NCBI GenBank assembly: GCA_036005065.1
Contig: DASYQW010000033.1
Location: 21,989-85,988 of the forward strand
Source of the DNA: Candidatus Methylomirabilota bacterium
GTDB taxonomy: Bacteria > Methylomirabilota > Methylomirabilia > Rokubacteriales > DASRDR01
Length of the DNA stretch: 64,000 nucleotides
Reading direction: 5' to 3'
Shown: positions 1 through 64,000 of the stretch, piece by piece
Position numbering within the stretch: position 1 is the first letter of the stretch
Layout: each line of letters begins with the position of its first letter
Made by a program: the position numbers and the translations under genes
Notes under the pieces: generated by a model
Told to the model about the DNA's origin: nothing
What the model saw: the letters and a program-made list of their open reading frames with translations, nothing else
Databases searched by the model: none

Positions 1-685
1 GCTCGATGCGGAAGACCCCGTCGACGCGGCCGGGACGGGGGGACATCACCACCACCCGATCCGACAGCAGCACGGCCTCCACGATCGAGTGGGTGATGAA
101 AAGCACCGTCTTCCGCGTCTCGAGCCACAGCCGCTCGATGTCCAGACGCATCTGCTCCCGCGTGAGGGCGTCGAGGGCGCCGAACGGCTCGTCCATCAGG
201 AGGAGCGGTGGGTCGTGGATCAGCGCCCGGCAGATCGCCGTGCGCTGGCGCATCCCGCCGGAGAGCTCGAAGGGATACTTGTCCTCGAACCCGGCGAGTC
301 CGACGGAGTGGAGGAGGGCCCGGGCCTTCGGCCGATAGGTCGCCACGTCGAGGCTGCGGCTCTCGACCTGCAGGAGCACGTTGCGGATCACGGTCCGCCA
401 GTCGAGGAGCACCGGGTTCTGGAACACGATGCCGATGTCGGTCTGCGGCCGCGTCACCGGCCGGCCGGCGAGCCGGACCTCGCCGGTCGACGCCGGGAGG
501 AGCCCGGCGATGATGAGCAGCAGCGTGCTCTTACCGCAGCCGCTCGGCCCCAGGATCGAGACGAACTCGCCCGCCGCGACGTCGAGCGTCACGGCTTCCA
601 GCGCCGCCACGAGGCCGTCCAGCGCGGCGTATGTCTTGGTGACGCCGGCGAGCTGGATCAGCGGCTCGGCCATCTCCTCGCTCAT
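1..685 (-). CDS. ABC transporter ATP-binding protein (NitT/TauT family, SsuB/TauB-like), 3'-partial; C-terminus lies beyond window start
   Basis: Reverse-strand translation starts MSEEMAEPLIQLAGVTKTY... and contains Walker A GPSGCGKST, an LSGGMRQR signature and a Walker B LLLMDEPF. The ATG sits immediately after a G-rich hairpin/RBS. It is the last gene of the permease-SBP-ATPase operon. Confidence 0.85.
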   Translation of the reverse strand, partial: MSEEMAEPLIQLAGVTKTYAALDGLVAALEAVTLDVAAGEFVSILGPSGCGKSTLLLIIAGLLPASTGEVRLAGRPVTRPQTDIGIVFQNPVLLDWRTVIRNVLLQVESRSLDVATYRPKARALLHSVGLAGFEDKYPFELSGGMRQRTAICRALIHDPPLLLMDEPFGALDALTREQMRLDIERLWLETRKTVLFITHSIVEAVLLSDRVVVMSPRPGRVDGVFRIE

Positions 686-762
686 GGGAGGGGGCCTCCA
701 CGGCCCCCTCCCAGGCCCACCCCCAGGAGGGGTGGCGGCGGCGGAGCCGCCGCTCGGAGCGG
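686..762 (+). repeat. Copy 3 of a structured intergenic repeat family (11-bp perfect hairpin gggagggggcc/ggccccctccc, then ...ggcggcggcggagccgccgctcggagcgg)
   Basis: Same architecture and shared 3' module (gccgccgctcggagcgg) as the copies at 30907 and 34751. It lies between the SBP stop and the ATPase start on the opposite-strand operon. Confidence 0.6.
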
Positions 763-816
763 ACCACCAGTTCCTTGCGGTTGGGCTTCGCGCTGCGTGC
801 GGTTACTCCGACCGGA

Positions 817-1809
817 TCACGGCAGGAACTCGTTCGTGTAGAAGGCCGTGGGCGGCAGGGTCGTCTCGAGCCCGCGGTACTGCTTGAGGATGTCGAGCGT
901 CGCCTGCCAGTCCTCGGGCGGCCCGTAGCCGAGCCGCTTCTGGGGGTTCGCCTTGCTGAAGAGGAGGGAGAGGTCGACGGCGAGCTGGCGGCGCACGATC
1001 TCGGCGTCGGCCAGCGGCGCCAGCTTCATGAGCGCCGCCACCGCCGCCTCCGGCTCCCGCATCGCGTCCTCGAACCCCTTGATGCTGGCTGCCACCACCT
1101 TGCGGACCAGGTCGGGACGTTCCTTGATCGTGTCCTGGTGGGCCAGGATCACGAAGCCGACCGAGGGCACGCCCAGGTCGCTGAACTTGAGGACGCGCGT
1201 CTTGAAGCCCTTCACCTCCATGGCGATCGCCTGGTCATCGGCGCCGCCTAGCAGGGCATCGGCGCGCTTCTCGGTCACCGACGGGATCTTCGCCTTGGGG
1301 TCCATGTGGATCAGCTTGATCGAGTCGGCGTTGAGCTTGTTGGCGGCGACCACCGCCGGCCACGTCTGGGTGAGGCCGTCGCCCGGCGTGATGGCGAGCG
1401 TCTTGCCTTCCAGGTCCTTGGCGCTGCGGATGTTCCTCTCGTCCAGCGAGACCACCGCATAGGGCAGGACGTTCAGGACGGTGGCCACCGCCTTGACCGG
1501 CACGCCCTTGGCCGCGTTCAGCGTGAGGGTCACGCCGTCCGCCCACCCGAAGGTATCCGACTTGTTCCCGATGAGCTGGACCGTCGTCGCCGAGCCACGG
1601 CCCTCGCCGATCTCCACGTTCACCCCGGCCTTCTCGAAGTAGCCGCGCTCCTTGGCCAGGGCGAACGGCGCGTGAATCCCGCCCCAGTACCAGTTCATCC
1701 GGAACGTCACCTTGTCCTGGGCGGTGGCGCGGCCGGCCTGCAGCACGGCCGCCCCGACGATGGCGATCGCCAGGAGGCCCAGCGCGGTCCAGAGACTGCG
1801 TCTCGTCAT
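817..1809 (-). CDS. ABC transporter substrate-binding protein, NMT1/THI5-like (SsuA/TauA family) with signal peptide
   Basis: 330-aa product MTRRSLWTALGLLAIAIVGAAVLQAGRATAQDKVTF... The N-terminal signal peptide and the NitT/TauT-type SBP fold are recognisable. The start was placed at an internal ATG of the long 817..3369 ORF. Confidence 0.85.
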   Translation of the reverse strand: MTRRSLWTALGLLAIAIVGAAVLQAGRATAQDKVTFRMNWYWGGIHAPFALAKERGYFEKAGVNVEIGEGRGSATTVQLIGNKSDTFGWADGVTLTLNAAKGVPVKAVATVLNVLPYAVVSLDERNIRSAKDLEGKTLAITPGDGLTQTWPAVVAANKLNADSIKLIHMDPKAKIPSVTEKRADALLGGADDQAIAMEVKGFKTRVLKFSDLGVPSVGFVILAHQDTIKERPDLVRKVVAASIKGFEDAMREPEAAVAALMKLAPLADAEIVRRQLAVDLSLLFSKANPQKRLGYGPPEDWQATLDILKQYRGLETTLPPTAFYTNEFLP

Positions 1810-1829
1810 GGCTTCCTCCTTGATGCGTG

Positions 1830-2633
1830 TCACAGGCCGCCTTCGGCGCCGAGGGGCCCGCGGCGCGAGATGTGCCAGGGAATGGCGATCCGCTCGAGGA
1901 GCGCCATCAGATAGTACAGGACCAGGCCGATGCCTGTCAGCACGACGAGCGTGGCGAAGAGGAGGTCCGTCCGGAGGTCGCCCCCCGCCACCAGCAAGAG
2001 GTAGCCGAGCCCGCGGTCCGACCCCACGAACTCGCCGATGATGGCGCCCACGGTGGCCAGCGTGATGGCGACCTTGAGGCCGGCGAAGATGTTGGGCAGA
2101 GCGTGCGGCAGGCGGACCTTCACGAACGCCCGCCAGGGCGACAGGCCCATCGAGCGCGTGAGGTAGACGATCTCCTGGTCCAGGGAGCGGAAGCCCACCA
2201 CGGCGTCGATCACGATGGGGAAGAACGAGAGCAGGAACGTCATGAAGACCTTGGGAAAGAGGCCGAAGCCGAACCAGATGATGAAGAGCGGGGCCAGGGC
2301 GATCTTGGGGATGAGCTGGGTGAAGACCAGGACCGGCATCACGCTCCGCTCGACGGCCCGGGAGAAGGCGACGGCCAGCCCGCAGGGGACGCTCACGGCC
2401 ACGCCCAGCAGGAAGCCCAGGATGATCTCCTGCAGTGTGACGAGGGCGTGCCGGCCGAGGAGGGGGGCGCGCGCGATCAGCTCGCGGGCGGTGTCGAGGG
2501 GGGTGGGCAAGAGGTAGCGCGGCACCTCGAGGCCGAGGAGCTGCCAGGCCACCAGGATGGCCGCGAAGGCCAGCGCGGTCTGGAGGTGAGCCTTGAAGCG
2601 CGCGGCCGCGCGGCGCGGGGCGCTCTCGGTCAT
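1830..2633 (-). CDS. ABC transporter permease (SsuC/TauC-like, BPD_transp_1)
   Basis: 267-aa multi-TM protein with a typical NitT/TauT permease EAA-like loop region. It sits 20 nt upstream of the SBP gene. Confidence 0.85.
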   Translation of the reverse strand: MTESAPRRAAARFKAHLQTALAFAAILVAWQLLGLEVPRYLLPTPLDTARELIARAPLLGRHALVTLQEIILGFLLGVAVSVPCGLAVAFSRAVERSVMPVLVFTQLIPKIALAPLFIIWFGFGLFPKVFMTFLLSFFPIVIDAVVGFRSLDQEIVYLTRSMGLSPWRAFVKVRLPHALPNIFAGLKVAITLATVGAIIGEFVGSDRGLGYLLLVAGGDLRTDLLFATLVVLTGIGLVLYYLMALLERIAIPWHISRRGPLGAEGGL

Positions 2634-2663
2634 CGCCCCACCCTCGGGCGCCGCATGCGGAGC

Positions 2664-3584
2664 CTACGCGGGGAGTAAGCCGGCCAGGACCAGCAATTCC
2701 CGGATGGTGCGGCGCTCGGCGTCCGCCAGCGGGAGCATGGGCGGCCGGACCGCGGCCGAGCGGAGGACTCCCAGCATCACGAGAGCCTCTTTCATCCGGG
2801 GCCGGTAGTCGCGAAGCGGCGGCCCCCACATCATCCGGGCCAGCGGCCCCAGCCGGTCCCAGATCCCGAAGGCGGTGGCGTAGTCGTGCTGCTGGACGGC
2901 CTCGAACATCTTCACCTGCAGGTCGAGCGCGATACCGCCGAATCCGATGAGCGCGCCGTGCGCCCCGAGGACGTACGCCTCGCAGAGGAACGTATCGCTC
3001 CCGGTGAGGACGGCCAGCGGCTTCGGCGCGCCGCGGAGCGCGCTCAGCGTGTCCACCAGTCGGGGCGCGTCGAAGGTGGACTCCTTCATGGCCGCCACCT
3101 GCGGGATCTCGGCCAGGCGGCGGAGCGTCTCGTTCGAGTAGGAGGGACCGATCCCGCGCGCGAACTGGAAGAGCACGAGGGGGAGCCCGGTCGCCTCGCC
3201 GATCGCGCGATGGTACTCGTAGGGCATCTGCCACGGGAGGGGCTCGCCCATGAAGGCCGGCACCGGGGGAAAGACCACCAGCCCGTCGGCGCCGGCCTTG
3301 CCCAGCGCCTGGCCCTGCGCCACCGCCTCCCGCGTCGAGCCGGCAATGAGGCCGCTCCACAGGGGACACGCCCCGCCGACCGCCTCCCGGGCGACCTCGA
3401 CGACCCGGAGGCGCTCCTCGACGGTGAGCGCGGGGCCTTCGCCGGCGTCCATGTTCAGGGCGAGGGCGGTCGGGCGTTGGGGGAGGAGCCAGCGGAGGTA
3501 GTCGCGAAGCCCCGCCCAGTCGACCTCGAAGTCGTCGGTCAGGGGCAGCACCGGCGCCGGCACGATGCCCCGGATCAGCTCCAT
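2664..3584 (-). CDS. Dihydrodipicolinate synthase/N-acetylneuraminate lyase family protein (DapA-like class I aldolase)
   Basis: 306-aa product MELIRGIVPAPVLPLTDDFEVDWAGLRDYLRWLL... with a GGGAGGG RBS. The start overlaps the upstream MoaD-like ORF by 10 nt. Confidence 0.8.
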   Translation of the reverse strand: MELIRGIVPAPVLPLTDDFEVDWAGLRDYLRWLLPQRPTALALNMDAGEGPALTVEERLRVVEVAREAVGGACPLWSGLIAGSTREAVAQGQALGKAGADGLVVFPPVPAFMGEPLPWQMPYEYHRAIGEATGLPLVLFQFARGIGPSYSNETLRRLAEIPQVAAMKESTFDAPRLVDTLSALRGAPKPLAVLTGSDTFLCEAYVLGAHGALIGFGGIALDLQVKMFEAVQQHDYATAFGIWDRLGPLARMMWGPPLRDYRPRMKEALVMLGVLRSAAVRPPMLPLADAERRTIRELLVLAGLLPA

Positions 3585-3940
3585 GGGCCCTCCCGGGAGG
3601 CGCCGGGCCAAGACCCGCCGCCCATGTACTGGCCGAGGAGCGTGATCCGGTCCCCGTCGAGGAGCTCCGAGTCGAGGTCGTGGGACACGCCGAGGACCGC
3701 GTTGTTGACCATGACCTCGATGTTGTCGCCGATCTCGCGGCGGCTGCCGGGATCCCACAGCGCGCCGCCGAGATCGGGATGCCGGTCGGTGACCTGGCGC
3801 AGCACGCCGCGCACGGTGGTGCCAGGTTTGACTTCCTCGGTCAGGGTCACCTCGCCCGTCCCCGGGCCGCCGACGAAGCGGTTCACCCAGGAGAGCACCT
3901 CGACGCGAACCCGGATGGGCTCGCCGGGCTTCCAGCTCAC
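3575..3940 (-). CDS. MoaD/ThiS-like sulfur-carrier (ubiquitin beta-grasp) protein with a 13-aa extension after the GG motif
   Basis: 121-aa product MSWKPGEPIRVRVEVLSWVNRFVGG...ITLLGQYMGGGSWPGASREGPWS. The GTG start overlaps the AOR TGA stop (GTGA). Only the last 121 codons of the 3575..5746 ORF are used. Confidence 0.6.
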   Translation of the reverse strand: MSWKPGEPIRVRVEVLSWVNRFVGGPGTGEVTLTEEVKPGTTVRGVLRQVTDRHPDLGGALWDPGSRREIGDNIEVMVNNAVLGVSHDLDSELLDGDRITLLGQYMGGGSWPGASREGPWS

Positions 3941-5853
3941 TTGGTTCCCCACACGGCGGGGATCATCCACTCCAGGCCGAGGGCCCGCAGCGTCTCCGGC
4001 TTGGGGCGCCCCGTCGGCCGGTCGTACCCCATCCCCTCGTACCAGACGTCCAGCATGTGCTCCCAGTGCTTCTCGACCGTCTGCCCTTTGGCCGGGCCGT
4101 CGACCGGCACCGACCCGTAGCGCTTGGAGGGGAACTCCTTGTCGGGGCCGATCCCGCAGCGCAGGTTGAAGGCGCGGAACATGGCGCCGATCCGGCGGCC
4201 GAATCGGACGGCGTCGTCCCGGGTGACCTCCCACCCGGTGGCCGCCGACAGCGCCCGGCAGAGGTTCTCGAAGGTGGTCCGCGTCGTGAAGATGCACGCC
4301 CCCAGCGAGTCCTCGAAGTGCCGCCGCCCGTTGAGTCCGGCGGTCTGCCGGGCGACCTGCTCGGGGTCGAAGGGATTGATCCGCGCCGGCAGGCCCAGCT
4401 CGGTGGGGAAGACCGGCGGCCCCGTCTCCAGCGTGCCGGTCGACCCGGTGCAGGTGTCGAGCAGCTCGTCCCAGCGCGCCCGGTGGTCGTGGCCGCGCGG
4501 CGAGGCGTTCTTCCCGGTATAGATCGCGCACTCGGCGGCCGGGCCGCCCAGGCGCTCGGCGGCGATCTTCGTTCCCTCGGCCAGGAGATCGCCGAGCCCC
4601 TGGCGGCGGCTCAGGAGGTCGAGAAGGCGATTGGCTCCCTCGGCATCCCCCCAGGTGAGGGGGAAGCCGAGCTGCGCCTCGGTGATGTAGCCCTTTTCCA
4701 TGCACTCCATCACCCAGCCGCAGAGCCACCCGAACTCGTTGACGTCGACGCAGGCGCGGTCGATCCGGGTGTTGAGCCAGGAGACGGCGACGGGGTCGGT
4801 GAGGCCGATCGTCCACCCTGCGCCCGACCAGCCCTCGTACTCCGGCTCGTCCACGATCTGCCCGGCGTACTTCCCCCTCGGCAGCACCTGCATGTGGCAG
4901 TGGTGCATGCCGCAGGCGCTGCACTGGTGTCCGCGGTGATCGAAGCCCTGGCGGAGGGCCGGCGCCTCCCACGTCTTCATGTCGACATCCGACGGGGCCA
5001 CGCTGGTCGTGTAGTTCTTGATCGGCAGCGCCCCGATGCCATGGAGGTTCACCACCCCCGGCAGCGTTCCGTACTCGTAGAGCGTCCGGGCCGCCGGATT
5101 CGTCTTGAGGTCGTGGGCGATCTCGTCGGCGGCCGCGATGACCCCGCGCGGATCGGCGGCCCGGAGGGCGTGGGTGCCGCGGACGATGGCCACGGCCTTG
5201 AGGCGCTTCTGTCCCATCACCGCGCCGCAGCCGTTCTTGGAGGCGACGTGGCCGTAGTCGCCCTGGATCGCCGCGAAGCGGACGAGATTCTCCCCCGCCG
5301 GGCCGATCGAGTAGACACTCAGCATGTGCCCGGCGAGCCCGATCTCCGCGCTCAGGGCGTCCTGGGTCTCCCAGGTGTCCTTGCCGAGGAGATGCGCGGC
5401 GTCCCGCACCTCGACCTGGTCGTCGTGGATCAGGAGGTAGACCCACCGCGGGGCCTGCCCCTGCAGGACGATCGCGTCGTACCCCGAGAACTTCAGGTTC
5501 GCCCCGAAGAAGCCGTTGGCCTGGGTGGACGTCGCGCCGTTCGTCATGGCGCCCCGGGTGATGACCGTCAGACCGCCGGTGCCCCAGACCGGGAGGCCCG
5601 CGAAGGGGCCGGTCGCGAGGACGAGGCGGTTCTCCGGGTGGTCCCATCCGACCTCGGGCGGCACTTCCTCCCAGAGGATCTTGGCGCCGAGGCCGGCGCC
5701 GCCGAGATAGTCGTGCATCTCCTGAGGCGTCCAGGGCTGGCTCCACGCCCGTCCCGCGCCGAGGTCGACCCGGAGGAGCCGGCCCGCATAGCCCCCGGGG
5801 AGCCCGGCTTTCGCCGCGGTCGTTTCCTTCGAGCCGGTCGCTGCCTGCGCCAT
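3937..5853 (-). CDS. Aldehyde:ferredoxin oxidoreductase family protein (tungsten/molybdopterin AOR, AorB-like)
   Basis: 638-aa product with the AOR N-terminal signature ...GGYAGRLLRVDLGAGRAWSQPWTPQEMHDYLGGAGLGAKILWEE. A GAGGAG RBS precedes the start. Confidence 0.9.
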   Translation of the reverse strand: MAQAATGSKETTAAKAGLPGGYAGRLLRVDLGAGRAWSQPWTPQEMHDYLGGAGLGAKILWEEVPPEVGWDHPENRLVLATGPFAGLPVWGTGGLTVITRGAMTNGATSTQANGFFGANLKFSGYDAIVLQGQAPRWVYLLIHDDQVEVRDAAHLLGKDTWETQDALSAEIGLAGHMLSVYSIGPAGENLVRFAAIQGDYGHVASKNGCGAVMGQKRLKAVAIVRGTHALRAADPRGVIAAADEIAHDLKTNPAARTLYEYGTLPGVVNLHGIGALPIKNYTTSVAPSDVDMKTWEAPALRQGFDHRGHQCSACGMHHCHMQVLPRGKYAGQIVDEPEYEGWSGAGWTIGLTDPVAVSWLNTRIDRACVDVNEFGWLCGWVMECMEKGYITEAQLGFPLTWGDAEGANRLLDLLSRRQGLGDLLAEGTKIAAERLGGPAAECAIYTGKNASPRGHDHRARWDELLDTCTGSTGTLETGPPVFPTELGLPARINPFDPEQVARQTAGLNGRRHFEDSLGACIFTTRTTFENLCRALSAATGWEVTRDDAVRFGRRIGAMFRAFNLRCGIGPDKEFPSKRYGSVPVDGPAKGQTVEKHWEHMLDVWYEGMGYDRPTGRPKPETLRALGLEWMIPAVWGTK

Positions 5854-5878
5854 CGTCGCTCCTCGCTCTCTCGCGCGC

Positions 5879-7216
5879 TCAGGCCCGCGTGGCGGTGGCG
5901 AAGACGGCCGGCGCCGCCGAGGGCCGGCCGAGCACGGTCTCCGGAAGGAGCCGCGCCGTCGTGCGGGACGCGATGAACGCGGGTTTGATGTCGAACGGGT
6001 TCCGCCGGAGATGCTCCTTCCACGGGCCGAGCCCGACTCCTGTCTGGACCAGTCCCTTGAGCATCCCCACGTCGTTGGTCGTCCAGATGTCGTCGGCCCG
6101 GCCCAGGATCATCGCCCCGGTCAGCCGGTCGCCGCGCCACAGGAGCTTCCGGTAGGCCGGGCGCTCCCGGCGCACCGCCGCGAACACCTCGGCCCCCGGG
6201 TCGTCCCAGCGGCCGAAGCTCGCCACGTCGAGCTGGCAGACGTCCACGATGTTCATGAGGAGGCTGCCCCGGTAGGCCAGGTCGCGGCCGGCCATGTTCG
6301 CCCCGACCACCCGGCCGTGCTCCATCGCCGTCGGCTCGATGGCGTGGACGTCCGGCTCGCCGGTCACCAGGTCACGGCCTTCGGCGATATCGCCCGCCGC
6401 GTAGACCTGGGGCACGCTCGAGCGGAGATGATCGTCCACCACCACGCCCCGGTTCACGCGGATTCCCGAGCCCTCCAGCCACTCCAGGTTGGTCCGGATG
6501 CCGGTCGCCATGATGACGACGTCGGCGTCGAGGTCGCCGCCGTCTCTGAAGCGGAGGCGTTGCTGGCCTCCCGCCTGCTCGACCGCGGTGAGGGTCGCGC
6601 TCGTGCGGATCTCGACCCCGTGCTTTCGCAACCACGCGTCGACCAGCTGGGCGCCCTCGCGGTCGATCATGCGCGGGAGGATCTGGGGGGCGATCTCGAC
6701 GATGGTGAGCCGGGCGCCCAGTCCCAGGATCGCGTTCAGGATCGTGAAGGCGATGAAGCCCGCCCCCACCATCACCACGTGGCTGCCCGGCTTGATCTCG
6801 GCCACCACCCGCCGGGCCTGGTCGAGCGTCCAGAAGCTGTGGACGCCCGGGCCGTCCACCCCGGAGACCGGCGGCCGGACGGCCGAGGAGCCGGTCGCGA
6901 TGAGAAGGTCGTCGTACTCGAGGGTCGCCCCGTCGTCCAGCGTGAGCTTGGCCGCCTTCGGATCGAGGCTCGCCGCGCGGCGTCCCAGGTGGGTGGTCAC
7001 CTTCAGCTGGGCGAGCCGGGCCGGCGTGGCGGTGAACACGTGGGACTCGGCGATGGTGCGGCCCAGGTAGTACGGGAGGACCATGCGCGAGTAGGGCCGC
7101 TCGGCGGAGACGAGCACGATCTCGGAGCCGTCGCGCCCCCGCTCCTCCTGGCGGATCGTGATGATGGCGTTGTGCCCGGCCGTGCCCCCGCCGACGATCA
7201 CGTGGCGCTTCGCCAT
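5879..7216 (-). CDS. FAD-dependent pyridine nucleotide-disulfide oxidoreductase (AorC-like NAD(P)H-linked subunit)
   Basis: 445-aa product MAKRHVIVGGGTAGHNAI... with FAD GxGxxG and second NAD-binding motif VVMVGAGFIAFT. The ATG overlaps the ferredoxin TGA stop (ATGA). Confidence 0.85.
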   Translation of the reverse strand: MAKRHVIVGGGTAGHNAIITIRQEERGRDGSEIVLVSAERPYSRMVLPYYLGRTIAESHVFTATPARLAQLKVTTHLGRRAASLDPKAAKLTLDDGATLEYDDLLIATGSSAVRPPVSGVDGPGVHSFWTLDQARRVVAEIKPGSHVVMVGAGFIAFTILNAILGLGARLTIVEIAPQILPRMIDREGAQLVDAWLRKHGVEIRTSATLTAVEQAGGQQRLRFRDGGDLDADVVIMATGIRTNLEWLEGSGIRVNRGVVVDDHLRSSVPQVYAAGDIAEGRDLVTGEPDVHAIEPTAMEHGRVVGANMAGRDLAYRGSLLMNIVDVCQLDVASFGRWDDPGAEVFAAVRRERPAYRKLLWRGDRLTGAMILGRADDIWTTNDVGMLKGLVQTGVGLGPWKEHLRRNPFDIKPAFIASRTTARLLPETVLGRPSAAPAVFATATRA

Positions 7217-7710
7217 CACCGGCCTCCGTTCCCGGCCACCGCGGCCAGCACGCGCTGCCCGCGCTCGGCGGCGAAGTCGGCCAGCCAGTCGGCGGTCTCG
7301 ACCTCCTCGTAGAGGATCGCCTGGGTCGGGCAGGCGCTGGCGCACGCCGGATCGCCGTCGCAGAGGTTGCACTTGAACGCCTTGTGGGTCTCCGGGTTGT
7401 AGAAGATCGTCCCGTAGGGGCAGGCGATCGTGCAGAGCTTGCAGCCGACACACTGGTCGTCCTGGACGATCTTGGCGCCGGCCGGCGAGATCACGATCGC
7501 CCCGACCGGGCAGGCCGTCATGCACCATCCCTCGGCGCACTGGACGCACGTGTAGGGGGCGTAGCTCGTGTGCCCTTCATAGGGTGAGACCCGGATGACC
7601 GACTTGGACGGCTGGAACGCGCCCGTCTGCATGTACGAGCAGGCGTACTCGCAGCGGAGACAGCCGGTGCAGCGTTCCGGCACGATCTTCAGGACCTTCA
7701 TGTGCGCCAT
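7216..7710 (-). CDS. 4x[4Fe-4S] ferredoxin-type protein (AorA-like electron-transfer subunit)
   Basis: 164-aa product with four CxxCxxCxxxCP-type motifs (CTGCLRCEYAC, CVQCAEGWCMTACP, CVGCKLCTIACP, CNLCDGDPACASACP). A GAGGA RBS precedes the start. Confidence 0.9.
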   Translation of the reverse strand: MAHMKVLKIVPERCTGCLRCEYACSYMQTGAFQPSKSVIRVSPYEGHTSYAPYTCVQCAEGWCMTACPVGAIVISPAGAKIVQDDQCVGCKLCTIACPYGTIFYNPETHKAFKCNLCDGDPACASACPTQAILYEEVETADWLADFAAERGQRVLAAVAGNGGR

Positions 7711-7795
7711 GCGTGTCCTCGTGGATTCGGAGGCCGTCGCGGGGCGCCGGGCGGACCCGGCGCGTCAATGGGCTCAGCCGGGTGAAGACAAGCCT

Positions 7796-7824
7796 TTATG
7801 TAACATACTCGTCCGCCCCGTTCA
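7796..7824 (-). promoter_or_regulatory. Candidate sigma70-like promoter for the aor operon (TTGAAC-N17-TACATA on minus strand)
   Basis: Locally AT-richer patch in the 160-nt gap upstream of the ferredoxin gene. The match to consensus was judged by eye only. Confidence 0.3.
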
Positions 7825-7871
7825 ACCCGCGGACACCGCGCGGCCCCGGCCGAGGGATGCCGGCACCCCGA

Positions 7872-10052
7872 TCACTGCGTGGGCGCGAAGCCCGGGCGGT
7901 CCGGCAGGCCGGCCGCGGGGATCTCGAAGACCGGTTCGCGCGCCGGCGGGGACGCGCCGGTGTCGGGGTTCCAGACTTCCACCCCCTCGGACAGGAAGAA
8001 GCGGGCCACCTGCTCCTGGGCCGCCCGGGCCAGCGTCCCGGCTGCCCCGGGGGCCCCGATCCGGAGGAGGAACCCGTGCGGCTCGGCGAGCTCCTTGGGC
8101 ACGCTCCCCGCCACGCGATCGTAGCGCAGCAGCGCGGTGGCGTCCGAGAGCTGGCCGGCGCGGACGAGCGCGCTCGTCGTCGGGTTCGGGACGACGGCGT
8201 CCCCCCAGGCGAACTGGATCAGGACCCGCTTGGGCTCCTGGCCGAGCAGCGGGCTCGCCCGCAGGTACCGCGCGTAGGCGACGGGATCGCCGCGCCGGGC
8301 CAGCCACTCGGCGCGCGCGAGGTACTCCTGGACGGCCAGCGCGCCCGGCGCGGGTGAGACGACCGGCGGGTCGCCCCGGAGCGGCAAGTCCTCCCGGAAG
8401 CCGTCCTCGGCGTTGAGGAGCGAGGGCGTGCGACCCTCGAGGACCCGGCGCAGCGCCGGCCGGAAGACCGGCGAGAGGCGGGCGACCTCGGCGATCGGCC
8501 CGCCCGGCACGTTGAGGACGCCGACGCGGAGGCGCGGATCGACGGCAAGGAAGAGCGTCCCGTAGATCCCGCCGAGGGACTGTCCCACGTACGAGATCGC
8601 GTCGCCGCGCGTATCGGGCATGCCGTCGCCGTCCACGTCGAGCCCGGCTTTGAGCGCGCGCGCGAACGCCATCAGGTCGACCACCTGCTGGCGCAGCCCG
8701 TCGCGCAGCCCGACCAGGGCGAGCGGCCCGGGCGTCGGGGGGCTCAGCCCCTCGGTCGCGTCGATCTTGCCGTCCCCGTTCAGATCGATCCCGCGGCCCG
8801 GGACCCGCACCTCGAGCGGTGCCCCATCCGTCCGCTCCACGATCAGGCGACCTTCGGGCCCCCCGCCGTGCCCCACCACCGTCACCGCGGCCGTCGCGAT
8901 CCCGTGGCGCGCGAGCACGCCGGCGATCCGGAGCGCGCTCGAGAACATCTCCCCGCCGTAGCCGTGTCCCATGATCGCGACCGGCCAGCCTTCGGGCGGC
9001 CGGCTTCCCGCCGGCAGCACGATCACGAACGGGAGCGGCACGTCCCCCGGCGCCGCCGGCTGGGGCCGCGCGGTCGCGGCCTCGACGATGCGTCGATCGC
9101 GGGTCAGGTACGCGGGCGACCAGTACCATCCGACCCCGACCCCGGCGACCGCATCCGGGGGCAGCGCGGCCAGTGAAAGGGGTCCGTCCTGGAAGGCATC
9201 CGGCGCCTCGAGCGCCACCCGCACCTGCCGGCGCAGGACGAGGCCTTTCAGCGTCGCCCGGGGGAAGTAGGCGCGTCCCCCACCCTCGGGAGCGGTCATG
9301 ACGGCCGGGGGCGGCGGACGCCGCTCGAGGGCGTCGCGGGCGTGCTCGAGGAAGGTCGTCACGCTCGCGGTGGTGAAGACCGCCGCCACCGTCACCGTCT
9401 CCTCGCGCACGCCCCGGCGGTCCAGCGCGGCCATGAGCGCATTGAGCCGCCGGCGGTAGTCCTGCACGGCCGGCGGCCCAGCGCGCCGACGCAGGAAGCC
9501 GCGGAATGCCGCCGAGGGGCGGAGCGGCCGCCCCTGGACATCGCGGAGCTCCCGCGTGACGACCAGTCCGTAGCGCGTCTCCGGCTCCAGCAGCGTCTCC
9601 GGCCGGGCGTAGAGTGTCTGGGACCCGGGATCGTAGACCAGGCGGTCGACCGCCATCGCCTCCGGCGGCCCCGGCGCGAGACGCACGAGGAAGAGGCTCC
9701 GCACGGTCACGCTCGCCGGGTCGATGGGCCCCGAGAAGGCCACGGCCAGGCGCGGGCTCAAGTCGAACCCGTCCAGCTCGTTGAGCAGGTGGACGTCGTC
9801 GCAGGTCGAGGGCTGGAGAGCGCAGTCGGGCAAGGGCAGCGCCACCCGGAGGCCCGTCCGCTGAGCGGCGTCGGCGAGGGTCAGGCGATCGGAGGGAAGA
9901 GGGCCGCGCTCCGGCCGCGCGGGATCGAAGCGGGGCTCGACGGCTGCCGCGGCGCGCCCGACCAAGGCCAGCGGATGGGCGCCGGCACTCCCCGCGGTCG
10001 CGAGCAGGACGATCGCCAGGAGGACGCCGGTCCGCCGCCCGCGCGCGCGCAC
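7872..10052 (-). CDS. Secreted alpha/beta-hydrolase fold protein (GxSxG nucleophile elbow GQSLGG) with a large N-terminal domain and DxDxDG Ca-binding-like loops
   Basis: The signal peptide RARGRRTGVLLAIVLLATAGSAGA is followed by GHGYGGEMF, YVGQSLGGIYG, DLNGDGKID and DVDGDGMPD. The GTG start was chosen where it overlaps the upstream Gfo stop, so the exact start is uncertain. Confidence 0.6.
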   Translation of the reverse strand: MRARGRRTGVLLAIVLLATAGSAGAHPLALVGRAAAAVEPRFDPARPERGPLPSDRLTLADAAQRTGLRVALPLPDCALQPSTCDDVHLLNELDGFDLSPRLAVAFSGPIDPASVTVRSLFLVRLAPGPPEAMAVDRLVYDPGSQTLYARPETLLEPETRYGLVVTRELRDVQGRPLRPSAAFRGFLRRRAGPPAVQDYRRRLNALMAALDRRGVREETVTVAAVFTTASVTTFLEHARDALERRPPPPAVMTAPEGGGRAYFPRATLKGLVLRRQVRVALEAPDAFQDGPLSLAALPPDAVAGVGVGWYWSPAYLTRDRRIVEAATARPQPAAPGDVPLPFVIVLPAGSRPPEGWPVAIMGHGYGGEMFSSALRIAGVLARHGIATAAVTVVGHGGGPEGRLIVERTDGAPLEVRVPGRGIDLNGDGKIDATEGLSPPTPGPLALVGLRDGLRQQVVDLMAFARALKAGLDVDGDGMPDTRGDAISYVGQSLGGIYGTLFLAVDPRLRVGVLNVPGGPIAEVARLSPVFRPALRRVLEGRTPSLLNAEDGFREDLPLRGDPPVVSPAPGALAVQEYLARAEWLARRGDPVAYARYLRASPLLGQEPKRVLIQFAWGDAVVPNPTTSALVRAGQLSDATALLRYDRVAGSVPKELAEPHGFLLRIGAPGAAGTLARAAQEQVARFFLSEGVEVWNPDTGASPPAREPVFEIPAAGLPDRPGFAPTQ

Positions 10053-10056
10053 GCGG

Positions 10057-11235
10057 TCACCCACGGCGGTCTCGAGCGAGGTCGACCCGCCGGCCCTCCT
10101 GGGCGGACACGTAGGCGGCATAGATGACCTCCACGGTCTCCCGTGCCAGGAGCGCGCCCGAGAGCGGCTCCCGGCCCTCACGGAGGGCGTCGACGAAGTC
10201 CGCCATCTCCTGCGGGTAGCCGCGTGTCCAGTCCTCGTCGGGGCTCGGAAACTGCCAGCCGGCTTTGGTCTCCACCTTCTCGGTGAGGTACTCGTCCCCC
10301 CAGACCGCGCCCTCGGGCGCGTAGATCTGGAGCGTCGTGTTCGGATTGATGTTCACCTGGACGACCCCGTTGGTGAAGTAGGCGGTGACCAGGTTCTTCA
10401 CGCCGCCGAGGCTCACGTCGGTCGCCATGACCGTCGCCTTGGTCCCGTCCTCGAACGTGAGGATGGCCGCCGACCAGTCCTCGACGTCCTCCCAGCTCGT
10501 CACCAGCCACTGCGGGGACGTCGCCCGGACGGCCGGGACCTCCGTGAGCCGGCCGACCTCCCCGATGACCGACGCCACCCGGATCGGCGCTCCACGCCTC
10601 TGCCGCCCCTCGTAGTGCTTCAAGTGGATCACCGCCCCGATCGGGTGGGAGCCCATCCGGAGGAGCGAGCCGCCCCCGGCCGTCGCCCAGCGGCGGGAGT
10701 AGTCGGCGTGGGAACCGGAGTGGCTCTCCTCGGCGCGCAGATCGAGCAGCGTCCCGCCGGCCCGGTCCATGAGACGCCGGAGCTTGGCCATGGCCGGCGC
10801 GTAGACGAAGTTCTCCGCGTAGCAGAGGGTGACGCCGTTCTCCCGGCAGGCGTCGAGGATGGCGTCGGCGTTCTGCCGGGCCGCGTCGAGCATGGCCTGC
10901 CGGGACAGGGCCTCGGCCTCCACGAAGCAGCCGGTCAGCGGCTTCTCGACGATGACGTGCTTGCCGGCCCGGGCGGCGTCGATGGCGAAGAGGTGGTGGT
11001 GACTGGTGACCACCGGCAAGGTGACGACGTCGATGTCCGGCCGGTCGAGGAGGGCGCGATGATCCGTGTACGCGTGCGGGATGCCGAACTTCCGGGCGAA
11101 CGCCTCCGCGCGCTCCCGCGACCGCGAGTAGACGGCCCGGAGCTCGCACTTGACCCCGCGCGATGCGCCGAGCGCGTGGGCGTGGAGGTCGGCCGCGAAC
11201 CCGGCTCCGATGAAACCGATGCCGAGCGTCTCCAC
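10057..11235 (-). CDS. Gfo/Idh/MocA family NAD(P)-dependent oxidoreductase (paralog A)
   Basis: Rossmann GIGFIGAGF, HVIVEKPLTG, C-terminal GGVKNLVTAY ... NPNTTLQIYAP. The GTG start follows a GGAG RBS. Only the C-terminal ~392 codons of the 10057..12063 ORF are used. Confidence 0.75.
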   Translation of the reverse strand: METLGIGFIGAGFAADLHAHALGASRGVKCELRAVYSRSRERAEAFARKFGIPHAYTDHRALLDRPDIDVVTLPVVTSHHHLFAIDAARAGKHVIVEKPLTGCFVEAEALSRQAMLDAARQNADAILDACRENGVTLCYAENFVYAPAMAKLRRLMDRAGGTLLDLRAEESHSGSHADYSRRWATAGGGSLLRMGSHPIGAVIHLKHYEGRQRRGAPIRVASVIGEVGRLTEVPAVRATSPQWLVTSWEDVEDWSAAILTFEDGTKATVMATDVSLGGVKNLVTAYFTNGVVQVNINPNTTLQIYAPEGAVWGDEYLTEKVETKAGWQFPSPDEDWTRGYPQEMADFVDALREGREPLSGALLARETVEVIYAAYVSAQEGRRVDLARDRRG

Positions 11236-11282
11236 CTGCACTCCGCCGGTCGCTGTCAGCGGGCCCAGCGGACCGCGCGCGG

Positions 11283-13520
11283 TTACCGTTCGAGAGACCG
11301 ACCGGTCGGGAGGCGGGCCAGCACCCCGGTCAGCTCGCCGTAGTCCACCGGTTTGACGAGGAAGGCGTCGAAGCCGGCCGCGACCGCCCGCTCCCGATCC
11401 TCCGGCCGCCCGTATCCGGTCAGCGCGATCAGGCAGAAGCGCTCCCCGCCCGGCGTGGCCCGGATGCGCGCGGCCAGAGTCAGGCCGTCGAGCCTGGGCA
11501 ATCCGAAGTCGATCAGGGCGACGTCGGGCCGTAGTGCCTGCAGACGCTCGAGACCGGCCGATCCATCGGGGGCCACCGCGACCTCGTGCCCATCCAGCTC
11601 GAGGAGAATCCGGAGGCTCTCCCGCACGTCCTCGCTGTCCTCGACGATGAGCACGCGCCGTGGGATCACGCCGGCGCGCTCCGACGCGCCCCGGCCGGGC
11701 ACGGCCGCCGGGGACAGGAGAGGCAGGCGCACGACGAACTCGCTGCCCCGCCCCGAGCCGGCGCTGCGCGCCTCCACCGCCCCGCCGTGCAGCTCCGCCA
11801 GCCGGCGAACGATGGTCAGGCCGATCCCGAGCCCGTCTCGAGGGCGCTGGAGCGGGCGGTCTTCCTGGGCGAACAGATCGAACACCCGGGGGAGCATGTC
11901 GGGGGCGATCCCGAAGCCCGTGTCGGCCACTCGCACCATCGCCAGATCCTCCACGCACTCCACCGCGACGGTGATCGTGCCGCCAGCCGGCGTGTACTTC
12001 ACCGCGTTGTCGACCAGGTTCGTCACGATCTGCTCCAGCCGGCTCGGATCCCCGTCGACCCACGCCGGCTTCGCCGACAGCAGGATCCGGCGGTCGGATG
12101 CGCGCCCGCCCTCGAGGAAGGGCGTGAGGGCGCGCTCCACGACGTGATGCAGATCGACCGGCTGCCGCTGAAGGACGAGTTTCCCGGCGGTGACCCGCCC
12201 GATGTCGAGCAGGTCGTCGAGGAGGCGGCCGAGGTGGGCGGCCTGGCGGGCGATGATCTCATGCAGCCGGACCGCGAGGTCGTCTCCCTGCCCCGTCCGT
12301 TCGAGGCTCGTGACCGCGTTCGTGATCGCGCCAAGCGGATTGCGCAGCTCGTGGCTCAGCATGGCGAGGAACTCATCGCGGGCGCGATTCCCTCCCTCGG
12401 CTTCCGCTCGCGCCGCGCGCTCCCGGGCGAGCAAGTCCGCGCGCTCCTGCTCGGCCCGCTGACGCGCGGTGACGTCCCGGAAGACCAGCACGACGCCCAG
12501 CACGATCCCCCCCGCATCGCGGATCGGCGCGCCGCTGTCGTCGATCGGGATCTCCGTCCCGTCCTTCGCGAGCAGAACGGTACGGTTGGCGAGATCCACC
12601 ACGCGCCCCTCGCGCAGCACTCGGGCGACCGGGCTTTCCACGACGGCCCGGGTACGCGCGTTGACGATCCGGAAAACCTCCTCGTACGGGCGACCGCGGG
12701 CCTCCGCGAGCGACCAGCCGGTCAGGGTCTCCGCGACCGGGTTCATGAGCGTCACCAGGCCGCTCGGATCGGTCGCGATCACGGCGTCCCCGATGCTCGC
12801 CAGCGTGACTCGAAGCCGCGCCTCCGACCGGGCCGTCGCCGCGGCCAGGGCATCCGCGCTGGCGCGGGCCGCCCGCGCCTGCTCGCGTTCGGCCACCGCC
12901 CGGCTCAGGGACAGCATGGCGACTGCGACGAGCCCGAGCGCGACCGTGAGGCCGACGATGTCGGTGTAGGTGGCGCGGCGAGCCTTCACGGCCTCGACGC
13001 GGGCTTCTTCCCGGTACAGGCGGGCCTCTTCGGCCCGCATCGCCCCGACGACGCTCCGGATCTCGTCCATGACGCGCTTGCCTTCTCCGCTGCGCACCAT
13101 GGGGGCGGCGCCCTCGAAGCCGCCGCGCCGGCGGGCCTCGACGCTGGCGTTCACCTCTTCGAGCTTCTGCCGGACCAGCCCTTCGAGCCGCTCGAGGAGC
13201 TCTTGATGTCGGATGTTGTCGGCGGTGAGTCGACGCAGCTGCCCGAGCCGATCCGGCAGCGCGCCGCGGGCCAGCTCGTACGGCTCGAGGTACTGCGGAT
13301 CGCCGGTGATGACGAACCCCCGCTGGCCGGTCTCGGCGTCCTTGACGAGGGACAGGACGATCTCGGTCGTCTCCCGCACGATCAGGCTGTGGCTCACGCG
13401 CTCGGTGGCCTCGCGGAGGTCGACCATCTGGCGATACGACAGCCACCCGAGCAGGGTGAGCACGGCCGCGGCGAGCGCGAATCCGCCGACGGCCAGTCGC
13501 GACGCGGTCAAGATGCGCAT
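11283..13520 (-). CDS. Hybrid sensor histidine kinase: CHASE3 - TM - PAS - HisKA - HATPase_c - receiver
   Basis: N-terminal CHASE3-like region (YRQMVDLREATERVSHS...GDPQYLEPYE), H-box AMLSHELRNPL, ATPase G-boxes and a C-terminal REC domain (VLIVEDSEDVRESL...LIALTGYG). Confidence 0.85.
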   Translation of the reverse strand: MRILTASRLAVGGFALAAAVLTLLGWLSYRQMVDLREATERVSHSLIVRETTEIVLSLVKDAETGQRGFVITGDPQYLEPYELARGALPDRLGQLRRLTADNIRHQELLERLEGLVRQKLEEVNASVEARRRGGFEGAAPMVRSGEGKRVMDEIRSVVGAMRAEEARLYREEARVEAVKARRATYTDIVGLTVALGLVAVAMLSLSRAVAEREQARAARASADALAAATARSEARLRVTLASIGDAVIATDPSGLVTLMNPVAETLTGWSLAEARGRPYEEVFRIVNARTRAVVESPVARVLREGRVVDLANRTVLLAKDGTEIPIDDSGAPIRDAGGIVLGVVLVFRDVTARQRAEQERADLLARERAARAEAEGGNRARDEFLAMLSHELRNPLGAITNAVTSLERTGQGDDLAVRLHEIIARQAAHLGRLLDDLLDIGRVTAGKLVLQRQPVDLHHVVERALTPFLEGGRASDRRILLSAKPAWVDGDPSRLEQIVTNLVDNAVKYTPAGGTITVAVECVEDLAMVRVADTGFGIAPDMLPRVFDLFAQEDRPLQRPRDGLGIGLTIVRRLAELHGGAVEARSAGSGRGSEFVVRLPLLSPAAVPGRGASERAGVIPRRVLIVEDSEDVRESLRILLELDGHEVAVAPDGSAGLERLQALRPDVALIDFGLPRLDGLTLAARIRATPGGERFCLIALTGYGRPEDRERAVAAGFDAFLVKPVDYGELTGVLARLPTGRSLER

Positions 13521-13627
13521 GTCAGAGGACGTCGAGGCCCAGAGCGACGGTCACAGCGACAGCATAGCTCGGGCTCGGAGCACTGGAAAGGTCGATTTCC
13601 AGGCGAGGAGCGCGGACGTGAGCCGTC

Positions 13628-14512
13628 CTAGGGCAGTGCCTCTTCGACCAGCGACTCCCGGACGTGGACCAGGGGATTCTGGATCAGGTCGATCACCACG
13701 GGGGTGGGGGGCGGACTCCCGCGACGGACGAGCACCTCCACCACAGGACGCAGCGGGAAGTCCCGGTTACGCGCGACGACGCGTCCGATGTCCCCGGTGG
13801 TCAGGCGCACGAGGCCGCCGACGGGGAACATCGAGATCCCCCGGACGAGGGCCTTCAGGATCCGGTCCGGGTAGCGCGAGCGCTCCCGCTGGAGGATGCC
13901 CTTGAGCGCCTCGGCGGGCGCCTGGCGCTCGCCCGGAGCGCCGTTGACGCGCTCCTCGTAGCTCTCGGCCAGCCGGATGACGTCCGCGTACTCGCCCTCG
14001 CGCCGGTACCGCTCGACGACGGCCGGCCCGGCGATGTCGTCCGGCGCGCGGACGACCCCGATGTTCCAGAGCAGGGCGGCCAGGCCGAGCTCCCGAAGCT
14101 GGGCACGGCCGTACCCGAGCTCCTCGCCCATCTTCGCCGCCAGGATGCAGAGGTTCACCGCCGTGCGGGCCGGCGTGGAGGGGCGGCCTCTGGAGCGAAA
14201 GAGCAGTTCCACCGGCGCGTCGTCGGTCGCGAGAGCCTGGAGGAGCAGGTCCACCGTGCCCTCCGCCTCGGCCATGGAGATGGGCGCCCCGGCCCGAACC
14301 GCCTGGTGAATGTCGCCGACGCGGCCCACGGCGTCGTGATACATGACGTCCGCCCTGCCGGCCTCCCACGCCCGAGCGGGACCCGCGGATTCGCTCCGAA
14401 GCAGCCTGACCGGGCGGCGCGGAGCCGCGGGCGCCGCCTCCGGGGCCAGGGGTCCCCGCGAGGGGGGCGGGACCGGGAGCGCCGAGCTCCTGACGAGGTG
14501 GCTGAATCTCAC
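13628..14512 (-). CDS. Degenerate HD-GYP-like domain protein (paralog 1; catalytic His/Asp and GYP residues replaced)
   Basis: The C-terminal YPVGS-type region (ISMFPVGGLVRLTTGDIGRVVARN) and LGLAALLWNIGVV correspond to HD-GYP, but the HD dyad is absent. The start was set at the GTG (VRFSHLVRS) by alignment to paralog 2; the track ORF begins at a TTG at 14566. Confidence 0.55.
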   Translation of the reverse strand: MRFSHLVRSSALPVPPPSRGPLAPEAAPAAPRRPVRLLRSESAGPARAWEAGRADVMYHDAVGRVGDIHQAVRAGAPISMAEAEGTVDLLLQALATDDAPVELLFRSRGRPSTPARTAVNLCILAAKMGEELGYGRAQLRELGLAALLWNIGVVRAPDDIAGPAVVERYRREGEYADVIRLAESYEERVNGAPGERQAPAEALKGILQRERSRYPDRILKALVRGISMFPVGGLVRLTTGDIGRVVARNRDFPLRPVVEVLVRRGSPPPTPVVIDLIQNPLVHVRESLVEEALP

Positions 14513-14633
14513 GCGATCGCTATCCCTTCCGGGTCTCGGGGCGAGGCGCCGTCGTTGGGATAGCAATGGTCATACCGGAAGCGGGGAGGAAGGAATTCCG
14601 CCAAAACGGCGGGTCATCTGTAAGGGGTCGTCT

Positions 14634-16832
14634 CTAGGGGGCGAACGAGCCGAGGACAGCCTGTCCAATCTCGGACGTCGAGGCACCCATGATCTGAGGT
14701 GAGGCGGCGAGGCTGCGCGGACCGCGGACCTCGAAGCCCACCGCGTCGACGAGGCGCGCGGCCGCGTCGACGAGCGAGAGGGTGTGCCGGCCGGGAGTGG
14801 GCTCCCAGGCGACGGGGCCGGCGGCCGGCCCCATGTCGCGGGTGTCGAGGACCCACCGAAGCGGCACAGCGCGCGCCTGGGCCTCGAAGACCATGCGTTG
14901 CCGCGCCGGTGGGATGTCCGGGTCGAGCGCCACGATGGTCCCGCTGACGGGGGCGAGGATCCGTGGCTGGCCGCCGGTGAGCGCCGGCGCCCCGGCCGGC
15001 TCCGTTCCGGCGAGGAACCACTCGTCCCGACGCCGCACGATCCCGGAGGGCGGGCGGGGCGGTCGGCTCGGCGTGGCCTCGTGGAGCCAGGTCATGACGT
15101 CGCGCCAGACGGGCGCGGCTCCGGTCACGCCGCTCACGTCTCGCATCGGCGCGCCGGACGCATTCCCGACCCAGACCCCGACCGTGTAGCGCTCCGAGTA
15201 CCCGACGCACCAGTTGTCGCGCATCTCCTTGCTGGTGCCGGTCTTGACGGCGGTCCAGAAGCGGGTGGCGAGCGGGTTCTCGAGCCCGAAGGTCGCGACC
15301 CGGCTCTCGCGCTGGGCGAGGATGTCCGATACCAGGAAGGCCACCGCCTCGGAGTACACGCGGCTCGCGGGATGGGTCACGTCAGCGTCCCTCATGGCCA
15401 GGGAGCCCGGGAGGCCGCCGTTGGCGAGGGTGCGGTAGGCGTTCACGAGCTCCCACAGGCTCACGTCCGCGGACCCGAGCGCCAGCGCCGGGCCGTAATA
15501 GTCACCCGCTTCGGTGAGCCCGGCGAACCCGAGGCGTCGGAGCTGGTGGACGAAGACGTCGGCCCCCACCAGGCCGAGCGTCCGCACCGCGGGCACGTTG
15601 AGCGACGACGCGAGCGCGGCGCGGGCGGTGACGAGACCCCGGAACTGCTCGTCGTAGTTGCGCGGGCGGTAGAGACCGCCCGTGACCGGCACCTCGAGGG
15701 GCGTGTCCTCCAGGAGCGACGCCGGCGTCAGGAGCCCGGCGTCGAGCGCCTGGGCATAGAGGAACGGCTTGAGGGCGGAGCCGGCCTGCCGGCGCGCGCG
15801 GATGCCGTCCACATGGCGGGCGCTCGACAGATCCCCGCTGCTCCCCACGTAGGCCACGACCGCGCCGGTCGCGTTCTCGACCACCAGGACCGCCCCGTCC
15901 TGGACGTTCTGGCCCCGGACCCCGAGGAGGTGGCGGCGGAGGGTGTCGATGGCCACGCGCTGAACCCGCGCATCCAGGGTGGAGCGGACCGGCGCGACGG
16001 GAGCGGGCGGCCCGGGACGGCGGAGGAGTCGGGCCGCCGCATGCGGGGCGAGGGCCACGCGCGGGCCCGTCCCGCGGGGTGCCGCCAGGGCCCGGGTGAC
16101 CGCGGCGCGGATGGCATCAGGCGTGGCGGCGCTTCCCTGGACCTCGCGCAGCGCCCACGCCCGCCGGGCCACGGCGTCGGGCTCGGCGTTCGGGGCGCGC
16201 AGGAGGACCGCCAGGACGGCCGCCTCGGCCTCGGTGAGGCCGTGGGGCGCCTTGCCGAAAAGGACGGACGCCGCGGCCGCCACGCCCTGGAGCTCGCCGC
16301 GAAAAGTCACCAGGTTGGCGTAGGCCTCGAGGATCTCGGCCTTCGACCAGCGCGCCTCGAGGGCCCGGGCGACCCGGACCTGGCGCCACTTCTGGGCGAG
16401 CGTGCGCGGGCCGTCGCGGCGCCGAAGATCGCGGTCGAGCGCGGCGGCCAGCTGCATCGAGATCGTGCTGCCTCCGCGGCGCGGGCCGCCTCGGAGCCTC
16501 CCGGCGGCCGCCGCCAGGAGCGCCCGGCCATCGACCCCCCGGTGGCGGTAGAAGCGGCGGTCCTCGGACGCGACGACGGCGGCCGGCAGGGCCGGCGAGA
16601 TGGCCGCGAGCGGCGTCCACTGGAGCCGCCGGCGCGTCGAGTCGAGTCGCAGCTCGTGCAGGAGCTCACCGTGACGATCGAGCAGGGCGAGGTCCGAGGG
16701 ACGATAGGCCGCGCGGACGGCCGCGAAGGCCGGGATCCCGGGGGCCGGCCCGCCGAAGAGTCCCCAGCCGGCGGCGGCGATGGCGGCGCCGATCCCGGCG
16801 CCGCCGAGGAGGAGCACGGTGGGGCGTGTCAC
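14634..16832 (-). CDS. pbpC: Penicillin-binding protein 1C (PbpC): glycosyltransferase + transpeptidase + PbpC C-terminal domain
   Basis: GT51 motifs (EDRRFYRHRGVD, GGSTISMQLA), transpeptidase SALKPF, SLN and KTGTS. The GTG start overlaps the A2M TGA (GTGA). This is the canonical partner of bacterial alpha-2-macroglobulin. Confidence 0.85.
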   Translation of the reverse strand: MTRPTVLLLGGAGIGAAIAAAGWGLFGGPAPGIPAFAAVRAAYRPSDLALLDRHGELLHELRLDSTRRRLQWTPLAAISPALPAAVVASEDRRFYRHRGVDGRALLAAAAGRLRGGPRRGGSTISMQLAAALDRDLRRRDGPRTLAQKWRQVRVARALEARWSKAEILEAYANLVTFRGELQGVAAAASVLFGKAPHGLTEAEAAVLAVLLRAPNAEPDAVARRAWALREVQGSAATPDAIRAAVTRALAAPRGTGPRVALAPHAAARLLRRPGPPAPVAPVRSTLDARVQRVAIDTLRRHLLGVRGQNVQDGAVLVVENATGAVVAYVGSSGDLSSARHVDGIRARRQAGSALKPFLYAQALDAGLLTPASLLEDTPLEVPVTGGLYRPRNYDEQFRGLVTARAALASSLNVPAVRTLGLVGADVFVHQLRRLGFAGLTEAGDYYGPALALGSADVSLWELVNAYRTLANGGLPGSLAMRDADVTHPASRVYSEAVAFLVSDILAQRESRVATFGLENPLATRFWTAVKTGTSKEMRDNWCVGYSERYTVGVWVGNASGAPMRDVSGVTGAAPVWRDVMTWLHEATPSRPPRPPSGIVRRRDEWFLAGTEPAGAPALTGGQPRILAPVSGTIVALDPDIPPARQRMVFEAQARAVPLRWVLDTRDMGPAAGPVAWEPTPGRHTLSLVDAAARLVDAVGFEVRGPRSLAASPQIMGASTSEIGQAVLGSFAP

Positions 16833-19800
16833 GGCGAGACGTCCACGGCGGCATTCGGCAGCTCCCCGAACAGCTCCGGCGCATACAGGGCTTCGACGCG
16901 CGTCGTGGGGAGCACGAAGCGCCCGCTCTGGTTCAGCCGGATCGTGTACTCGACGACCAGGCTCCCCTTCGGGACCCACGCATAGTACGCCCGGAAGGCC
17001 TCGAAGCCGCGCTCCTCGAAGGCCGGCCACGCCTGCCCCCGCCACGCCTCGCCCTGCGTCGCGAGCCGGGAGTCGCGGCCCAGCCCGGTCCCCAGGTGCG
17101 AAGCCCCCGCGGGGATGGGATCGCTCACGACGACCCAGGTCATGTCGGTCTGGGCCTCGATCTCGAGTCTCACCCGGACGAGGTCGCCGCGGCTCCACCG
17201 CCCCGCCTCCCGCGGCTCGAGCGGCGTTACGGTCTTGATGATGCGATAGCCGGCGGTGAGCGGCGTCGTGAGCGGGATGGCGGCCCGGGCCAGGATGGTC
17301 ACCCAGGGCTGCCCCGTCCCCGCGTGGTCCACGGTCACCTCCGCCCCCGTCGCGGGCCACGGGAACGTGAGCGACGCGCCGCTCGCCGCGTCCGCCCACG
17401 AAAGCCGCCGGGTCCCGCCGGCGAGCGCGGCGGTGGTCGTCCCGCTGACCGGGGTCCGCTCGAAGGCGCGCGAGAAGCGCTCGACCGCCAGCACGCCCCA
17501 CGCATTCGCGACGGTCAGGTCCCACGCCCCGTGTCGCTGGCGGGCCAGGGCCCCGCGAAGGATGCGGGGGACGTCATCCCGCCACTGGTCCGTCTCGAGG
17601 AGGTGGAGGAGCAGCCGGACGGCGTTCGTGTCCGCGGAGAGCATGAGCCACCAGAGCGCGTCGCCGCGCTCGGTGGAGAATCCCATCGTCGTCCCCGAGA
17701 AGGTGAGCCGCGCCCGGATGATCTGCTCGGCCTCGGCGAGACGGCGCTCGCGGTTCCCGATGCCGGGAAGGCGGTGGAGGAGGCTCCACCAGTCGAGGAC
17801 CGCGGAGGTCGGCCAGAGGTTGGGCTCGATGGTGACGCTGCCCAGGAGCCGCGGCTCGGCTTTCCCGTACCGGGCGAGCGCCTCGAGGGCCGCGAGCTTG
17901 CGGATCGACAGGTCGGCCGTCGGCAGCTCGGCCCGACCGGGCAGGCTCCCCTCGACGAACCGCCGGAGCGCGTCCTGCATCCGGCCCCGGACGTCGTCCG
18001 GAATCGGCCAGCCCGCCTCGTGGCTGATGGCCAGGACGTAGGACGTCAGGACCTCGCTCCCCCAGAGCATGGTGGGGAAGTACTTGAGGAGGCCGTCGGC
18101 ATCGAGCGAGAAGGGCAGGCTCGCCACGATCTCCTGCCAGAGGCGCTCGTTGCGGAGCGCCACCGCGCGGGAGACCTTCTGCTCGAGGCACGTGTAGGGG
18201 TAGCGGCTCATCCACTCCCGCACGCCGGCGAGGCCGTCGACGAGGGTCCGGCGGAGCGCGACCTCGACGCCGCCGCGTCCCGGCACCGCGTCGGACGGCC
18301 GCTCGACCGGCTGCCGGAGCGGGCCCACCCACTGGCTCAGCGTCGCCTGGAAGGTCCGGACGAAGACCGCCGGCACGACCCGCTGGCTCACGCGGACCCG
18401 ATCCGCCGGGCCGCCGCGCTCACCGGCCTCGATGTCGTACGTGAGCCGCTCGACGCCGACCGGCGCGGTGACCTCCCAGCCGACCGTCCGCGCCTCACCC
18501 GGGGCCAGGTCGAGGGCCTGCTCGCCGAGGGGGTCACCGGCTCCCTCGATCCAGCCGCGGACCGTCACGGCCATCGCCCGCTCGGTCGCGTTCCGGAGCG
18601 TCACCTCCGACCGGAACCGGTCTCCCTCCCGGACGAGGGGCGCGATGCCCGGGAGGATCATGAGGTCCTGGGTCGAGCGGATGGTGGTGGTCCCGGTCCC
18701 GAAGCGGCCGAGCCCGCTGGTGGCCACGGCCACGATCCGGAAGCTCGTGAGCGAGTCGTTGATCGGGACCTCGAGCCGGGCCTCGCCTCGAGCGTCGAGG
18801 GGCACCCGCGCCTTCCACAAGAGCAGCGTGTCGAACAGCTCCCGGGTCGTCTGCCGCCCGCCGCCACCACCGAGCGCCACGGCCTTGAGCCCGAAGTGCC
18901 GCTTGCCCACCACCTGCATCTGGGCCGTGGCCGTCCGCACGGCATACCCCCGCCGCCCCAGCATCGCCTCGAGGAGATGCCAGCTCGAATTCGGCGCGAG
19001 CTCGAGGAGCCCCTCGTCCACGACGGCGACCGCGACCTCGCTGCCGGGCGGAGGCGCCGCGCCGTCGGGCGTCCTCACGGCGATCCGCACGACGGCCGTC
19101 TCGCGGACGCGATAGGCCGGGCGCTCGGCCGTGACGCCGACCCGAAGCTCGTGCGCGCGCCAGCCCACCCGGATCTCCGCGATGCCGAGCTTGAACGCGG
19201 GCCGCCCGAGGTCGACGAGGGCCGTGGGCTGGACGTCGCCGGCCCGGCCGCGCACCGCCAGCACCGAGACGAACATGTTCGGCGCGTAGCTCGGGCGCAC
19301 CGGCACCTCGACGACCGGCTCCTTGCCCGAGAGGCGGACGACCCACGCCTCCTGGATGCCTTCCCGCTCCACGGCGACCAGCGCCGTCGCCTCGCGGAAC
19401 GGCATCCGAACCTGGAACCGGGCAACCTCCCCCGGCTCGTACCGCCGGCGCTCCGGGAGGAGATCCATGCGGTCGTGATCCCGAACCTGGAACCACCACT
19501 CCTCGGAGCCGGCGACCCAGACCGACTGATGGGCGGCGGTCGGCCGGCCGGCCTCGTCCGCGACACTCGCCTGGAGGACGAGGTTCCCGCTCACCGGCGG
19601 CTTCCCCTCGCACACGAGCCGGCCCTTCGCGTCCGTCACGCCCCGGCACAGCTCCCCGACCCGGCGGGTCTCCTCGACGTGCTCGAAGGCGTAGAAGCCG
19701 CCGACGAGGCGCTTCCGATGCGAGTACGCCTTCTGCTCGATCAGGTCCACCCGGACGGGCGCTCCCGCGACCGGCCGGCCGGCCACGTCCGTGACCGCCA

Positions 19801-22570
19801 CGGTCGCCTTGAGGCGATCGCGGGAGGACACCCAGCCGTCCGGCTTGATCCCGACCAGCCAGGTCGCCGGCCACAGCGGGACCGTGGTGGCGACCGTCTG
19901 GATCTCGCCGTTCGGGTCGCGGAACTCGAGCTCGGCCAGCACTTCAAGCGGCGTCGTCGCGCGAGGGAGCCGCGTGATGGTGGTCCGCGCGGTGCCGCCT
20001 CGATCGAGCCGAAGCTCCTCGCGCTGGTGGATCGCGGGACGCCCGGCCGCCGGCGCGTCGGCGGACTCCGGTTCCTCCTCCTCGGGGTCGCCGCCGCGCC
20101 GCACCATGCCTTCCTTGACGGGGCCGTTGGCGAAGGCGAACCCCTCGAAGTCTTCGCCGGCGGGGACCCAGCGCGGCCGGACCTGCGCGCGGAGCGTCAC
20201 CGGCTGATCGGATGCCGGACCGCCGGCCAGGTACTGGACGCCGACGTCCAGCGGGAGCTCGGCGACGGCGACCAGTGGCGTCGATGGCGCCCGGATCGTC
20301 CCGCGCATCAGCGGGACCCGGAACTCCTCGACCCGGAACTGACCGGCGTGCCACTCGGGTGCGAACTCGGGCTCGGCCTCCTCCTCGACGCCGGGCTGAA
20401 CCGAGCGGGCGGGTCGCTTCTTCGTCGGCGGCGCCAGCACGACCTGGTAGACGCCGAGCTTCGCCTCCTTCGGGATCGGCCAGGTGCTGAGGGCGGTGCC
20501 GGCCGGGTCCCACTCGACGGGAAGATCGTAGCGCTCCTCGCTCCCCAGATGACGGATCGAGACGCGGGTCGGCCGATCCCCATCGGCCACCGAGCCGAAC
20601 CCGCCGAGGGTCTGGGTCCGAATGAGATGCTTCATGTGGACCGTGTCACCGGCGCGGAAGAGCGAGCGGTCGAAGATCGTGTGGGCGGCGACCGGCCCCT
20701 GGTAGGGCTCGCCCGGAAGCTGGAAGCGCCAGGCCTCGATCCCCTGCTCCCAGCTCGAGTGGGCGAAGCTCAGGTCCTCGTGGGTCTGGGCGATGACGAA
20801 CAGCCCCTCGTCGAGGCCGAGGAGAGCCGTCGTCTGTGACCAGTCGAAGAAGGGGCGCCGGGCGCGCGGCCAGGGACAGCGCGGGAGGTCACGGCGCGCC
20901 GGGAGGCCCGCGGGCCGGGCGATGCCCTGCCCGTCCGTCGTCCCTCGCCAGAGGGTCCAGCCGCGGCAGTCCTGGACGGTGACCCGCGCTCCGGTCACGG
21001 GGCGGGCGGCATCCAGCGTCGTCACCCACACGAGCGAGCTCTCGCGCCCCCACTTCAGGTGAACCGAGAGGTTCGTGACCAGGGCGGCCGTCGGGACGTA
21101 CATGGGGCGCGGCCGCCCCAGGAGTGAGGCGCCCAGCCGGGCGCTCTCGAGCTCCACGATGTAGAGTCCCGGGGCGCCGAGCGGGATGCCGATCACCTCG
21201 AACGGGCGAGCCCCCTGGGGCTTGGGAACCTCGAAGGGCTGGACGGCCCGGCTGGGCTCGCCGCCTTCGAAGACGGAGGCCTCTCGATCGGCCAGCCGCA
21301 CCTTCCGCAGCCACGGCAGGATCTCGTCGCTCAGCTCCGGCGGAATCCGCCAGATCTTGCCGCGCACCCAGTCGAAGAGTCCGGTGCCGCCCCCGCGCGG
21401 CGCCTGATCCACGCGGAGGAGCCGCGTCCGGAGCTCCGGCTCCAGGTTGCGGAGCGTGACCGGCACCGCCGGGTCCCCCTTCGACTCGACGATCCCGAAG
21501 CGGGCCGCGAACTTGGCGAGCGGCGGGAACGGCTCGGTCCGCACGGTGAGCGGGAACGCGGCGGCGTTCGCGAGGAGCCGTCCGGCATCGTCCCGAAGCC
21601 CCGGGGGGACCTCGATCCGGAATGCGGTCGTCTCGGCGAAGGGCCCCGGGAAGACGACGCGCCGTACGAATCCCGCCGTCTCGTCGCCCGCCTCGGGAGT
21701 CGACGTCCGGCCGGCCGGATCGACGAGGGTGACCCGCCGGGCGGCCTCGCGCGCCACCGGAGCCGAGAACCGGACGGTCATCGGCGTCACCGGGAGGCAG
21801 CCGGCCTTCGGGTTCTCGCGCTCGCAGTGGAAGGTCGCGGTGAACGGGAGGCGGACCTCGAAGGGGAGCACCTGGTCCTGCTCGGACGCGACGCCGCTGG
21901 AGGTCGCCACGCCGGCGCCCCAGACGAGGCTCACCTTGGCGCCGTTCGGGAAGCGCTGGCGGGCCTGCAGGACGACGACGGGACCCGGCGGGGCGCCCCG
22001 GTAGCGCGTCCGGAGGAGCCCTTCCTTGACCGGCCCGCCGAGGAAGCGCACGCCGACGCGCTCCGGGAGTCCCTCCACCGTGAAGGCCACGTGCGCCAGC
22101 AGGGACGCCTCGGTCGGCTCGGCGTCCAGCAGGAGGACGAAGGCTTGCTCCTCGTCGATGTGAAGGCTGCCCTCGGGAGGGGTGGAGGCGAGGATGGCCG
22201 GCCCGCCCGTCGAGAAGGCGAAGTCCGGCCGGCCGGAGACGGCGTGGCCGGCCAGGCTCAGGAGGCCCGGCCGGACGCGGAAGGCGCAGCGCACGCCGGC
22301 CGGCAGGTCGCGCCCGAAGTCGTAGACCCAGCTCCGGCTGTCGACCCAGCGCCCCGTGCCCGCCTCGGCACAGGCGACGTCGAACGGCGGCGCGGACCCC
22401 CGCGGATCCCCGAGGGGCACCATGGGCTCGGAGAACCGGGCGGTCACCTGCCGGACGCGCTTGACGGTGCCCTGGGGGGTGAAGCCGGTGACCTCGGCGG
22501 CCACCGCGCCGACCGGCGCCGAGAGGGGGAGCAGGAGGAGGGCGGTGATCAGGGCGCGCATCGGTCGCAT
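16829..22570 (-). CDS. Bacterial alpha-2-macroglobulin family protein (YfhM/ECAM-like) with CLEQ thioester motif, signal peptide
   Basis: 1913-aa product with the thioester YPYTCLEQ and an N-terminal signal peptide MRPMRALITALLLLPLSAPVGA that has no lipobox Cys. It lies immediately upstream of pbpC. Confidence 0.9.
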   Translation of the reverse strand: MRPMRALITALLLLPLSAPVGAVAAEVTGFTPQGTVKRVRQVTARFSEPMVPLGDPRGSAPPFDVACAEAGTGRWVDSRSWVYDFGRDLPAGVRCAFRVRPGLLSLAGHAVSGRPDFAFSTGGPAILASTPPEGSLHIDEEQAFVLLLDAEPTEASLLAHVAFTVEGLPERVGVRFLGGPVKEGLLRTRYRGAPPGPVVVLQARQRFPNGAKVSLVWGAGVATSSGVASEQDQVLPFEVRLPFTATFHCERENPKAGCLPVTPMTVRFSAPVAREAARRVTLVDPAGRTSTPEAGDETAGFVRRVVFPGPFAETTAFRIEVPPGLRDDAGRLLANAAAFPLTVRTEPFPPLAKFAARFGIVESKGDPAVPVTLRNLEPELRTRLLRVDQAPRGGGTGLFDWVRGKIWRIPPELSDEILPWLRKVRLADREASVFEGGEPSRAVQPFEVPKPQGARPFEVIGIPLGAPGLYIVELESARLGASLLGRPRPMYVPTAALVTNLSVHLKWGRESSLVWVTTLDAARPVTGARVTVQDCRGWTLWRGTTDGQGIARPAGLPARRDLPRCPWPRARRPFFDWSQTTALLGLDEGLFVIAQTHEDLSFAHSSWEQGIEAWRFQLPGEPYQGPVAAHTIFDRSLFRAGDTVHMKHLIRTQTLGGFGSVADGDRPTRVSIRHLGSEERYDLPVEWDPAGTALSTWPIPKEAKLGVYQVVLAPPTKKRPARSVQPGVEEEAEPEFAPEWHAGQFRVEEFRVPLMRGTIRAPSTPLVAVAELPLDVGVQYLAGGPASDQPVTLRAQVRPRWVPAGEDFEGFAFANGPVKEGMVRRGGDPEEEEPESADAPAAGRPAIHQREELRLDRGGTARTTITRLPRATTPLEVLAELEFRDPNGEIQTVATTVPLWPATWLVGIKPDGWVSSRDRLKATVAVTDVAGRPVAGAPVRVDLIEQKAYSHRKRLVGGFYAFEHVEETRRVGELCRGVTDAKGRLVCEGKPPVSGNLVLQASVADEAGRPTAAHQSVWVAGSEEWWFQVRDHDRMDLLPERRRYEPGEVARFQVRMPFREATALVAVEREGIQEAWVVRLSGKEPVVEVPVRPSYAPNMFVSVLAVRGRAGDVQPTALVDLGRPAFKLGIAEIRVGWRAHELRVGVTAERPAYRVRETAVVRIAVRTPDGAAPPPGSEVAVAVVDEGLLELAPNSSWHLLEAMLGRRGYAVRTATAQMQVVGKRHFGLKAVALGGGGGRQTTRELFDTLLLWKARVPLDARGEARLEVPINDSLTSFRIVAVATSGLGRFGTGTTTIRSTQDLMILPGIAPLVREGDRFRSEVTLRNATERAMAVTVRGWIEGAGDPLGEQALDLAPGEARTVGWEVTAPVGVERLTYDIEAGERGGPADRVRVSQRVVPAVFVRTFQATLSQWVGPLRQPVERPSDAVPGRGGVEVALRRTLVDGLAGVREWMSRYPYTCLEQKVSRAVALRNERLWQEIVASLPFSLDADGLLKYFPTMLWGSEVLTSYVLAISHEAGWPIPDDVRGRMQDALRRFVEGSLPGRAELPTADLSIRKLAALEALARYGKAEPRLLGSVTIEPNLWPTSAVLDWWSLLHRLPGIGNRERRLAEAEQIIRARLTFSGTTMGFSTERGDALWWLMLSADTNAVRLLLHLLETDQWRDDVPRILRGALARQRHGAWDLTVANAWGVLAVERFSRAFERTPVSGTTTAALAGGTRRLSWADAASGASLTFPWPATGAEVTVDHAGTGQPWVTILARAAIPLTTPLTAGYRIIKTVTPLEPREAGRWSRGDLVRVRLEIEAQTDMTWVVVSDPIPAGASHLGTGLGRDSRLATQGEAWRGQAWPAFEERGFEAFRAYYAWVPKGSLVVEYTIRLNQSGRFVLPTTRVEALYAPELFGELPNAAVDVSP

Positions 22571-22678
22571 CAGCAGCCTTCGACGGAATACCCTGAGGGG
22601 AATTCAGGAGGCCGGTCGCTGTCGATCTGGCGCCCTCCCGTTCGACTAATGAGTGAATCCCACACAAGAGGAGGCGCC

Positions 22679-23026
22679 ATGCAGTACATGCTGCTGATCT
22701 ACCAGAACGAGGTGGAGTTCGGGAAGCTCAGCGACGCCGAGAAGGGGACGCTCTACCAGGAATACAGCCCGTTCACCGAGAGCATCAACAAGAGCGGGCA
22801 CTTCCGAGCGGGCGCCGGGCTCCAGCCCACCCAGACCGCGACGACGGTCCGGGTGCGGAACGGCAAGCGGCTGGTCACCGACGGACCGTTCGCGGAGTCC
22901 AAGGAGCAGCTCGCCGGCTACTACCTGATCGAGGCCAAGGACCTCGACGAGGCGATGGCCATCGCGGCTCGCGTCCCGTCGGCCAAGCTGGGCTCGGTCG
23001 AGGTCAGGCCGCTCATGGAAGAGTAG
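22679..23026 (+). CDS. YCII-related / DGPF domain protein
   Basis: 115-aa product [18 protein letters not shown]...[31 protein letters not shown] with a strong AAGAGGAGG RBS. Only the C-terminal part of the 21827..23026 ORF is used. Confidence 0.85.
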
Positions 23027-23115
23027 AGCGTCGGAGGGGGCCTCGACGGCCCCCTCCGAAGAGGGCGCCGCGCCATCAGGCCGCCCGGTGGGATACACTT
23101 CCACCGGGCGGCTTG

Positions 23116-24375
23116 ATGAGCATCGAGCGGCTCTACCGGGAGGAGTCGGGGCGGATCCTGGCCACGCTGATCCGCCTCCTCGGCGACTTCGACCTCGCCG
23201 AGGAGGCGATGCAGGAAGCCTTCGCCGCGGCGCTCGCCCAGTGGCCGGCCGAAGGGGCGCCGGCTAACCCGCGGGCCTGGCTCATCGCCACCGCGCGGCA
23301 CCGGGCCGTGGACCTCCTCCGCCGGCGCACCCGCTTCGCGGCGAAGCGGGACGAGCTCCGGCGCCTCGCTACCCTGGAGGCCGAATCGGTGACGCCCGAG
23401 CTGCCCGACGGCATGGTCGCCGACGACCGGCTCCGCCTGATCTTCACCTGCTGCCATCCCGCGCTGGCCCGCGAGGCGCAGGTCGCGCTCACGCTCCGAA
23501 CCCTCGGCGGACTCGGCACCGAGGAGATCGCCCGCGCCTTTCTGGTGCCGGTGCCGACGATGGCGCAGCGCCTGGTCCGGGCCAAGCAGAAGATCCGCGA
23601 CGCCGGCATCCCCTATCGGGTGCCGCCCGACGAGGAGCTTCCGGAACGCCTCGACGCGGTGATGCTCGCCGTCTACCTCATCTTCAACGAGGGCTACGCC
23701 GCGACCTCGGGCGATGCCCTCATCCGCCGCGAGCTCTGCGGCGAGGCGATCCGGCTGGGCCGGCTCCTCTGCGCGCTGATGCCGGACCGCGCCGAGGCGT
23801 GCGGGCTACTGGCCCTGATGCTGCTCCACGACTCCCGGCGTGACGCGCGGACCGATCCGGAGGGCGAGCTCGTCCTGCTGGACGAGCAGGACCGCCGCCT
23901 CTGGGATCGGGGCCAGATCGAGGAGGGGGTGGCCCTCGTCGAGGGAGCGCTCCGGCGTGGCACCCCGGGGTTCTACACGCTCCAGGCCGCCATCGTCGCC
24001 CTTCACGCCCAGGCCGAGCGCGCCGAGGCGACCGACTGGCGCCAGATCGCCCAGCTCTACGGGTTGCTCTCGCGCATCCACCCCTCGGCCGTCGTGGAGC
24101 TCAACCGCGCCGTGGCGATCGCCATGGCCGACGGCCCCGCCGAAGGGCTGCGTCTCCTCGACGCGCTCGAGGCCGAGGGGAGTCTCCGCGAGTACCACCT
24201 CCTGCCGGCCGCCCGGGCCGATCTGCTCCGCCGCCTCGGGCGCTTCGCGGAGGCCGCCCTGGCCTACCGCCGCGCCCTGGCCCTCGGCGGAAACGCGCCG
24301 GAGCGCCGCTTCCTGGCGCGGCGGCTCGGCGAGGTCGAGGCGAAGGCCCGCGGCGGCCCGGCGCCGGTCACGTGA
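23116..24375 (+). CDS. ECF-type RNA polymerase sigma factor with long C-terminal extension (ECF41/42-like)
   Basis: The sigma2/sigma4 regions and the ~220-aa C-terminal extension are recognisable. It sits directly downstream of the DGPF gene. The ATG lies 3 nt after a TTG. Confidence 0.8.
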
Positions 24376-24985
24376 GCGGCCGGGCCCGCGCCACGACGAA
24401 CCACTCGATCCCCTGACGCCCGGCGGCCGAGCTCCGGGGCACATGGCTCTCCTCGAGCGTGAAGGCCGGGGTGAAGAGGCGCCGCACCTCGGCCTCGGTC
24501 GTCGGGAACGGCGGGCCGCCGGCGCCCTCTCGGACCGGGAAGAAGCAGGCGAGGAGCCAGCCGTCCGGCTTGAGCAGTGTCCGGACGAGCCGCACGTATT
24601 CCGGCCGGCGGGCCGGGTCGATGGCGCAGTACGACGTGTACTCCCACACGCCGTCGAAGAACCCCGCGTAGTCCGCCGCCAGCCCGAACACGTCGCGCTC
24701 CTCGAAGACGATCGGCAGGCCCTCGGCCGCGGCGAGGGTCCGCGCCTCCCCGATCGCCTGCGGCGCGAAGTCGAAGCCCCAGACGTGAAAACCGATCCGG
24801 GCGAAGGCCCGGGCGTCGTGGCCGCGCCCGCAGCCGGGAACCGCGACGCGCTCACCGGGAAGCCGGTGGCGGGCGAGATACTCGACCAGCGGCGGCGTCG
24901 GCCGGCCGAGGTCCCACCGGTCCCCGCCCCGCTCGTAGAGTCCCCTCCAGAAGGCGGGCTCGCTGACGCTCGGCCCCTCGCTCAT
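24368..24985 (-). CDS. Thiopurine S-methyltransferase-like SAM-dependent methyltransferase
   Basis: 205-aa product ...[27 protein letters not shown]...[16 protein letters not shown]. The ATG overlaps the tesA-like stop (ATGA). Only the C-terminal part of the 621-aa track ORF is used. Confidence 0.7.
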
Positions 24986-25617
24986 CTCCGGAGCAGAGGC
25001 AGCAGGAACGGCCACACGCGCTCGGCGATGACCCGATGCCCGGCGGCGTTCGGGTGGATGCCGTCGGGCTGATTGAGCTGCGGGTCGACGGCGACGCCGT
25101 CCAGCAGGAACGGCATGAAGGCCACCTGGGCCTGCCGGGCCACGTCGCCGAAGGCCCGGGTGAAGGCCTGGGTATAGTCGGCGCCATAGTTCGGCGGGAG
25201 CCGCATCCCGCAGAGGAGGACCCGCGCCCCGCCGGCCGCGAGCCGCGCGACGATGTCGGCGAGGTTCTGACGCATGGCCGCGACGTCCTGGCCCCGGAGG
25301 CCGTCGTTGGCGCCCAGCGCCACGATCGCGATCTCCGGCCGGCTCCGCAACACCCAGTCGACCCGCCGCCGCCCCCCGGCCGTCGTATCGCCGCTCACGC
25401 CCGCGTTCACCACGCGGTAGGGGTAGCCGTCCCGGTCGAGGCGCGCCTGGAGGCGCGCCGGCCAGGCCTCCCCCTGCGCCACGCCCAGTCCCGCCGTGAG
25501 GCTGTCTCCCAGGACGACGATGACGCGGGGCTCGGCTCCGGCCGGCGACACCGGCCAGCCCCCCGCCACGAGGGCGGCCGCGGCGAGGACGAGGAGGGCG
25601 CGGCGAAACCGTGGCAC
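24982..25617 (-). CDS. tesA: GDSL-family arylesterase/thioesterase I (TesA-like), signal peptide
   Basis: GDSLTAG motif and signal peptide. It is divergent from the ybbA/ybbP-like genes, as in E. coli tesA-ybbAP. It starts with GTG. Confidence 0.85.
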   Translation of the reverse strand: MPRFRRALLVLAAAALVAGGWPVSPAGAEPRVIVVLGDSLTAGLGVAQGEAWPARLQARLDRDGYPYRVVNAGVSGDTTAGGRRRVDWVLRSRPEIAIVALGANDGLRGQDVAAMRQNLADIVARLAAGGARVLLCGMRLPPNYGADYTQAFTRAFGDVARQAQVAFMPFLLDGVAVDPQLNQPDGIHPNAAGHRVIAERVWPFLLPLLRR

Positions 25618-25639
25618 GCGTCAAGTGTAATATGAGGCC

Positions 25640-26317
25640 GTGATCGCGATTCGCGACCTGGTGATGCGGCTGCCGAGCGGCGCCGGCCTCGTGACGATCC
25701 TCGACGGCGTCACGCTCGACGTCGCGTCGCGCGAGTTCCTGGCGGTGACGGGGCCGTCGGGCAGCGGGAAGTCGACGCTGCTCGGCCTCATCGCCGGGCT
25801 CGATCGGCCCACCGCCGGCTCGATCCGCGTGGACGGGCTCGAGCTGGCACGCCTCGACGAGGACGCGCTGGCCCGGCTGCGCCGGGACAAGATCGGGTAT
25901 CTCTTCCAGGCCTTCCACCTGATCCCGACGCTGACGGCGCTCGAGAACGTGGCCGTGCCCCTCGAGCTCGCGGGGGCACCGGATCCCCTCGGCCAGGCCC
26001 GCGCCCTGCTCGCCGACGTCGGCCTGGCCGACCGCGTGGCGCACTACCCCGCCCAGCTCTCGGGGGGCGAGCAACAGCGGGTGGCCCTCGCGCGTGCCTT
26101 CGCCAATCGCCCCGCGCTCCTCCTGGCCGACGAGCCGACCGGCAACCTCGACTCGGCCACCGGGTCGCAGGTCATCGAGCTCCTCCTGGCCTGGAACCGG
26201 GAGCGCGGCAGCACGCTCGTGCTCGTCACCCACGACCCGGCCCTCAGCCGGAACGCCGACCGCGTGATCGAGCTGCGCGACGGGCGGGTGGTCGGCGAGA
26301 CCGCGCTGGCGCCGTGA
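25640..26317 (+). CDS. ybbA: ABC transporter ATP-binding protein (YbbA/LolD/MacB-ATPase-like)
   Basis: Walker A GPSGSGKST, signature LSGGEQQRV, Walker B LLLADEPTGNLD. It starts with GTG after a GAGG RBS. Confidence 0.85.
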   Translation: MIAIRDLVMRLPSGAGLVTILDGVTLDVASREFLAVTGPSGSGKSTLLGLIAGLDRPTAGSIRVDGLELARLDEDALARLRRDKIGYLFQAFHLIPTLTALENVAVPLELAGAPDPLGQARALLADVGLADRVAHYPAQLSGGEQQRVALARAFANRPALLLADEPTGNLDSATGSQVIELLLAWNRERGSTLVLVTHDPALSRNADRVIELRDGRVVGETALAP

Positions 26318-28833
26318 GGGCGTTTGCCTTCCGCATGGCCTGGCGCGAGACCCGGGCGGCCTCGCGCCACGTCCTGATCTTCTTCGCCTGCATCGCGTTC
26401 GGCGTCGGCGCGCTGGTCGGTGTGGCGAGCTTCGCGGCGAGCCTCGACCGGACGCTCGCCCACGAGGCCAAGGCGCTCCTGGGCGGCGACCTCGAGCTGC
26501 GCGGAGCGCGGCCGCTCGATCCGCCCACCGAAGCCCTCCTGGGTCGGCTGGCCGCGCAGGGGGCCACCCTGACGCACGTCCGGGAGCTGGTCGGGATGGC
26601 GCGCGATCCCGCCGGGGGCGGCACCGTGCTCGTCGAGCTCAAGTCGGTGGAGGATGCCTACCCCCTCTACGGCCGGCTCGAGACGGTTCCCGCCCGGCCC
26701 CTGGCGGAGCTTCTCGGCGACGACGGCGCGCTCGTCCAGGAAGCCCTGCTCACGCGGCTCGGTCGCGCCGTCGGCGACACCATGGTCATCGGCATGGGGC
26801 GCTTCCGGATCACGGGCATTCTCCGGAAGGAGCCGGACCGCGCGGCCGGCCTGTTCACCCTCGGCCCGCGAGTCCTCATCGCCGCCCGCGCGCTCCCGCG
26901 AACCGGCCTCGTCCAGTTCGGGAGCCGCATCCGCTACCGGGCTCTCCTGCGGTTGCCCGACCGACTCGAGCCGGCCGCGATCCGCGCGGCCCTCACCCGC
27001 GAGGTGCCCGACCCCGCCGTCCGCATCGCGACCTTCGACGAGGCCCAGCCCGGCCTCCGGCGATTCTTCTCCCAGCTCACCACCTACCTGGGCCTGGTCG
27101 GGCTCGTGAGCCTCCTCGTCGGCGGCATCGGCGTCGCCGCCAGCGTGCGGACGTTCATCGCGCAGAAGCGCTTCACGCTCGCCGTCCTCAAGTGCCTGGG
27201 CGCCAGCTCGCGCACGCTCCTCACGGCGTATCTCGGCCAGGCGCTGGCGCTGGGCCTCCTGGGGAGCCTGGCCGGCGCCGCGCTCGGGGTCGGCGTGCAG
27301 GCGCTCCTCGTCCCGCTCCTGGCCGGCTTCGTCCCCTTCGAGATCCAGGCGCGCCTCGAGCCCTGGGCGATCGTCCGCGGGCTGGCGATGGGCCTCTCGG
27401 TGACGCTCCTTTCCGCGCTGTGGCCGCTCGGCGAGATCCGCGCGATCCCCCCGGCGCTCATCCTCCGCTATCCGGTCGACCCGAGCGGACCGCGGGGGAG
27501 GCGCCCCTGGGGGGCCGCGCTGGTCGTCCTCGGCGGCCTCGGCGCCCTCGCCCTCTGGCAGGCCGGGTCGCCGAAGGTCGGCGCCATCTTCGTCGGCGCG
27601 ACCGCCGCCGCGCTGGTGGCTCTGGCCGGAACGGCCCGCGGGCTGACAGCCCTGGCGCGGCGCCTGCCACGGCTTCCGGACCTCGCCTGGCGCCACGGGC
27701 TGGCGAGCCTCCATCGGCCCGGAGGACAGACGGCCGGCGTGATCGTCTCCCTCGGCGTCGGCGTCATGCTCATCACGACGGTTGCGCTCCTGGAGCGGAG
27801 CATGAGCCGCCACATCGACCACGAGCGCCGCCGCGAGACGCCGTCCTTCTTCTTCGTCGACATCCAGCCGGACCAGGCGAATGCCTTCGTGCGGACGGTC
27901 CAGGCGGCCAGCGGGGGAGCCGTGCGGCCGGCCCTGACCCCGGTGGTCCGCGGGCGGCTGATCGCCATCGACGGGCGGCCGATCGTGCGCGAGCAGGTCG
28001 AGGGACGTGACCGCGCCTGGTACTTCACCCGGGAGTACGTGCTCACGTTCGCGGCCACCCCGCCCCCGGCCAACGTCCTGACCCGGGGGCGCTGGTGGAC
28101 CGCGGCGGAAGCCGCCGAGCGGCCGCGCATCTCCCTCGAGGAGGAAGCGGCCGGGACCTTCGGTGTGGACGTCGGTGGGACGCTGACCTTCGACATCCAG
28201 GGCGTGCCGATCGAGGCTCAGGTGATGAGCCTGCGGAAGGTCGACTGGCAGAGCCTGTCGGCCAACTTCTTCGTGATCTTCTCGCCGGGCGCGCTGGAGG
28301 GGGCGCCGCTCAGCTACATCGCCACCGCCCGGGTGCCCCCGGCGGCCGAGATGCCCACGCAGGACGCGGTCGTCCGCGCGTTCCCCAACGTGACGGCCGT
28401 CCCGGTCCGGGACATCCTCGAGCGGGTCGGCGGGGTGATGGCCGAGATCGGGGTGGCGATCCGCGTCATCGCGCTCTTCGTCATCGGGGCGGGGCTCACC
28501 GTCATGGCCAGCGCGCTGACCGCCAGTCGGTACCAGCGCCTGCGCGAGTCCGTCCTGCTCCGTACGCTGGGCGCCACCCGGACCGTCGTCGCGCGCGCCT
28601 TCGCCGTGGAGTACGCCTGTCTGGGCGCCGCCGCCGGCGTCGGCGGCACGCTGCTGGGGGCGCTGCTGGCCTGGATCGTCCTCCGGTTTCTCCTGGACGT
28701 GCCGTGGACGTTCGAGCCCGGAGCCCTCGCCCTCGGCCTCACGCTGCCGATCGCCCTCGCGCTGGCGGTCGGCTTCCTGGGGACGTTCCGGCTCCTGGGC
28801 CAGAAGCCGCTCCCCGTCCTCCGCCAGGAATAG
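26314..28833 (+). CDS. ybbP: ABC transporter permease, FtsX/MacB-like with duplicated periplasmic/permease modules (YbbP-like)
   Basis: 839-aa product with two FtsX-like 4-TM modules. The GTG start overlaps the ybbA TGA (GTGA). Confidence 0.8.
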   Translation: MRAFAFRMAWRETRAASRHVLIFFACIAFGVGALVGVASFAASLDRTLAHEAKALLGGDLELRGARPLDPPTEALLGRLAAQGATLTHVRELVGMARDPAGGGTVLVELKSVEDAYPLYGRLETVPARPLAELLGDDGALVQEALLTRLGRAVGDTMVIGMGRFRITGILRKEPDRAAGLFTLGPRVLIAARALPRTGLVQFGSRIRYRALLRLPDRLEPAAIRAALTREVPDPAVRIATFDEAQPGLRRFFSQLTTYLGLVGLVSLLVGGIGVAASVRTFIAQKRFTLAVLKCLGASSRTLLTAYLGQALALGLLGSLAGAALGVGVQALLVPLLAGFVPFEIQARLEPWAIVRGLAMGLSVTLLSALWPLGEIRAIPPALILRYPVDPSGPRGRRPWGAALVVLGGLGALALWQAGSPKVGAIFVGATAAALVALAGTARGLTALARRLPRLPDLAWRHGLASLHRPGGQTAGVIVSLGVGVMLITTVALLERSMSRHIDHERRRETPSFFFVDIQPDQANAFVRTVQAASGGAVRPALTPVVRGRLIAIDGRPIVREQVEGRDRAWYFTREYVLTFAATPPPANVLTRGRWWTAAEAAERPRISLEEEAAGTFGVDVGGTLTFDIQGVPIEAQVMSLRKVDWQSLSANFFVIFSPGALEGAPLSYIATARVPPAAEMPTQDAVVRAFPNVTAVPVRDILERVGGVMAEIGVAIRVIALFVIGAGLTVMASALTASRYQRLRESVLLRTLGATRTVVARAFAVEYACLGAAAGVGGTLLGALLAWIVLRFLLDVPWTFEPGALALGLTLPIALALAVGFLGTFRLLGQKPLPVLRQE

Positions 28834-28909
28834 CGCCGCCCGCCGGGGACGTCGGGCCCCCCGGGATTCGCCCGCGGCCTGGAGCGGCCGGCGGGTATAC
28901 ACTGGCCGC

Positions 28910-29278
28910 ATGGGCTTCCTGGTGCGGGTCCTCGTCAACGCGCTCGCCATCTACCTCGCGGCCGCCGTGGTGCCCGGGATCGAGATCCGCAGCCCCCTGG
29001 TCGCCCTCGGAGCGGGCCTCGTGCTCGGCCTCGTCAACGCGGTCATCCGTCCCATCCTGCTGATCCTGACCCTCCCGTTCATGCTGGTGACGCTGGGCCT
29101 CTTCCTGTTCGTCCTGAATGCCTTCTGCCTTTGGCTCACCTCGGTGCTGGTCAAAGGCTTCGAGGTGCATGGCTTCTGGGCCGCGCTCTTCGGCGCCCTG
29201 CTGGTGAGCGTGGTGAGCTGGCTCCTGACCACCTTCGTGAGCGACCGCGGCCAGATCGTCGTCATCCGGCGCAGCTGA
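28910..29278 (+). CDS. Small membrane protein, phage-holin-4_2/DUF360 (YvlD-like) family
   Basis: 122-aa product with four predicted TM helices. Residues VNALAIYLAAAVVPGIEI...LVALGAGLVLGLVNAVIRPIL are typical of DUF360. Confidence 0.7.
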   Translation: MGFLVRVLVNALAIYLAAAVVPGIEIRSPLVALGAGLVLGLVNAVIRPILLILTLPFMLVTLGLFLFVLNAFCLWLTSVLVKGFEVHGFWAALFGALLVSVVSWLLTTFVSDRGQIVVIRRS

Positions 29279-29294
29279 TCCGGCGCCGGCTCCG

Positions 29295-29450
29295 TCACGG
29301 GACCCGGGCCGCGGCCGGTGACACCGGAATCGGCTCGAGGGGGTAGCCGCGCTCGCGCCAGGCGTGGAAGCCTCCCAGCAGCGGCCGGACCCGGTCGATC
29401 CCGCGCCGCCGGAGAATCAGCGCCATCCTGGCGCTGGAGGCTTCGTTGGG
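29295..29450 (-). other. In-frame continuation of the rhodanese domain downstream of the TGA (PNEASSARMALILRRRGIDRVRPLLGGFHAWRERGYPLEP...)
   Basis: It contains the characteristic rhodanese C-terminal GG..AW...G.P motif. It would be read only after Sec insertion, stop-codon readthrough or correction of a sequencing error. Confidence 0.5.
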
Positions 29451-30257
29451 TCAGGTGCAGTAGAGCACGATCTCTCGATCGCGCGGGATCTCGTGATGGC
29501 GCACCGAGAGCTCCTCGGTCGTCATGTTGAGAGCGCCGGGAATCCGCACCGGCTCGGCCTCGACGTCGAGCGAGTGGCGCAGGTCGACGACGAGGAGTCC
29601 CTCCCCGGCCTCGAGCCGAGCCCGGAGCTCATCCGGGGTGATCCGGGCGATCCGCAGCCGTCGCAGGAAGCGCTGGCGCGCGACGTACTTCCAGCTCACG
29701 TAGACACCCAGGGCGACGACGACGAGCGCCACCACGCCCGTGCCCATGCCCGCGGCGTAGCCCGCTACCCGCTCGAGCTGGTCCGCGAAGACGTAGCCGA
29801 GCCCGACGAAGACCCCGGCCCACAGGAGACCGCCCAGACCGGTGAACGCGAGGAAGCTCGCGAGGCCCATCCCGACGATCCCGGCCAGGGGCGGCGCCGC
29901 CGTGCTCAGGCCCGGCACGAACTTGGCGACCAGCAGCGAGGGCGCGCCATACTGGGCGAAGGTCTCCTGGGTGCGGCGGACGCACGAGTCGGGCTCGAGC
30001 GAGATCCGGCACAGCAACGTCAGGACCGCGCCTCCGCGAAGGCGTCCCATCAGGTACCAGGCCGCGTCGCTCACGAGCGACCCCAGAACGGCGACTCCCA
30101 GCGTCGCGCCGAGACTGAGCTTCCCGGCTCCCGCCAGCGCTCCGGCGGCCAGCAGAATGGGAACGGCCGGGATCGGGAGCCCGATCTGCTCCGCCAGTAC
30201 CCAGCCGAACACCACCGCATAGCCGTGCCGGACCAGGAACTCGAGCAACCCGGCCAC
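29451..30257 (-). CDS. DedA-family membrane protein fused to a rhodanese domain. The ORF terminates at a TGA two codons after the rhodanese catalytic Cys (possible recoding or pseudogene)
   Basis: DedA/SNARE-associated TM core, then rhodanese ...LVVDLRHSLDVEAEPVRIPGALNM...EIVLYCT-TGA. The GTG start follows a GGGGAGG RBS. The in-frame continuation 29295..29450 encodes the rest of the rhodanese fold. Confidence 0.65.
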   Translation of the reverse strand: MAGLLEFLVRHGYAVVFGWVLAEQIGLPIPAVPILLAAGALAGAGKLSLGATLGVAVLGSLVSDAAWYLMGRLRGGAVLTLLCRISLEPDSCVRRTQETFAQYGAPSLLVAKFVPGLSTAAPPLAGIVGMGLASFLAFTGLGGLLWAGVFVGLGYVFADQLERVAGYAAGMGTGVVALVVVALGVYVSWKYVARQRFLRRLRIARITPDELRARLEAGEGLLVVDLRHSLDVEAEPVRIPGALNMTTEELSVRHHEIPRDREIVLYCT

Positions 30258-30354
30258 TCGAACCTCCCCGCGCCATATAGATGCGCCGGGCGCGCCGGGG
30301 GGTGCATGCTCGCCATCCGACGAGTCTCGCGGCCGTCGACCCCCGGGAGGTATG

Positions 30355-30900
30355 ATGGCCGCGATGCTCGTCGCCCACGTCGCCATCACCACGGCCGCCG
30401 ACTACCTGATCCGCCGGGAGCCGCACCGCCATGCCCACATCGAACGGCTGGCCGAGCTGCGCGGACGCGGCGTGCTCATCGCCGGAGGACCCACGCCGGA
30501 CGGGCGCACGGCCGAGCTTTTCTACCGGCTCCGGCGTCCCACCGAGCTGGCGCCCCTGATCGAAGAGGATCCCTACTATACCGGCGGCGCGTGGACGGCC
30601 TACGCCTCGCGGAGCTTCTCCCAGTTCGTCGAGCCGTGGGAGGCGCCGTCCATCGTGCTGGACGGGTCCCGGAAGGCGACGATCGTCGAGGGGCCGGCCG
30701 AGGATTCCAGCATGGCGCAGATTGCGCTGGTGGAGCTCCGGGGCGCCGCGCGACTCGTCCTTGGCGGGTTGTTCGATGAGCGCGCGACGCTGGCGGTCAT
30801 GCGCTCGGCGGACGGAGCGGAGGCCGCCCGGTGGCTCGCCGAGACGGGCTTCTGGACGCCCGATCGGCTCGCGGCCCGCGCGTGGCTCCACGTCCTCTGA
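30355..30900 (+). CDS. Tandem YciI-like domain protein
   Basis: Internal duplication: LAELRGRGVLIAGGPTPDG / LVELRGAARLVLGGLFDER. A GGGAGG RBS precedes ATGATG; either ATG (30352 or 30355) could be the start. Confidence 0.65.
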   Translation: MAAMLVAHVAITTAADYLIRREPHRHAHIERLAELRGRGVLIAGGPTPDGRTAELFYRLRRPTELAPLIEEDPYYTGGAWTAYASRSFSQFVEPWEAPSIVLDGSRKATIVEGPAEDSSMAQIALVELRGAARLVLGGLFDERATLAVMRSADGAEAARWLAETGFWTPDRLAARAWLHVL

Positions 30901-30906
30901 GTTAGA

Positions 30907-30984
30907 TCGGAGGGGGTGTCGGAACACCCCCTCCGAGACCTCCCCCAAGAATCGTTGCGGCGGCAAAGCCGCCGCTCGGAGCGG
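30907..30984 (+). repeat. Copy 1 of the structured intergenic repeat. Structure: 12-bp perfect hairpin tcggagggggtg-tcggaa-caccccctccga, then cctccccc, then gcggcggcaaagccgccgc and ccgctcggagcgg hairpins
   Basis: The first 30 nt are identical and ~85% identical overall to copy 2 at 34751. It lies immediately after the stop of the tandem-YciI gene. Confidence 0.8.
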
Positions 30985-31055
30985 CACATCCGGTGGCGCG
31001 TGGTCACGTATGAGCGCGAGAGCGATGCCCCGCGCATTCTTTCCCGGACGCTGAG

Positions 31056-31943
31056 ATGGTGGCCGGGCCCAACTTCGGGGTGGCGTGCGCGCTGGCGTCC
31101 GCGCTGACCTGGACCTTGATCGGCCTCGTCGGCCGTGCGCTGGCGCCCTACTTCAGCGCGCTCGCCATCAACCTGATCCGCTCCACGCTGGGCGCCGCCA
31201 TGCTGGCTCCGGTCCTCGTCGCCCGGGGCGGCTGGGCACCGCTGTCCAGAGTGTCGGCCGAGGACTGGCTCTACCTGGCGCTCTCCGTCGTCACCGCCTT
31301 CGCCCTGGGGGACACGGCCTTCTTCGCGAGCGCGAGGGCGATCGGCCTCGGGCGGGCCATGACCGTCTCGATGATCCACCCGCTGATCGCCGGCACCCTC
31401 GGCGTCGCCCTCCTCGGCGAGCAGGTCACGGCGGCCGTGGCGGCCGGCGCCGTCGTCACGCTCGGAGGCCTCGTGCTGATCGTGAGCGAGCGCGCGCCGG
31501 TTCTGCCCGAGGCGACGGCGAGCCGGGTCGAAGGCGTCGGCCTCGCCCTGGTGGCCGCGGCCGCCTGGGGCGTCAGCCCCGTCTTGATGAAACCCGCGCT
31601 CCGCGACGTGGATCCCGTCAGCATCCAGGCGGTGCGGCTGCCGCTCGCCGCGCTCGTGCTATGGGCGACCCCGTGGGCGCGCGGGACCGGCCAGCGGATC
31701 CGCCTCCATCTGCGGGCCGCCGGAGCGCTGCTCCTGGCGCTCGGTTTCCTCACGGCCCTGAGCGCGGTCACCTTCGTGGCGGCCCTGAAGTACGCCGGCG
31801 TCACGCTGACGGCCGTCCTGTCGGCGACCTCACCCCTCTTCGCGCTGCCCATCGGCCTCCTCGCCTTCGGGGAGAGGGTGACGTGGCAGGCCGTCGTCGG
31901 CGCCAGCCTTTGCCTGCTGGGGATCGCCCTCCTGAGCCTCTGA
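31056..31943 (+). CDS. EamA/DMT-superfamily transporter (10 TM)
   Basis: 295-aa product with two EamA repeats. Confidence 0.8.
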   Translation: MVAGPNFGVACALASALTWTLIGLVGRALAPYFSALAINLIRSTLGAAMLAPVLVARGGWAPLSRVSAEDWLYLALSVVTAFALGDTAFFASARAIGLGRAMTVSMIHPLIAGTLGVALLGEQVTAAVAAGAVVTLGGLVLIVSERAPVLPEATASRVEGVGLALVAAAAWGVSPVLMKPALRDVDPVSIQAVRLPLAALVLWATPWARGTGQRIRLHLRAAGALLLALGFLTALSAVTFVAALKYAGVTLTAVLSATSPLFALPIGLLAFGERVTWQAVVGASLCLLGIALLSL

Positions 31944-32043
31944 GCAGGCTCGCCGTGGGGTAGGAGCCTATCGGATTCACCGCGCGCAGCGTGAAATCGC
32001 TACGCGTATGGCGGTCCGCTCCGAGCAGCGGCTTTGCGATAAT

Positions 32044-32457
32044 TCAGCCGGCGCGGCGGAAGGCGACGGCCTGGCAGGCGGCGACGACCGTGCCGGCGTC
32101 GTCCGTCACCGTCATCACGTAGAAACCGGCTCGCCGGCCCTGGCGCTGCTCCCGGGCCTCGGCCACCAGCCGGGCACCGGGGCGGGCCGCCGCCAGGTAC
32201 TGGATGGTCACGCTCAGGGCCACGGCCGGCTCGCCGTGGGAATTGCAGGCGCCGCTGAAGGCGTAGTCCGCGAGCGAGAAGATCGCGCCCCCGTGCGGAT
32301 CGCCCTGGAAGTTGACCATGTCCGGGCCGAGGCGCAAGGCGGCCCGGCAGTAGCCGGGGGTGAGGTCGAGGAGCTCGATCCCGAGCCGCCCGGCGAAGGG
32401 ATCCCGACCGACCTGCTCCCGCACCGACTCGGATCCCGGGGTCGCCGGACCGGTCAT
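32044..32457 (-). CDS. PaaI-family hotdog-fold thioesterase
   Basis: 137-aa product with hotdog core ...GGAIFSLADYAFSGACNSHGEPAVALSVTIQYLAAARPGARLVAEA. Confidence 0.8.
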   Translation of the reverse strand: MTGPATPGSESVREQVGRDPFAGRLGIELLDLTPGYCRAALRLGPDMVNFQGDPHGGAIFSLADYAFSGACNSHGEPAVALSVTIQYLAAARPGARLVAEAREQRQGRRAGFYVMTVTDDAGTVVAACQAVAFRRAG

Positions 32458-32534
32458 GCCGACAGGCCGCCGGCGCTCAGGGCGCCACCAAAGAGGCCGG
32501 CGTGGCTGAAGGCCGGCGCCGGCGGCCTGGGCAT
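32454..32534 (-). CDS. Candidate 26-aa small ORF (MPRPPAPAFSHAGLFGGALSAGGLSA) translationally coupled on both sides
   Basis: Its ATG lies 2 nt after the FAH TGA. A GAGGAG RBS, contributed by the FAH C-terminal codons, sits 5 nt upstream. Its TGA overlaps the PaaI ATG (ATGA). There is no homology evidence. Confidence 0.3.
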   Translation of the reverse strand: MPRPPAPAFSHAGLFGGALSAGGLSA

Positions 32535-32536
32535 CG

Positions 32537-33385
32537 TCACTCCTCCTCGATCGGATTCCGGAGGACCCCGATCCCCGAGATGTCGACCTCGATCGTGTCG
32601 CCCTTGTGCATGAACACCGGCGGGGTGCGCCGGGATCCGACGCCGCCCGGCGTCCCGGTGGCGATCACGTCGCCCGGCGCGAGCGGCGTGAAGCTCGAGA
32701 CGTAGGCGAGGATCACCGGGATCGTGAAGATCAGGAGGTCGGTGGTGGCCCGCTGCATCTCCTGGCCGTTGAGGCGGGTGACCAGGGTGAGCCGGGTGGG
32801 ATCCGGCACCTCGTCGGCGGTCGTGAGCCAGGGGCCGCAGGCGCCGGACGCGCGGAAGTTCTTGCCGGGGGTCCATTGGGAGGTGTGGCGCTGCCAGTCG
32901 CGGATGCTCCCGTCGTTGAAGCAGGCGTAGCCCGCGACGTGACCGAGCGCCTCGGTGGGTGGGATGTGCCACCCGGGCCGGCCGATGACGACGGCCAGCT
33001 CCCCCTCGTAATCGAACTGCTCGGAGACCCGGGGCTTGACCAGGGACCGGTCATGGCCGACCAGGCTCTCGGGGAAGCGGACGAAGATCGAGGGGTGCTC
33101 CGAATCGCTTCGTCCCGTCTCCTGGATGTGGGTCTTGTAGTTGAGGCCGACGCACAGGATCTTGCCGGGGTCGGGAATCGGCGGGACGAGCTCGACCTCG
33201 TCGAGGCCGACGTCGGGCGCCCGCCCGGCGGTGGCCGTCCCGATCTCGCCGAGCGCGCCCGCGGCCAGCACGGCGCGCAGGCTGCCGAAGCGCTCCCCGA
33301 GCCGCCGGCCGGCGTCGATGACGCCGCCGCCGGCGACGACGCCGAAGCTGTCCGTTCTTCGGTCACGGTAGCTGACGAGCTTCAT
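32537..33385 (-). CDS. Fumarylacetoacetate hydrolase (FAH) family protein (2-keto-4-pentenoate hydratase / HpaG-like)
   Basis: 282-aa product MKLVSYRDRR... with FAH-fold motifs (DYEGELAVVIG, GTPGGVG). An AGGAGG RBS precedes the start. Confidence 0.85.
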   Translation of the reverse strand: MKLVSYRDRRTDSFGVVAGGGVIDAGRRLGERFGSLRAVLAAGALGEIGTATAGRAPDVGLDEVELVPPIPDPGKILCVGLNYKTHIQETGRSDSEHPSIFVRFPESLVGHDRSLVKPRVSEQFDYEGELAVVIGRPGWHIPPTEALGHVAGYACFNDGSIRDWQRHTSQWTPGKNFRASGACGPWLTTADEVPDPTRLTLVTRLNGQEMQRATTDLLIFTIPVILAYVSSFTPLAPGDVIATGTPGGVGSRRTPPVFMHKGDTIEVDISGIGVLRNPIEEE

Positions 33386-34136
33386 GGTGAACCTCCTGGC
33401 GCTCGAAGCGGCGATGGAGCGCAAGCGGCCGACTCCGCTTGCGGTAGCGCATGTTCAGGAGCTCGACGAAGAGCGCGAAGGCCATGGCCGAGTAGATGTA
33501 CCCCTTCTCCATGTGGGCGCCCGTCCCCTCGGCCACCAGCATCACCCCGATCAGGAGCAGGAAGGAGAGCGCCAGGATCTTGACGCTCGGGTGACGCTCG
33601 ACGAAGCCGCTGACGGCCCCGACCGACACCAGCATCACGAGCATGGCGACCACCATGGCGGCGATCATGATCGCGATCTCGTCGGCCAGGCCGACCGCGG
33701 TGACGACGGAGTCGAGCGAGAACACGATGTCCAGCACCATGATCTGGACGAGCACCAACGTGAGCACGCCGCCCCCTCCGCCCGCGGACGCCTCCTCGTG
33801 CTCCACCTCCAGCTTGTCGTAGATCTCCCAGGTCGCCTTGGCGATCAGGAAGAGCCCGCCGCCCAGGAGGATGAGGTCGCGCCCGGACACGCGATGCCCC
33901 AGCACCGCGAAGAGCGGGGCCGTCAGGCTCATGACCCACGTGATCCCGAAGAGGAGGAGCACCCGCGTGCCCAGCGCCAGGACGAGCCCGACGCGCCGGG
34001 CCAGCGGCCGCTTCGCCCGCGGCAGCCTGTCGGTGAGGATGGCGATGAAGACGATGTTGTCGATGCCGAGCACGATCTCCATGATGGCGAGCGTCGCGAA
34101 GGCGATGAGGTTGCTGGAGGTCAGCAGGTCGCCCAT
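33363..34136 (-). CDS. TerC-family integral membrane protein
   Basis: 257-aa product with conserved IMEIVLGIDNIVFIAIL and the duplicated DSVVTAVGL TerC motifs. Confidence 0.85.
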   Translation of the reverse strand: MGDLLTSSNLIAFATLAIMEIVLGIDNIVFIAILTDRLPRAKRPLARRVGLVLALGTRVLLLFGITWVMSLTAPLFAVLGHRVSGRDLILLGGGLFLIAKATWEIYDKLEVEHEEASAGGGGGVLTLVLVQIMVLDIVFSLDSVVTAVGLADEIAIMIAAMVVAMLVMLVSVGAVSGFVERHPSVKILALSFLLLIGVMLVAEGTGAHMEKGYIYSAMAFALFVELLNMRYRKRSRPLALHRRFERQEVHHEARQLP

Positions 34137-34182
34137 GCCAGCAGCATAGCGTATGGTACAATGCCGCGGCTACGGAGCCCGG

Positions 34183-34743
34183 ATGGACCCGACGCGACTG
34201 CGCCCCGACGATCTCATCGACACCGCGCGCGATCTGACCCGCCAGTCCTACGCGCCGCGGCCGCCGATCGCCGGTGTCGCCCTCGGCGAGGTGCCCGTCT
34301 TCCGGAGCCCGGACGGACTCTTCGCCGAGATCGCCCGGCTCGACGAGGCGCGCCAGGCCGACGGCTTCCCCGGCTTCTGCCCGGTCCAGTGGAACTGGAG
34401 CCTGCTCGAGCCCGGGGCGGTCAAGGCCTGGCATCTCCATCTCAACCAGGAAGATCTCTGGATCATCCCGCCCGACGCCGCGTTGCTCGTCGGCCTGGTC
34501 GATCTGCGGCGGGCCTCGTCGACCGCCGGCCACACCCAGCGCCTCACCCTCGGCAGCGGGCGCTGCCATCGCCTGCTGATCCCGCGCGGAGTCGCGCACG
34601 GCGTCGCCAACCTGGGGCCGCGCCGGCAGACCATGCTGTACGCGGTCAACCAGTTCTTCACGGCCGACCCCGACGGCACGGACGAGTGGCGGCTCCCCTG
34701 GGACCGCTTCGGCGAGAGCTTCTGGGCGATGAGCAAGGGCTGA
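34183..34743 (+). CDS. Cupin-fold protein, dTDP-4-dehydrorhamnose 3,5-epimerase (RmlC)-like
   Basis: ...FCPVQWNWSLLEPGAVKAWHLHLNQEDLWIIP... The ATG (MDPTR) follows a GGAG RBS; the track ORF begins 30 nt upstream. Confidence 0.55.
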   Translation: MDPTRLRPDDLIDTARDLTRQSYAPRPPIAGVALGEVPVFRSPDGLFAEIARLDEARQADGFPGFCPVQWNWSLLEPGAVKAWHLHLNQEDLWIIPPDAALLVGLVDLRRASSTAGHTQRLTLGSGRCHRLLIPRGVAHGVANLGPRRQTMLYAVNQFFTADPDGTDEWRLPWDRFGESFWAMSKG

Positions 34744-34750
34744 GTTCAGG

Positions 34751-34828
34751 TCGGAGGGGGTGTCGGAACACCCCCTCCGAAGCCTCCCCCGAGGATCGTG
34801 GCGGCGGCAAAGCCACCGCTCGGAGCGG
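34751..34828 (+). repeat. Copy 2 of the structured intergenic repeat
   Basis: It sits between the convergent cupin (+) and cyclase (-) genes. It produces the spurious MSEHPLRSLP ORF seen also at copy 1. Confidence 0.8.
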
Positions 34829-34840
34829 ATGTCGCCCGCC

Positions 34841-37297
34841 TCACGCCCCGACCGCGGCCGACTCGATCGTGGCCGGCAAACGGAACACCCGGACGGGGTG
34901 CTCCACGTTCCGGAGGGGCCGCTCCCCGAGATCCTCGAAGGGAAACTCGCCGTCCAGCCGGCTCCGGGTCACCGGCCCCACCATGATCGTGTCCCCTTCG
35001 CCGAGGGCGGCCAGCCGCGCCGCGACGTTGGTGACCTGACCCGAGGCGGTGTAGGTCCAGCGGGTCCCGGCCCGTCCCTCGATCTTGGTGGCGCCCACGG
35101 TCGCGGTCCCCGAGTTCACCCCGACGTGGAGCGCGATCGGCTCGTCGAGGTCGGCCAGCCTGGCATTGATCTCGCGCGTGCGGCGGAGGATGCCGAGGGC
35201 CGTCTTCACCGCGGCCCGGGCGTGCTGCCGGGGGTCCGGGTCCTGGAAGATCACCATGAGCCCGTCGCCGGCGGTCTCGTTGACGTCGCCTCCGCGCTTG
35301 AGGATCTCGTCCAGGAACGCCCCGAAGTAGCGCTCGATGAGGTCGTTCACCCGCTCGGGATCCAGGCGCTCGGTGAGGCGGGTATACCCGACGATGTCGA
35401 CGAAGAGGACGGAGACGTCGGCCTCGCGCTTGGCGAGCTCCGGGGCCTCGGGCGCCTGCTCGATGAGGTTCTGGACCGTCCGGGGGACGAACTTCGAGAG
35501 GCTCGACCGGATGCTTTCCAGGATCTCCACCCGCCGGAGGGCCGCCTTGAGGTCGACGTTCGCCTGCTCGAGCGCGCTGTACGCCTTGGCGTGCTCGAGC
35601 GCCACCGCGCTCTGGTTCATCAGGAGACGAAGCAGGCGGAGGTCCTCGGTCGTGTAGGCCGCCCCCGACCGCTTCCGGCCCAGTGCGAGGAATCCCGTCA
35701 CGCGCTCCTGGAAGATCACCGGCACGACGAGCTCGGCGCCGAGGGCAGCCAGCTCGGCCAGGCAGGCCTCCCGGACGTCCCTGAGGTCGGGGTCCTCCTC
35801 GAGCTGCTCCCGCGAGACCGGTGTCCGCAACCGCGCCAGACAGGCCGGCAAGGGGGAATCGGCCGGCACCGTGCGGGCCGGGTCCTCGCCGGCCACCAGG
35901 TAGCCCCGCCCCGCCGGGTCGGAGACCAGGAGGTGCTGTCCCACCGGGTGGAGGACCTCGTCGACGGTTCGATGGATCAGGGCCGCGATCCTCTGGAGAT
36001 CGAGCAGCGTCGTCATCAGGTCCGAGGCCCGCTCCAGCGACTGCTGCACGTCGTAGCGCTGCCGGAAGAAGACCCGATCGACCACCTGCTGGGTCCGCAG
36101 GTAGACCGGGTTCAGGAACACGACGACCGCCAGCGCCACGACGACCGCCGGCACGGTCCGCGAAGTCGAGAGGGCCAGCCCCGAGAAGGTGAGGTCGAGC
36201 AGCGCGATGGCGCCGGCATAGGCCGCCACCACCAGCGCCGTCACCACCGAGTAGATCGTGCCGATGCGGAGGACCGCCCAGACGTCGAAGAGGTTGTATC
36301 GGACCATCGCGTAGGCCACGGCCGCCGGGAACAGGAAGTTGAGCTTCCAGATGGCGTCGAGGTAGGGAACGGGCACGCGGAGCAGCGCCTCGACGGCGGT
36401 GCCGAGGACCGGCGGCAGGTACCCGACGGCGAAGCCGGCCGTCAGCACGCGGGCGCGCTGCCGGACGAGCGGCGTGGTCCCGGTCACGCTGGCCCGGGCC
36501 AGGGACAGGACCAGCAGGATCAGCGCGGCGCCCCAGTAGGTGGCGCCCACGCCCGCCACCAGCCCGATCCGGGAGTGGTCCGCGTGCAACCGGACCTGGA
36601 GCAGGAGCGCGACGACGGCCGACAGCCCGTAGGGCAGCCAGACGAGGCCCGGGCCCCGACGGGCGATCGCGGGCCGGCGCGGGAACGTCAGCGCCAGGTG
36701 CATGAAGAGGGCGGGCGAGAATGCCCAGGCGGTGAGAAACAGCAAGGGGAACCGGTAGACGGTGTGGGCGTCCGCGTACAGGATGCTGATGAGGAAGGAG
36801 TCGAGGCAGAAGGCGAAGACGAGCCAGCTCTGCGGGAGCCCCGGCTTGAGATAGAAGACGAGCGCGCCGAGGGCGAGGAAGAGCAGCCCGGCCAGCAGGC
36901 CCTCGACCAGGAAGCGCTTGAAGTCGTGCCGGGTCACGAGCCGGGTCGCGACGTCGGCTTCCACGAGCTGGCCCCGCCGATACAGGATGTAGTGGATGGG
37001 CGTCCCCGGCGGATGGGTCGCGACTTCGCTCTGGATCTCGCGGCCGGATGTCACGAGCCGGCCGTTCACCGCCCGGACCACGTCGAACGGCTGGAGCCCT
37101 CCGCGCTCGGCGCCGCCGATGGCGACCAGGAGGGTCTCCATCACCGAGAAGCCGGCGAAGGGCCGCCCGATCCGCCGATACTGATCCACTCCGGCCTGCG
37201 CGGCGAGGAGCAGCGCCAGTCCGAGCAGCGTGACGAAGATCGAGGTGTCGCGCGCTCGCCTGGCCCGTCCCGGCGGCGTGGCCCGATCCCGCGGCAT
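34841..37297 (-). CDS. Membrane-bound class III adenylate/guanylate cyclase: TM - periplasmic PDZ-like domain - multi-TM - GAF - cyclase (CHD)
   Basis: 818-aa product. It carries the CHD motifs VLFVDIVGYTRLTE ... ETAGDGLMVIF and a GAF-like region upstream. The N-terminal FDVVRAVNGRLVTSGREIQ is PDZ-like. The start was taken at an internal ATG (MPRDRATPP) of the 961-aa ORF. Confidence 0.8.
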   Translation of the reverse strand: MPRDRATPPGRARRARDTSIFVTLLGLALLLAAQAGVDQYRRIGRPFAGFSVMETLLVAIGGAERGGLQPFDVVRAVNGRLVTSGREIQSEVATHPPGTPIHYILYRRGQLVEADVATRLVTRHDFKRFLVEGLLAGLLFLALGALVFYLKPGLPQSWLVFAFCLDSFLISILYADAHTVYRFPLLFLTAWAFSPALFMHLALTFPRRPAIARRGPGLVWLPYGLSAVVALLLQVRLHADHSRIGLVAGVGATYWGAALILLVLSLARASVTGTTPLVRQRARVLTAGFAVGYLPPVLGTAVEALLRVPVPYLDAIWKLNFLFPAAVAYAMVRYNLFDVWAVLRIGTIYSVVTALVVAAYAGAIALLDLTFSGLALSTSRTVPAVVVALAVVVFLNPVYLRTQQVVDRVFFRQRYDVQQSLERASDLMTTLLDLQRIAALIHRTVDEVLHPVGQHLLVSDPAGRGYLVAGEDPARTVPADSPLPACLARLRTPVSREQLEEDPDLRDVREACLAELAALGAELVVPVIFQERVTGFLALGRKRSGAAYTTEDLRLLRLLMNQSAVALEHAKAYSALEQANVDLKAALRRVEILESIRSSLSKFVPRTVQNLIEQAPEAPELAKREADVSVLFVDIVGYTRLTERLDPERVNDLIERYFGAFLDEILKRGGDVNETAGDGLMVIFQDPDPRQHARAAVKTALGILRRTREINARLADLDEPIALHVGVNSGTATVGATKIEGRAGTRWTYTASGQVTNVAARLAALGEGDTIMVGPVTRSRLDGEFPFEDLGERPLRNVEHPVRVFRLPATIESAAVGA

Positions 37298-37485
37298 GGT
37301 CCGTCCCCCGTCCAGTGCGGAGTCCGGGGACCTGTGGCGTCCCCGGCCGCCCCATTCTATGCCGATTCGGGGCGGTGCGGGTTTCGTGCCGGGATCGCCG
37401 ATTTTCCTGCTACTCTGCCCTCGAAGCCGAGATCCGCCGGATCTTCGCGCTGCGCTAGCCGCCGAGGCACGGAGAGCTGCCGCCG

Positions 37486-38418
37486 ATGACGACGCCGGGT
37501 CGGGTGAAGTTCGCGATCGCCGTGCCGCAGCTCTTCCGCGAGCCGCGCGTCGACCTGACGGCCCTCCGAGAGTTTCTTCAGCGGGCGGAGACGCTCGGCT
37601 GCCACAGCGTCTGGGTTCAGGAGCAGATCCTGGGGGAGGCCGGGAGCCTCGAGCCGGTGGCCCTCCTCGCCCACGCCGCGGCCCTGACGGAGCGACTGCG
37701 GCTCGGCGTGGCCGTGCTGCTGACACCGCTCCGGAGCCCCGTGCAGCTGGCCAAGGCCCTGACGACCGTGGATCAGCTGAGCGCGGGACGGCTCATCGTG
37801 GGTGTCGGCCTCGGGGGCCGAACCACGATCTACCCCGCCTTCGGGCTGTCGCCGGAGCGGCGGGTCCGCCGCTTCACCGAGGGCCTCGAGGTCATGAAGC
37901 GGCTCTGGACCCAGGATCGCGTCACGTTCGACGGCGACTTCGTCAAGCTCGAGGACGCGGCCATGGCGCCCAAGCCGGTCCAGAGGCCGCATCCCCCCAT
38001 CTGGTTCGGCGCCCATCACATCGACGCGGTGCGACGGGCCGTCCGGCTGGGTGATGGCTTCATCGGAGCCGGGGCCTCGTCCACGGCGGAGTTCAAGGAT
38101 CAGGTCGCCCAAGTGCGGCGGTTCGTCGCCGAGAGCGGGCGGGACCCGTCGACCTTCGCCCTCGCCAAGCGCGTCTACATTCACGTCGATTCCGACCGCG
38201 CCCGCGGGGTCGCCCGGCTGCGCGAGTGGTTCGGCTGGTACTACGGGAACGCGGAGCTCGCCGAGCGGGTGGCGGTGGCGGGCTCCGTCGAGGCGTGCGT
38301 GAACGAGCTCCGAGAGATCCGGGCGGCCGGCGCCGAGCTGCTGCTCCTGAACCCCGTGTTCGAGGAGCAGCGGCATCTGGAGCTCTTCGCCCGCGAGGTC
38401 ATGGCGGCGGTGCGATGA
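37486..38418 (+). CDS. LLM-class (luciferase-like) flavin/F420-dependent oxidoreductase
   Basis: 310-aa product with a TIM-barrel LLM signature (LGCHSVWVQEQ..., PKPVQRPHPPIWFGA). Confidence 0.8.
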   Translation: MTTPGRVKFAIAVPQLFREPRVDLTALREFLQRAETLGCHSVWVQEQILGEAGSLEPVALLAHAAALTERLRLGVAVLLTPLRSPVQLAKALTTVDQLSAGRLIVGVGLGGRTTIYPAFGLSPERRVRRFTEGLEVMKRLWTQDRVTFDGDFVKLEDAAMAPKPVQRPHPPIWFGAHHIDAVRRAVRLGDGFIGAGASSTAEFKDQVAQVRRFVAESGRDPSTFALAKRVYIHVDSDRARGVARLREWFGWYYGNAELAERVAVAGSVEACVNELREIRAAGAELLLLNPVFEEQRHLELFAREVMAAVR

Positions 38419-38837
38419 AGGCCTACGGGATCACGCTGCTCAGGGTCACGGTCGGCGCCATCTACCTCCTGCACGCCTACCGGCTGGTCGCCGTCACCAC
38501 CCCGACCGCGACCGCCACCTTCATCGCCCAGACGTTCGGGCTGCCCTATCCGACGCTGATGGCGTGGCTCGTGATCGCCGCCCACGGCCTGGGCGGGCTC
38601 ATGCTCGTCGGGGGCATCCTGACCCGCGGCGCCGCCGCCGCCAACGCGCTCATCACCGCCGTCATCCTGGTCCGCGTCCACGTCCCCCACGGCTTCTTCC
38701 TGCGGGGGCCCGGCGTCGAGCTGGGGGCGGACCGTTCGGGCGTGGTGGGCGTCGAGTACATGCTGCTCCTGACCGCGGCGACGCTCGCCCTCCTCTTTCT
38801 CGGCTCCGGGCCCCTGGCCCTCCGTCCCTCCAAGTAG
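38415..38837 (+). CDS. DoxX-family membrane protein
   Basis: 140-aa product MKAYGITLLRVTVGAIYLLHAY... The ATG overlaps the LLM TGA (ATGA). Confidence 0.7.
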   Translation: MKAYGITLLRVTVGAIYLLHAYRLVAVTTPTATATFIAQTFGLPYPTLMAWLVIAAHGLGGLMLVGGILTRGAAAANALITAVILVRVHVPHGFFLRGPGVELGADRSGVVGVEYMLLLTAATLALLFLGSGPLALRPSK

Positions 38838-38871
38838 CTCCCCCCAACGCGCCGCCCAGGACCCCGGTATC

Positions 38872-39864
38872 TCAGCGGAAGGCGGGGAAGACCTCCCGGC
38901 TCAGGAGCTCGAGCTCGCGCGCGATGTGAGCGTGCGGCATCCCGGGGAAGTAGAGGCGGAAGATCAGGTGATTCGTGCCGAATGCGTGCACGAAACGCCG
39001 GATCTGGCCGATGCATCGCTCGGGACCGCCGATGATGAAGCGGTCCTGGCCGAGGGCCTCCAGGCGGTCGACCGGTGTCGCGTCCTGGGCGCCGATGAGC
39101 GGGTGCTTCCACCGGCCCCCGCCGTACTCGTCGCGGTAGTTGACCAGGAGGTGGCGCTCGGCGAGCTCCCAGGCCTCGGCGTCGGTGTCGGCGATGACCG
39201 TGTCGCGCGTGAGCGGCCAGGCGGCCGGCTCGGGTCGACCACCGGTCGCCAGCTCCCGCTGGTACGCGCGCTTGGCGTCGAGGAGCTTGGCCAGGTTGGC
39301 CGTCGGTCCGGGCACCCACGCCTCCCCGAGCCGCGCCGCGCGCCGGAGGGCCAGCTCGCCCCAGCCGCCGATCCAGACAGGTGGGTGTGGCTTCTGGAGC
39401 GGCTTGGGCTCGATGCGGGCGCCGCGGAGGGGGTAGTGAGGCCCGGGATGCGTGACGCCGTCCTGCGTCCACAGGGCGCGGATGACGGTGAGGGCCTCCT
39501 CGAAGCGCTTCCCGCGGCCCTCGAGCGGCGTGCGGTAGAGCGCGAACTCGTCGGGCTTGTAGCCGATCGCCACCCCGAACACGAGCCGGCCGCCGGACAT
39601 GACGTCGAGGAGGGCCGCGTCCTCGGCCGCCCGCACCGGATCGTAGAATGGCAGCACCGCGATGTCGGTGCCGAGAAGCACCCGCGAGGTCCGGGTTGCA
39701 AAGCCGGCCAGGACGACGAGCGGAGAGGGCCAGTAGTGATCGCGGACCCCGTGGTGCTCCTCCATCCACACCGAATCGAAGCCGAGGGCTTCGCCGCGCT
39801 CGACCTCCCGGAGCGCCTCGGGGTAGAAGGCGCCGCCTTCGGTGGGGATGAACCCGAACTTCAT
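38872..39864 (-). CDS. LLM-class flavin/F420-dependent oxidoreductase (second copy)
   Basis: 330-aa product MKFGFIPTEGG...DSVWMEEHH...PKPLQKPHPPVWIGG. Confidence 0.8.
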   Translation of the reverse strand: MKFGFIPTEGGAFYPEALREVERGEALGFDSVWMEEHHGVRDHYWPSPLVVLAGFATRTSRVLLGTDIAVLPFYDPVRAAEDAALLDVMSGGRLVFGVAIGYKPDEFALYRTPLEGRGKRFEEALTVIRALWTQDGVTHPGPHYPLRGARIEPKPLQKPHPPVWIGGWGELALRRAARLGEAWVPGPTANLAKLLDAKRAYQRELATGGRPEPAAWPLTRDTVIADTDAEAWELAERHLLVNYRDEYGGGRWKHPLIGAQDATPVDRLEALGQDRFIIGGPERCIGQIRRFVHAFGTNHLIFRLYFPGMPHAHIARELELLSREVFPAFR

Positions 39865-41048
39865 GGCTTCCGTGGCAGCTCGACGCGGCGGCCGGTGGCC
39901 GCCGACAGATAGCCCGCGTAGATCACTTCGACGGTCTCGCGCGCCAGATCACCGCCGCTCACCGGCTGGCGGCGCTCGAGGATGGCGTCGACGAAGTCGG
40001 TCAGCTCCTCGGCATAGCCCCGCATCCAGTGCTCGACCGGGTTCGGGAACTGCCAGCCGGCCCGGGTCTCGACCTTCTCGGAGATGTACTCCTCGCCCCA
40101 CACGCCGGGATCGGGCGCATAGAGCTGCATCCCCGTGTTCGGGTTGATGGCGATCTGGGCGACGCCGTTCGACATGTAGGCCGTTACCAGGTTCTTCACG
40201 CCGCCGAGCGAGACGTCGGAGGCGAGGATCGTCCCTCGCGTCCCGTCCTCGAAGGTGATGAGGGCGCCGGCCCAGTCCTCGACGTCCTGCCAGCCGGTCT
40301 GAAGATAGGCGCGGCGCTCGGCCCGGACCTGCGGCAACCGCGTCAGGGCGCCGACCTCCGCGAAGACGCTCCGGGCCCGGATCGGCCGGCCTCCGCGGAG
40401 GCGGCCCTCGGCGTGCTTGAGGTGGAGGAGGGTGGCGATCGGATGGGACCCCATCCGGAGGAGAGAGCCGCCGCCCGAGGTACGCCAGCGGCGGGAGTAG
40501 GGCGCCACCGACCCCGAGTGGGCCTCCTCGGCCCGGAGGTCGAGGAACGCGCCGCCCGAGACCTCGAGGAGGCGCTTGAGCTTGGCGATGGCCGGAGCAT
40601 AGACGATGTTCTCGGCATAGCAGAGCGTCACGCCGGCCGCCCGGCACGCCTCCAGCACCGCATCGGCGTTGGCCAGCGCCCCGGCCAGCATGCGCTCGCG
40701 CGGCGTCGCCTCGATGCGCTCTCCGTCCGTCCCGAAGTACCCGGTCAGCGGCTTCTCGACGATCACGTGCTTGCCGGTGCCCGCGGCGGCGATCGCGACC
40801 ACGTGGTGGAGGTCGTTCGGGCAGCAGACGTCCACGCAGTCCACGTCGGGGCGCTCGCAGAGCGCCCGGTAGTCGTCGAGCGCCAGCGGCACCTCGTGGC
40901 GCCGGGCGAAGGCCTCGGCGCTCGCGCGCGTCGCCGCCGCCACCGCCACCACGTCGGCCTTGGATCCGCGCAGGTGGGCCATCGCCCGGATGTGGGTTTC
41001 GGCGGCGGCCCGGGCCCCGACCAGGCCGATGCGGACGCGCGGCTCCAC
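39861..41048 (-). CDS. Gfo/Idh/MocA family oxidoreductase (paralog B of the 10057..11235 gene)
   Basis: The motif strings HVIVEKPLTG, LCYAEN.VYAPA.AKL, GGGSLLRMGSHPI, GGVKNLVTAY and VWGEEY.SEKVETRAGWQFP are all shared with paralog A. Confidence 0.85.
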   Translation of the reverse strand: MEPRVRIGLVGARAAAETHIRAMAHLRGSKADVVAVAAATRASAEAFARRHEVPLALDDYRALCERPDVDCVDVCCPNDLHHVVAIAAAGTGKHVIVEKPLTGYFGTDGERIEATPRERMLAGALANADAVLEACRAAGVTLCYAENIVYAPAIAKLKRLLEVSGGAFLDLRAEEAHSGSVAPYSRRWRTSGGGSLLRMGSHPIATLLHLKHAEGRLRGGRPIRARSVFAEVGALTRLPQVRAERRAYLQTGWQDVEDWAGALITFEDGTRGTILASDVSLGGVKNLVTAYMSNGVAQIAINPNTGMQLYAPDPGVWGEEYISEKVETRAGWQFPNPVEHWMRGYAEELTDFVDAILERRQPVSGGDLARETVEVIYAGYLSAATGRRVELPRKP

Positions 41049-41084
41049 TGCTGTCGTCTCCCTTCTCCTCCCGGGAGAGGCAGA

Positions 41085-42542
<1,458 letters not shown>

Positions 42543-43030
42543 GGCCCGGGCCTCCGATGCAAGATGGTGCGGATTGTCCGCCCATCCTAGCATCGCCAGC
42601 GGCGAGGCGGAAGGCGCGATTCCACGGCGACTTGGGAAATAATCGGTAAGTTTTCTCCCAGTCCGGGCGGCTGGAAATGATAAAAAACGGACCAGGCGGA
42701 GGCCAAGTGGCCGCACCGTCGAGTCGAAAGGTCTTTGGCTGGACTTGTTTAGCAGCCTTGTCGCTTCTTGGTACCTCTGTTGCGTACTTCAGATCTGCCG
42801 ACTGGTCGTCGGCGGAGGAGGGTCGGCGTGGCCGAGGGGTCTGGCGCGGTCATTCAGGGGTATGCCCTGATCACCGAGGGAGGCGCCGTGACGCCGCGGG
42901 ATCGTCGCGACGGGGCCAGGGCGGGGGTGTCCGGAATTCAAATTTGTTGCATGAATAGGCGCTCTTCGGTACCCTCAGTTAGTTTTGGACCTGACGGCCG
43001 GAGGCGCGCCCAGAGAGAGACGGGAGGGCG

Positions 43031-43405
43031 ATGAAGACAGCGCGGATCCTCGTCGTCGACGACGAGGCGGAAGTGCGGGAGCTCGTTGCCGAGTTCCTGG
43101 AATCCAAGGGATACGTCGCCCTGACCGCGTCGAACGGCTTCGAAGCCCTCACCACGGTCAAGGAACAGCGCCCGGACCTCATCCTGATGGACGTCATGAT
43201 GCCCAGGATGAGCGGCCTGGAGACCCTTCACCGGATCCGGGAGCTCGATCGGGACATCGGAGTCATCATGTTGACAGCCGTCGAGGACGAGGTGATTGCC
43301 AAGGAGGCGATGCGGAAAGAAGCCTACGACTACATCACCAAGCCGCTGGACTTCGGCTATCTCGAGCTCGTCATCCTCACCAAGCTGGCCCAGGGAGAGC
43401 GTTAG
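43031..43405 (+). CDS. Single-domain CheY-like response regulator
   Basis: 124-aa product MKTARILVVDDEAEVRELV...DLILMDVMMP...ITKPLD with a GGGAGG RBS. Confidence 0.85.
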   Translation: MKTARILVVDDEAEVRELVAEFLESKGYVALTASNGFEALTTVKEQRPDLILMDVMMPRMSGLETLHRIRELDRDIGVIMLTAVEDEVIAKEAMRKEAYDYITKPLDFGYLELVILTKLAQGER

Positions 43406-43465
43406 CATGCCAGCCGGCGGAGCGATGGATGCGCGGGCCCGGGGTCGCCATGCGGGGGAGCGTCG

Positions 43466-44260
43466 GTGTACGAGGCGTACTGGGGTCTGAGCGCGCCCCC
43501 GTTTCAGAACGTCCCCGACCCCAAGTTCTTCTGTCCCCTGCCGGCCTGTCAGGAGATCTTGGACAAGCTGCTCTACGTCGTCCAGTACGGCAAGGGCGGC
43601 GCGCTCCTCACCGGGGAGGTCGGGTGCGGGAAGAGCACGTTGAGCCGGGTCTTCCTGCTGCAACTGGACGAGGAGCGGTTCGACATCGGTCTGGTGATCA
43701 ATCCGGCCATGCCGGCCGAGGAGCTGCTCCACGAGATGGCCGTGCAGCTCGGTCTCTCGCCCGTGAGCTCGCAGCGCTCGGCGCTGTTCCGGATGCTGAA
43801 CGACCATTTCCTGGAGAACGCCCGAGCCGGCAAGACGACGGTTCTCATCATCGACGAAGCGCACACCATCAAGGACGAGGCGGTCTTCGAGGATCTCCGG
43901 ATGCTCTTGAACTTCCAGTTCAACGACCGCCAGCTCCTCACCCTGGTCCTCCTGGGCCCGGCCGAGCTCAGGGAGGTGATGAACCGCCACGGGTCGCTCG
44001 CCCAGCGGCTGCCCATCCGGCTGAACCTGAGCCCCCTCACCGAGGACGAGACGGCCGCCTACGTCCAGTTCCGGCTGGAGAAGGCCGGAGCGACGCGGCC
44101 CATCGTCACCGCCGAGGCGCTGCGGGCGATCGCCCGGGAGACGGGAGGCATCCCGCGGAAGATCAACAACCTCTGCGACCTGTGCCTCTTCGAGGGCTGG
44201 AGGAAACAGGCCAAGGCCGTCGATACCGCGCTCGTGAAGCTGGCGCTGGGCTCGCTATAG
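43466..44260 (+). CDS. ExeA/GspA/MshM-like AAA ATPase
   Basis: 264-aa product with Walker A GEVGCGKST and Walker B VLIIDEAH. It starts with GTG after a GGGGGAG RBS. Confidence 0.8.
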   Translation: MYEAYWGLSAPPFQNVPDPKFFCPLPACQEILDKLLYVVQYGKGGALLTGEVGCGKSTLSRVFLLQLDEERFDIGLVINPAMPAEELLHEMAVQLGLSPVSSQRSALFRMLNDHFLENARAGKTTVLIIDEAHTIKDEAVFEDLRMLLNFQFNDRQLLTLVLLGPAELREVMNRHGSLAQRLPIRLNLSPLTEDETAAYVQFRLEKAGATRPIVTAEALRAIARETGGIPRKINNLCDLCLFEGWRKQAKAVDTALVKLALGSL

Positions 44261-44284
44261 GATCGGGATGCTGGAGACACGTCG

Positions 44285-45358
44285 TTGAGGCTCAGTGACA
44301 TCGTCCGGACCGGAGCTCGCGCCCTGCCGCCGCGGGAAGTCGGCCGCGCGCCGCGCCCCGCCTCCTCGCCCGCGCCCGAGCCGGTCAGGCCGGTCGCGCC
44401 CGTCCGCGAGCTCCGACCGCCGGCCCCTCCCGACCGGGTGGAGCGGCTTCACCCATCGGAGCCCACCGAGGGCGGCGCTCCGAAGCGCGGCGACGCCGCG
44501 GACCTGATCTTCCAGCGGGCGGTGGAGCGCATCCGGGAAACCCTGGCCGTCCGGCGCGAGGCCCCGTTCTCCCTCGCCCAGGCGGAGGAGGCGGTGGAGA
44601 TCCTGCTCAAGAGCCTCGAGAGCAGCGACGCGCTCCTGGCCTCCTTCTTCCGGGTCAGCGACCTGGCCACGAACCCGGCCCGCAAAGCGGTCAACGTCGC
44701 CATTCTGGCGATGAAGATGGGGCTGGAGCTCGGGTACCCGCGCAAAGAGGTCCGCGACCTGGGGCTGGCGGCCCTTCTCTGTGACGTCGGGACCACCCTG
44801 GTGCCGGCCGAGATCCTGGGGAGCCCGGGCGCGCTGACGGCCAATGATCGGGCGATCCTCCGGAGTCGCCAGCTGGAGGCCGCCCAGGTCCTGCCGGCGC
44901 TCACCCCGGAGTACCGGTGGCTGGGGGAAGTGATCCGGGCGCGGTACGAGAAGCCGGACGGGCCTCACCAGCCGCAGGATCGGCTCGAGGAATGCGCGGC
45001 GATCATTCACCTCGCCGAGATGTACAAGAGCCTGGTCCACCCCCGCCCCTCCCGCAAACGCCTGGGCCCGCTCGATGCCCTCAAGGAGATCCTCAGTCGG
45101 CACCGGGCCACGTTCCCGGACAAGATCCTCAAGGCCCTCATCCGGTCCATGTCGACCTATCCCGTCGGCAGCCTGGTCCGGCTGAACACGGATGACATCG
45201 CCCAGGTGTCGGGCCGCAACAAGGACTACCCCCTGCGCCCCGTCGTGGAGATCATCGTGCGGCGCGGACGGCGGCTGCCCGAGCCCGTGCGGCTGGACCT
45301 GGCTCAGAGTCCGCTGATCCACATCAAGGAGTCTGTGCTGGAGGACGCCCTCCCGTGA
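44285..45358 (+). CDS. Degenerate HD-GYP-like domain protein (paralog 2) with Pro/Ala-rich N-terminus
   Basis: LGLAALLCDVGTTLVPAEILGSPGALT and STYPVGSLVRLNTDDIAQVSGRN match the HD-GYP scaffold but lack the HD/GYP catalytic residues. The C-terminus is ~60% identical to paralog 1. It starts with TTG. Confidence 0.6.
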   Translation: MRLSDIVRTGARALPPREVGRAPRPASSPAPEPVRPVAPVRELRPPAPPDRVERLHPSEPTEGGAPKRGDAADLIFQRAVERIRETLAVRREAPFSLAQAEEAVEILLKSLESSDALLASFFRVSDLATNPARKAVNVAILAMKMGLELGYPRKEVRDLGLAALLCDVGTTLVPAEILGSPGALTANDRAILRSRQLEAAQVLPALTPEYRWLGEVIRARYEKPDGPHQPQDRLEECAAIIHLAEMYKSLVHPRPSRKRLGPLDALKEILSRHRATFPDKILKALIRSMSTYPVGSLVRLNTDDIAQVSGRNKDYPLRPVVEIIVRRGRRLPEPVRLDLAQSPLIHIKESVLEDALP

Positions 45359-46530
45359 GGCGGGAGGCGCGAGCCTGCGCGCTCGTCGGCCTGCTCGCCC
45401 TGCTCCCCGGATGCGCGACTCCGGCCCCACCCGTCGTCCCCGTGGTCCAGGCGACCGAGGTGACGGCCCGCCCGCCGGCCCCGGCTCCGGCGGTGGCGCT
45501 GGCGGCGCCGAGCCCGCCACCGCCAGCGGCCGAGGGGACGGCGCCCTCGCCGCCGGCCCCCGCGCCCGAGCCCTCGCCGCTCCTTCAGCCGGTGAGGGAG
45601 AACCAGTCCTTCGTCACGGTGGGGAGCGTGCCCCAGTACCGGATCGGCCCCGGGGATGTCCTCGAGATCCTGCTGGCCACCGGACTCCCGCAGGACCGAC
45701 AGACGGCCGCCGTGAAGGCCAATGGCGCGGTGACCGTCGCGTTCTTCGAGGTGAACGTGGGCGGCTTGGCCCCGGAGCAAGCGGCGGCCGAGATCCAGCG
45801 GCAGCTCGCGCCCTACTACAAGCAGATCGCCGTCGAGGTGTTCGTCAAGGAATACAGCAAGAAGGTGACGGTGCTGGGCGCGATCGGCGGCAAGGTGGGA
45901 ACGGTTTCACTCCGGGGACGGACCACGTTGCTCGACCTGCTGGCCGAGGTGGGCGGGCCCGCGCCCACGGCCGACCTGGAGCGGGTGCGCGTCCTCCGAC
46001 CCGGGGCGCCTCCGGTCACGATCAACCTGTTCCGCCTCCTCGACGAGCCCCTCACCCAGACATTCGTCCTCGACGCCGGCGACGTCATCTTCGTGCCGGC
46101 GCAGGGCGCGGCCGTTCCCAGCGCCATCCCGAGCGCCACCGCCGGCCCCACCGAGATGCGGGGCGACGACCGCCGGGTCTTCATCCTGGGCGAAGTCCGG
46201 AGCCCGGGCGCGTTTCCCTTGTCCGCGAACATGCGCCTGTCCCAGGCGCTCACCCTGGCCGGCGGGCCGACCGACGTCGCCGTCCTGGAGAGCGCGCGGA
46301 TCATTCGCGGCGGGATCCAGAACCCCCAGATCGTGGAGGCGGACTTCCGAAGGCTGATCGAGCAGGGAGACGTGCGGCAGGACGTCCCGCTCCAGGCCAA
46401 CGACCTCATCGTCCTCCCCCGGAGCGGCATCGGCAACTGGAACGCCTTCATCGCCAAGATCAAGCCGACCCTGGAAGTCCTGACGTACCCGCTCGCATTA
46501 CCCGTCCAGATCAACGCCATCAGTCGCTGA
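45355..46530 (+). CDS. Polysaccharide export outer-membrane lipoprotein (Wza-like, Poly_export + SLBB)
   Basis: It has a lipobox LLPGC and a Pro/Ala-rich linker. The GTG start overlaps the upstream TGA (GTGA). Confidence 0.8.
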   Translation: MRREARACALVGLLALLPGCATPAPPVVPVVQATEVTARPPAPAPAVALAAPSPPPPAAEGTAPSPPAPAPEPSPLLQPVRENQSFVTVGSVPQYRIGPGDVLEILLATGLPQDRQTAAVKANGAVTVAFFEVNVGGLAPEQAAAEIQRQLAPYYKQIAVEVFVKEYSKKVTVLGAIGGKVGTVSLRGRTTLLDLLAEVGGPAPTADLERVRVLRPGAPPVTINLFRLLDEPLTQTFVLDAGDVIFVPAQGAAVPSAIPSATAGPTEMRGDDRRVFILGEVRSPGAFPLSANMRLSQALTLAGGPTDVAVLESARIIRGGIQNPQIVEADFRRLIEQGDVRQDVPLQANDLIVLPRSGIGNWNAFIAKIKPTLEVLTYPLALPVQINAISR

Positions 46531-46537
46531 GCGAAGA

Positions 46538-48880
46538 ATGGCCCAGTACGACATCAACCTGAGAGACTACCTGCGGATCCTCCGGCGCCGGAAAGGGATC
46601 ATCATCCTGGTCCCGCTGATCTTCGGCGCGTTCTCGTTCGGCTTCGCCCTCCTTCAGGCACCCCGGCCTCTCTATCGGACGACCGCCGTCGTGAAAGTCG
46701 AGCGGTCGGTGAACCTGACCGGGCTCCTGCAGGAGCTCGTGACCTTCACCCCGGTGGGCAACGTGGAGACACAGGCCGCCCTCATCAAGAGCTTTCCCGT
46801 GATGAGCCTGGCCTCGAAGAAGCTCGGGCTCATCCCCACCGGTGCCACCAGGGAGGAGATCCAGGCCTCACCCAAGTACCTCGGCGCGATCAACCGGCTC
46901 CAGGACAGCCTCTCCGTGAAGCTCGGCGAGGGGACGAGCCTCATCGAGATCAGCGTGACCTCGTACGATCCCGAAGAGGCGGTCCGCTTCGCCAACAGCG
47001 TCGCCGACGCGTTCCAGGAGGACAATTTCACGACCCGCAGCCGCCAGGTCCGGGAGGCCCGCGAGTTCATCGAGCGGCAGCTCGGGGAGGTCGGCGCGAC
47101 GCTGCGAGCCTCCGAGAACGAGATCAAGGGGTTCAAGCAGGCCCACCGGATCTTTCTCTTTCCGGAGGAGACGAAGGCGTCCCTCGGCCGACTCGGCGCC
47201 CTGGAGGCCGAGCTGGCGGTGGCTCGGCGGTCGATCGACGACACCCAGGGGCAGCTCGAGCTGCTCAAGGCCGCCAGAGCCGGCCCGCGTCCCGGCGGCT
47301 TCTCCGCCGACGGCGCCGATCCCGCGCTCGCCAAGCTGCTGAACTCGCTGGCCGACCTCACGGCCCAGCGCGACACGCTGCTGGTCAACCTCCGTCCCGC
47401 CCATCCCCAGGTCAAGCAGCTCGAGGCCCAGATCGCCAACGTCGAGGACAGCATCCGGGCAGCCCTATCCTCTCGCCTCCAGACGCTGAGGGCACGGGCC
47501 GACGAGATCCAGCGGACCATCGCCACCCTGCGCCAGGAGCAGGCGACCATCCCGGAGGCCGAGCTCCAGCTGGCGCGCATGGAGCGGGACATCAAGGTCA
47601 GCGAGCGCCTGTTCTCCTTGCTCAAGGAGAAACACCAGGAGGCGCTGATCCGCGAGAAGGAGCAGGTGGGCGACGTCAGCCTGGTCAAGCCGGCGATCCT
47701 CTCCCGCCGGCCGATCAACCCGCCCCAGGCCGGGTCGAAGGCCGCCGCCGGGCTGGTCATCGGCCTCGTCCTGGGACTGGTGCTGGCCTTCGTGGTCGAG
47801 GCCCTGGACACCTCGATCGGCGCCATCGACGACGTCGAGTCGTTCCTGGAGAGCCCGGTCCTCGGCGTCATCCCGCACCTCGACATCAAGGGGGAGTTGA
47901 GCGACGAGCCCGATCAGCCGCCGCTGGATCGAGAGACCGAGGAGAAGTACGCCTTCCTCATCAGCCTGTTTCTCCCCAACTCCCGCGCCGTCGAGGCCAT
48001 GCGAGCGCTCCGGACGAACCTGCTCTTCACCGGGCTCGAGCAGGACCTGAAGATGGTCATGGTCACCAGTGCGACCCCGATGGAAGGGAAGACCACCATC
48101 GCCATCAACCTGGCCATCCTGCTCGCCCAGCTCGGGAAGCGGACGCTCCTCATCGAGGCGGACCTCCGCAACCCGTACCTGCACCACGCATTCGGAATCC
48201 CGAAGGAGCCGGGATTCACCGACGTGGTCATCGGGAGCGCGCGGATCGACGAGGCGATCCTGACCTTCTCGGACTTCATCCTCGGCAAGGCGGGGCTGGA
48301 AAGCCTCATCGAGCGGCCGGGCATCGATAACCTGTTCCTCCTTCCCAGCGGTCACCAGCCACCCAACCCGACGGAATTCCTGAGCGCCCAGGCGCTGACG
48401 AGCCTCCTGGCCGAGGTGCGCCAGCGGTATGACTTCGTCATCCTCGACTGTGCCCCCGTCCTGCCGGTGGCGGACCCGACCATCCTGGGCTCGCGGGTCG
48501 ATGGCACCCTCCTGGTCGTTCGGGTCGGAAGTGTGGCGCGGGCGGCCTTGCGGCGGGCCAAGGCGCTGCTCGAAGCGGCGCGGGCCCGCGTGCTCGGCGT
48601 CTGCCTCACCGGAGTGAAGGCCGAGGTGAGCCCCGACTACGCGGAAATGGGCTACTACCGATACCGGTACGGGGCGCGGAGGGGGGAGTCGGCCCAGCCG
48701 GCCGGACCGCTGGGACGCGTGCGGGCGGCCTTCACCGACCGGGTGAGCGGACTCGTCGGGCTGTCGGTCCTGTTGGTCGCTCTGGCGGCGGTGTACTGGG
48801 CGGTCCGCCTCGGCTACCTGACGCTCACCTTCCTCTCCACCCTCGTCATCGGGCTGGCCCGCCTGGTCGGCCTGGGCTGA
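46538..48880 (+). CDS. Polysaccharide co-polymerase / BY-tyrosine autokinase (Wzc-like) with an extra C-terminal TM extension
   Basis: It has a Wzz-like N-terminal region and kinase Walker A (GKTT) ...DFVILDCAP. The Tyr cluster YYRYRY is followed by ~60 aa with hydrophobic helices. Confidence 0.85.
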   Translation: MAQYDINLRDYLRILRRRKGIIILVPLIFGAFSFGFALLQAPRPLYRTTAVVKVERSVNLTGLLQELVTFTPVGNVETQAALIKSFPVMSLASKKLGLIPTGATREEIQASPKYLGAINRLQDSLSVKLGEGTSLIEISVTSYDPEEAVRFANSVADAFQEDNFTTRSRQVREAREFIERQLGEVGATLRASENEIKGFKQAHRIFLFPEETKASLGRLGALEAELAVARRSIDDTQGQLELLKAARAGPRPGGFSADGADPALAKLLNSLADLTAQRDTLLVNLRPAHPQVKQLEAQIANVEDSIRAALSSRLQTLRARADEIQRTIATLRQEQATIPEAELQLARMERDIKVSERLFSLLKEKHQEALIREKEQVGDVSLVKPAILSRRPINPPQAGSKAAAGLVIGLVLGLVLAFVVEALDTSIGAIDDVESFLESPVLGVIPHLDIKGELSDEPDQPPLDRETEEKYAFLISLFLPNSRAVEAMRALRTNLLFTGLEQDLKMVMVTSATPMEGKTTIAINLAILLAQLGKRTLLIEADLRNPYLHHAFGIPKEPGFTDVVIGSARIDEAILTFSDFILGKAGLESLIERPGIDNLFLLPSGHQPPNPTEFLSAQALTSLLAEVRQRYDFVILDCAPVLPVADPTILGSRVDGTLLVVRVGSVARAALRRAKALLEAARARVLGVCLTGVKAEVSPDYAEMGYYRYRYGARRGESAQPAGPLGRVRAAFTDRVSGLVGLSVLLVALAAVYWAVRLGYLTLTFLSTLVIGLARLVGLG

Positions 48881-48911
48881 ACGCCACCCGGGGCAGCCGT
48901 CTCGCTCGGTG

Positions 48912-50342
48912 ATGAAGACCCCGGTCAGCTCCCCGACGGCAATCGCTCTTCTCTTCGCGGGAGGGCTCGCGCTCGTGATGGCGTGGGTGCTGGCGCAGGC
49001 CTCGCTCCCGCTGGGGCTGGGCGTCGGCGTCATCGTCGTCGTCCTGTTCGTCGCCTTCGTCAGCAACGAGGCCGCGCTCTACCTCCTGATCTTCTCGATG
49101 CTCCTCGGCCCTCAGCTCGTCGCCGGCGACATCGGCGGCGGGCAACTGGGACGAGGCCTCACCCTCCGCCTCGACGATTTCCTCCTCGTCATCGTGGGGG
49201 TGGCCTGGGTGGCCAAGACCGCGCTCTACAAGGAGGTGGGCCTGGTCTTCCGGACCCCCCTGAACCACTCCATCGCCGCCTACTCCTTCGCCGCCGTTTT
49301 CGCCACCGGCCTCGGCATCCTGGCGGGGCGCGTGGCGGTCATGGGAGGCATCTTCTTCACCCTGAAGTACATCCAGTACTTCGTCATCTACTTCATGGTC
49401 GTGAACAATCTGCGGGAGCGGAAGCAGTTCGAGCGCTTCCTGTGGGCGCTCCTGGCCACCTGCGCCATCGTGAGCGTGATCGGGATGCTGCAGATCCCAT
49501 CGGGCCAGCGCGTCTCGGCCCCCTTCGAGGGGCCGCAGGGGGAACCCAACACGTTCGGGGGCTATCTCGTCCTCATGCTGGCGCTGGTGGCGGGGTTGTT
49601 GATGACGACCAGGTCGACCCGACTGAAGATCGTCCTCCCGTGTCTCGCCCTGGTGATCATCACGCCCATCTTCTTCACGCTCTCGCGGGCTTCCTACCTC
49701 GCCCTGATTCCCCTGGCCCTGACCCTCTTCGTCTTCAGTGAGCGCAAGCTGTTCCTGGCGGCGTTCTTCGCCGCCACGCTGGCCTTGACTCCATTCTTCA
49801 TCCCCGAGGCCGTCGTCGACCGCGTCCGTTACACTTTCAGCCAGCCGCCCGAAGCGGGGCAGAAGCAGCTCGGGGGCGTTCGGGTCGACACCTCCACGTC
49901 GGCCCGCCTGGAGAGCTACGAGCAGGTCCTCTTGCGGGACTGGCTCGAGCATCCCCTGTTCGGCTACGGGGTGACCGGCTACCGATTCCTCGACGCCCAG
50001 TATCCGCGGACCCTGGCCGAGACGGGCCTGGTGGGCTTTCTCGCGTTTCTGTGGCTCCAGGCCGCGCTGTTCCGCGAGGCCTACGGCGTCCTCAAGACGA
50101 CCCAGGACCCGCTCTTCCGGGGGGTTGCCCTGGGTTTCCTGTGTGGGTTCGTCGCCCTCATCACCCACGCGATCGGGACCAATACCTTCATCATCGTCCG
50201 GATCATGGAGCCCTTCTGGTTCCTGGCCGGGATGGTCATCATGATTCCCCAGCTGGAGGCGAGCCAGGCCACTCCCGCCGTGGCCGCGGCGTCCAGGCCG
50301 TCATGGGCGCGTCGAGGGAGGCCGCTCCCGATCGCCTCCTGA
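48912..50342 (+). CDS. O-antigen ligase/polymerase family membrane protein (Wzy_C-like)
   Basis: Multi-TM product with FFTLSRASYLALIPL and a periplasmic loop. The ATG lies 3 nt after a GTG. Confidence 0.65.
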   Translation: MKTPVSSPTAIALLFAGGLALVMAWVLAQASLPLGLGVGVIVVVLFVAFVSNEAALYLLIFSMLLGPQLVAGDIGGGQLGRGLTLRLDDFLLVIVGVAWVAKTALYKEVGLVFRTPLNHSIAAYSFAAVFATGLGILAGRVAVMGGIFFTLKYIQYFVIYFMVVNNLRERKQFERFLWALLATCAIVSVIGMLQIPSGQRVSAPFEGPQGEPNTFGGYLVLMLALVAGLLMTTRSTRLKIVLPCLALVIITPIFFTLSRASYLALIPLALTLFVFSERKLFLAAFFAATLALTPFFIPEAVVDRVRYTFSQPPEAGQKQLGGVRVDTSTSARLESYEQVLLRDWLEHPLFGYGVTGYRFLDAQYPRTLAETGLVGFLAFLWLQAALFREAYGVLKTTQDPLFRGVALGFLCGFVALITHAIGTNTFIIVRIMEPFWFLAGMVIMIPQLEASQATPAVAAASRPSWARRGRPLPIAS

Positions 50343-50368
50343 GCCCGCGACCGTTCCAGGCCCCGCGA

Positions 50369-51787
50369 ATGAGTACCGCGAGTCCCATCCTCCGAAACGC
50401 CACCGCCCTCGTGGTGGCCCAGCTCGTCACCAAGGCCGTCAACGTCGCGGTGTCGGTCGCCATGGTCCGCTGGCTCGGCGCCCTGGAGCTCGGGCGCTAT
50501 GCCTACATCCTCGCCTTCTGCTTCCCGTTCGGCGCGGTCGCCGATTTCGGGCTGGCGACCCTGGCGATCCGGGAGATCAGCCGCGACCGCAGCCGCGCGG
50601 GAGTGGTGCTGGCCACGCTCCGTCGGTTGCTCCTGGGGTTGACGGGGATCTCGGTCGCGGCCATGGTGATCCTCGCCGCGCTCACGCGCCACGATTCCGA
50701 GACCCTCCTGGGCATCGCCCTCGTCGGGCTGTCGAGCGTGCTTTCGGCCGGCACCACCCCGTCGCTGGTGGCCCTGACGGCGCGGGAGGCGATGGACCTG
50801 GTCTCGCTGCATCGGATCGCGGCCTCCGTGGTAGGCTCCCTGCTCACGGTCGCCGTCCTCCTGATGGGAGGCACGGTCCTGCCCCTCCTGCTCGCGGCGG
50901 CGGGAACCAACCTGGCGATGCTGGGCCTGGGTCGGTGGCTGGCCGGCGATGTCGGAGTCCCGCTCCGGATTCCCGGCTCGGCGCTGCGGGCCATGCTCCG
51001 CCAGGCCATCCCGTTCGGGCTGCTCATGGTGGGCTTCGCCCTGTACTACCGCATCGACATGGTCATGCTCGAGTGGCTCCGGGGGCCGCGGGAGGTCGGG
51101 CTCTATGCGGCGGCGTACCGATTCCTCGACGCGATGGTGGTCCTGGCGGCCTCACTCGGCGGTCCCTTCTTCCCGCGTCTGTCGAAGCTCGTGAAGGGCC
51201 ACGAGCCGGAAGCACGGGCCCTCCTCGAGAACGCCTGGCGACCCCTGCTGGCGCTCGGGCTCCCTCTCTCGCTCGGGACGTTCCTCCTGGCCGACGACCT
51301 CACCCGGGCCTTGTTCGGTGCCGACTTCGCGCTGGCGGGCGGCCTCTTGCGGGTCCTGATCTGGGGCACCCTGCCGCTGTTCTGGATCAACGTGGCCAAT
51401 CACGCCCTCATCGCCGCCGATCGGGTGTGGGCCCTGGCCGGCGTCTACGGGGCCGGCCTCCTCGCCAACGTCGTCGGCAACCTGATCCTGATTCCGCGCT
51501 GGGGCGCCTGGGGGGCCAGCATCGCCACGCTCGCCTGTGAGTGGCTCACGCTGGCGCTGGTGGTACGCCTCATCCAGCGCCGGTTCACGGTGTCGTTCTC
51601 CGCCGACGGCCTCTGGCGGTACGTCCCGGCCGCGGCGGGCATGGCGCTCTGCATGTGGCTGGGACGGGGCTTCGGCCTGGCGGCCGAGATCGTGCTGGGG
51701 GCGCTGGCGTACGCCGGCGGGCTGCTCCTGCTCGGCTACCTCCGGAGCGCCGACATGCTGGCGGTCAGGCGCCTGCTGGCCGGGTGA
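50369..51787 (+). CDS. Oligosaccharide flippase (Wzx, MOP superfamily)
   Basis: 472-aa product, ~12 TM, with Polysacc_synt-type N-terminus MSTASPILRNATALVVAQLVTKAVN. Confidence 0.75.
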   Translation: MSTASPILRNATALVVAQLVTKAVNVAVSVAMVRWLGALELGRYAYILAFCFPFGAVADFGLATLAIREISRDRSRAGVVLATLRRLLLGLTGISVAAMVILAALTRHDSETLLGIALVGLSSVLSAGTTPSLVALTAREAMDLVSLHRIAASVVGSLLTVAVLLMGGTVLPLLLAAAGTNLAMLGLGRWLAGDVGVPLRIPGSALRAMLRQAIPFGLLMVGFALYYRIDMVMLEWLRGPREVGLYAAAYRFLDAMVVLAASLGGPFFPRLSKLVKGHEPEARALLENAWRPLLALGLPLSLGTFLLADDLTRALFGADFALAGGLLRVLIWGTLPLFWINVANHALIAADRVWALAGVYGAGLLANVVGNLILIPRWGAWGASIATLACEWLTLALVVRLIQRRFTVSFSADGLWRYVPAAAGMALCMWLGRGFGLAAEIVLGALAYAGGLLLLGYLRSADMLAVRRLLAG

Positions 51788-51793
51788 CCCGCG

Positions 51794-52498
51794 ATGCTTC
51801 GCTGGCTCGGGAGACTTTACCTCCCGTATCACCACCGGTCGGCGCGCCAGAGATCCGACCACCCTATCCAGCACGCGCGGCGCATGCTCGAGCTGGTCCG
51901 GGCTCGACACGGGCGCCCTCGGCTCCTGTGTGACCTCGGCTCCGGGACCGGGCCCTCGCCCCTCCAATCCCTCTGGGATGGCCGGCGCCTGGCCATCGAC
52001 CTCGTGCCAGGCCCGGGCCTCGACGTGGCCGCCGACGGGCAGCGGCTGCCGCTGCGGGACAAGAGTGTGGACGCGGTGCTCCTGATGGAAGTCCTGGAGC
52101 ACGTCCCGGATCCCCTGGGGATCCTCCGGGAGTGTGCGCGGGTCCTCACGCCTGGCGGGTACCTGTGCCTGACGGTGCCCCAGTACCACATCACTCACGA
52201 CCATCCGGGCGACTTCTACCGGTACACCCGCCAGGGCCTCGAGCACCTCTGCCGAGAAGCCGGGCTCCGTGTGCTGGACGCCTGGGCCACGGGAGGGGCG
52301 CTCCTCGTGGTGTTCCACGCCATCGAGCTGAATTTGCCACCGAAGCTCAGAATCCTGTTCGTCGGCCTCACCCATCGCCTGTTCGACTGGCTTGACGGGC
52401 GCGTCTGCGGGCACGGGAATCGGCCGGGCGCTCGAGACGCCCTGGGCTGGGCCCTCGTCGCCACCCGAAAGTGCGCCCAATCGCCGGCATGGCCATGA
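51794..52498 (+). CDS. Class I SAM-dependent methyltransferase (Methyltransf_11-like) #1
   Basis: LLCDLGSGTGP ... VDAVLLMEVLEHVPDP. Confidence 0.75.
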   Translation: MLRWLGRLYLPYHHRSARQRSDHPIQHARRMLELVRARHGRPRLLCDLGSGTGPSPLQSLWDGRRLAIDLVPGPGLDVAADGQRLPLRDKSVDAVLLMEVLEHVPDPLGILRECARVLTPGGYLCLTVPQYHITHDHPGDFYRYTRQGLEHLCREAGLRVLDAWATGGALLVVFHAIELNLPPKLRILFVGLTHRLFDWLDGRVCGHGNRPGARDALGWALVATRKCAQSPAWP

Positions 52499-53226
52499 GC
52501 GGTACGAGCGCGATGCGGCTCTTGACACTCGAGATCGGGAGTGGAAATGCCCCTGACCCGCGGGCTGATGTGCTCGTCGACCTGCACGTCTGGGATGACT
52601 CCGAGCGGAGTCGGATGGAACCCATCCGGCGGGATTCCAGACCGCTGATCGTCGCTGACGGAATCGCGCTCCCCTTCGCGGACAAGAGCTTCGACCTCGC
52701 CCTGGCCATCGGCGTCCTCGAGCACACCGACGATCCGGTCGCCTTCCTGAGCGAGATGTCCCGCGTGGCACACCGAGGCGTGGTCCACGTCCCCACGACG
52801 TTCGCCGAGCGGGTGTTCTACAGGCCATTCCACAAGTTCACCTTCGCCCTCGACGGCGATACGCTGCTGATCCGGCGCAAGAGCTTTCCCGACGTGTTCG
52901 GAGGTCTCTTCGATTACCTCGCGCACTTCGACGAGGACTTCGTTCGGTTCGCCCAGAACCACCGCTGGCTCTTCAATCTGACCTACGAGTGGGCGGGCCG
53001 CGCTTCCTACCGGCTGGAGGAGTACGATGCGGCCCGTCTCGAATTCGCTCCCTTCCAGCGCACGTACGATGGGCGACCGTTCAAGTTCCAGCTCTGCGTG
53101 AGCGAGCTGTTGCCGACCCAAGTGGAGCGCCTGCTCGCCCAGGAGGTACCCGTCTCGTGGCGGCGGCGCGTGCGCGACTGGATGAAGCGGGCCGCGGGTG
53201 CCATCGGGGCGCGGGCCCTTCCGTGA
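52495..53226 (+). CDS. Class I SAM-dependent methyltransferase #2
   Basis: LEIGSGNAP...FDLALAIGVLEHTDDP. The ATG overlaps the upstream TGA (ATGA). Confidence 0.7.
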   Translation: MSGTSAMRLLTLEIGSGNAPDPRADVLVDLHVWDDSERSRMEPIRRDSRPLIVADGIALPFADKSFDLALAIGVLEHTDDPVAFLSEMSRVAHRGVVHVPTTFAERVFYRPFHKFTFALDGDTLLIRRKSFPDVFGGLFDYLAHFDEDFVRFAQNHRWLFNLTYEWAGRASYRLEEYDAARLEFAPFQRTYDGRPFKFQLCVSELLPTQVERLLAQEVPVSWRRRVRDWMKRAAGAIGARALP

Positions 53227-53260
53227 TGGCCGTGATAGGCCCCCACGGCTGGAGCCTGGC

Positions 53261-53950
53261 TTGACGGCGCCCAGGTGCCGGACGTCCTACGCGGATCACC
53301 GGCTCGATCTGCGCGAGTCGCGGCTGACCAAGCTGCTCGCGTTGCTCGCGGATGAGCGGCGGGGTCGCCTGCTGGACATCGGCTGTGCCGCTGGAGAGCT
53401 GGCCGAGCTCCTCCAGACCCTCGGGTGGCAGGCCGAAGGTGTGGACCGTGAGCCGGCCCTGGTGGAGCGGGCCCGGGGGCGCGGCATCGCGGTCCGCCGT
53501 GCCGATTTCGAGCGTGACCCGCTGCCGTGGGACTCGGCCACCTTCGACGCCGCAGTGGCGGGCGAGGTCATCGAGCACGTGATCGATACCGATCACCTCC
53601 TGCACGAAGCCGCGCGGGTCCTCCGCCCGAATGGCGTGCTGATCGTCACCACGCCCAACCTGGCCAGCCTCGAGAACCGAGTCCGGCTCCTGCTCGGTCG
53701 TTATCCGATGTGGATGGATCATGGGATCGAGGGGAGCGGTCACCTGCGCTACTACACCCCCGGACTGCTCCAGCGCCAGCTCGAGCAACACGGGTTCCGC
53801 GTCGAGCGGCACGTGGGGAACTGGGTCCCCTTCCTCCCGCAGCGATGGGTGGACGACCGAAAGTGGCCCTGGCTGGCGGTGACAGGCGACTGGTGGCCCT
53901 CGCTGGCGATGGGGATCCTGATGAAGGCTCGACGGAGCATGCCCGCGTGA
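53261..53950 (+). CDS. Class I SAM-dependent methyltransferase #3
   Basis: LLDIGCAAGELAE...FDAAVAGEVIEHVIDTDHLL. A TTG start after a GGAG RBS was assumed; the track ORF starts at a GTG at 53198, so the start is uncertain. Confidence 0.65.
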   Translation: MTAPRCRTSYADHRLDLRESRLTKLLALLADERRGRLLDIGCAAGELAELLQTLGWQAEGVDREPALVERARGRGIAVRRADFERDPLPWDSATFDAAVAGEVIEHVIDTDHLLHEAARVLRPNGVLIVTTPNLASLENRVRLLLGRYPMWMDHGIEGSGHLRYYTPGLLQRQLEQHGFRVERHVGNWVPFLPQRWVDDRKWPWLAVTGDWWPSLAMGILMKARRSMPA

Positions 53951-54948
53951 GCGAGACGCCGCTGGTCTCCGCCATCGTCCTGAATTACAACGGCGCCCAC
54001 CTCCTGGCGGACTGCTTGAAGACCCTCGGTCAGCAGGACTGGCCGGCATTCGAGATCCTGGTGGCGGACAACGGCAGCGTGGACGACAGTCAGGCCGTGT
54101 GCGGGGACTACGACGTCCGCTGGCTGTCCATGGGAGAGAACCTCGGGTTTTCCCGCGCGAACAACCGAGCCGGGGCCGAGGCGCGCGGGCGGTATCTGTT
54201 CTTCGTCAACAACGACATGCGCTTCGCTTCGGACTGCGTCTCGCGGCTGGCCCGAGCTCTCGAGTCCGACCCCTCGCTGTTCGCCGCGGACCCGACGCAG
54301 CTCGACTGGGAGGGCAGCCGGGTGATCCACGGCCGGACTCGGCTCGTGCCCGGCAGCTACCGGGACACCGTGATCCCTCCGTTCGCGGTCGAGTACACGG
54401 CCGACGCGACGGGTCCGGTCGAGGTTCCGTGGGGCTGCGCGGGCAGCCTCCTGGTGCGCCGCGACCGGTTCGGCGCCCTCGGGGGATTCGACCCGACGTT
54501 CTTCATCGACTTCGAGGACACGGACCTGTGCTGGCGCGCCTGGCGGCGGGGCTGGCGGACCGTCTACGTGCCCGAGGCGGTCCTTCATCACCGGGTCGGC
54601 ATGTCCGGGGACGAGTTCCAGCACCTCGTCCGTCGGGTGGGGCCGGCCCGGGTGCCGAAATTCTGGTTCCGCCGCCGGGTGAGCTATCACACGAACCTTC
54701 TCCGGTTCGCCCTCAAGTGCCTGCCGGCGGGGACGGTGGCCCGCCTCGCGGGTCATCTGATCGCCCGCGCGGGGTGGCATGTGTCCCGGCGGAACCCCAA
54801 GATCGCCCTGGCCATCGGCCTGGCCTTTCTGAACAACGTGCGGCTCCTTCGGGGAACGCGGGCCGCGCGGCGCGACGTCGAGCGCACCCAGGTGCTCGAT
54901 CACGCGTCGCTGATGCGGCGGTTCGCACCCCCGAACAACCCGCGATGA
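53947..54948 (+). CDS. Family 2 glycosyltransferase (GT-A)
   Basis: VSAIVLNYNGAHLL...VADNGSVDDS...DxD-type FFVNNDM. The GTG start overlaps the upstream TGA (GTGA). Confidence 0.8.
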   Translation: MSETPLVSAIVLNYNGAHLLADCLKTLGQQDWPAFEILVADNGSVDDSQAVCGDYDVRWLSMGENLGFSRANNRAGAEARGRYLFFVNNDMRFASDCVSRLARALESDPSLFAADPTQLDWEGSRVIHGRTRLVPGSYRDTVIPPFAVEYTADATGPVEVPWGCAGSLLVRRDRFGALGGFDPTFFIDFEDTDLCWRAWRRGWRTVYVPEAVLHHRVGMSGDEFQHLVRRVGPARVPKFWFRRRVSYHTNLLRFALKCLPAGTVARLAGHLIARAGWHVSRRNPKIALAIGLAFLNNVRLLRGTRAARRDVERTQVLDHASLMRRFAPPNNPR

Positions 54949-56075
54949 GCCAGCGCCTCCGAGTCGGCATGTACACCACCGTCGGCCCGCGCTGCGGGAT
55001 CGCCGATTACGCGCGAGCCCTGAGCCGGGCACTGGCGGCCCGGGCCGAGGTGGCCACCATCCCGATCCGGCCGGCGAGCCTGAACCCGCTGCGCCCGGTG
55101 GCCGCCGGGCTACGCCTCAGCCGCCGGGACGTCGCGCACATCCAGCACACCTACAGCTTCTTCGGCGTGGATCAGCTCACCTACACGCTCCTGGTGCGCC
55201 TCCTGCTGGCCAGCATCCGGGCTCCACTCGTCCTGACCGCCCACACGGTGCGGGAGCCCGGGCCGAGCCGGTACAACGGCGGCCTCGGCAGCCGGCTGGC
55301 CAACGCCGTCGACGCGCCCGCCTGGCACGACACGGAGACGTTTCGGCGTGCTGACGCCATCATCGTGCACGCGGCCGTCCACCGGGACCGCCTGGTGCGC
55401 CGGGGGCTCGCGCCCGCTCGGATCCACGTGGTTCCGCCGGGGGTGACCCCTCGCGTGGCCGTCGAGCCCGGCGACGTCGCGGGCTTCCGCGCCCGGCTCG
55501 CGGTGCCCTCGGCCCGTCCGATCGTGGGCGTATTCGGATTCCTCGACCGATCGAAGCGGTTCCGGGAACTCCTGGAGGCCGTGGCCGCGCTGCCCGGGGA
55601 TCCGGTGTTGCTGGCGGCCGGAGGCCCGCGGCTCCCGTCACACGACGACGTCCGGCGCGACCTGCTCGCGACGGCCGAGGATCTGGGCATTGGAGACCGC
55701 GTGCGCGTGACGGGCTATCTCGAGCCCGACACGGTCCCGCTCGCGCTGGAAGCGATGGACCTCGTCGTGGTCCCGTACGCGACCGACGAGAGCATGTCCT
55801 ACTCCCTGCACCTGGCCCTGGGCCAAGGCCGCCCGGTCGTCGCCACCGACGTCCCGACGCTCCGGGAGGTGCAGGCGCGCGGCGACTGCCTGGCCCTGGC
55901 TCCGATCGCGGACGCGGCTCGCCTGCAGGAGACGCTCGGCCGGTTGCTGGCGGACCCCGAGGCCCGAGCCCGCCTGGCCGCCGCCGCCCGGGCCTACGCC
56001 GTGCGCGAGGGCATGGAGACGGCGGCAGCCCGGACGTTGCAGGTGTACGCATCGGCCCGAGAGACCCGCCGGTGA
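54945..56075 (+). CDS. Family 4 glycosyltransferase (GT-B, RfaG-like)
   Basis: C-terminal Glycos_transf_1 region with ATGA overlap. Only the C-terminal 376 aa of the 54099..56075 ORF are used. Confidence 0.75.
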   Translation: MSQRLRVGMYTTVGPRCGIADYARALSRALAARAEVATIPIRPASLNPLRPVAAGLRLSRRDVAHIQHTYSFFGVDQLTYTLLVRLLLASIRAPLVLTAHTVREPGPSRYNGGLGSRLANAVDAPAWHDTETFRRADAIIVHAAVHRDRLVRRGLAPARIHVVPPGVTPRVAVEPGDVAGFRARLAVPSARPIVGVFGFLDRSKRFRELLEAVAALPGDPVLLAAGGPRLPSHDDVRRDLLATAEDLGIGDRVRVTGYLEPDTVPLALEAMDLVVVPYATDESMSYSLHLALGQGRPVVATDVPTLREVQARGDCLALAPIADAARLQETLGRLLADPEARARLAAAARAYAVREGMETAAARTLQVYASARETRR

Positions 56076-57625
56076 CGCCCCGGGTCTCCCTCGTCGAGCG
56101 CGCCGGCCCCCCTGCCGATCGCCTCGCGGCCGAGGAGAGGACCATCCTCGGCACCTCGGTCCGGCTCTTCGTATCGGTCTGGCTGGTCTACACCCTCTTT
56201 CTCAACCCCTACCCGGCGTCCCTGGCGTCGAACATGCTGGCCCTGGCGGTCTCGGTGGTGGACCGCGGCAGCGTCGAGCTGCACCTCTACCACGGCCCCG
56301 ACGTGTCCTCGAAGGACGGCCGCTACCTTCCGGGTCTCCCCCCGGGCGGGTCGGTGCCGGCGGCGATTCTCTACGGTCTGCTGCGCCTGTTCATCCCACC
56401 GTTCGCCGTCACCGAGGACCTGGTGACGCTGAACGTCCTCGCCATCCTCCTCATCAGCACCCCGGCGGCCGCTCTGTGCGTCGTCCTCGTCTACCGAGTG
56501 CTCCGCCGCCTGCCGATGCCGGAGTCGGCGCGGCTTCTCACGGTGGGACTCTACGCCTTCGGCACCATGCACTTCGGGTTCGCCACGATCTACGCCAAGG
56601 AATCGATCGTGGCCCTGATCCTGCTCGGCGTGTTCGCCCTCGGCTCGGATGATGCCGCGGCCCGCCGCCTCACCCCGGCCCGGGCGGTCGGGATCGGGCT
56701 CCTTCTCGCCTACGCCGTCGCCACCGCCTATGCGGTCGTCGTGCAGATCGCCGTGCTGGGGCTCTACCTGGCGACGCGCCTGCGGCTCCGGCCGCTGATG
56801 CTGATCGGCGCCGGCCTGGCCGCCGGGATCGTGCCGCTGCTCGTCTATCACCAGGTGACGTACGGGAACCCCTTCGCCAACGCCTACACCTACCGGGGGT
56901 TCGCGACGCCTCAGTACCTCTACGCCCCGGATCCCGGCCGGTTCGTGGAGATCATGCTGGCGCCCAACACGGGGCTCTTGATCTACACCCCGATCGTGGC
57001 CTTGTCGGCCGTCGGTCTCTATCGCGCCTTCCGGAGGGGAATCCATCGCGCCGAGGTCGCCTGCATCGCCGGGATCATCCTCGCCACCTGGATCTTCTAT
57101 GCCGGCTATCGGCTTCCGCTCACCGGCTGGTACGTGCTGCCGAGCGAGGCGCATTTCGCGACCCGCTACCTCCACGTCGCCATGCCCTTCGCCATGATCG
57201 GGGTCGGCCTGGCCTTCCCGTGGGTGCCGGCCGGCCTGACGCGCGCCCTGGGCGCCGCCTCCGTGTTCTTCGCCTACCTGGCGGCCCAGGCCGGGCTGAT
57301 TCCTCAGTGGGAGGTGCGGCTCGTCTACACGATCAAGGTGCTGATCTCCTCCTTCGGGATGGGCATGCTGTTCGGTCAGTTCGTCCCGGAACGCCTGGGC
57401 GTCGAGACCCTGCACACCGTGCTCCGGCGTCCCGACGTCGGCGTGGCCGACCTCCTGGCCGGCCCCACACCTACGCTGATTCACCTGGTCGCGTCCCAGC
57501 TCGTCTTCTTCGGCCTCTTCCTGGCGGCCGCCGCCGTGGTCGGCGTGCTGCTCTGGCTCCTGTGGCGGCCCGCCTTCCGGGCCGGAGGGCCCCTGGCCTC
57601 GTGTGCGGAATCGGCGGCGTCCTGA
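56072..57625 (+). CDS. Polytopic membrane protein (~12 TM), possible GT-C-type glycosyltransferase or polymerase
   Basis: The hydrophobicity pattern is the only evidence. The GTG start overlaps the upstream TGA (GTGA). Confidence 0.5.
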   Translation: MTPRVSLVERAGPPADRLAAEERTILGTSVRLFVSVWLVYTLFLNPYPASLASNMLALAVSVVDRGSVELHLYHGPDVSSKDGRYLPGLPPGGSVPAAILYGLLRLFIPPFAVTEDLVTLNVLAILLISTPAAALCVVLVYRVLRRLPMPESARLLTVGLYAFGTMHFGFATIYAKESIVALILLGVFALGSDDAAARRLTPARAVGIGLLLAYAVATAYAVVVQIAVLGLYLATRLRLRPLMLIGAGLAAGIVPLLVYHQVTYGNPFANAYTYRGFATPQYLYAPDPGRFVEIMLAPNTGLLIYTPIVALSAVGLYRAFRRGIHRAEVACIAGIILATWIFYAGYRLPLTGWYVLPSEAHFATRYLHVAMPFAMIGVGLAFPWVPAGLTRALGAASVFFAYLAAQAGLIPQWEVRLVYTIKVLISSFGMGMLFGQFVPERLGVETLHTVLRRPDVGVADLLAGPTPTLIHLVASQLVFFGLFLAAAAVVGVLLWLLWRPAFRAGGPLASCAESAAS

Positions 57626-59544
57626 GCTACGGGTCCGGCGCGCGCCGGGACGTCGAGGTCGCGGTTCCCCGCATGATCGCCGCCCTGCGCCATCGCGGAC
57701 CCGACGACGAAGGGATCCACCTCGCCGCGGTGCCCGACGCGCGGTCCCCGCGCGGGTGGCTCGGCCTCGGCCATACGCGTCTCCGCATCATCGACCTCTC
57801 GGCCGCCGGGCGCCAGCCGATGGCCAACGAGGACGAGTCCCTCTGGCTCAGCTTCAACGGCGAGATCTACAACTTCGAAGAGCTCCGGCACCAGTGCGAG
57901 CGGCGGGGCCATCGCTTCCGGAGTCGGACCGACTGCGAGGTGCTCCTGCACCTCTACGAAGACGAAGGCGAAGACTTCCTGGCGCGCTGCAACGGCATGT
58001 TCGCCTTCGCCCTGTGGGACGGACGCCGCCAGCGCCTGCTCCTGGCCCGCGACCGTCTGGGGGTCAAGCCGCTCGTGTACGCGATGACGGCAGACGGCAT
58101 CGCCTTCGCCTCGGATGTCCGGGCGTTGCTCCCGGCGCCGGGCGTGAAGCGCGAGATCGCCCCGGCCGCCCTCCTCGACTACCTCACGCTCGGGTACGTG
58201 CTCACGCCGCGCACGATCCTGGCCGGCATCAGGCGGCTCCCGCCCGCGACGCTCCTCGTCTATGAGGACGGCGTCGTGCGCCTGCGGCGCTACTGGGACC
58301 TCGCCGCGTCGTTCCGGACCCCGCGCCCGGCCCCGGAGCGGGACCTCGAGGCGGCGCTGGAGGACCGCCTTCGCGCGGCGACCGGACGCCGGCTGGTCAG
58401 CGACGTGCCGCTCGGCGCCCTGGTGAGCGGCGGACTGGATTCGAGCGCCGTCACGGCCGAGGCCGCCGCCTGCCTCAAGGGTCCGCTCGACACCTTCAGC
58501 ATCAGCTTTCCCGAGCCCGGCTACGACGAGCTCCCCGCCGCCCGGACGGTCGCCGCCCACCTCGGGTGCCCGCATCACTACACGACGGCGCCGGCCGGGG
58601 AGGAGGCGATTCGCGCCGCCCTCGTCGCCGTCCTGGACGAGCCGCTGGGCGATACCTCCCTGGTCCCTCTCTACTCCCTCGCCCGATTCGCCCGCCAGCG
58701 GGTCACGGTGGTGCTGTCGGGGGACGGCGGCGACGAGACGCTGGGGGGCTACGAGACCTACCTCGCCGATCGCGTCTTCGGATGGTACCGCCGGGTGCCG
58801 GGACCGATCCGGCGGACGGTCGGCGCCGCCGCGCGGCACCTGCCGGTCACGAGCCGCAAGGTCGGGGCGACCTACAAGGCCCGCCAGTTCTTCACGGCCC
58901 CCGACGGCGATCCCGACCGGGCCCACTACTGGTGGCGGGTGGTCTTCCCGCCCGCCGACGCGTCAGCCGTGCTCGGCGCCGACCTCCGGGCCGCCGTCGC
59001 CGCTCACGACCCGTTCCACACCTTCGCCGACTATGCCGCCGAGCTGCCCGACGCGCCGCCGCTGGCCCGGGCGCAATACGTGGACATCAAGACCTTCCTG
59101 GCCGACAACATCCTGGTCAAGGTCGACCGGGCGACGATGGCCCACGCGCTGGAAGCCCGCTCGCCCTTCCTCGATTACGAGCTGGTCGAGTTCGCCGCCG
59201 GGCTGCCCGACCGGGCGAAGGTCCGCGGGCTCACCCAGAAGGTGCTGCTCCGGCGCCTCATGCGGGACCGCCTGCCCGCCTCGACGCTCCGCCAGGGGAA
59301 GCGCGGCTTCAACGCCCCGGTCTCGGCCTGGCTCCGAGGCCCGCTGCGGGGCCTGGTGGAGGAGCTCTTGTCGTCCCGCTCGCTCCGGGACGCGGGCCTG
59401 TTCGACCCCGTCCCCGTCGCCGAGCTATGGCGCGCCCACGCTCGCGGCTACACCGATCACGGCCTCAGACTCTGGGCGCTGGTCACGTTCATGCTCTGGT
59501 GGCAGGCGGTCTACGCGAAGCCGGTGGAGATGAGCCATGCTTAG
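57601..59544 (+). CDS. Asparagine synthase (glutamine-hydrolysing), AsnB-like amidotransferase
   Basis: 647-aa product M(GTG)CGIGGVL... with Cys2 nucleophile and PP-loop SGGLDSS. Confidence 0.85.
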   Translation: MCGIGGVLSYGSGARRDVEVAVPRMIAALRHRGPDDEGIHLAAVPDARSPRGWLGLGHTRLRIIDLSAAGRQPMANEDESLWLSFNGEIYNFEELRHQCERRGHRFRSRTDCEVLLHLYEDEGEDFLARCNGMFAFALWDGRRQRLLLARDRLGVKPLVYAMTADGIAFASDVRALLPAPGVKREIAPAALLDYLTLGYVLTPRTILAGIRRLPPATLLVYEDGVVRLRRYWDLAASFRTPRPAPERDLEAALEDRLRAATGRRLVSDVPLGALVSGGLDSSAVTAEAAACLKGPLDTFSISFPEPGYDELPAARTVAAHLGCPHHYTTAPAGEEAIRAALVAVLDEPLGDTSLVPLYSLARFARQRVTVVLSGDGGDETLGGYETYLADRVFGWYRRVPGPIRRTVGAAARHLPVTSRKVGATYKARQFFTAPDGDPDRAHYWWRVVFPPADASAVLGADLRAAVAAHDPFHTFADYAAELPDAPPLARAQYVDIKTFLADNILVKVDRATMAHALEARSPFLDYELVEFAAGLPDRAKVRGLTQKVLLRRLMRDRLPASTLRQGKRGFNAPVSAWLRGPLRGLVEELLSSRSLRDAGLFDPVPVAELWRAHARGYTDHGLRLWALVTFMLWWQAVYAKPVEMSHA

Positions 59545-60394
59545 CGTCGTCATCCCGGCCTTCAACGAGCAGGACGGCATCGGCCAGACCCTCGACGACG
59601 TGCAGGTCGCGCTCCAGGACGCGGGCATCGTGGCCGAAGTGATCGTGGTGGACGACGGCTCGACGGACCAGACCGGCGCCATCGCGACCGCCCACGGCGC
59701 GACTGTGATCCGGCATCCCATCAACGTCGGCTACGGCCGTTCGTTGAAGGACGGCATCCTGCAGGCCCGCTACGATCTGATCGCCATCGCCGACGCCGAC
59801 TGCTCGTACCCCGTGCACGAGCTCCCCCGCCTCCTGAAGGCGGGCGAAGGCTTCGACATGGTGGTCGGGGCCCGGACCGGGCCCACCTATCGGGGGAGCT
59901 TCCTGAGGTTCCCGGCCCGGAAGCTGTTCCAGTGGCTGGTCGAGTTCAGCGTGGGCCAGCGGATTCCCGACGTGAACTCCGGGCTCCGGATCATGCGGAA
60001 GGACGTGGTCCTGCGCTTCTTCGACACCTTGAGCAACGGCTTCTCCTTCACGACCACGCTGACCATGGCGATGCTCCTGAACGCCTACTTCGTGACCTTC
60101 GTCCCGGTCGCCTACTTTCCCCGGCGGGGGCGCTCCAAGATCCGCGTCGTCCGCGACACCCTCCGGATGGCGCAGATCATCATCGAGGCGATCCTCTACC
60201 ACAACCCGATCAAGGTCTTCCTCATCCCGACGGGCGTCCTGGCCCTGGTCGGGCTGGCCGTCGGCGCCTACGCGCCGTTCTCGGGCCACGGCGTCTTTCT
60301 CGGCGGCGTGGCGGTCGCGTCGCTCCTGACGGCCAGCGTGATCTTCGCCATCGGGCTCCTGGCCGACCTCCTCCGGCGGATCATGCAGAAATGA
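59537..60394 (+). CDS. GT2 polyprenyl-phosphate glycosyltransferase (DPM1/ArnC-like) with C-terminal TM helices
   Basis: LSVVIPAFNEQDGIG...VVDDGSTDQT...IADADCS. Confidence 0.8.
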   Translation: MLSVVIPAFNEQDGIGQTLDDVQVALQDAGIVAEVIVVDDGSTDQTGAIATAHGATVIRHPINVGYGRSLKDGILQARYDLIAIADADCSYPVHELPRLLKAGEGFDMVVGARTGPTYRGSFLRFPARKLFQWLVEFSVGQRIPDVNSGLRIMRKDVVLRFFDTLSNGFSFTTTLTMAMLLNAYFVTFVPVAYFPRRGRSKIRVVRDTLRMAQIIIEAILYHNPIKVFLIPTGVLALVGLAVGAYAPFSGHGVFLGGVAVASLLTASVIFAIGLLADLLRRIMQK

Positions 60395-60428
60395 CAGGCC
60401 GTGAACCGGTGCCTCTGAGGATCCCCGC

Positions 60429-61592
60429 GTGCGATTCGCCCTGGTGACCGCCGACTACCAGCCCGCGGCCGTGGCCTGCGGCGTCGGGGACTACACGCGG
60501 TGCCTGCGCCGGGCCCTGGAGGAGCTCGGCCATCCGTGTCTGGTGCTGACCTCGGCCCGGAGCCATAGCGGCGAGCCCGACGTCCAGCGCCTGGCCGGCC
60601 GCTGGGGCCCCCGCGAGACCCTGGCGGCCTGGCGTGCGCTCCGCCGGTGGCGGCCCGATGTCGTGAGCCTGCAGTACACGCCGGACCTCTACGGCTACGG
60701 CGTCGCGTTCAAGCTGCTCCCGCTGCTGCTCCGGTGGACGCGCGGGAGCCCGCGCGTCGTGACGACCTTCCACACGCTCGTCGGAGGGCGCCGGGTCAGC
60801 GGGCCCTACGCGGCGCTCCTGGCCGCCAGCAGCCACGGGGTGGTCAGCACCAACGCCGAGCTGACCGAGCTGTTCCGGCGGCGTCTCCCCTGGTGGAAGG
60901 GCAAGCTCCGGGAGATCCCGATCGGCGCGAGCATCCCGGAGCCGCGGGTGGACCGATCGTCGGCCAGGCGGTCGCTGCGCGAGCGCCTCGGCCAGAACGC
61001 CGACGCGACGGTTCTGGGCGCGTTCGGGTTCCCGGCGCCGGGCAAGGGGCTGGAGACGCTCGTCCAGGCGATGGCCGCCCTCAACGAGTCGTCGGAAGTC
61101 CACCTGGCCGTGATCGGCGAGACGCGGCCGGGAGACCGCGCGCACCGAGCCATGCTGGACCGGCGCGCCCGCGACCTCCGGGTGGACGGACGGATCCACT
61201 GGCTCGGGCGGCTGCCCGAGCAGGAGGTCTCCGATCTGCTCCTCGGCGCCGACGCCTACGTCGTCCCTTATGACGACGGCGCCTCCCTCCGGCGCGGCAC
61301 GCTGATCGCCGGCTTCCGCGTCGGCGTCCCGATCGTCACGACGCCTCCGCGGTACCCCGACCCGGCGCTCAGTCCCGGGGAGACGATCCTCACGGTGCCC
61401 CCCCGGTCGCCCGGCGCGCTGGCGGCGGAGATCCGTCGTCTGCTCACCGACCCCCATCTCCAGGAGCGGCTGCGGAAAGGGTCCGCCGCGGCGGCCGCCC
61501 GGTTCGAGTGGCCGGCGATCGCGGCCGACTACGTCGCCGTCGGCGAGCGGCTGAGGGGGAAGGAAGACCGCGTGCGGTCGGAGCGGACATGA
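60429..61592 (+). CDS. Family 4 glycosyltransferase
   Basis: GT-B fold. It starts with GTG. Confidence 0.7.
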   Translation: MRFALVTADYQPAAVACGVGDYTRCLRRALEELGHPCLVLTSARSHSGEPDVQRLAGRWGPRETLAAWRALRRWRPDVVSLQYTPDLYGYGVAFKLLPLLLRWTRGSPRVVTTFHTLVGGRRVSGPYAALLAASSHGVVSTNAELTELFRRRLPWWKGKLREIPIGASIPEPRVDRSSARRSLRERLGQNADATVLGAFGFPAPGKGLETLVQAMAALNESSEVHLAVIGETRPGDRAHRAMLDRRARDLRVDGRIHWLGRLPEQEVSDLLLGADAYVVPYDDGASLRRGTLIAGFRVGVPIVTTPPRYPDPALSPGETILTVPPRSPGALAAEIRRLLTDPHLQERLRKGSAAAAARFEWPAIAADYVAVGERLRGKEDRVRSERT

Positions 61593-62791
61593 GGATTCTG
61601 GTCCTGAGCCCGACGTTCCTGCCGGTCGTGGGCGGCGCCGAGCTGATCCTCCTCGAGGTCTACCGGCGGCTGGCGCGTCGGCACGACGTCCACCTCCTCA
61701 CCCCGTTCCTGGACTCGGAGCTCCTCCGGCAGCAGGCATCCGACGACTACGAGGCCCTCGTCTCGTTTCCCGTGGAGCGCTACCGGGACCGGCTCTCCTT
61801 CATGCGGGTGCGCGGGCACCGCTGGACGGCCGGCGCGATTCCGCCCTTCTCCCTGTCGGCCGTCGCCGCCGCGCGCGACGCCGTCCGCCGGCTTCGCCCC
61901 GACGTGCTGAACGTGCATTACGTCATGCCCACGGGGCTGGCCGGGGTCGTGGCCGATCGGGTCCTGGGGGTGCCGACGGTCATGACCCTCAACGGCCGCG
62001 ACGTGCCGGGGCCGGGGGTCCCGGTCCTGTGGCGATGGTGGCAGCGCGCCGTCCTGGCGCTCGTCACCGACGCGACCTACGGGTCCGCCTACTGCCGCAC
62101 GGCGGTCTATCGGGGCGCGCCCGGACGCGGCGAAGTCGTCTACAACGGCGTCGAGATTCCACCCCCGCCGGGCGATGGCGGCGCCGTCCGCCAGTCCCTG
62201 GCCATTCCCGACGGCGAGCCGCTCATCTTCGCCCTCCAGCGACTCGCGCCCGAGAAGCGCGCGGATGTCCTGCTCCAGGCCCTGCGGCGCTGCCTCGACA
62301 CCGCGGGAACGGGCACGCTCGTCATCGGCGGCAAGGGGCCCGAGGAGGCCCGGCTGCGCGCCCTGGTCGGGGAGCTCGGCATCGACAAGCACGTCCGCTT
62401 CGCCGGATACATCCCGCGCGCGATGCTCCCGTCCTTCTTCACGGCCTGCGATCTGTTCGCCTTCCACTCGACGTTCGAGACCTTCGGCGTCGTCGTGGCC
62501 CAGGCGATGAGCTACGGGCGCGCCGTCGTCACCGTGCGGAACACCGCCCTCCCGGAGATCGTGGGGGAGGCCGGGCTGCTGGTGGAGACGGGCGACTGGC
62601 GAGGGTTGGGCGACGCCCTGGCGCGCCTCGTCCGCGATGAGGCCCTGCGATCCCGCCTCGGCCAGGCCGGGCGCGCCCGCGCCGAGCGGCTGTTCGACTG
62701 GGACCGCATCGCCGAGGCCTACGAGGCGGTGCTGAGCCACGCGGCCCGCCGAACCCCGCAGCGGCGCGAGGCCCTCGGCCATGGCCATTAG
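61589..62791 (+). CDS. Family 4 glycosyltransferase
   Basis: MRILVLSPTFLPVVGGAE..., ATGA overlap, Glycos_transf_1 C-terminus (FETFGVVVAQAMSYGRAVV). Confidence 0.8.
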   Translation: MRILVLSPTFLPVVGGAELILLEVYRRLARRHDVHLLTPFLDSELLRQQASDDYEALVSFPVERYRDRLSFMRVRGHRWTAGAIPPFSLSAVAAARDAVRRLRPDVLNVHYVMPTGLAGVVADRVLGVPTVMTLNGRDVPGPGVPVLWRWWQRAVLALVTDATYGSAYCRTAVYRGAPGRGEVVYNGVEIPPPPGDGGAVRQSLAIPDGEPLIFALQRLAPEKRADVLLQALRRCLDTAGTGTLVIGGKGPEEARLRALVGELGIDKHVRFAGYIPRAMLPSFFTACDLFAFHSTFETFGVVVAQAMSYGRAVVTVRNTALPEIVGEAGLLVETGDWRGLGDALARLVRDEALRSRLGQAGRARAERLFDWDRIAEAYEAVLSHAARRTPQRREALGHGH

Positions 62792-63923
62792 GGTCCTCTA
62801 CGCGCACCACGTGGATCAGATGAGCGGGGCCGAGCAGAGCCTGCGCCTCCTCCTCCGGCACCTGGACCCTGGCCGGGTCGTCCCCGTCTTCGCCGGGCCG
62901 GCGGCGGGGCCGTTCCCGGACGCCCTGGTCCGCGAAGGGATCCCGGTGCTGGCCGTTCCCTTCGGGCCGCTCCGCGACCTCGGCGGCGTGGTCCGCTCGG
63001 TGCGCGCGGTGTGCCGGGTGATCCGCCGGCACCGCATCGACTTGGTGCACGGGAACGGGCCTCGCACCAACGTCGTGGCCGGGCTCGCCGCCCGGTGGAC
63101 CGGCATCCCCGCGATCTGGCATGTCCGCAACCTTCTGTACGGGCGGATGCGGGACGTGGACCGGATGCTGGCCGCGCTCCCGTCGGCCATCATCTGCAAC
63201 TCGGATGCGATCCGCGAGCGCTTCCGCGGCAGCCGGGCGTGGCGGAAGACGGTCACCATCCTCAACGCGGTGGACACCCGCCAGTTCAACCCCGCCGTCC
63301 CCCGGGAGCCGTTCCGCCGCGAGCTCGGGATCGCCGACGGAGAGCCGGCCATCGGCATCGTCGGGCGCATCGGCCTGGGCAAGGGACACACCCAGTTCGT
63401 CGAGGCGGCGATCCGGCTCGTGCAGGCGGGTTCCCCCGGACAGTTCCTCGTCGTGGGCGAGCCGCTCTTCGCAGAGGACGCGTGGCGGGCGGAGGCCCTC
63501 CAGGCCCGGATCAAAGACGCGCGCCTCGAAGATCGGATCCGACTCACCGGACCGCGTCGCGACATCCCGCTCGTGATGCGCGGCCTGGACATCCTGGTCC
63601 TGGCCTCGGACGCCGAGCCGTGCGGCCGGGTCCTGTTCGAGGCCATGGCCTCCGGCACGGCGATCGTGGCCACCAACACCGGGGGCACGCCCGAGATCGT
63701 CCGAGACGGGCGCGAGGGCATTCTCGTCCCCCCCCGCGACCCGGGCAGCCTCGCCCGCGCCGTCGACCGCCTCATCGCCGACCCGGACCTCCGGGCGAGT
63801 CTGGGGCGGGGCGGCGCCGAGAGGGCCCGGCAGGCGTTCACGGTGGAGCAGCACGTCGCCCGCACGCTCGAGGTCTACACCCGGGTCCTGGGCGGCGCCC
63901 CGCCGGCGGCCGGCGCTCCATGA
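62781..63923 (+). CDS. Family 4 glycosyltransferase
   Basis: ...EPCGRVLFEAMASGTAIVATNTGGTPEIV... It overlaps the upstream gene by 11 nt. Confidence 0.8.
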   Translation: MAIRVLYAHHVDQMSGAEQSLRLLLRHLDPGRVVPVFAGPAAGPFPDALVREGIPVLAVPFGPLRDLGGVVRSVRAVCRVIRRHRIDLVHGNGPRTNVVAGLAARWTGIPAIWHVRNLLYGRMRDVDRMLAALPSAIICNSDAIRERFRGSRAWRKTVTILNAVDTRQFNPAVPREPFRRELGIADGEPAIGIVGRIGLGKGHTQFVEAAIRLVQAGSPGQFLVVGEPLFAEDAWRAEALQARIKDARLEDRIRLTGPRRDIPLVMRGLDILVLASDAEPCGRVLFEAMASGTAIVATNTGGTPEIVRDGREGILVPPRDPGSLARAVDRLIADPDLRASLGRGGAERARQAFTVEQHVARTLEVYTRVLGGAPPAAGAP

Positions 63924-64000
63924 CGGGCGGCGACGTCTCCGTCGTCATCGTGAGCTGGAACACCCGAGAGTATCTGGGCCGGTGCCTGGCGGCCATCCCG
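63920..64000 (+). CDS. Family 2 glycosyltransferase, 5'-partial (runs off window end)
   Basis: MTGGDVSVVIVSWNTREYLGRCLAAIP. The ATG overlaps the upstream TGA (ATGA). Confidence 0.6.
   Translation, partial: MTGGDVSVVIVSWNTREYLGRCLAAIP

Follow-up and report, generated by a model that had tools for sequence, protein, structure and literature searches.

Enzymes of the DHDPS family catalyze reversible aldol-type condensations, aspartate semialdehyde being the condensation partner in the case of DapA, and often release aldehydes or semialdehydes, which are natural substrates of aldehyde oxidoreductases (AORs). In the archaeal non-phosphorylative Entner-Doudoroff pathway, a DHDPS-family KD(P)G aldolase acts first, and glyceraldehyde is then oxidized by an aldehyde oxidoreductase. 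AorABC(DE) of Aromatoleum aromaticum EbN1 (structure PDB 8C0Z) is a Class III WOR (PMC6365974, PMC10413684, PMC13328260). This class is defined as WorLSN plus WorX (PMC13328260), and the A. aromaticum aorABCDE operon carries the MoaD-like genes aorD/E (PMC6365974). Solute-binding proteins (SBPs) of the NMT1 family with characterized structures have thiamine or aminopyrimidines as ligands (PMC10443332).

The window analyzed here is a 64,000-nucleotide stretch from a Candidatus Methylomirabilota bacterium (Rokubacteriales). An ORF survey combined with Pfam searches identified eight co-directional minus-strand genes at positions 1 to 7710, and GC3 frame analysis gave a single clean minus-strand coding frame per gene over the same interval. 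Pfam matches for every gene, including AFOR_N/AFOR_C, DHDPS and NMT1, upheld the families and gene order proposed in a first-pass annotation. The features are as follows.

7216..7710, minus strand: AorA/WorS-like ferredoxin subunit (164 aa; Pfam Fer4 types)
5879..7216, minus strand: AorC/WorN-like FAD/NAD(H) oxidoreductase subunit (445 aa; Pyr_redox_2, 2e-55)
3937..5853, minus strand: WorL/AorB-like predicted tungstopterin [4Fe-4S] catalytic subunit, AOR (638 aa; AFOR_N 3e-63, AFOR_C 3e-78)
3575..3940, minus strand: MoaD/ThiS-like beta-grasp protein, AorD/WorX-like, GTG start (121 aa; ThiS 5e-05)
3575..3584, minus strand: 10-nt overlap of the MoaD-like and lyase genes, with the stop inside the lyase start, ATGGAGCTGA (junction comparison)
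2664..3584, minus strand: predicted Schiff-base enzyme of the DHDPS superfamily, uncharacterized subfamily (306 aa; DHDPS 6e-34)
1830..2633, minus strand: ABC importer permease, NitT/TauT-type (267 aa; BPD_transp_1 4e-29)
817..1809, minus strand: NMT1/THI5-like periplasmic SBP (330 aa; NMT1 2.5e-45)
1..685, minus strand: ABC importer ATPase, first 227 aa only, its 3' end cut at the window edge (ABC_tran 2e-31)

The ferredoxin and FAD genes overlap by 1 nt (TGATG), a 25-nt gap precedes the AOR gene, and the next two junctions, AOR/MoaD-like and MoaD-like/lyase, are overlaps of 4 nt (GTGA) and 10 nt. Gaps between lyase and permease, permease and SBP, and SBP and ATPase are 30, 20 and 131 nt, respectively. 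The cluster had been described as tightly packed, with ATGA/GTGA overlaps or gaps of 20–30 nt; the packing is confirmed, but the SBP-ATPase gap does not fit, and GTGA is found at one junction only. No earlier in-frame start codon for the ATPase gene was found within the 131-nt gap. A terminator scan, which carries little weight in this phylum, found no minus-strand terminator-like site within the cluster. The gene cluster is likely to extend beyond window position 1, since an F420-type luciferase-like (LLM) oxidoreductase follows the ATPase in relatives.

The four upstream genes (module 1) resemble the A. aromaticum system. The ferredoxin contains sixteen cysteines in four CxxCxx(xx)CxxxC(P) motifs, for four predicted [4Fe-4S] clusters, and its best solved-structure match is the AorA subunit (8c0z_C, 1e-49). 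The flavoprotein, with two GxGxxG motifs, matches AorC best (8c0z_E, 2e-74; runner-up 1.6e-41). Its PadH-like match (6e-75) is below the NCBIfam equivalog cut-off, as are the SAMP1 and moaD_arch matches of the MoaD-like protein. These matches, the presence of both AFOR_N and AFOR_C, which places the AOR-like ORF in the AFOR family, and the MoaD-like gene, as in the aor operon (PMC6365974), bear out the proposed AorA/B/C-like character. Judged from sequence, module 1 is a Class III tungsten oxidoreductase of the AorABC/WorLSN plus WorX kind, a known type, and its use of tungsten and NAD is predicted by analogy. The catalytic subunit is predicted to have a variant second-shell active site: Thr243, Glu311, Tyr312 and Glu313 are retained, Tyr427, His448 and Tyr452 are replaced by His455, Glu476 and Pro479, and this signature is invariant across the clade. 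In AOR-clade loci with at least 2 kb upstream, the ferredoxin gene is kept in 44 of 46; the FAD gene is kept in 43/46. A MoaD-like homolog follows AOR in 64 of 67 loci, lyase or no lyase, and a semialdehyde-forming beta-hydroxyacid dehydrogenase is a frequent partner (16/30 loci).

Module 2 comprises the lyase and importer genes. The Schiff-base lysine of the lyase is kept in register (Lys167 for Lys161), and Schiff-base chemistry is predicted. Elsewhere in the sequence, Thr44/Thr45 are changed to Asp46/Ala47, Tyr133 to Phe139, Tyr107 to Met112 and Arg138 to Gly144. The lyase scores 108 bits against the DapA equivalog (cut-off 206) and falls below every NCBIfam equivalog cut-off, and the motifs NMDAxEGP, FPPxPxFxGxP, FQF, RDYRPRxKE and KExxFD are invariant in 18 sequences. 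It is assigned to its own, uncharacterized DHDPS subfamily. The earlier label, a DapA-family class I aldolase, is correct as to the DHDPS family but overstated as to aldolase, since the Tyr/Thr/Tyr triad and Arg138 are replaced.

The SBP begins with an N-terminal signal-like segment, MTRRSLWTALGLLAIAIVGAAV. Among solved structures it matches 4nmy_A (2e-25), ThiY (3ix1, 1.4e-14) and THI5 (1e-09), and it scores 65 bits against SsuA_fam (cut-off 163.5). Matches of the permease to SsuC, TauC and NtrB are all below cut-off, as is the TauB-like match of the ATPase (2.7e-65). The scores place the SBP closest to thiamine/aminopyrimidine binders, not to sulfonate or nitrate binders. A "sulfonate/nitrate-type" importer can therefore be retained at the level of the transporter family only, as no Tau, Ssu or Nrt equivalog score reaches its cut-off and the SBP is nearest to 4NMY and ThiY/THI5. 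No thiamine-salvage genes were found near the window importer. The pairing of the lyase with a NitT/TauT-type importer is kept across Proteobacteria, NC10 and Chloroflexota, with homologs of the permease, SBP and ATPase adjoining the lyase in 50/56, 52/56 and 53/56 loci, respectively. Module 2 is a widely conserved, uncharacterized importer-plus-lyase cassette.

A synteny search recovered the AOR-lyase-importer arrangement in close relatives, and the modules adjoin in at least 11 loci of one Rokubacteria sublineage despite changes at the junction. They are adjacent only in this sublineage: outside it, AOR was found near the lyase-importer pair at none of 38 well-flanked loci. The lyase was found near the AOR module at 3/4 AOR loci of at least 80% identity and at none of the 30 AOR loci below 80%; it is absent at L092 and L094 (AOR 86% identical) and at L006. 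More than 50 lyase loci contain no MoaD-like gene. These observations argue for the juxtaposition of two modules that are each conserved on their own, a reading to which we assign a probability of about 0.6.

The junction itself is variable. In L095 and in eight of nine close species loci, a stop codon is followed by a LysE exporter gene lying between the modules, sometimes together with a PIN toxin gene. The close relatives are only ~80–87% identical. Three junction variants are seen: GG-stop, GG plus tail, and in-frame fusion. The MoaD-like protein of relatives ends in a canonical YMGG-stop, whereas that of the window has an internal GG and then a 13-aa tail; the L003 protein also has a tail after GG. 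In the window, 31 extra nt, including a GGAGG Shine-Dalgarno sequence, separate GG from the lyase ATG, and the 10-nt overlap appears to be a derived state in which the MoaD stop codon was lost. In L007 and P0004, the MoaD-like and lyase ORFs are fused in frame (...YMGG-A-MELIRG...); the fusion is present in two independent assemblies and is the state seen in the window's closest relative. The fusion and the tails raise the idea of a genuine functional partnership between the MoaD-like protein and the DHDPS-fold enzyme, for example in sulfur-carrier or ubiquitin-like modification, rather than a role of the former in tungsten-cofactor maturation. We consider this very improbable: the MoaD-like gene follows AOR irrespective of the lyase, the lyase commonly occurs without it, and the simplest account of both fusion and tails is a deletion of the stop codon that produced them as side effects. 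Gene content, family membership, module independence and junction variability are all directly observed.

The eight genes had been read as a self-contained single pathway, in effect one dedicated catabolic operon. An imported solute would undergo cleavage or elimination by the DHDPS-fold enzyme, and the resulting aldehyde or semialdehyde would be oxidized to the acid by the Class III tungsten enzyme with reduction of NAD+. Such an operon fits the co-directional tight packing with stop/start codon overlaps, the lack of a terminator-like site inside the cluster (weak evidence in this phylum), the recurrence in related loci and the in-frame fusion in the closest relative. The beta-hydroxyacid dehydrogenase that often adjoins the AOR clade elsewhere also fits an aldehyde source beside AOR as a recurring design. 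However, outside one sublineage neither module was found with the other (0/38 and 0/30), the lyase is missing even at AOR loci of 86% identity, and LysE, with or without PIN, splits the modules in most close relatives. Moreover, without the triad typical of aldolases the lyase is only a putative source of aldehyde, and synteny among relatives ~80–87% identical may be simple inheritance. We hold a dedicated operon to be possible, though doubtful. A shared import-cleavage-oxidation pathway is likewise possible, without support from broad co-occurrence; the idea is weakened rather than refuted, given that one clade does have both modules together. Three points count against mere juxtaposition: adjacency kept despite junction changes could reflect selection for shared function rather than inheritance, the translationally contiguous or fused modules of the window, L003 and L007 are what co-regulated partners would look like, and the aldehydes often released by DHDPS-family enzymes would suit an AOR as substrates.

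Under the juxtaposition reading, the two modules would lie head to tail, probably on one transcript in this genome, having become neighbors in one Rokubacteria sublineage; here the usual intervening LysE gene is absent, and the MoaD stop would have been displaced and the ORFs brought to overlap. By analogy with the characterized enzyme, the WorL subunit would oxidize an aldehyde to the acid at a tungsten-bis-pyranopterin site, and electrons would pass from its [4Fe-4S] cluster through the four ferredoxin clusters to the FAD subunit, reducing NAD+; the reverse reaction may also take place. The MoaD-like protein would be a cofactor-maturation accessory, not a subunit. The NMT1/ThiY-like SBP would hand a small solute to the ABC importer, and the DHDPS-fold enzyme may act on this solute or a carbonyl derivative via a Lys167 Schiff base, although it lacks the proton-relay triad of canonical DapA/NAL enzymes. 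That one module passes a metabolite to the other is something we infer. In a reductive or biosynthetic alternative, the tungsten enzyme would reduce a carboxylic acid to an aldehyde (with NADH or low-potential electrons) that the DHDPS-fold enzyme would condense with a carbonyl partner. AORs, that of A. aromaticum among them, are capable of acid reduction (PMC6365974, PMC9295118), and the reversibility of DHDPS-family condensations would permit such a route. We nevertheless judge it very unlikely: AorABC reduces acids at a very low rate and requires donors of very low potential to do so (PMC6365974), Arg138 and the triad for DapA-type condensation are missing, and the strict lyase-importer pairing (at least 50 loci) suggests that a solute from outside the cell is catabolized or salvaged.

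Compared with AorABC(DE), the window shares the 4x[4Fe-4S] ferredoxin, the AFOR_N/AFOR_C predicted tungstopterin subunit, the predicted FAD/NAD subunit and a MoaD-like accessory gene, all encoded together. The gene order is A-C-B-D rather than A-B-C-D-E, with one MoaD-like gene instead of two. The catalytic subunit is no nearer to AorB (8c0z_A, 2.6e-74) than to archaeal PfAOR (1aor, 8e-88), 9mqx_D being intermediate (4.5e-84). Unlike AorABC, it has a CX2CX4C cysteine motif; relative to known enzymes, His448 and Tyr452 of the proposed proton relay are changed to Glu and Pro, and Tyr427 to His. The tail beyond GG also sets the MoaD-like protein apart.

The lyase shares with the DapA/N-acetylneuraminate lyase superfamily (PF00701) a full-length fold match (6e-34) and the Schiff-base lysine; comparison examples were the E. 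coli and A. baumannii DHDPS (1DHP, 3PUD), YagE KDG aldolase and KdgD. It differs in having Phe139/Asp46/Met112 for the Tyr133/Thr44/Tyr107 triad and Gly144 for Arg138, in its own invariant motifs, and in a gene almost always adjoining an ABC importer. The archaeal Entner-Doudoroff logic, in which a DHDPS-fold class I lyase supplies an aldehyde to a pterin-dependent oxidoreductase, is that of the first-pass annotation. In the window, however, the aldolase triad is absent, the Arch_KDGaldase score is 32.6 bits (cut-off 390), the importer is not of the sugar type, and the coupling is confined to one clade. Like the ThiXYZ and NitT/TauT systems (SsuABC, TauABC, NrtABC), the importer has one permease, one ATPase and one NMT1-family SBP. 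Its permease is most like SsuC/TauC and its ATPase most like TauB, with equivalog scores far below the Tau, Ssu and Nrt cut-offs, and the nearest solved structures to its SBP are 4NMY and the formylaminopyrimidine binder ThiY.

Because the G+C content of the window is ~71%, raw ORF lists are noisy. Third-position G+C analysis resolves one clear minus-strand coding frame per segment across positions 1-7710, and eight genes result:

7216-7710, minus strand, ferredoxin (164 aa)
5879-7216, minus strand, FAD/NAD flavoprotein
3937-5853, minus strand, aldehyde oxidoreductase (AOR) catalytic subunit
3575-3940, minus strand, MoaD-like protein
2664-3584, minus strand, DHDPS-like lyase
1830-2633, minus strand, permease
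817-1809, minus strand, substrate-binding protein (SBP)
2-685, minus strand, ABC ATPase, 3' end lost at the window edge

From ferredoxin to ATPase, neighbouring genes overlap by 1 nt, are 25 nt apart, overlap by 4 nt (GTGA) and then by 10 nt, and are finally separated by 30, 20 and 131 nt. A purine-rich stretch resembling a Shine-Dalgarno element lies upstream of most of the eight genes. The first-pass annotation, made by a model from the sequence alone, had described a tightly packed eight-gene minus-strand operon. The cluster is real, with one coding frame per gene and Pfam support for every family named; the close packing holds at most junctions, but not between the SBP and ATPase genes, which are 131 nt apart. 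A promoter and terminator scan gave nothing above chance expectation and no minus-strand terminator-like sites inside the cluster. The overlaps, the short gaps and the absence of such sites are indirect evidence, consistent with co-transcription of all eight genes. The cluster probably extends past the window edge. The names of homologs assign the source to Candidatus Rokubacteria / Methylomirabilota.

On the upstream side, after a gap of ~160 nt, lies a minus-strand gene (7872-10181) for a lipase-like, secreted-looking protein of 769 aa, with weak similarity to Big_5 and to a VolA/Pla-1 phospholipase-like region, below cut-off. Two homologous loci have a large gene in the same position, matched by position only (712 aa with a weak Hydrolase_4 match in L003; 740 aa with no Pfam match in L006). 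At 16829-22603 (minus strand) the window encodes a 1924-aa bacterial alpha-2-macroglobulin (MG2, bMG3, A2M_BRD, A2M, bMG10). Other ORFs scanned include a hybrid sensor kinase, a MacB-type transporter, an adenylate cyclase and polysaccharide-export genes; tungstate-uptake or pterin-synthesis genes were not found among the ORFs scanned outside the cluster. The entire 64-kb window contains no tRNA genes and no Rfam families at the gathering threshold.

The cluster had been read as a self-contained pathway for import, C-C cleavage and aldehyde oxidation (or acid reduction). We asked how often its two halves, the AOR module (ferredoxin, flavoprotein, AOR, MoaD-like) and the lyase-importer module (lyase, permease, SBP, ATPase), occur together, using surveys anchored on the lyase and on the AOR. 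For the lyase, one genome per species was taken, which gave 189 relatives (189 matching stretches among species-representative genomes), and the best 80 were searched with 10-kb flanks by tblastn with all window proteins. Where the lyase is <75% identical, among these best 80 of 189, it adjoins the permease in 50 of 56 loci, the SBP in 52 of 56 and the ATPase in 53 of 56. These loci belong to Burkholderiales/Casimicrobiaceae, Alphaproteobacteria (including cultured Bauldia litoralis), NC10 and Chloroflexota. Not one of the 38 loci with a lyase <75% identical and flanks of at least 6 kb each has an AOR within 10 kb. At 75% identity or above, tblastn finds an AOR within 10 kb of the lyase in eight of nine loci; in the ninth, L014, the AOR is apparently frameshifted. 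Among the best 80 of 189 relatives, the AOR module lies upstream of the lyase only in a Rokubacteria sublineage, with lyases at least 79% identical.

The AOR-anchored survey covered 80 metagenomic loci with 69-86% AOR identity, counted only where flanks allow. The four-gene AOR unit is nearly universal in this clade (ferredoxin in 44/46 loci, flavoprotein in 43/46, MoaD-like in 64/67). None of 30 loci with <80% AOR identity and at least 4 kb downstream carries the lyase, which is present in one of four loci at 80% or above (in L095, but not in L092 or L094, both 86% identical, or in L006). Individual neighbourhoods labelled by Pfam agree with these reciprocal counts. From both tests it follows that the cluster consists of two modules, each conserved on its own, which adjoin each other in one sublineage. 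Thus, the predicted synteny is seen in that sublineage, but neither survey found AOR, lyase and importer together beyond this single close clade, and the counts of 0/38 and 0/30 argue against the self-contained pathway.

We therefore favour juxtaposition of the two modules without an obligatory link, at a probability of roughly 0.6. The integrated pathway, in which an imported compound is cleaved by the lyase to an aldehyde for the AOR, might still operate in the Rokubacteria lineage, although we consider this rather unlikely. Aldehydes or semialdehydes are common products of DHDPS-family enzymes, which makes feeding of the AOR by the lyase chemically plausible. The usual neighbour of the AOR clade, a semialdehyde-forming dehydrogenase, is in keeping with such chemistry: a beta-hydroxyacid (3-hydroxyisobutyrate-type) dehydrogenase (NAD_binding_2 plus NAD_binding_11) is encoded downstream on the same strand in 16 of the 30 AOR loci at <80% identity, a hint that the clade usually acts on acid semialdehydes. 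However, the comparative data do not require that the lyase product feed the AOR. The dehydrogenase gene lies 0.5-5.8 kb past the AOR end (e.g. L092 6520-7416, L117, L130, L132, L152), and the window has no homolog of it.

ORF clustering across 84 loci, run for further partners of the lyase module, yielded just two, a small cupin in 34 loci and an IclR regulator in 13; the other recurrent genes near the lyase reflect local synteny in Burkholderiales. The cupin is a Cupin_2 protein encoded upstream of the permease in 34 proteobacterial loci (e.g. L087 6783-7229), while most Rokubacteria have a ChrR-like Cupin_7 between permease and SBP (e.g. L003 11854-12195); the window and its closest relative, L007, lack a cupin in this module. 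Lyase loci without an NMT1 transporter carry other ABC importers, AP_endonuc_2, FAD oxidoreductases and OYE, with no consistent pathway among them. In an NC10 genome (OY970067.1; L001 1-3320, minus strand), the lyase-importer module lies near genes for a ferredoxin, a 542-aa prismane/CODH-like protein and a Pyr_redox_2 flavoprotein, a set with ferredoxin and FAD partners as in the AOR module and a different catalytic subunit.

Eight of nine close species loci have a LysE-family exporter gene between the MoaD-like and lyase genes, and some also have a PIN toxin gene; intervening genes are seen in L008-L015 (e.g. LysE and PIN in L009, at 8575-9207 and 9589-9984), and L006 has LysE, PIN and Uma2 genes in the lyase's place. 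In loci with LysE (e.g. L095 12230-12240) and in the wider AOR clade, YMGG followed by the stop codon forms the end of the MoaD-like protein. In the window (3575-3584) and in L003 (9960-10013), the GG is extended by a tail of 13-15 residues (13 aa in the window), with a stop codon that overlaps the ATG of the lyase. L007 (9990-10010) and, independently, the 421-aa homolog P0004 show an in-frame fusion of the two proteins (...LLGQYMGG-A-MELIRG...). Most simply, the GG-stop ending would be ancestral, and spacer and stop codon would have been lost through a deletion; the operon-like overlap would therefore be recent and derived. If the modules are unrelated, these are ordinary neighbouring operons with a boundary erased by deletion. 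A real partnership between the MoaD-like protein and the lyase, which the fusions might bring to mind, receives a small probability. With a tail or fusion, the MoaD-like protein lacks a free C-terminal Gly-Gly and would need processing if it serves as a sulfur carrier.

The lyase matches PF00701 end to end (6e-34, 117.6 bits versus a cut-off of 22.1, residues 5-298), yet scores below every curated equivalog cut-off: DapA (TIGR00674) 108 versus 206, KdgD 57.5 versus 374, NanA 38.7 versus 382 and Arch_KDGaldase 32.6 versus 390. Its active site was read from a residue-by-residue alignment to DHDPS 3PUD (E. coli numbering). Lys161 is retained, as Lys167 within AAMKEST, and is invariant in 18 members of the subfamily. 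Thr44/Thr45 correspond to Asp46/Ala47, Tyr133 to Phe139, Tyr107 to Met112 (Phe111) and Arg138 to Gly144, so that the catalytic triad Tyr133-Thr44-Tyr107 (GTTGE and YNxP motifs) and the Arg138 of DapA are all missing. No variation is seen across 18 homologs (52-86% identity) in the replacement motifs NMDAxEGP, FQF and KExxFD or in the C-terminal motif RDYRPRxKE. The replaced residues, the sub-cut-off scores and the invariant motifs of its own therefore place the lyase in a distinct, uncharacterised subfamily. Judging from the alignment, it probably still works through a lysine Schiff base, without the canonical proton relay. An assignment to the DapA-family class I aldolases is thus borne out for the DHDPS fold and the Schiff-base lysine, but not for the triad, Arg138 or equivalog score, and it should neither carry the name DapA nor be presumed a pyruvate aldolase. 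By analogy with their families, the ABC system and its SBP would bring in a small solute, and the DHDPS-fold enzyme would handle this solute or its carbonyl derivative via Lys167.

All three importer components are clear (NMT1 SBP, 2.5e-45; BPD_transp_1 permease, 4e-29; ABC_tran ATPase, 2e-31). The nearest solved relatives of the SBP are 4NMY (2e-25) and the formylaminopyrimidine binder ThiY (1.4e-14), then THI5; NMT1 SBPs with characterised structures bind thiamine or aminopyrimidines (PMC10443332). The importer had been called sulfonate/nitrate-type, and its three-part NitT/TauT-family architecture agrees, but no component matches a sulfonate, taurine or nitrate equivalog: all scores fall far under cut-off, for SsuA_fam (65 versus 163.5), SsuC (96 versus 347) and TauC (96 versus 342), as well as for TauB (220 versus 357) and ntrB (74 versus 209). 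Because of these shortfalls, and with 4NMY and ThiY as nearest solved SBPs, we treat 'sulfonate/nitrate-type' as a transporter-family label and not as a substrate prediction.

Two further candidates were rejected. SaoP is the permease's top NCBIfam match, but the Sao transporter models score far under cut-off and their CC/CU motifs are inapplicable; in the literature, the Sao locus is selenoprotein-associated, organometallic and found in anaerobes. SsuD-type desulfonation, in which the luciferase-like gene found downstream in relatives would convert a sulfonate to an aldehyde, fails at 59 bits versus 518 for SsuD; that gene instead scores above cut-off with TIGR03619, the model for F420-dependent LLM-class oxidoreductases. 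A luciferase-like oxidoreductase encoded elsewhere in the window (38872-39948, minus strand) shares 62% identity with the F420-type LLM found after the ABC ATPase in relatives; its gene belongs to a separate cluster, alongside those for a GFO/IDH/MocA oxidoreductase and an NAD-dependent aldehyde dehydrogenase (39861-41084 and 41085-42788, both minus strand). A second LLM paralog lies at 37459-38418 (plus strand).

The AOR-like ORF belongs to the AFOR family, with both domains across its full length: AFOR_N (PF02730, 2.9e-63, residues 24-223) and AFOR_C (PF01314, 3.1e-78, residues 242-627). Full-length structure matches are PfAOR (1aor, 8e-88), 9mqx_D (4.5e-84) and AorB of Aromatoleum aromaticum (8c0z_A, 2.6e-74), and active-site residues were placed by four pairwise sequence alignments, to these and to 9g7j_A. 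The [4Fe-4S] ligands are kept (Cys311, Cys314, Cys319 and Cys520, equivalent to PfAOR Cys288, 291, 295 and 494) and are invariant or nearly so within the clade, the third being displaced by one residue to give CX2CX4C instead of the usual CX2CX3C. The motif is His-rich (CGMHHCHM at 314-321).

In aldehyde-oxidising AORs, the second-shell residues Thr243, Glu313, Tyr427 and His448 are conserved (PMC12096430, PMC13328260). The window AOR keeps two of these, Thr243 as Thr263 (YGT) and Glu313 as Glu340 (PEYE), together with Glu311 and Tyr312. However, Tyr427 is replaced by His455 and His448 by Glu476, so the full signature is absent, and Tyr452 is replaced by Pro479. The four alignments agree on these changes. 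Among 18 homologs with 72-87% identity, the variant residues and the His-rich CX2CX4C do not change, and the motif PRGHDHRxRW...DTxTxSxGTL is likewise invariant in the clade. His at 427 has a precedent in the C. formicoaceticum AOR (AOR_Cf), whereas no characterised AOR carries Glu at 448 or Pro at 452. Such a predicted departure from the aldehyde-oxidiser signature may reflect a non-standard substrate or proton relay.

The AOR partners point to an AorABC-type complex. The ferredoxin has 16 Cys, forming four complete motifs for four [4Fe-4S] clusters, and its top solved-structure match is AorA (8c0z_C, 1e-49). The flavoprotein (Pyr_redox_2, 2e-55) has AorC as its top match (8c0z_E, 2e-74, residues 4-417; runner-up 1.6e-41). 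The MoaD-like protein matches ThiS (5e-05), with moaD_arch and SAMP1 below cut-off. Together with the full-length AorB match, these results uphold the proposed AorA/B/C-like complex. Class III of the 2026 tungsten oxidoreductase (WOR) classification comprises WorL, WorS and the FAD subunit WorN with accessory WorX, and makes up ~5% of the family with one characterised member (PMC13328260). The window encodes WorS/AorA, WorN/AorC and a MoaD-like accessory with WorL, and its four oxidoreductase genes fit Class III. By analogy with AorABC, WorL would oxidise an aldehyde at a tungsten-pterin site, five [4Fe-4S] clusters would relay the electrons to FAD and on to NAD+, and the MoaD-like protein would aid cofactor making. 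The reaction is possibly reversible, and we give the reductive direction a small probability.

In summary, the oxidoreductase is a Class III WOR with a variant active site, the lyase-importer module is an orphan but widespread, and the eight-gene arrangement is lineage-specific. The fullest joint reading for this Rokubacteria lineage, a new catabolic route in which the NMT1/ThiY-like importer takes an N-heterocyclic or other small solute, the Lys167 lyase with its Phe/Asp/Met site yields an aldehyde, and the Glu448 AOR oxidises it with NAD+, strikes us as quite improbable. If true, a Class III WOR would for the first time have a physiological pathway dedicated to it, and a widespread orphan DHDPS subfamily would gain a function. 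The AOR clade is large in soil and groundwater (Rokubacteria, NC10 and relatives; >570 metagenomic matches), and in one sublineage it adjoins a candidate substrate-supplying cassette. Knowing the SBP ligand and the lyase product could reveal what an orphan DHDPS subfamily and an uncharacterised WOR clade each do.

We found no published description of the eight-gene arrangement in the literature; in the 2026 classification, Rokubacteria, DHDPS and ABC transporters go unmentioned, as does MoaD under that name. A physiological role is defined for only five of 92 WOR clades, and only one Class III (NAD-linked, three-subunit) enzyme has been characterised (PMC13328260). The characterised AorABC complex uses NAD+ as electron acceptor and has an (LS)nN nanowire quaternary structure (PMC10413684). 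In A. aromaticum, the operon is aorABCDE, with aorD and aorE encoding MoaD-like putative cofactor-maturation factors (PMC6365974), whereas the gene order in the window is A-C-B-D.

Follow-up and report, generated by a model that had tools for sequence, protein, structure and literature searches.

REP and BIME sequences of enterobacteria are short, G/C-rich extragenic palindromes that occur in many copies and in mosaic arrangements; they lie past stop codons, where neighbouring genes run in tandem or converge, and seldom where genes diverge. REPs carry a GTAG head tetranucleotide. In malE-malF of E. coli and hisJ-hisQ of Salmonella, they occupy the spacer between the binding-protein gene of an ABC operon and the next cistron, where the REP hairpins protect the upstream mRNA from 3' exonucleases and the membrane and ATPase components encoded downstream are expressed at a lower level. 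MITEs such as the Correia elements of Neisseria, ERIC/IRU and RUP are non-coding sequences of about 100-160 nt with T-A-containing target repeats, which are present or absent at orthologous sites, are co-transcribed with the genes beside them and may lie within operons near starts; from such positions, Correia elements can alter mRNA processing or translation. The IS5-group and IS630-type transposons have a target preference for CTAG or TA. The Rokubacteria (Methylomirabilota), abundant in soil and uncultured, have large genomes.

We analysed a repeat in a 64-kb stretch of DNA (64,000 nt in all, hereafter the window) with a G+C content of 72%, whose proteins carry the public annotation Methylomirabilota. 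The feature is most likely a copy of a palindromic repeat that is small, non-coding, mosaic in build and dispersed in Methylomirabilota (Rokubacteria). The family shares with REP/BIME sequences the short G/C-rich palindromes, the many copies and mosaics, the placement past gene ends, rarely between divergent genes, and the occurrence in the spacer after an ABC binding-protein gene, but it has no sequence similarity to them, is longer, with an 87-nt core of two different hairpins and conserved single-stranded linkers, is flanked by (C/G)TAG direct repeats resembling target duplications, and resides in an uncultured phylum. It likewise resembles the MITEs in size, non-coding nature, T-A-containing target repeats, presence or absence at orthologous sites and location within an operon near a start. 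However, its terminal inverted repeats are much shorter than those of Correia elements (about 26 bp), its internal hairpins rather than its ends are conserved and covarying, unlike in Correia, ERIC and RUP, and a related full-length insertion sequence was not found for it in the ~0.9 Mb examined. A CTAG-containing target and a 4-bp (possibly 2-bp) duplication are shared with IS5-group and IS630-type transposons, a likeness that serves as a lead only, as the family comes with no transposase gene, matching terminal inverted repeats or family assignment.

Gene context and anatomy of the repeat copy

On the minus strand, the window encodes, in this order, an ABC permease (2633..1830; BPD_transp_1), an NMT1-type substrate-binding protein (1809..817; stop codon TGA at 817..819) and an ABC ATPase that runs past the window start. 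The C-terminus of the binding protein (...NEFLP*) is the same as in its orthologues. Gene order alone suggests that the three genes are co-transcribed, and on this basis the hairpins described below would sit in a polycistronic mRNA. A repeat copy lies at 680..816 on the plus strand, antisense to the operon mRNA, and was detected by both nhmmer and the covariance model R1. Because the profile of 17 full-length copies aligned to 680-812 (E = 1.8e-29, with positions 4-135 of the 136-position model covered), we regard the window copy as full length and as filling the spacer between the binding-protein stop codon and the ATPase gene; R1 matched 683-770 with 80.8 bits. No recognisable direct repeat flanks this copy, so its borders are approximate to about 5 nt.

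Hairpin 1 (686..712) is a perfect 11-bp inverted repeat composed of GGGAGGGGGCC (686-696), the loop TCCAC (697-701) and GGCCCCCTCCC (702-712). When up to three mismatches were allowed, its pattern occurred at two sites in the window (686 and 23032) and at none in 100 dinucleotide shuffles. Folded alone in the mRNA sense, hairpin 1 had a free energy of -27.6 kcal/mol, its arms were paired with a probability above 0.99 in a 191-nt context, and the surrounding 171-nt region was more stable than shuffled sequences whichever strand was folded (mRNA sense, z = -2.6; plus strand, z = -3.7). The foot pair of the stem is G-C in the window copy versus C-G in 15 of the 17 aligned full-length copies, which is a compensatory flip, and the loop reads GUGGA in the mRNA versus the consensus GUCGA, a difference that improves a GGAGG motif. 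The bases that follow hairpin 1 are AUGAGC in the mRNA sense and CAGGCC on the plus strand.

A C-rich linker (713..735, plus strand; family consensus GA.CCTCCCCCAGGA) comes next, and in the window copy it contains an extra 7-bp hairpin formed by CCACCCC (717-723) and GGGGTGG (729-735; -13.7 kcal/mol), which is missing from most other copies and has a similar variant at L008:4690-4810. Hairpin 3 (735..753) consists of GCGGCGGC (735-742), the loop GGA and GCCGCCGC (746-753), and is followed on the plus strand by the conserved tail TCGGAGCGGACCACC (754..768), which contains the family-invariant part, and by a variable 3' part (769..816) that ends in the family 3' terminus motif GGTTACTCCGAC (801-812). 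The sequence TCGGAGCGGA was unchanged in 17/17 full-length copies, and metagenome copies, among the matches listed, read TCGAA or TCGGAGCGGAACAC at its position. A G-quadruplex formed by the G-runs was also considered and set aside, the complementary C-runs making a hairpin the far likelier structure.

Copies in the window and in other genomes

Three core copies and two fragments of the family are present in the 64-kb window. Repeat finding grouped 682-762, 30904-30984 and 34748-34828 as one 81-nt family, and the module at 735-762 recurred at 30957-30984 (2 mismatches) and 34801-34828 (3 mismatches), with 0 recurrences expected. The second core copy (30905..30992, plus strand; R1 93.9 bits) begins 5 nt past the TGA of a weakly YCII-like gene, with an EamA transporter gene downstream, and carries the compensatory stem variant GGGGGTGT/ACACCCCC in hairpin 1, while the third (34749..34836, plus strand; R1 80.7 bits) is flanked by convergent sugar epimerase-like and GAF-adenylate cyclase genes. 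The two fragments are a solitary hairpin 1 module (23029..23060, plus strand), located immediately past the TAG stop codon of a YCII-domain gene, and an isolated 3' fragment (31970..32037, minus strand), which spans the element from the hairpin 3 loop up to its ...GCTCCTA end (E = 1e-8 by nhmmer, over model positions 64-135).

The observation made in an earlier, sequence-only reading of this DNA was borne out, and its interpretation was supported in part. It had described the 11-bp perfect G/C stem, which is present at 686-696/702-712; it had matched the second module to two other repeat copies, which are those at 30957 and 34801; and it had proposed a structured repeat copy embedded in the ABC operon, which is supported. 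Of the checks it had suggested, folding in the mRNA orientation gave the stability of hairpin 1 and of its region stated above, and a covariance-model search for further copies gave the R1 matches at 30905..30992 and 34749..34836. Besides the ATPase start and its GGAGG (below), two details had to be corrected: the stem had been placed one nucleotide from the complement of an ATG, whereas it touches the 'cat' at 683-685 with 0 nt between them, and the repeat had been confined to 686-762, whereas the full-length profile reaches 680-812.

We further searched a species-representative genome collection with a strict gapped pattern derived from the conserved parts, which yielded 20 loci, all in four Methylomirabilota/Rokubacteria MAGs (11 in one MAG and 7 in another). 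Aligned with their flanks, most of these copies were about 146 nt long. The family layout starts with (C/G)TAG, 4-5 variable bases and hairpin 1 (TCGGAGGGGGCC-TCGAC-GGCCCCCTCCGA), proceeds through the linker GA.CCTCCCCCAGGA, hairpin 3 (GCGGCGGC-AAA-GCCGCCGC) and the invariant TCGGAGCGGA, and finishes with a variable stretch, GGTTA.TCCGAC, six bases and (C/G)TAG again. We dropped the notion that the full-length element is an inverted doublet of the core (REPIN-like), as visual comparison of the 5' half with the reverse-complemented 3' half revealed nothing in common but CTAG...TCGGA. At least 120 soil metagenome contigs contained the 27-nt sequence of hairpin 1 without any change, and most metagenome copies, among the matches listed, had the same 87-nt core (hairpin 1, the C-rich linker CCTCCCCCAGGA, hairpin 3, then TCGAA or TCGGAGCGG) with a shorter or different 3' part. 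Mosaic, solitary, tandem and inverted-doublet arrangements of the modules were all encountered (for example at L004, L040, L046, L069 and L085).

At the gathering threshold, Rfam gave no match for the element in the whole window; in E-value mode, the window copy and a canonical copy returned weak, sub-threshold hairpin matches, the best of them scoring 18-24 bits against cut-offs of 37-58, of which whalefall-1 (18.4 bits versus a cut-off of 37) and Scr6106 (23.7 versus 52.5) were considered and not accepted. The literature searched held no description of intergenic repeats in Rokubacteria, nor of the hairpin arm as a bacterial repeat. The family appears to be undescribed so far and is widespread in soil Rokubacteria, and it offers a ready lineage marker in soil metagenomes. 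It also breaks short-read assemblies: L027, assembled from short reads of this genome, ends within the element.

Genomic placement, flanks and mobility

The window copies adjoin unrelated genes (ABC transporter, YCII, EamA, sugar epimerase-like, GAF-adenylate cyclase and ECF-type sigma factor), and all copies inspected were intergenic. Among 55 copies with classifiable neighbours, the neighbouring genes being called by a crude codon-position G+C filter, 22 were tandem-sense, 21 convergent, 10 tandem-antisense and 2 divergent, so that the tandem copies lean to the sense orientation (22:10, P ~0.05) and the copy in the ABC operon belongs to the minority antisense class. Of 132 copies, 57 had the stop codon of a co-directional gene on the 5' side of hairpin 1, at a distance of 25 nt or less. 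Specificity for the ABC operon is not seen, and the unrelated neighbours and the occurrence of both orientations argue against an operon-specific role.

The flanks of the copies suggest how they may have spread. CTAG is 33-fold under-represented in the 64-kb window (5 observed versus 164 expected from base composition), and despite this rarity it stands at both ends of many copies. At the first 20 loci, the 5' TAG was the stop codon of the upstream gene in 8 cases and the 3' CTAG that of the converging gene in three others, and NTAG was located 9-11 nt 5' of GGAGGGGG in 49/131 oriented copies, with 4-5 variable bases before the stem. Flanking 4-mers, read by hand in the 33 copies with a recognisable 3' terminus, were identical in 17. 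Four of the identical pairs were other than CTAG (GTAG/GTAG twice, CTGG/CTGG and TTAG/TTAG), compared to 0.5 expected from random pairing (permutation P = 0.0003; 0.025 without two atypical copies). This pattern looks like a putative 4-bp target-site duplication, and a palindromic target would account for the copies in both orientations. The terminal inverted repeats measure 5-7 bp (TCGGA...TCCGA), with the outermost 4-7 nt variable. A search of about 0.9 Mb for an autonomous partner, with the same ends 0.3-4 kb apart, gave chance matches in coding sequence alone, which, together with terminal inverted repeats unusually short for a classical MITE, weakens the identification as a mobile element.

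A further explanation of the same family is a true REP/REPIN system, in which single-stranded DNA hairpins are mobilised by a RAYT, rather than a MITE moved by a cut-and-paste transposase. Consistent with it, the conserved parts are compensated hairpins rather than terminal inverted repeats, the (C/G)TAG that precedes the foot of hairpin 1 by 4-5 nt recalls the GTAG head of REPs, single modules, tandem modules and inverted doublets are all seen (as in L046, L069 and L085), and copies are depleted between divergent genes. Variable bases, however, part the tetranucleotide from the stem, and the concordant non-CTAG flanks resemble target-site duplications, which IS200/IS605-type transposition is not known to make. 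We consider this system possible but doubtful.

Identity and proposed effect

By the usual MITE criteria, the family has the size, the non-coding nature, the flanking duplication (the window copy itself being without a recognisable one) and the presence/absence polymorphism, and its terminal inverted repeats fall short of the customary minimum of about 10 bp; by those for REP/BIME, it has dispersed G/C palindromes and the convergent or co-directional placement. Since several features of both classes are present, we place the family in the REP/MITE class as a new one, irrespective of the mode of mobilisation. The best explanation overall, and one that we regard as probable, is that the repeat is palindromic, mosaic and dispersed, belongs with the REP/BIME sequences or the MITEs, spreads as a mobile element and has a generic, REP-like effect.

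According to this explanation, a non-autonomous mobile element would land at (C/G)TAG sites and duplicate them, as the flanks in part suggest. Because (C/G)TAG sites in a genome of 72% G+C are nearly all TAG stop codons, copies would gather just past gene ends, whichever way they point. The window copy would have come as a mobile repeat into the spacer between the binding-protein and ATPase genes, in the antisense orientation. Once co-transcribed, its three G/C hairpins would most likely hold up decay in the 3'-to-5' direction or stop transcription in a leaky manner, either of which would keep the binding-protein message abundant and lower ATPase expression; the resulting bias of expression towards the binding protein over the ATPase is what we infer by analogy with the REP-containing spacers. 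The REP-like effect is supported by the unrelated stems in the orthologous spacers (below) and by hairpin 1 being always paired. The window element reveals no new kind of regulatory mechanism; it adds a further case, from an uncultured soil phylum, of palindromic repeats filling the spacer after an ABC binding-protein gene.

The same junction in orthologous operons

We examined the binding-protein/ATPase junction in nine distinct orthologous operons, namely L021 (=L022/L023), L024, L025 (=L026), L028, L029, L030, L031 (=L032), L153 (=L154) and L155; the flanking genes were about 83-86% identical at the nucleotide level in L028, the operon to which this figure applies. The element was absent from all nine. 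The sequence-only reading had stated that it would be refuted by absence of the element from orthologous operons with unchanged expression, and the sequence half of that statement, the absence, is what we observed (0/9).

Seven of the nine spacers were folded, and those of L153 and L155 were read and left out of the folding. A stem of about 9-21 bp, unrelated in sequence to the element, was present in 6/7, and z scores against dinucleotide shuffles ranged from -2.2 to -5.4 in five of the seven, with -1.2 in L025 and +0.4 in L031, which is cut by a contig end. Given a strong hairpin in most orthologous spacers, structure seems to be favoured there. The earlier proposal of an RNA-stability element between the cistrons is therefore plausible in its general form, most orthologues having a strong hairpin, but not as a dedicated device, the element being a generic one.

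The junction held at least six different fillers, from a 39-nt spacer up to a different element, about 140 nt long, that L155 and L031 have in common; a CCCTCTCCCC/GGGGAGAGGG palindrome in L025 and L028 is among them. In the closest orthologous operon (L153; ATPase 90% identical), nothing in the 39-nt spacer is clearly kept in the window copy, except perhaps the last few bases before the ATG at 673, and the window copy cannot be derived from this spacer by simple insertion. An empty site with a single CTAG was found at none of the nine orthologous junctions, and as every spacer also differs, the exact insertion event is not reconstructable. The binding-protein/ATPase junction is thus a turnover hotspot at which unrelated hairpins swap, and two readings fit it: tolerance of transient palindromic repeats, or a stem-loop favoured after the binding-protein cistron, as in the REP-containing malE-malF and hisJ-hisQ spacers. 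A combination of the two is what we prefer.

The first of these readings leads to the proposal that the repeat is a neutral passenger with no measurable effect on the operon, in a spacer that tolerates palindromic insertions as they turn over. Such a passenger would suit the diversity of the fillers and the position of the native start region, GAGGAG-ATG (cf. GGCGGA-ATG in L153), outside the hairpins. Against this, the recurrence of strong hairpins in most orthologous spacers suggests a favoured structure, and a stem as stable as hairpin 1, 12 nt from the start codon, would hardly be entirely silent, so that neutrality seems rather unlikely to us. The dispersed, probably mobile repeat with a REP-like effect remains the preferred explanation.

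Structural constraint on the family

Across 27 copies, 97.8% of the cells in the stem alignment paired and six pairs had both partners changed. These values were matched by 0 of 500 shuffles of the columns, and when the register was slid, pairing fell to about 50%. At two stem positions of hairpin 3, exchanges among CG, GC, AU and UA occurred in 41/100 R1-aligned metagenome copies, among the matches listed. Hairpin 1 was invariable in the metagenome set because it had served as the search key, and it varies within the window (GGGGGCC/GGCCCCC versus GGGGGTGT/ACACCCCC). Identity among copies, both within and between genomes, was 90-93% in the 5' core versus 57-77% in the 3' part, a contrast that is partly due to ascertainment, the copies having been picked by a 5' pattern.

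Either a mobilising enzyme that recognises the structure or a role at the host level could lie behind this constraint, and the data fit both. Conservation of the 5' core and the sense lean in tandem contexts hint at constraint beyond selfish spread. Taken further, the host would maintain the 87-nt core as a structured module, which would serve at operon junctions of Rokubacteria as a portable RNA element between cistrons or at 3' ends. This proposal draws on the compensatory changes, the linkers that hardly vary across species and a core that is far better conserved than its own 3' part, and we judge it improbable; if it were true, Rokubacteria would be recruiting the element repeatedly to tune relative expression at junctions. 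ABC-transporter ATPase genes start 1-10 nt from an antisense hairpin 1 at several loci, for example L045 and L118.

The start codon of the ATPase gene

Hairpin 1 had been read earlier as abutting or sequestering the ATPase start codon and its ribosome-binding site, and as a possible translational control. The in-frame ATG that touches hairpin 1 (683..685, minus strand; hereafter ATG 685), the start proposed then, is probably unused, and the real start is probably the ATG at 671..673 on the same strand (ATG 673; MAEPLIQ...), because the public annotation, the closest homologues and the alignment with the closest orthologous operon agree on it. The public record of the same ATPase (P0121; 100% identical, 258 aa) begins with MAEPLIQ, which corresponds to ATG 673; the closest homologues (P0122/P0124) begin with MAAPLI and MAKPLI and have the identical length of 258 aa; and the ATG of L153 (...GGCGGA-ATG-GCC-GCG-CCG-CTG-ATC) aligns with ATG 673 of the window (...GAGGAG-ATG(673)-GCC-GAG-CCG-CTG-ATC). 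A start at ATG 685 would extend the ATPase at its N-terminus by MSEE, and ATG 685 as an element-borne start of this gene was dropped.

The proposed Shine-Dalgarno sequence within the hairpin fared similarly. A GGAGG is indeed present in the mRNA (window 699..695), made up of GGA from the loop and the two G that open the 3' arm, and so spans loop and stem as described, but at 21 nt from ATG 673 it is too distant to serve as the Shine-Dalgarno sequence of that codon. As the conserved start comes 12 nt after hairpin 1 in the transcript, hairpin 1 leaves this codon and its adjacent sequence unsequestered, and direct sequestration of the ribosome-binding site is unlikely, although the hairpin may yet impede docking of the 30S subunit.

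These data bear directly on the proposal that the hairpin is a dedicated translational control, sequestering the Shine-Dalgarno sequence and start codon of the ATPase. It would gain from the contact between hairpin 1 and ATG 685, the ideal spacing of 9 nt between the GGAGG and that ATG, the partial pairing of ATG 685 in the fold ensemble (unpaired probability 0.38) and the window-specific loop GUGGA, which strengthens the GGAGG relative to the consensus GUCGA. The position of the annotated and conserved start well past the stem and the GGAGG, the presence of the element beside unrelated genes in both orientations and its absence from all nine orthologous operons make such control very unlikely; of the features of a cis-regulatory RNA, a constant orientation, a related gene context and a match to a curated RNA family were each lacking. 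Least probable of all is that the element itself constitutes a small RNA gene or an intrinsic terminator, as the stable hairpins, often immediately past stop codons, might suggest; against this stand both orientations, the sub-threshold Rfam scores and a scan of 500-2000 that found no promoter or terminator inside the element and, at 686-816, no stem with a T-run and no U-tract after the stems on either strand.

The family could mislead start-codon calling. A CAT is present at the equivalent position in many copies, including L010, L011, L013, L016 and L018, and at L099 and L100 the ATG at the edge of the element is in frame with a long ORF. The element may thus in some cases supply an in-frame start codon, with ATG 685 here and the ATGs of L099 and L100 as the candidates.

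Repeats and gene content at the binding-protein/ATPase junction

In the orthologous operons L025 (3994-4059) and L028 (1401-1466), the spacer between the binding-protein and ATPase genes is filled by a second palindromic repeat (CCCTCTCCCC...GGGGAGAGGG) that is unrelated to the element, with the stem of the L028 version being extended to ~21 bp (CCCCCACTGACCCTCTCCCCC/GGGGGAGAGGGTCAGTGG.GGGG). This second repeat also adjoins copies of the element elsewhere, namely in the flanks of L015 (~4790-4823) and L010. A third palindromic intergenic element of ~140 nt (GTTGACGCCGG.CGCCACGGGT..GGCGCCGGGTTC.CCCCAG.GCGCGCGGG...) occupies the same junction in two further orthologous operons, L155 (1359-1500) and L031 (2488-2571). 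The junction looks like a hotspot of repeat turnover.

In most orthologous operons (L021, L024, L025, L029, L030 and L031), the permease and binding-protein genes are separated by a small Cupin_7 gene, which is missing from the window operon and L028 and, judged by gene spacing, likewise from L153 and L155.

The same genome is represented by an independent short-read assembly, L027 (Logan contig SRR11742948_5768806), whose binding-protein gene is identical to that of the window. This contig breaks at the repeat, 82 nt inside the element (1474-1555), and has a single-base difference from the window directly 3' of the stop codon (TGATCCTGTCGG vs TGATCCGGTCGG).

Arrangement of hairpin 1 and core copies at other loci

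At several loci, antisense hairpin 1, the 11-bp G/C stem of the element, sits 1-10 nt 5' of the codon at which the downstream gene apparently starts. The loci listed for antisense hairpin 1 near starts were L045 and L118, together with L035, L063, L077, L086, L099 and L100. At least two of the downstream genes, those at L045 (MSLLVTRGLTKAF) and L118 (MSALVEIRDVSKAF), have ABC ATPase-like N-termini; the distance from hairpin 1 to the ATG is ~30 nt at L035 (MSTLLQIQGVSKAF), and the element-edge ATG is in frame with a long ORF at L099 and L100.

Two copies of the core, the 87-nt 5' part of the element, are inverted tail to tail with ~45 nt between them at each of L046 (1582-1802), L069 (1466-1682) and L085 (543-770), and together make up a long palindrome of REPIN-like form. 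The similarity of their flanks suggests that these three loci are mutually orthologous.

Other features of the window

At 23029-23112, 3' of a YCII-domain gene, a solitary hairpin 1 precedes another hairpin of unrelated sequence (CCGCCCGGTGG...CCACCGGGCGG), which is directly 5' of a sigma-70 r2/r4 + DUF6596 gene starting at 23113. Two stretches of ~0.9 kb (10103-10999 and 39901-40809; repeat families D1, D2 and D6) that lie 29.8 kb from each other share 71-81% identity in the same register and are probably paralogous genes.

Across the window, CTAG is ~33-fold under-represented, with 5 sites observed (1248, 13628, 14634, 37455 and 42587) where base composition predicts 164. Very few copies of TTAG (6) and CTAA (2) occur either, unlike GTAG (123) and CTAC (133).

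Follow-up and report, generated by a model that had tools for sequence, protein, structure and literature searches.

Within the 64,000-nucleotide stretch of DNA analysed here (the window), a minus-strand reading frame for a DedA-type membrane protein with a fused rhodanese domain is interrupted by an in-frame TGA, two codons after the cysteine at the catalytic position. The question raised by this locus is whether the codon is recoded, whether it marks a very recent nonsense mutation, or whether it is an error of sequencing, three options that stood side by side in a preliminary description of the locus. The first of these, UGA recoded as selenocysteine (Sec) with the aid of a SECIS hairpin, is strongly supported by the TGA and Cys codons found among orthologs, by selection on the sequence downstream of the codon and by a hairpin specific to the TGA forms.

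The interrupted gene and its predicted product

The gene and its parts are placed as follows.

30263-30269, minus strand: Shine-Dalgarno-like GGGGAGG, read from the sequence, 5 nt 5' of the GTG start
29295-30257, minus strand: complete gene for a predicted 320-residue DedA (VTT)-rhodanese selenoprotein, with a GTG start, Sec as residue 269 and the TGA at 29297-29295 as true stop
29793-30173, minus strand: DedA/VTT membrane domain, residues 29-155 (Pfam PF09335, E = 3.4e-13)
29982-30011, minus strand: Cys-X8-Cys loop of the DedA part, C83...C92, LCRISLEPDSCVRRT, invariant in the family alignment
29352-29639, minus strand: rhodanese domain, residues 207-302, spanning the TGA (Pfam PF00581, E = 3.9e-11)
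29457-29459, minus strand: codon of Cys267, the counterpart of the catalytic cysteine in the alignment with canonical rhodaneses
29451-29453, minus strand: in-frame UGA, predicted Sec codon (residue 269, motif C-T-U), from the comparison of TGA and Cys orthologs
29295-29426, minus strand: spurious 43-residue 'ORF' in the gene-caller output, the C-terminal remainder of the DedA-rhodanese gene

The GTG at 30257 is the start of the frame, in agreement with the orthologs and with the deposited 268-residue protein HEV8306474.1. From there the frame runs through ...EIVLYCT to TGA 29453-29451, the residues just before this codon (...IPRDREIVLYCT) being the end of the first rhodanese half, continues as PNEASSARMALILRRRGIDRVRPLLGGFHAWRERGYPLEPIPVSPAAARVP and closes at TGA 29297-29295. 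The in-frame TGA after ...LYCT thus lies where it was first described, and the rhodanese sequence continues intact behind it, for 51 sense codons and not the 52 initially counted.

According to a cluster listing, the 268-residue N-terminal product is identical to HEV8306474.1, a 'VTT domain-containing protein [Methylomirabilota bacterium]', and the 43-residue remainder is called from an ATG inside the predicted SECIS loop. In orthologous contigs, too, the post-TGA remainder is called as a separate ORF of 43-51 residues directly behind the 268-residue gene (L001, 10832-10984; L005, 3832-3987; L090, 883-1014). Such a remainder ORF is an annotation artefact and can be used as a flag for missed selenoproteins; the database entries for the window gene and for no fewer than 50 orthologous genes at species level are truncated, 268-residue 'VTT/DedA' proteins.

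In Pfam and NCBIfam searches of the window protein (with the TGA translated as Cys for Pfam), the VTT_dom match (PF09335) scored 50.6 bits, above the Pfam threshold of 33.9. The best DedA-type NCBIfam matches were sub-cut-off hits to models of the undecaprenyl-phosphate transporter UptA, and the UptA/DedA equivalog level is not reached (57.4 bits versus 250 for NF052604, UptA; 46.6 versus 236 for PRK10847). The rhodanese domain is matched by NCBIfam NF041203 with 81.7 bits and has relatives in the PDB (3tp9, 6mxv). In a phmmer alignment Cys267 falls on the catalytic cysteine of 3tp9 (YCRTGG), with the Sec269 position at +2 from Cys267 and a loop two residues longer than that of the canonical rhodanese. 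Cys267 is invariant in the DedA-rhodanese family, and Cys83 and Cys92 are both invariant in 83 of 83 aligned DedA-rhodanese proteins; C83, C92, C267 and U269 make up four conserved chalcogen residues. An AF2 model of a Cys-containing ortholog (P0003, pLDDT 82.9) shows nine helices in the DedA part, followed by an alpha/beta rhodanese domain, and a Foldseek search of the PDB with this model returned rhodanese domains only, those of persulfide-handling fusion enzymes among them.

The UGA codon and its hairpin among orthologs

The comparison of orthologs at this codon, suggested in the preliminary description, was carried out on DNA from the encoding contigs and from a scan of GTDB species representatives, and gave TGA in 50 distinct orthologs and a Cys codon (TGC or TGT) in 28. 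A corresponding division is seen among the best 120 protein homologs, 38 of which end exactly at ...LYC[TS] (268 residues, 66-76% identical), while the other 82 are full-length (55-64% identical), read YC[TASG]-C-P[NS]E and carry Cys at the TGA position without exception (82/82). No annotation of U was found in the DedA-rhodanese protein homologs. An ordinary codon in orthologs had beforehand been counted as evidence against recoding; the residue that they carry is Cys, which is the classic positive sign for Sec. These Cys-type fusions ('DedA family protein/thiosulfate sulfurtransferase GlpE', COG0586 + PF00581) share the architecture of the window protein, with 55-64% identity over the full length, and neither the CX8C loop nor the YC-x-C-P-N/S-E loop varies; they differ in having TGC or TGT in place of TGA, without a constrained hairpin.

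The TGA forms come from metagenome-assembled genomes (MAGs) labelled Rokubacteria/Methylomirabilota, many Acidobacteriota, Nitrospirota, 'delta proteobacterium' and Dormibacterota, whereas the Cys forms belong mainly to Nitrospira and Verrucomicrobia, besides small groups among the Sec forms in a rough neighbour-joining (NJ) tree. In the same tree the window gene lies within an all-TGA clade of Rokubacteria/Methylomirabilota, which shows partial synteny with the window (YCII-like, EamA and MacB/FtsX genes nearby). Small Cys clades are nested among the Sec forms (L028, L053, L052/L083, L057, L089 and L014/L038), in addition to one large Nitrospira/Verrucomicrobia Cys clade (loci L014-L089), and the exact hairpin core is still present in three Cys forms (L018, L046 and L073). 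Because of these nested clades and retained hairpin cores, the tree, although rough and without support values, suggests that Sec has repeatedly been replaced by Cys, in part recently.

Every TGA ortholog read past the codon has an open frame in which the rhodanese half with its GG..W..G.P motif is kept. For the 39 codons after the TGA, dN/dS relative to 12 orthologs is 0.15-0.33, and similar values are obtained for the 60 codons before it. Since purifying selection downstream is in the same range as upstream and the frame is open and conserved, the post-TGA segment is predicted to be translated. The conservation of the frame across the stop, noted beforehand from a motif, is confirmed by these values and by the Pfam rhodanese match that spans the TGA.

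Independent assemblies bear on the option of a sequencing or assembly error, in which the true codon would be TGC, TGG or CGA, and which enters the argument as a prior possibility only. A JGI metagenome contig (L090) from a slightly different strain has 3 nucleotide differences elsewhere in the gene, with TGA, loop and downstream sequence identical to those of the window; a third identical truncation of the protein (P0123) is encoded on another JGI contig, and TGA is found in all relatives of the Methylomirabilota clade. An error at the codon, contradicted by these sequences, is exceedingly improbable.

The element proposed to direct recoding lies directly downstream of the codon.

29418-29436, minus strand: predicted SECIS hairpin, from ortholog comparison, with a 7-bp stem (cagcgcc/ggcgctg) and loop AGGAU, or with 8 bp and a GGA triloop

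The inverted repeat cagcgcc-aggat-ggcgctg is present at 29436-29418, as previously noted; the stem begins 14 nt past the TGA, not 15 as then given, and the distance between the loop G and the U of UGA is 26 nt. In this DNA of 72% G+C, the 67 nt that follow the TGA fold no better than shuffled sequences (z = -0.21), and at gathering thresholds no Rfam model matched in the window, the hairpin included. Since the fold of the single sequence is unremarkable, the significance of the hairpin comes from the comparison of orthologs only.

In the TGA forms, codons +6 to +10 read AGC GCC CGK GYG GCG, with AGC in 50 of 51, GCC in all 51 and GCG in 50 of 51. In the Cys forms the same amino acids are encoded and the codons drift, with Ala+7 as GCC (16), GCG (9) or GCT (3) and Ala+10 as GCG (13), GCC (10), GCA (3) or GCT (1). 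The exact core AGCGCC-N5-GGCGCT occurs in 47 of 51 TGA forms versus 3 of 28 Cys forms (Fisher p = 2e-13, a value that, like the other comparisons of Sec and Cys forms, ignores relatedness), and the mean local hairpin energy is -11.7 kcal/mol in the TGA forms versus -6.1 kcal/mol in the Cys forms. The consensus fold obtained with RNAalifold is a 7-bp hairpin of -11.9 kcal/mol in the TGA set, as compared with -0.1 kcal/mol in the Cys set. Furthermore, the outermost stem pair covaries (CG 28, GC 6, GU 2 and UA 2); covariation proper is limited to this one pair because the remaining stem is invariant. The hairpin appears to be constrained at the RNA level only where the codon is UGA, which is the signature expected of a SECIS element, and it is because synonymous-site fixation and the consensus fold are confined to the TGA forms that it is predicted to be one.

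The loop is C-G-K-G-Y in consensus in the other 49 distinct Sec forms. Variants are found in the window (A-G-G-A-U, 29425-29429, minus strand) and in an ortholog from Acidobacteria, L040 (A-G-U-C-U, 3828-3832), both of which have A for the consensus C25, so that an A25-U29 pair is possible, giving an 8-bp stem with a triloop. The AGGAU loop departs from CGKGY at two positions, and recoding efficiency might be altered in the window lineage. All Sec forms retain in the loop a G with G or U after it, and a small apical loop with a guanosine shortly behind the UGA is a described hallmark of bacterial SECIS elements (PMC1088965). With its consensus of AGCGCC-CGKGY-GGCGCU, 14-15 nt past the UGA, the element is a clean and easy target for scanning.

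The E. coli fdhF-type SECIS is similar in being a hairpin inside the coding sequence, directly 3' of the UGA, with a small apical loop containing G and then G or U. In fdhF these loop bases are G23-U24; in the window, about 26 nt separate the loop G and the U of UGA. The present hairpin differs in its short stem (7-8 bp), which is without a bulged U, and in having no evident lower stem reaching to the UGA.

The constraint on the hairpin is also of consequence for the option of a recent nonsense mutation, which would leave a pseudogene or a truncated, 268-residue DedA protein with half a rhodanese domain only. Such a reading would agree with the public annotation of a 268-residue 'VTT domain-containing protein', and the window lineage has a loop variant found in a minority of the forms. 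It is contradicted by the identical TGA in 50 distinct orthologs from several phyla, by a downstream frame that is intact and under purifying selection, with no frameshifts or extra stops, and by the nucleotide-level constraint on the hairpin that is specific to the TGA forms. At the level of the family, nonsense mutation is effectively refuted, and for the window gene it is highly improbable.

Known families and the residue probably inserted at UGA

Among NCBIfam models, NF041203 ('rhodanese_LYCAU', rhodanese-related (seleno)protein) matches the whole protein best (E = 3.4e-23), with an alignment that covers model positions 18-124 of 126 and includes the active-site motif L-Y-C-x-U, present as LYCT-U. 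The score falls short of the equivalog cut-off of 115 bits, indicating a related domain and no equivalog. Common to both are the rhodanese fold, the L-Y-C-x-U motif with Sec at +2 from the Cys in the catalytic position, the existence of Cys-containing homologs and a UGA followed by a hairpin. In contrast to NF041203, which is a stand-alone protein of about 126 residues with the motif LYCAU, the domain considered here has LYCTU and forms the C-terminal third of a 320-residue membrane protein, behind a DedA part of about 195 residues. CxU rhodaneses ('form 3', NF041203; 'COG0607 form 2') are catalogued as predicted prokaryotic selenoproteins, and a UxU variant is known (PMC13188914, PMC9312934). 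A Sec residue close to the rhodanese cysteine had initially been thought unusual, a view not borne out given this catalogued family. A weaker match (E = 0.0029) is that to TsoB (NF045694, a rhodanese/DsbD-fusion-like selenoprotein), which likewise has a Sec-containing rhodanese fused to a membrane redox module; the partner in TsoB is DsbD-like rather than DedA, the motif is UxxxxU and the score is far lower.

Fusions of DedA and rhodanese domains are themselves known from the COG0586 DedA subfamily of putative undecaprenyl-phosphate flippases, for example PA1209 of P. aeruginosa, with the role of the rhodanese domain unexplained (PMC10127716, PMC12893004). In the literature on DedA together with selenoproteins or rhodanese, no description of a Sec form of the fusion was found. 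CxU rhodanese selenoproteins and DedA-rhodanese fusions are each already known, and it is the Sec form of the fusion that seems to be undescribed. As a recoding site it involves no new mechanism: this is a mis-annotated gene with otherwise ordinary bacterial selenoprotein biology. The added interest is modest and lies in the membrane fusion and its wide spread in soil phyla. Corrected gene calling would add a membrane-bound member to the bacterial selenoproteome.

The comparative evidence makes it very probable that TGA 29453-29451 is a Sec codon, that the hairpin at 29436-29418 is its SECIS element and that the gene encodes a 320-residue DedA-rhodanese selenoprotein with a Cys-x-Sec centre. 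During translation, the hairpin 14 nt past the UGA would recruit SelB-GTP-Sec-tRNA(Sec) while the UGA is in the A site; Sec would be inserted as residue 269, and translation would go on through 51 further codons up to the stop at 29297-29295. The same comparisons allow this decoding step to be inferred with high confidence.

The 64-kb window and the fetched flanks of orthologs contain no selA, selB, selD or tRNA-Sec: a Pfam scan of 20 other window ORFs gave no selA, selB or selD, and ARAGORN found no tRNA in the window and a single tRNA-Gly over all 90 fetched loci. Within the phylum, a Methylomirabilota MAG with 63 predicted selenoproteins and Sec-type hydrogenases have been reported in the literature.

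The evidence in cis, UGA and hairpin, would fit equally well with SelB- and SECIS-dependent insertion of Cys at the UGA by a non-canonical tRNA (selC*, tRNA-ReC), with a Cys-x-Cys protein as the product. Cys is functionally acceptable at the site, as seen in the 28 Cys orthologs, and selC*/tRNA-ReC have been tracked beside selABCD in Sec-type versus Cys-type genomes (PMC13582414, citing Vargas-Rodriguez 2018). However, no selC*-type tRNA is present in the window or the flanks, an advantage of Sec is the simplest explanation for the retention of UGA and SECIS over about 50 lineages, and the closest curated family, NF041203, is annotated as a selenoprotein. Insertion of Cys is very unlikely by comparison with insertion of Sec.

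That UGA has become a sense codon for Trp or Gly throughout the genome has next to no probability. TGA is the stop of some three quarters of the coding-like window ORFs, and because UGA is an ordinary stop for most window genes it is not reassigned throughout the genome. When the window was scanned for in-frame TGA codons flanked on either side by coding signal, the results were the DedA-rhodanese site and one other candidate, at 55638-55640 on the minus strand, which was rejected since it is antisense of a gene in a glycosyltransferase cluster; a single such TGA is left in 64 kb, which also speaks against reassignment.

Proposed function and other features of the loci

In the product, a polytopic DedA/VTT membrane domain of COG0586/UptA-like type at the N-terminus would be followed by a single C-terminal rhodanese domain, and the basic segment KYVARQRFLRRLRIAR after the last helix suggests that the latter is cytoplasmic. 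In the predicted active-site loop, Cys267-Thr-Sec269, Cys267 would occupy the position of the catalytic, persulfide-carrying cysteine. The most likely role of Sec269, held with lower confidence than the decoding step, is either to form a reversible selenenylsulfide with Cys267 or to resolve or accept a sulfane (or selenium) atom, so that a Cys-x-Sec redox or chalcogen-transfer centre would be tethered to a membrane protein. In general, a C-x-U pair can cycle through a selenenylsulfide, or can take up or resolve a persulfide or perselenide. That Sec is selected for two residues past the catalytic Cys speaks for a rhodanese domain engaged in redox or chalcogen-transfer chemistry and against a passive module, and through the Sec form the DedA-rhodanese fusions, so far unexplained, become more accessible to study.

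The Cys-x-Sec centre may have its partner in the invariant Cys-X8-Cys loop of the DedA part, and the four chalcogen residues, as judged from their conservation in sequence, suggest a possible relay between the DedA and rhodanese domains. A wider proposal, tentative and on balance rather unlikely, is that the Sec fusion is a membrane selenoprotein, widespread in soil and groundwater phyla and so far missed by annotation, in which a four-chalcogen relay, made up of the cytoplasmic Cys-x-Sec and the Cys-X8-Cys, would couple the handling of sulfane sulfur or selenium, or redox state, to DedA-type transport. If true, the relay would tie selenium biochemistry either to the rhodanese fusions in the undecaprenyl-phosphate-flippase subfamily, which are still unexplained, or to selenite uptake, to which the literature links a DedA protein; this link is a lead only.

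Several other features of the loci may be recorded. Downstream of the Sec-form ortholog in L007 (4339-5801; also in L008, 1661-3132), gene calling divides an oxidoreductase of the Pyr_redox_2 type into two adjoining genes (167 and 320 residues); in L007 the two share one base, the end of the first and the start of the second both falling at 4842, and the pair may be due to a frameshift, to splitting of the gene or to a further site of recoding. In the window, positions 16829-22603 (minus strand) encode a 1924-residue protein resembling bacterial alpha-2-macroglobulins (bMG3, MG2, A2M_BRD, A2M and bMG10 domains), and an 826-residue ORF at 7872-10352 (minus strand) has a strong coding signal (GC3 of 0.90) and no Pfam match at E <= 1e-5. 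An aldehyde:ferredoxin oxidoreductase, a tungsten/molybdopterin enzyme, is encoded at 3937-6108 (minus strand; AFOR_N + AFOR_C); it is of a type found in anaerobes and adjoins a DHDPS-family gene. Finally, the plus strand at 53200-64000 carries a gene cluster that, from inspection of the ORF translations by eye, resembles a methyltransferase, glycosyltransferases, a large polytopic membrane protein and an asparagine synthase. Since a Wzz/GNVR/AAA_31 chain-length regulator, identified with Pfam, lies upstream of this cluster (46484-48880), the two may together form an exopolysaccharide locus.
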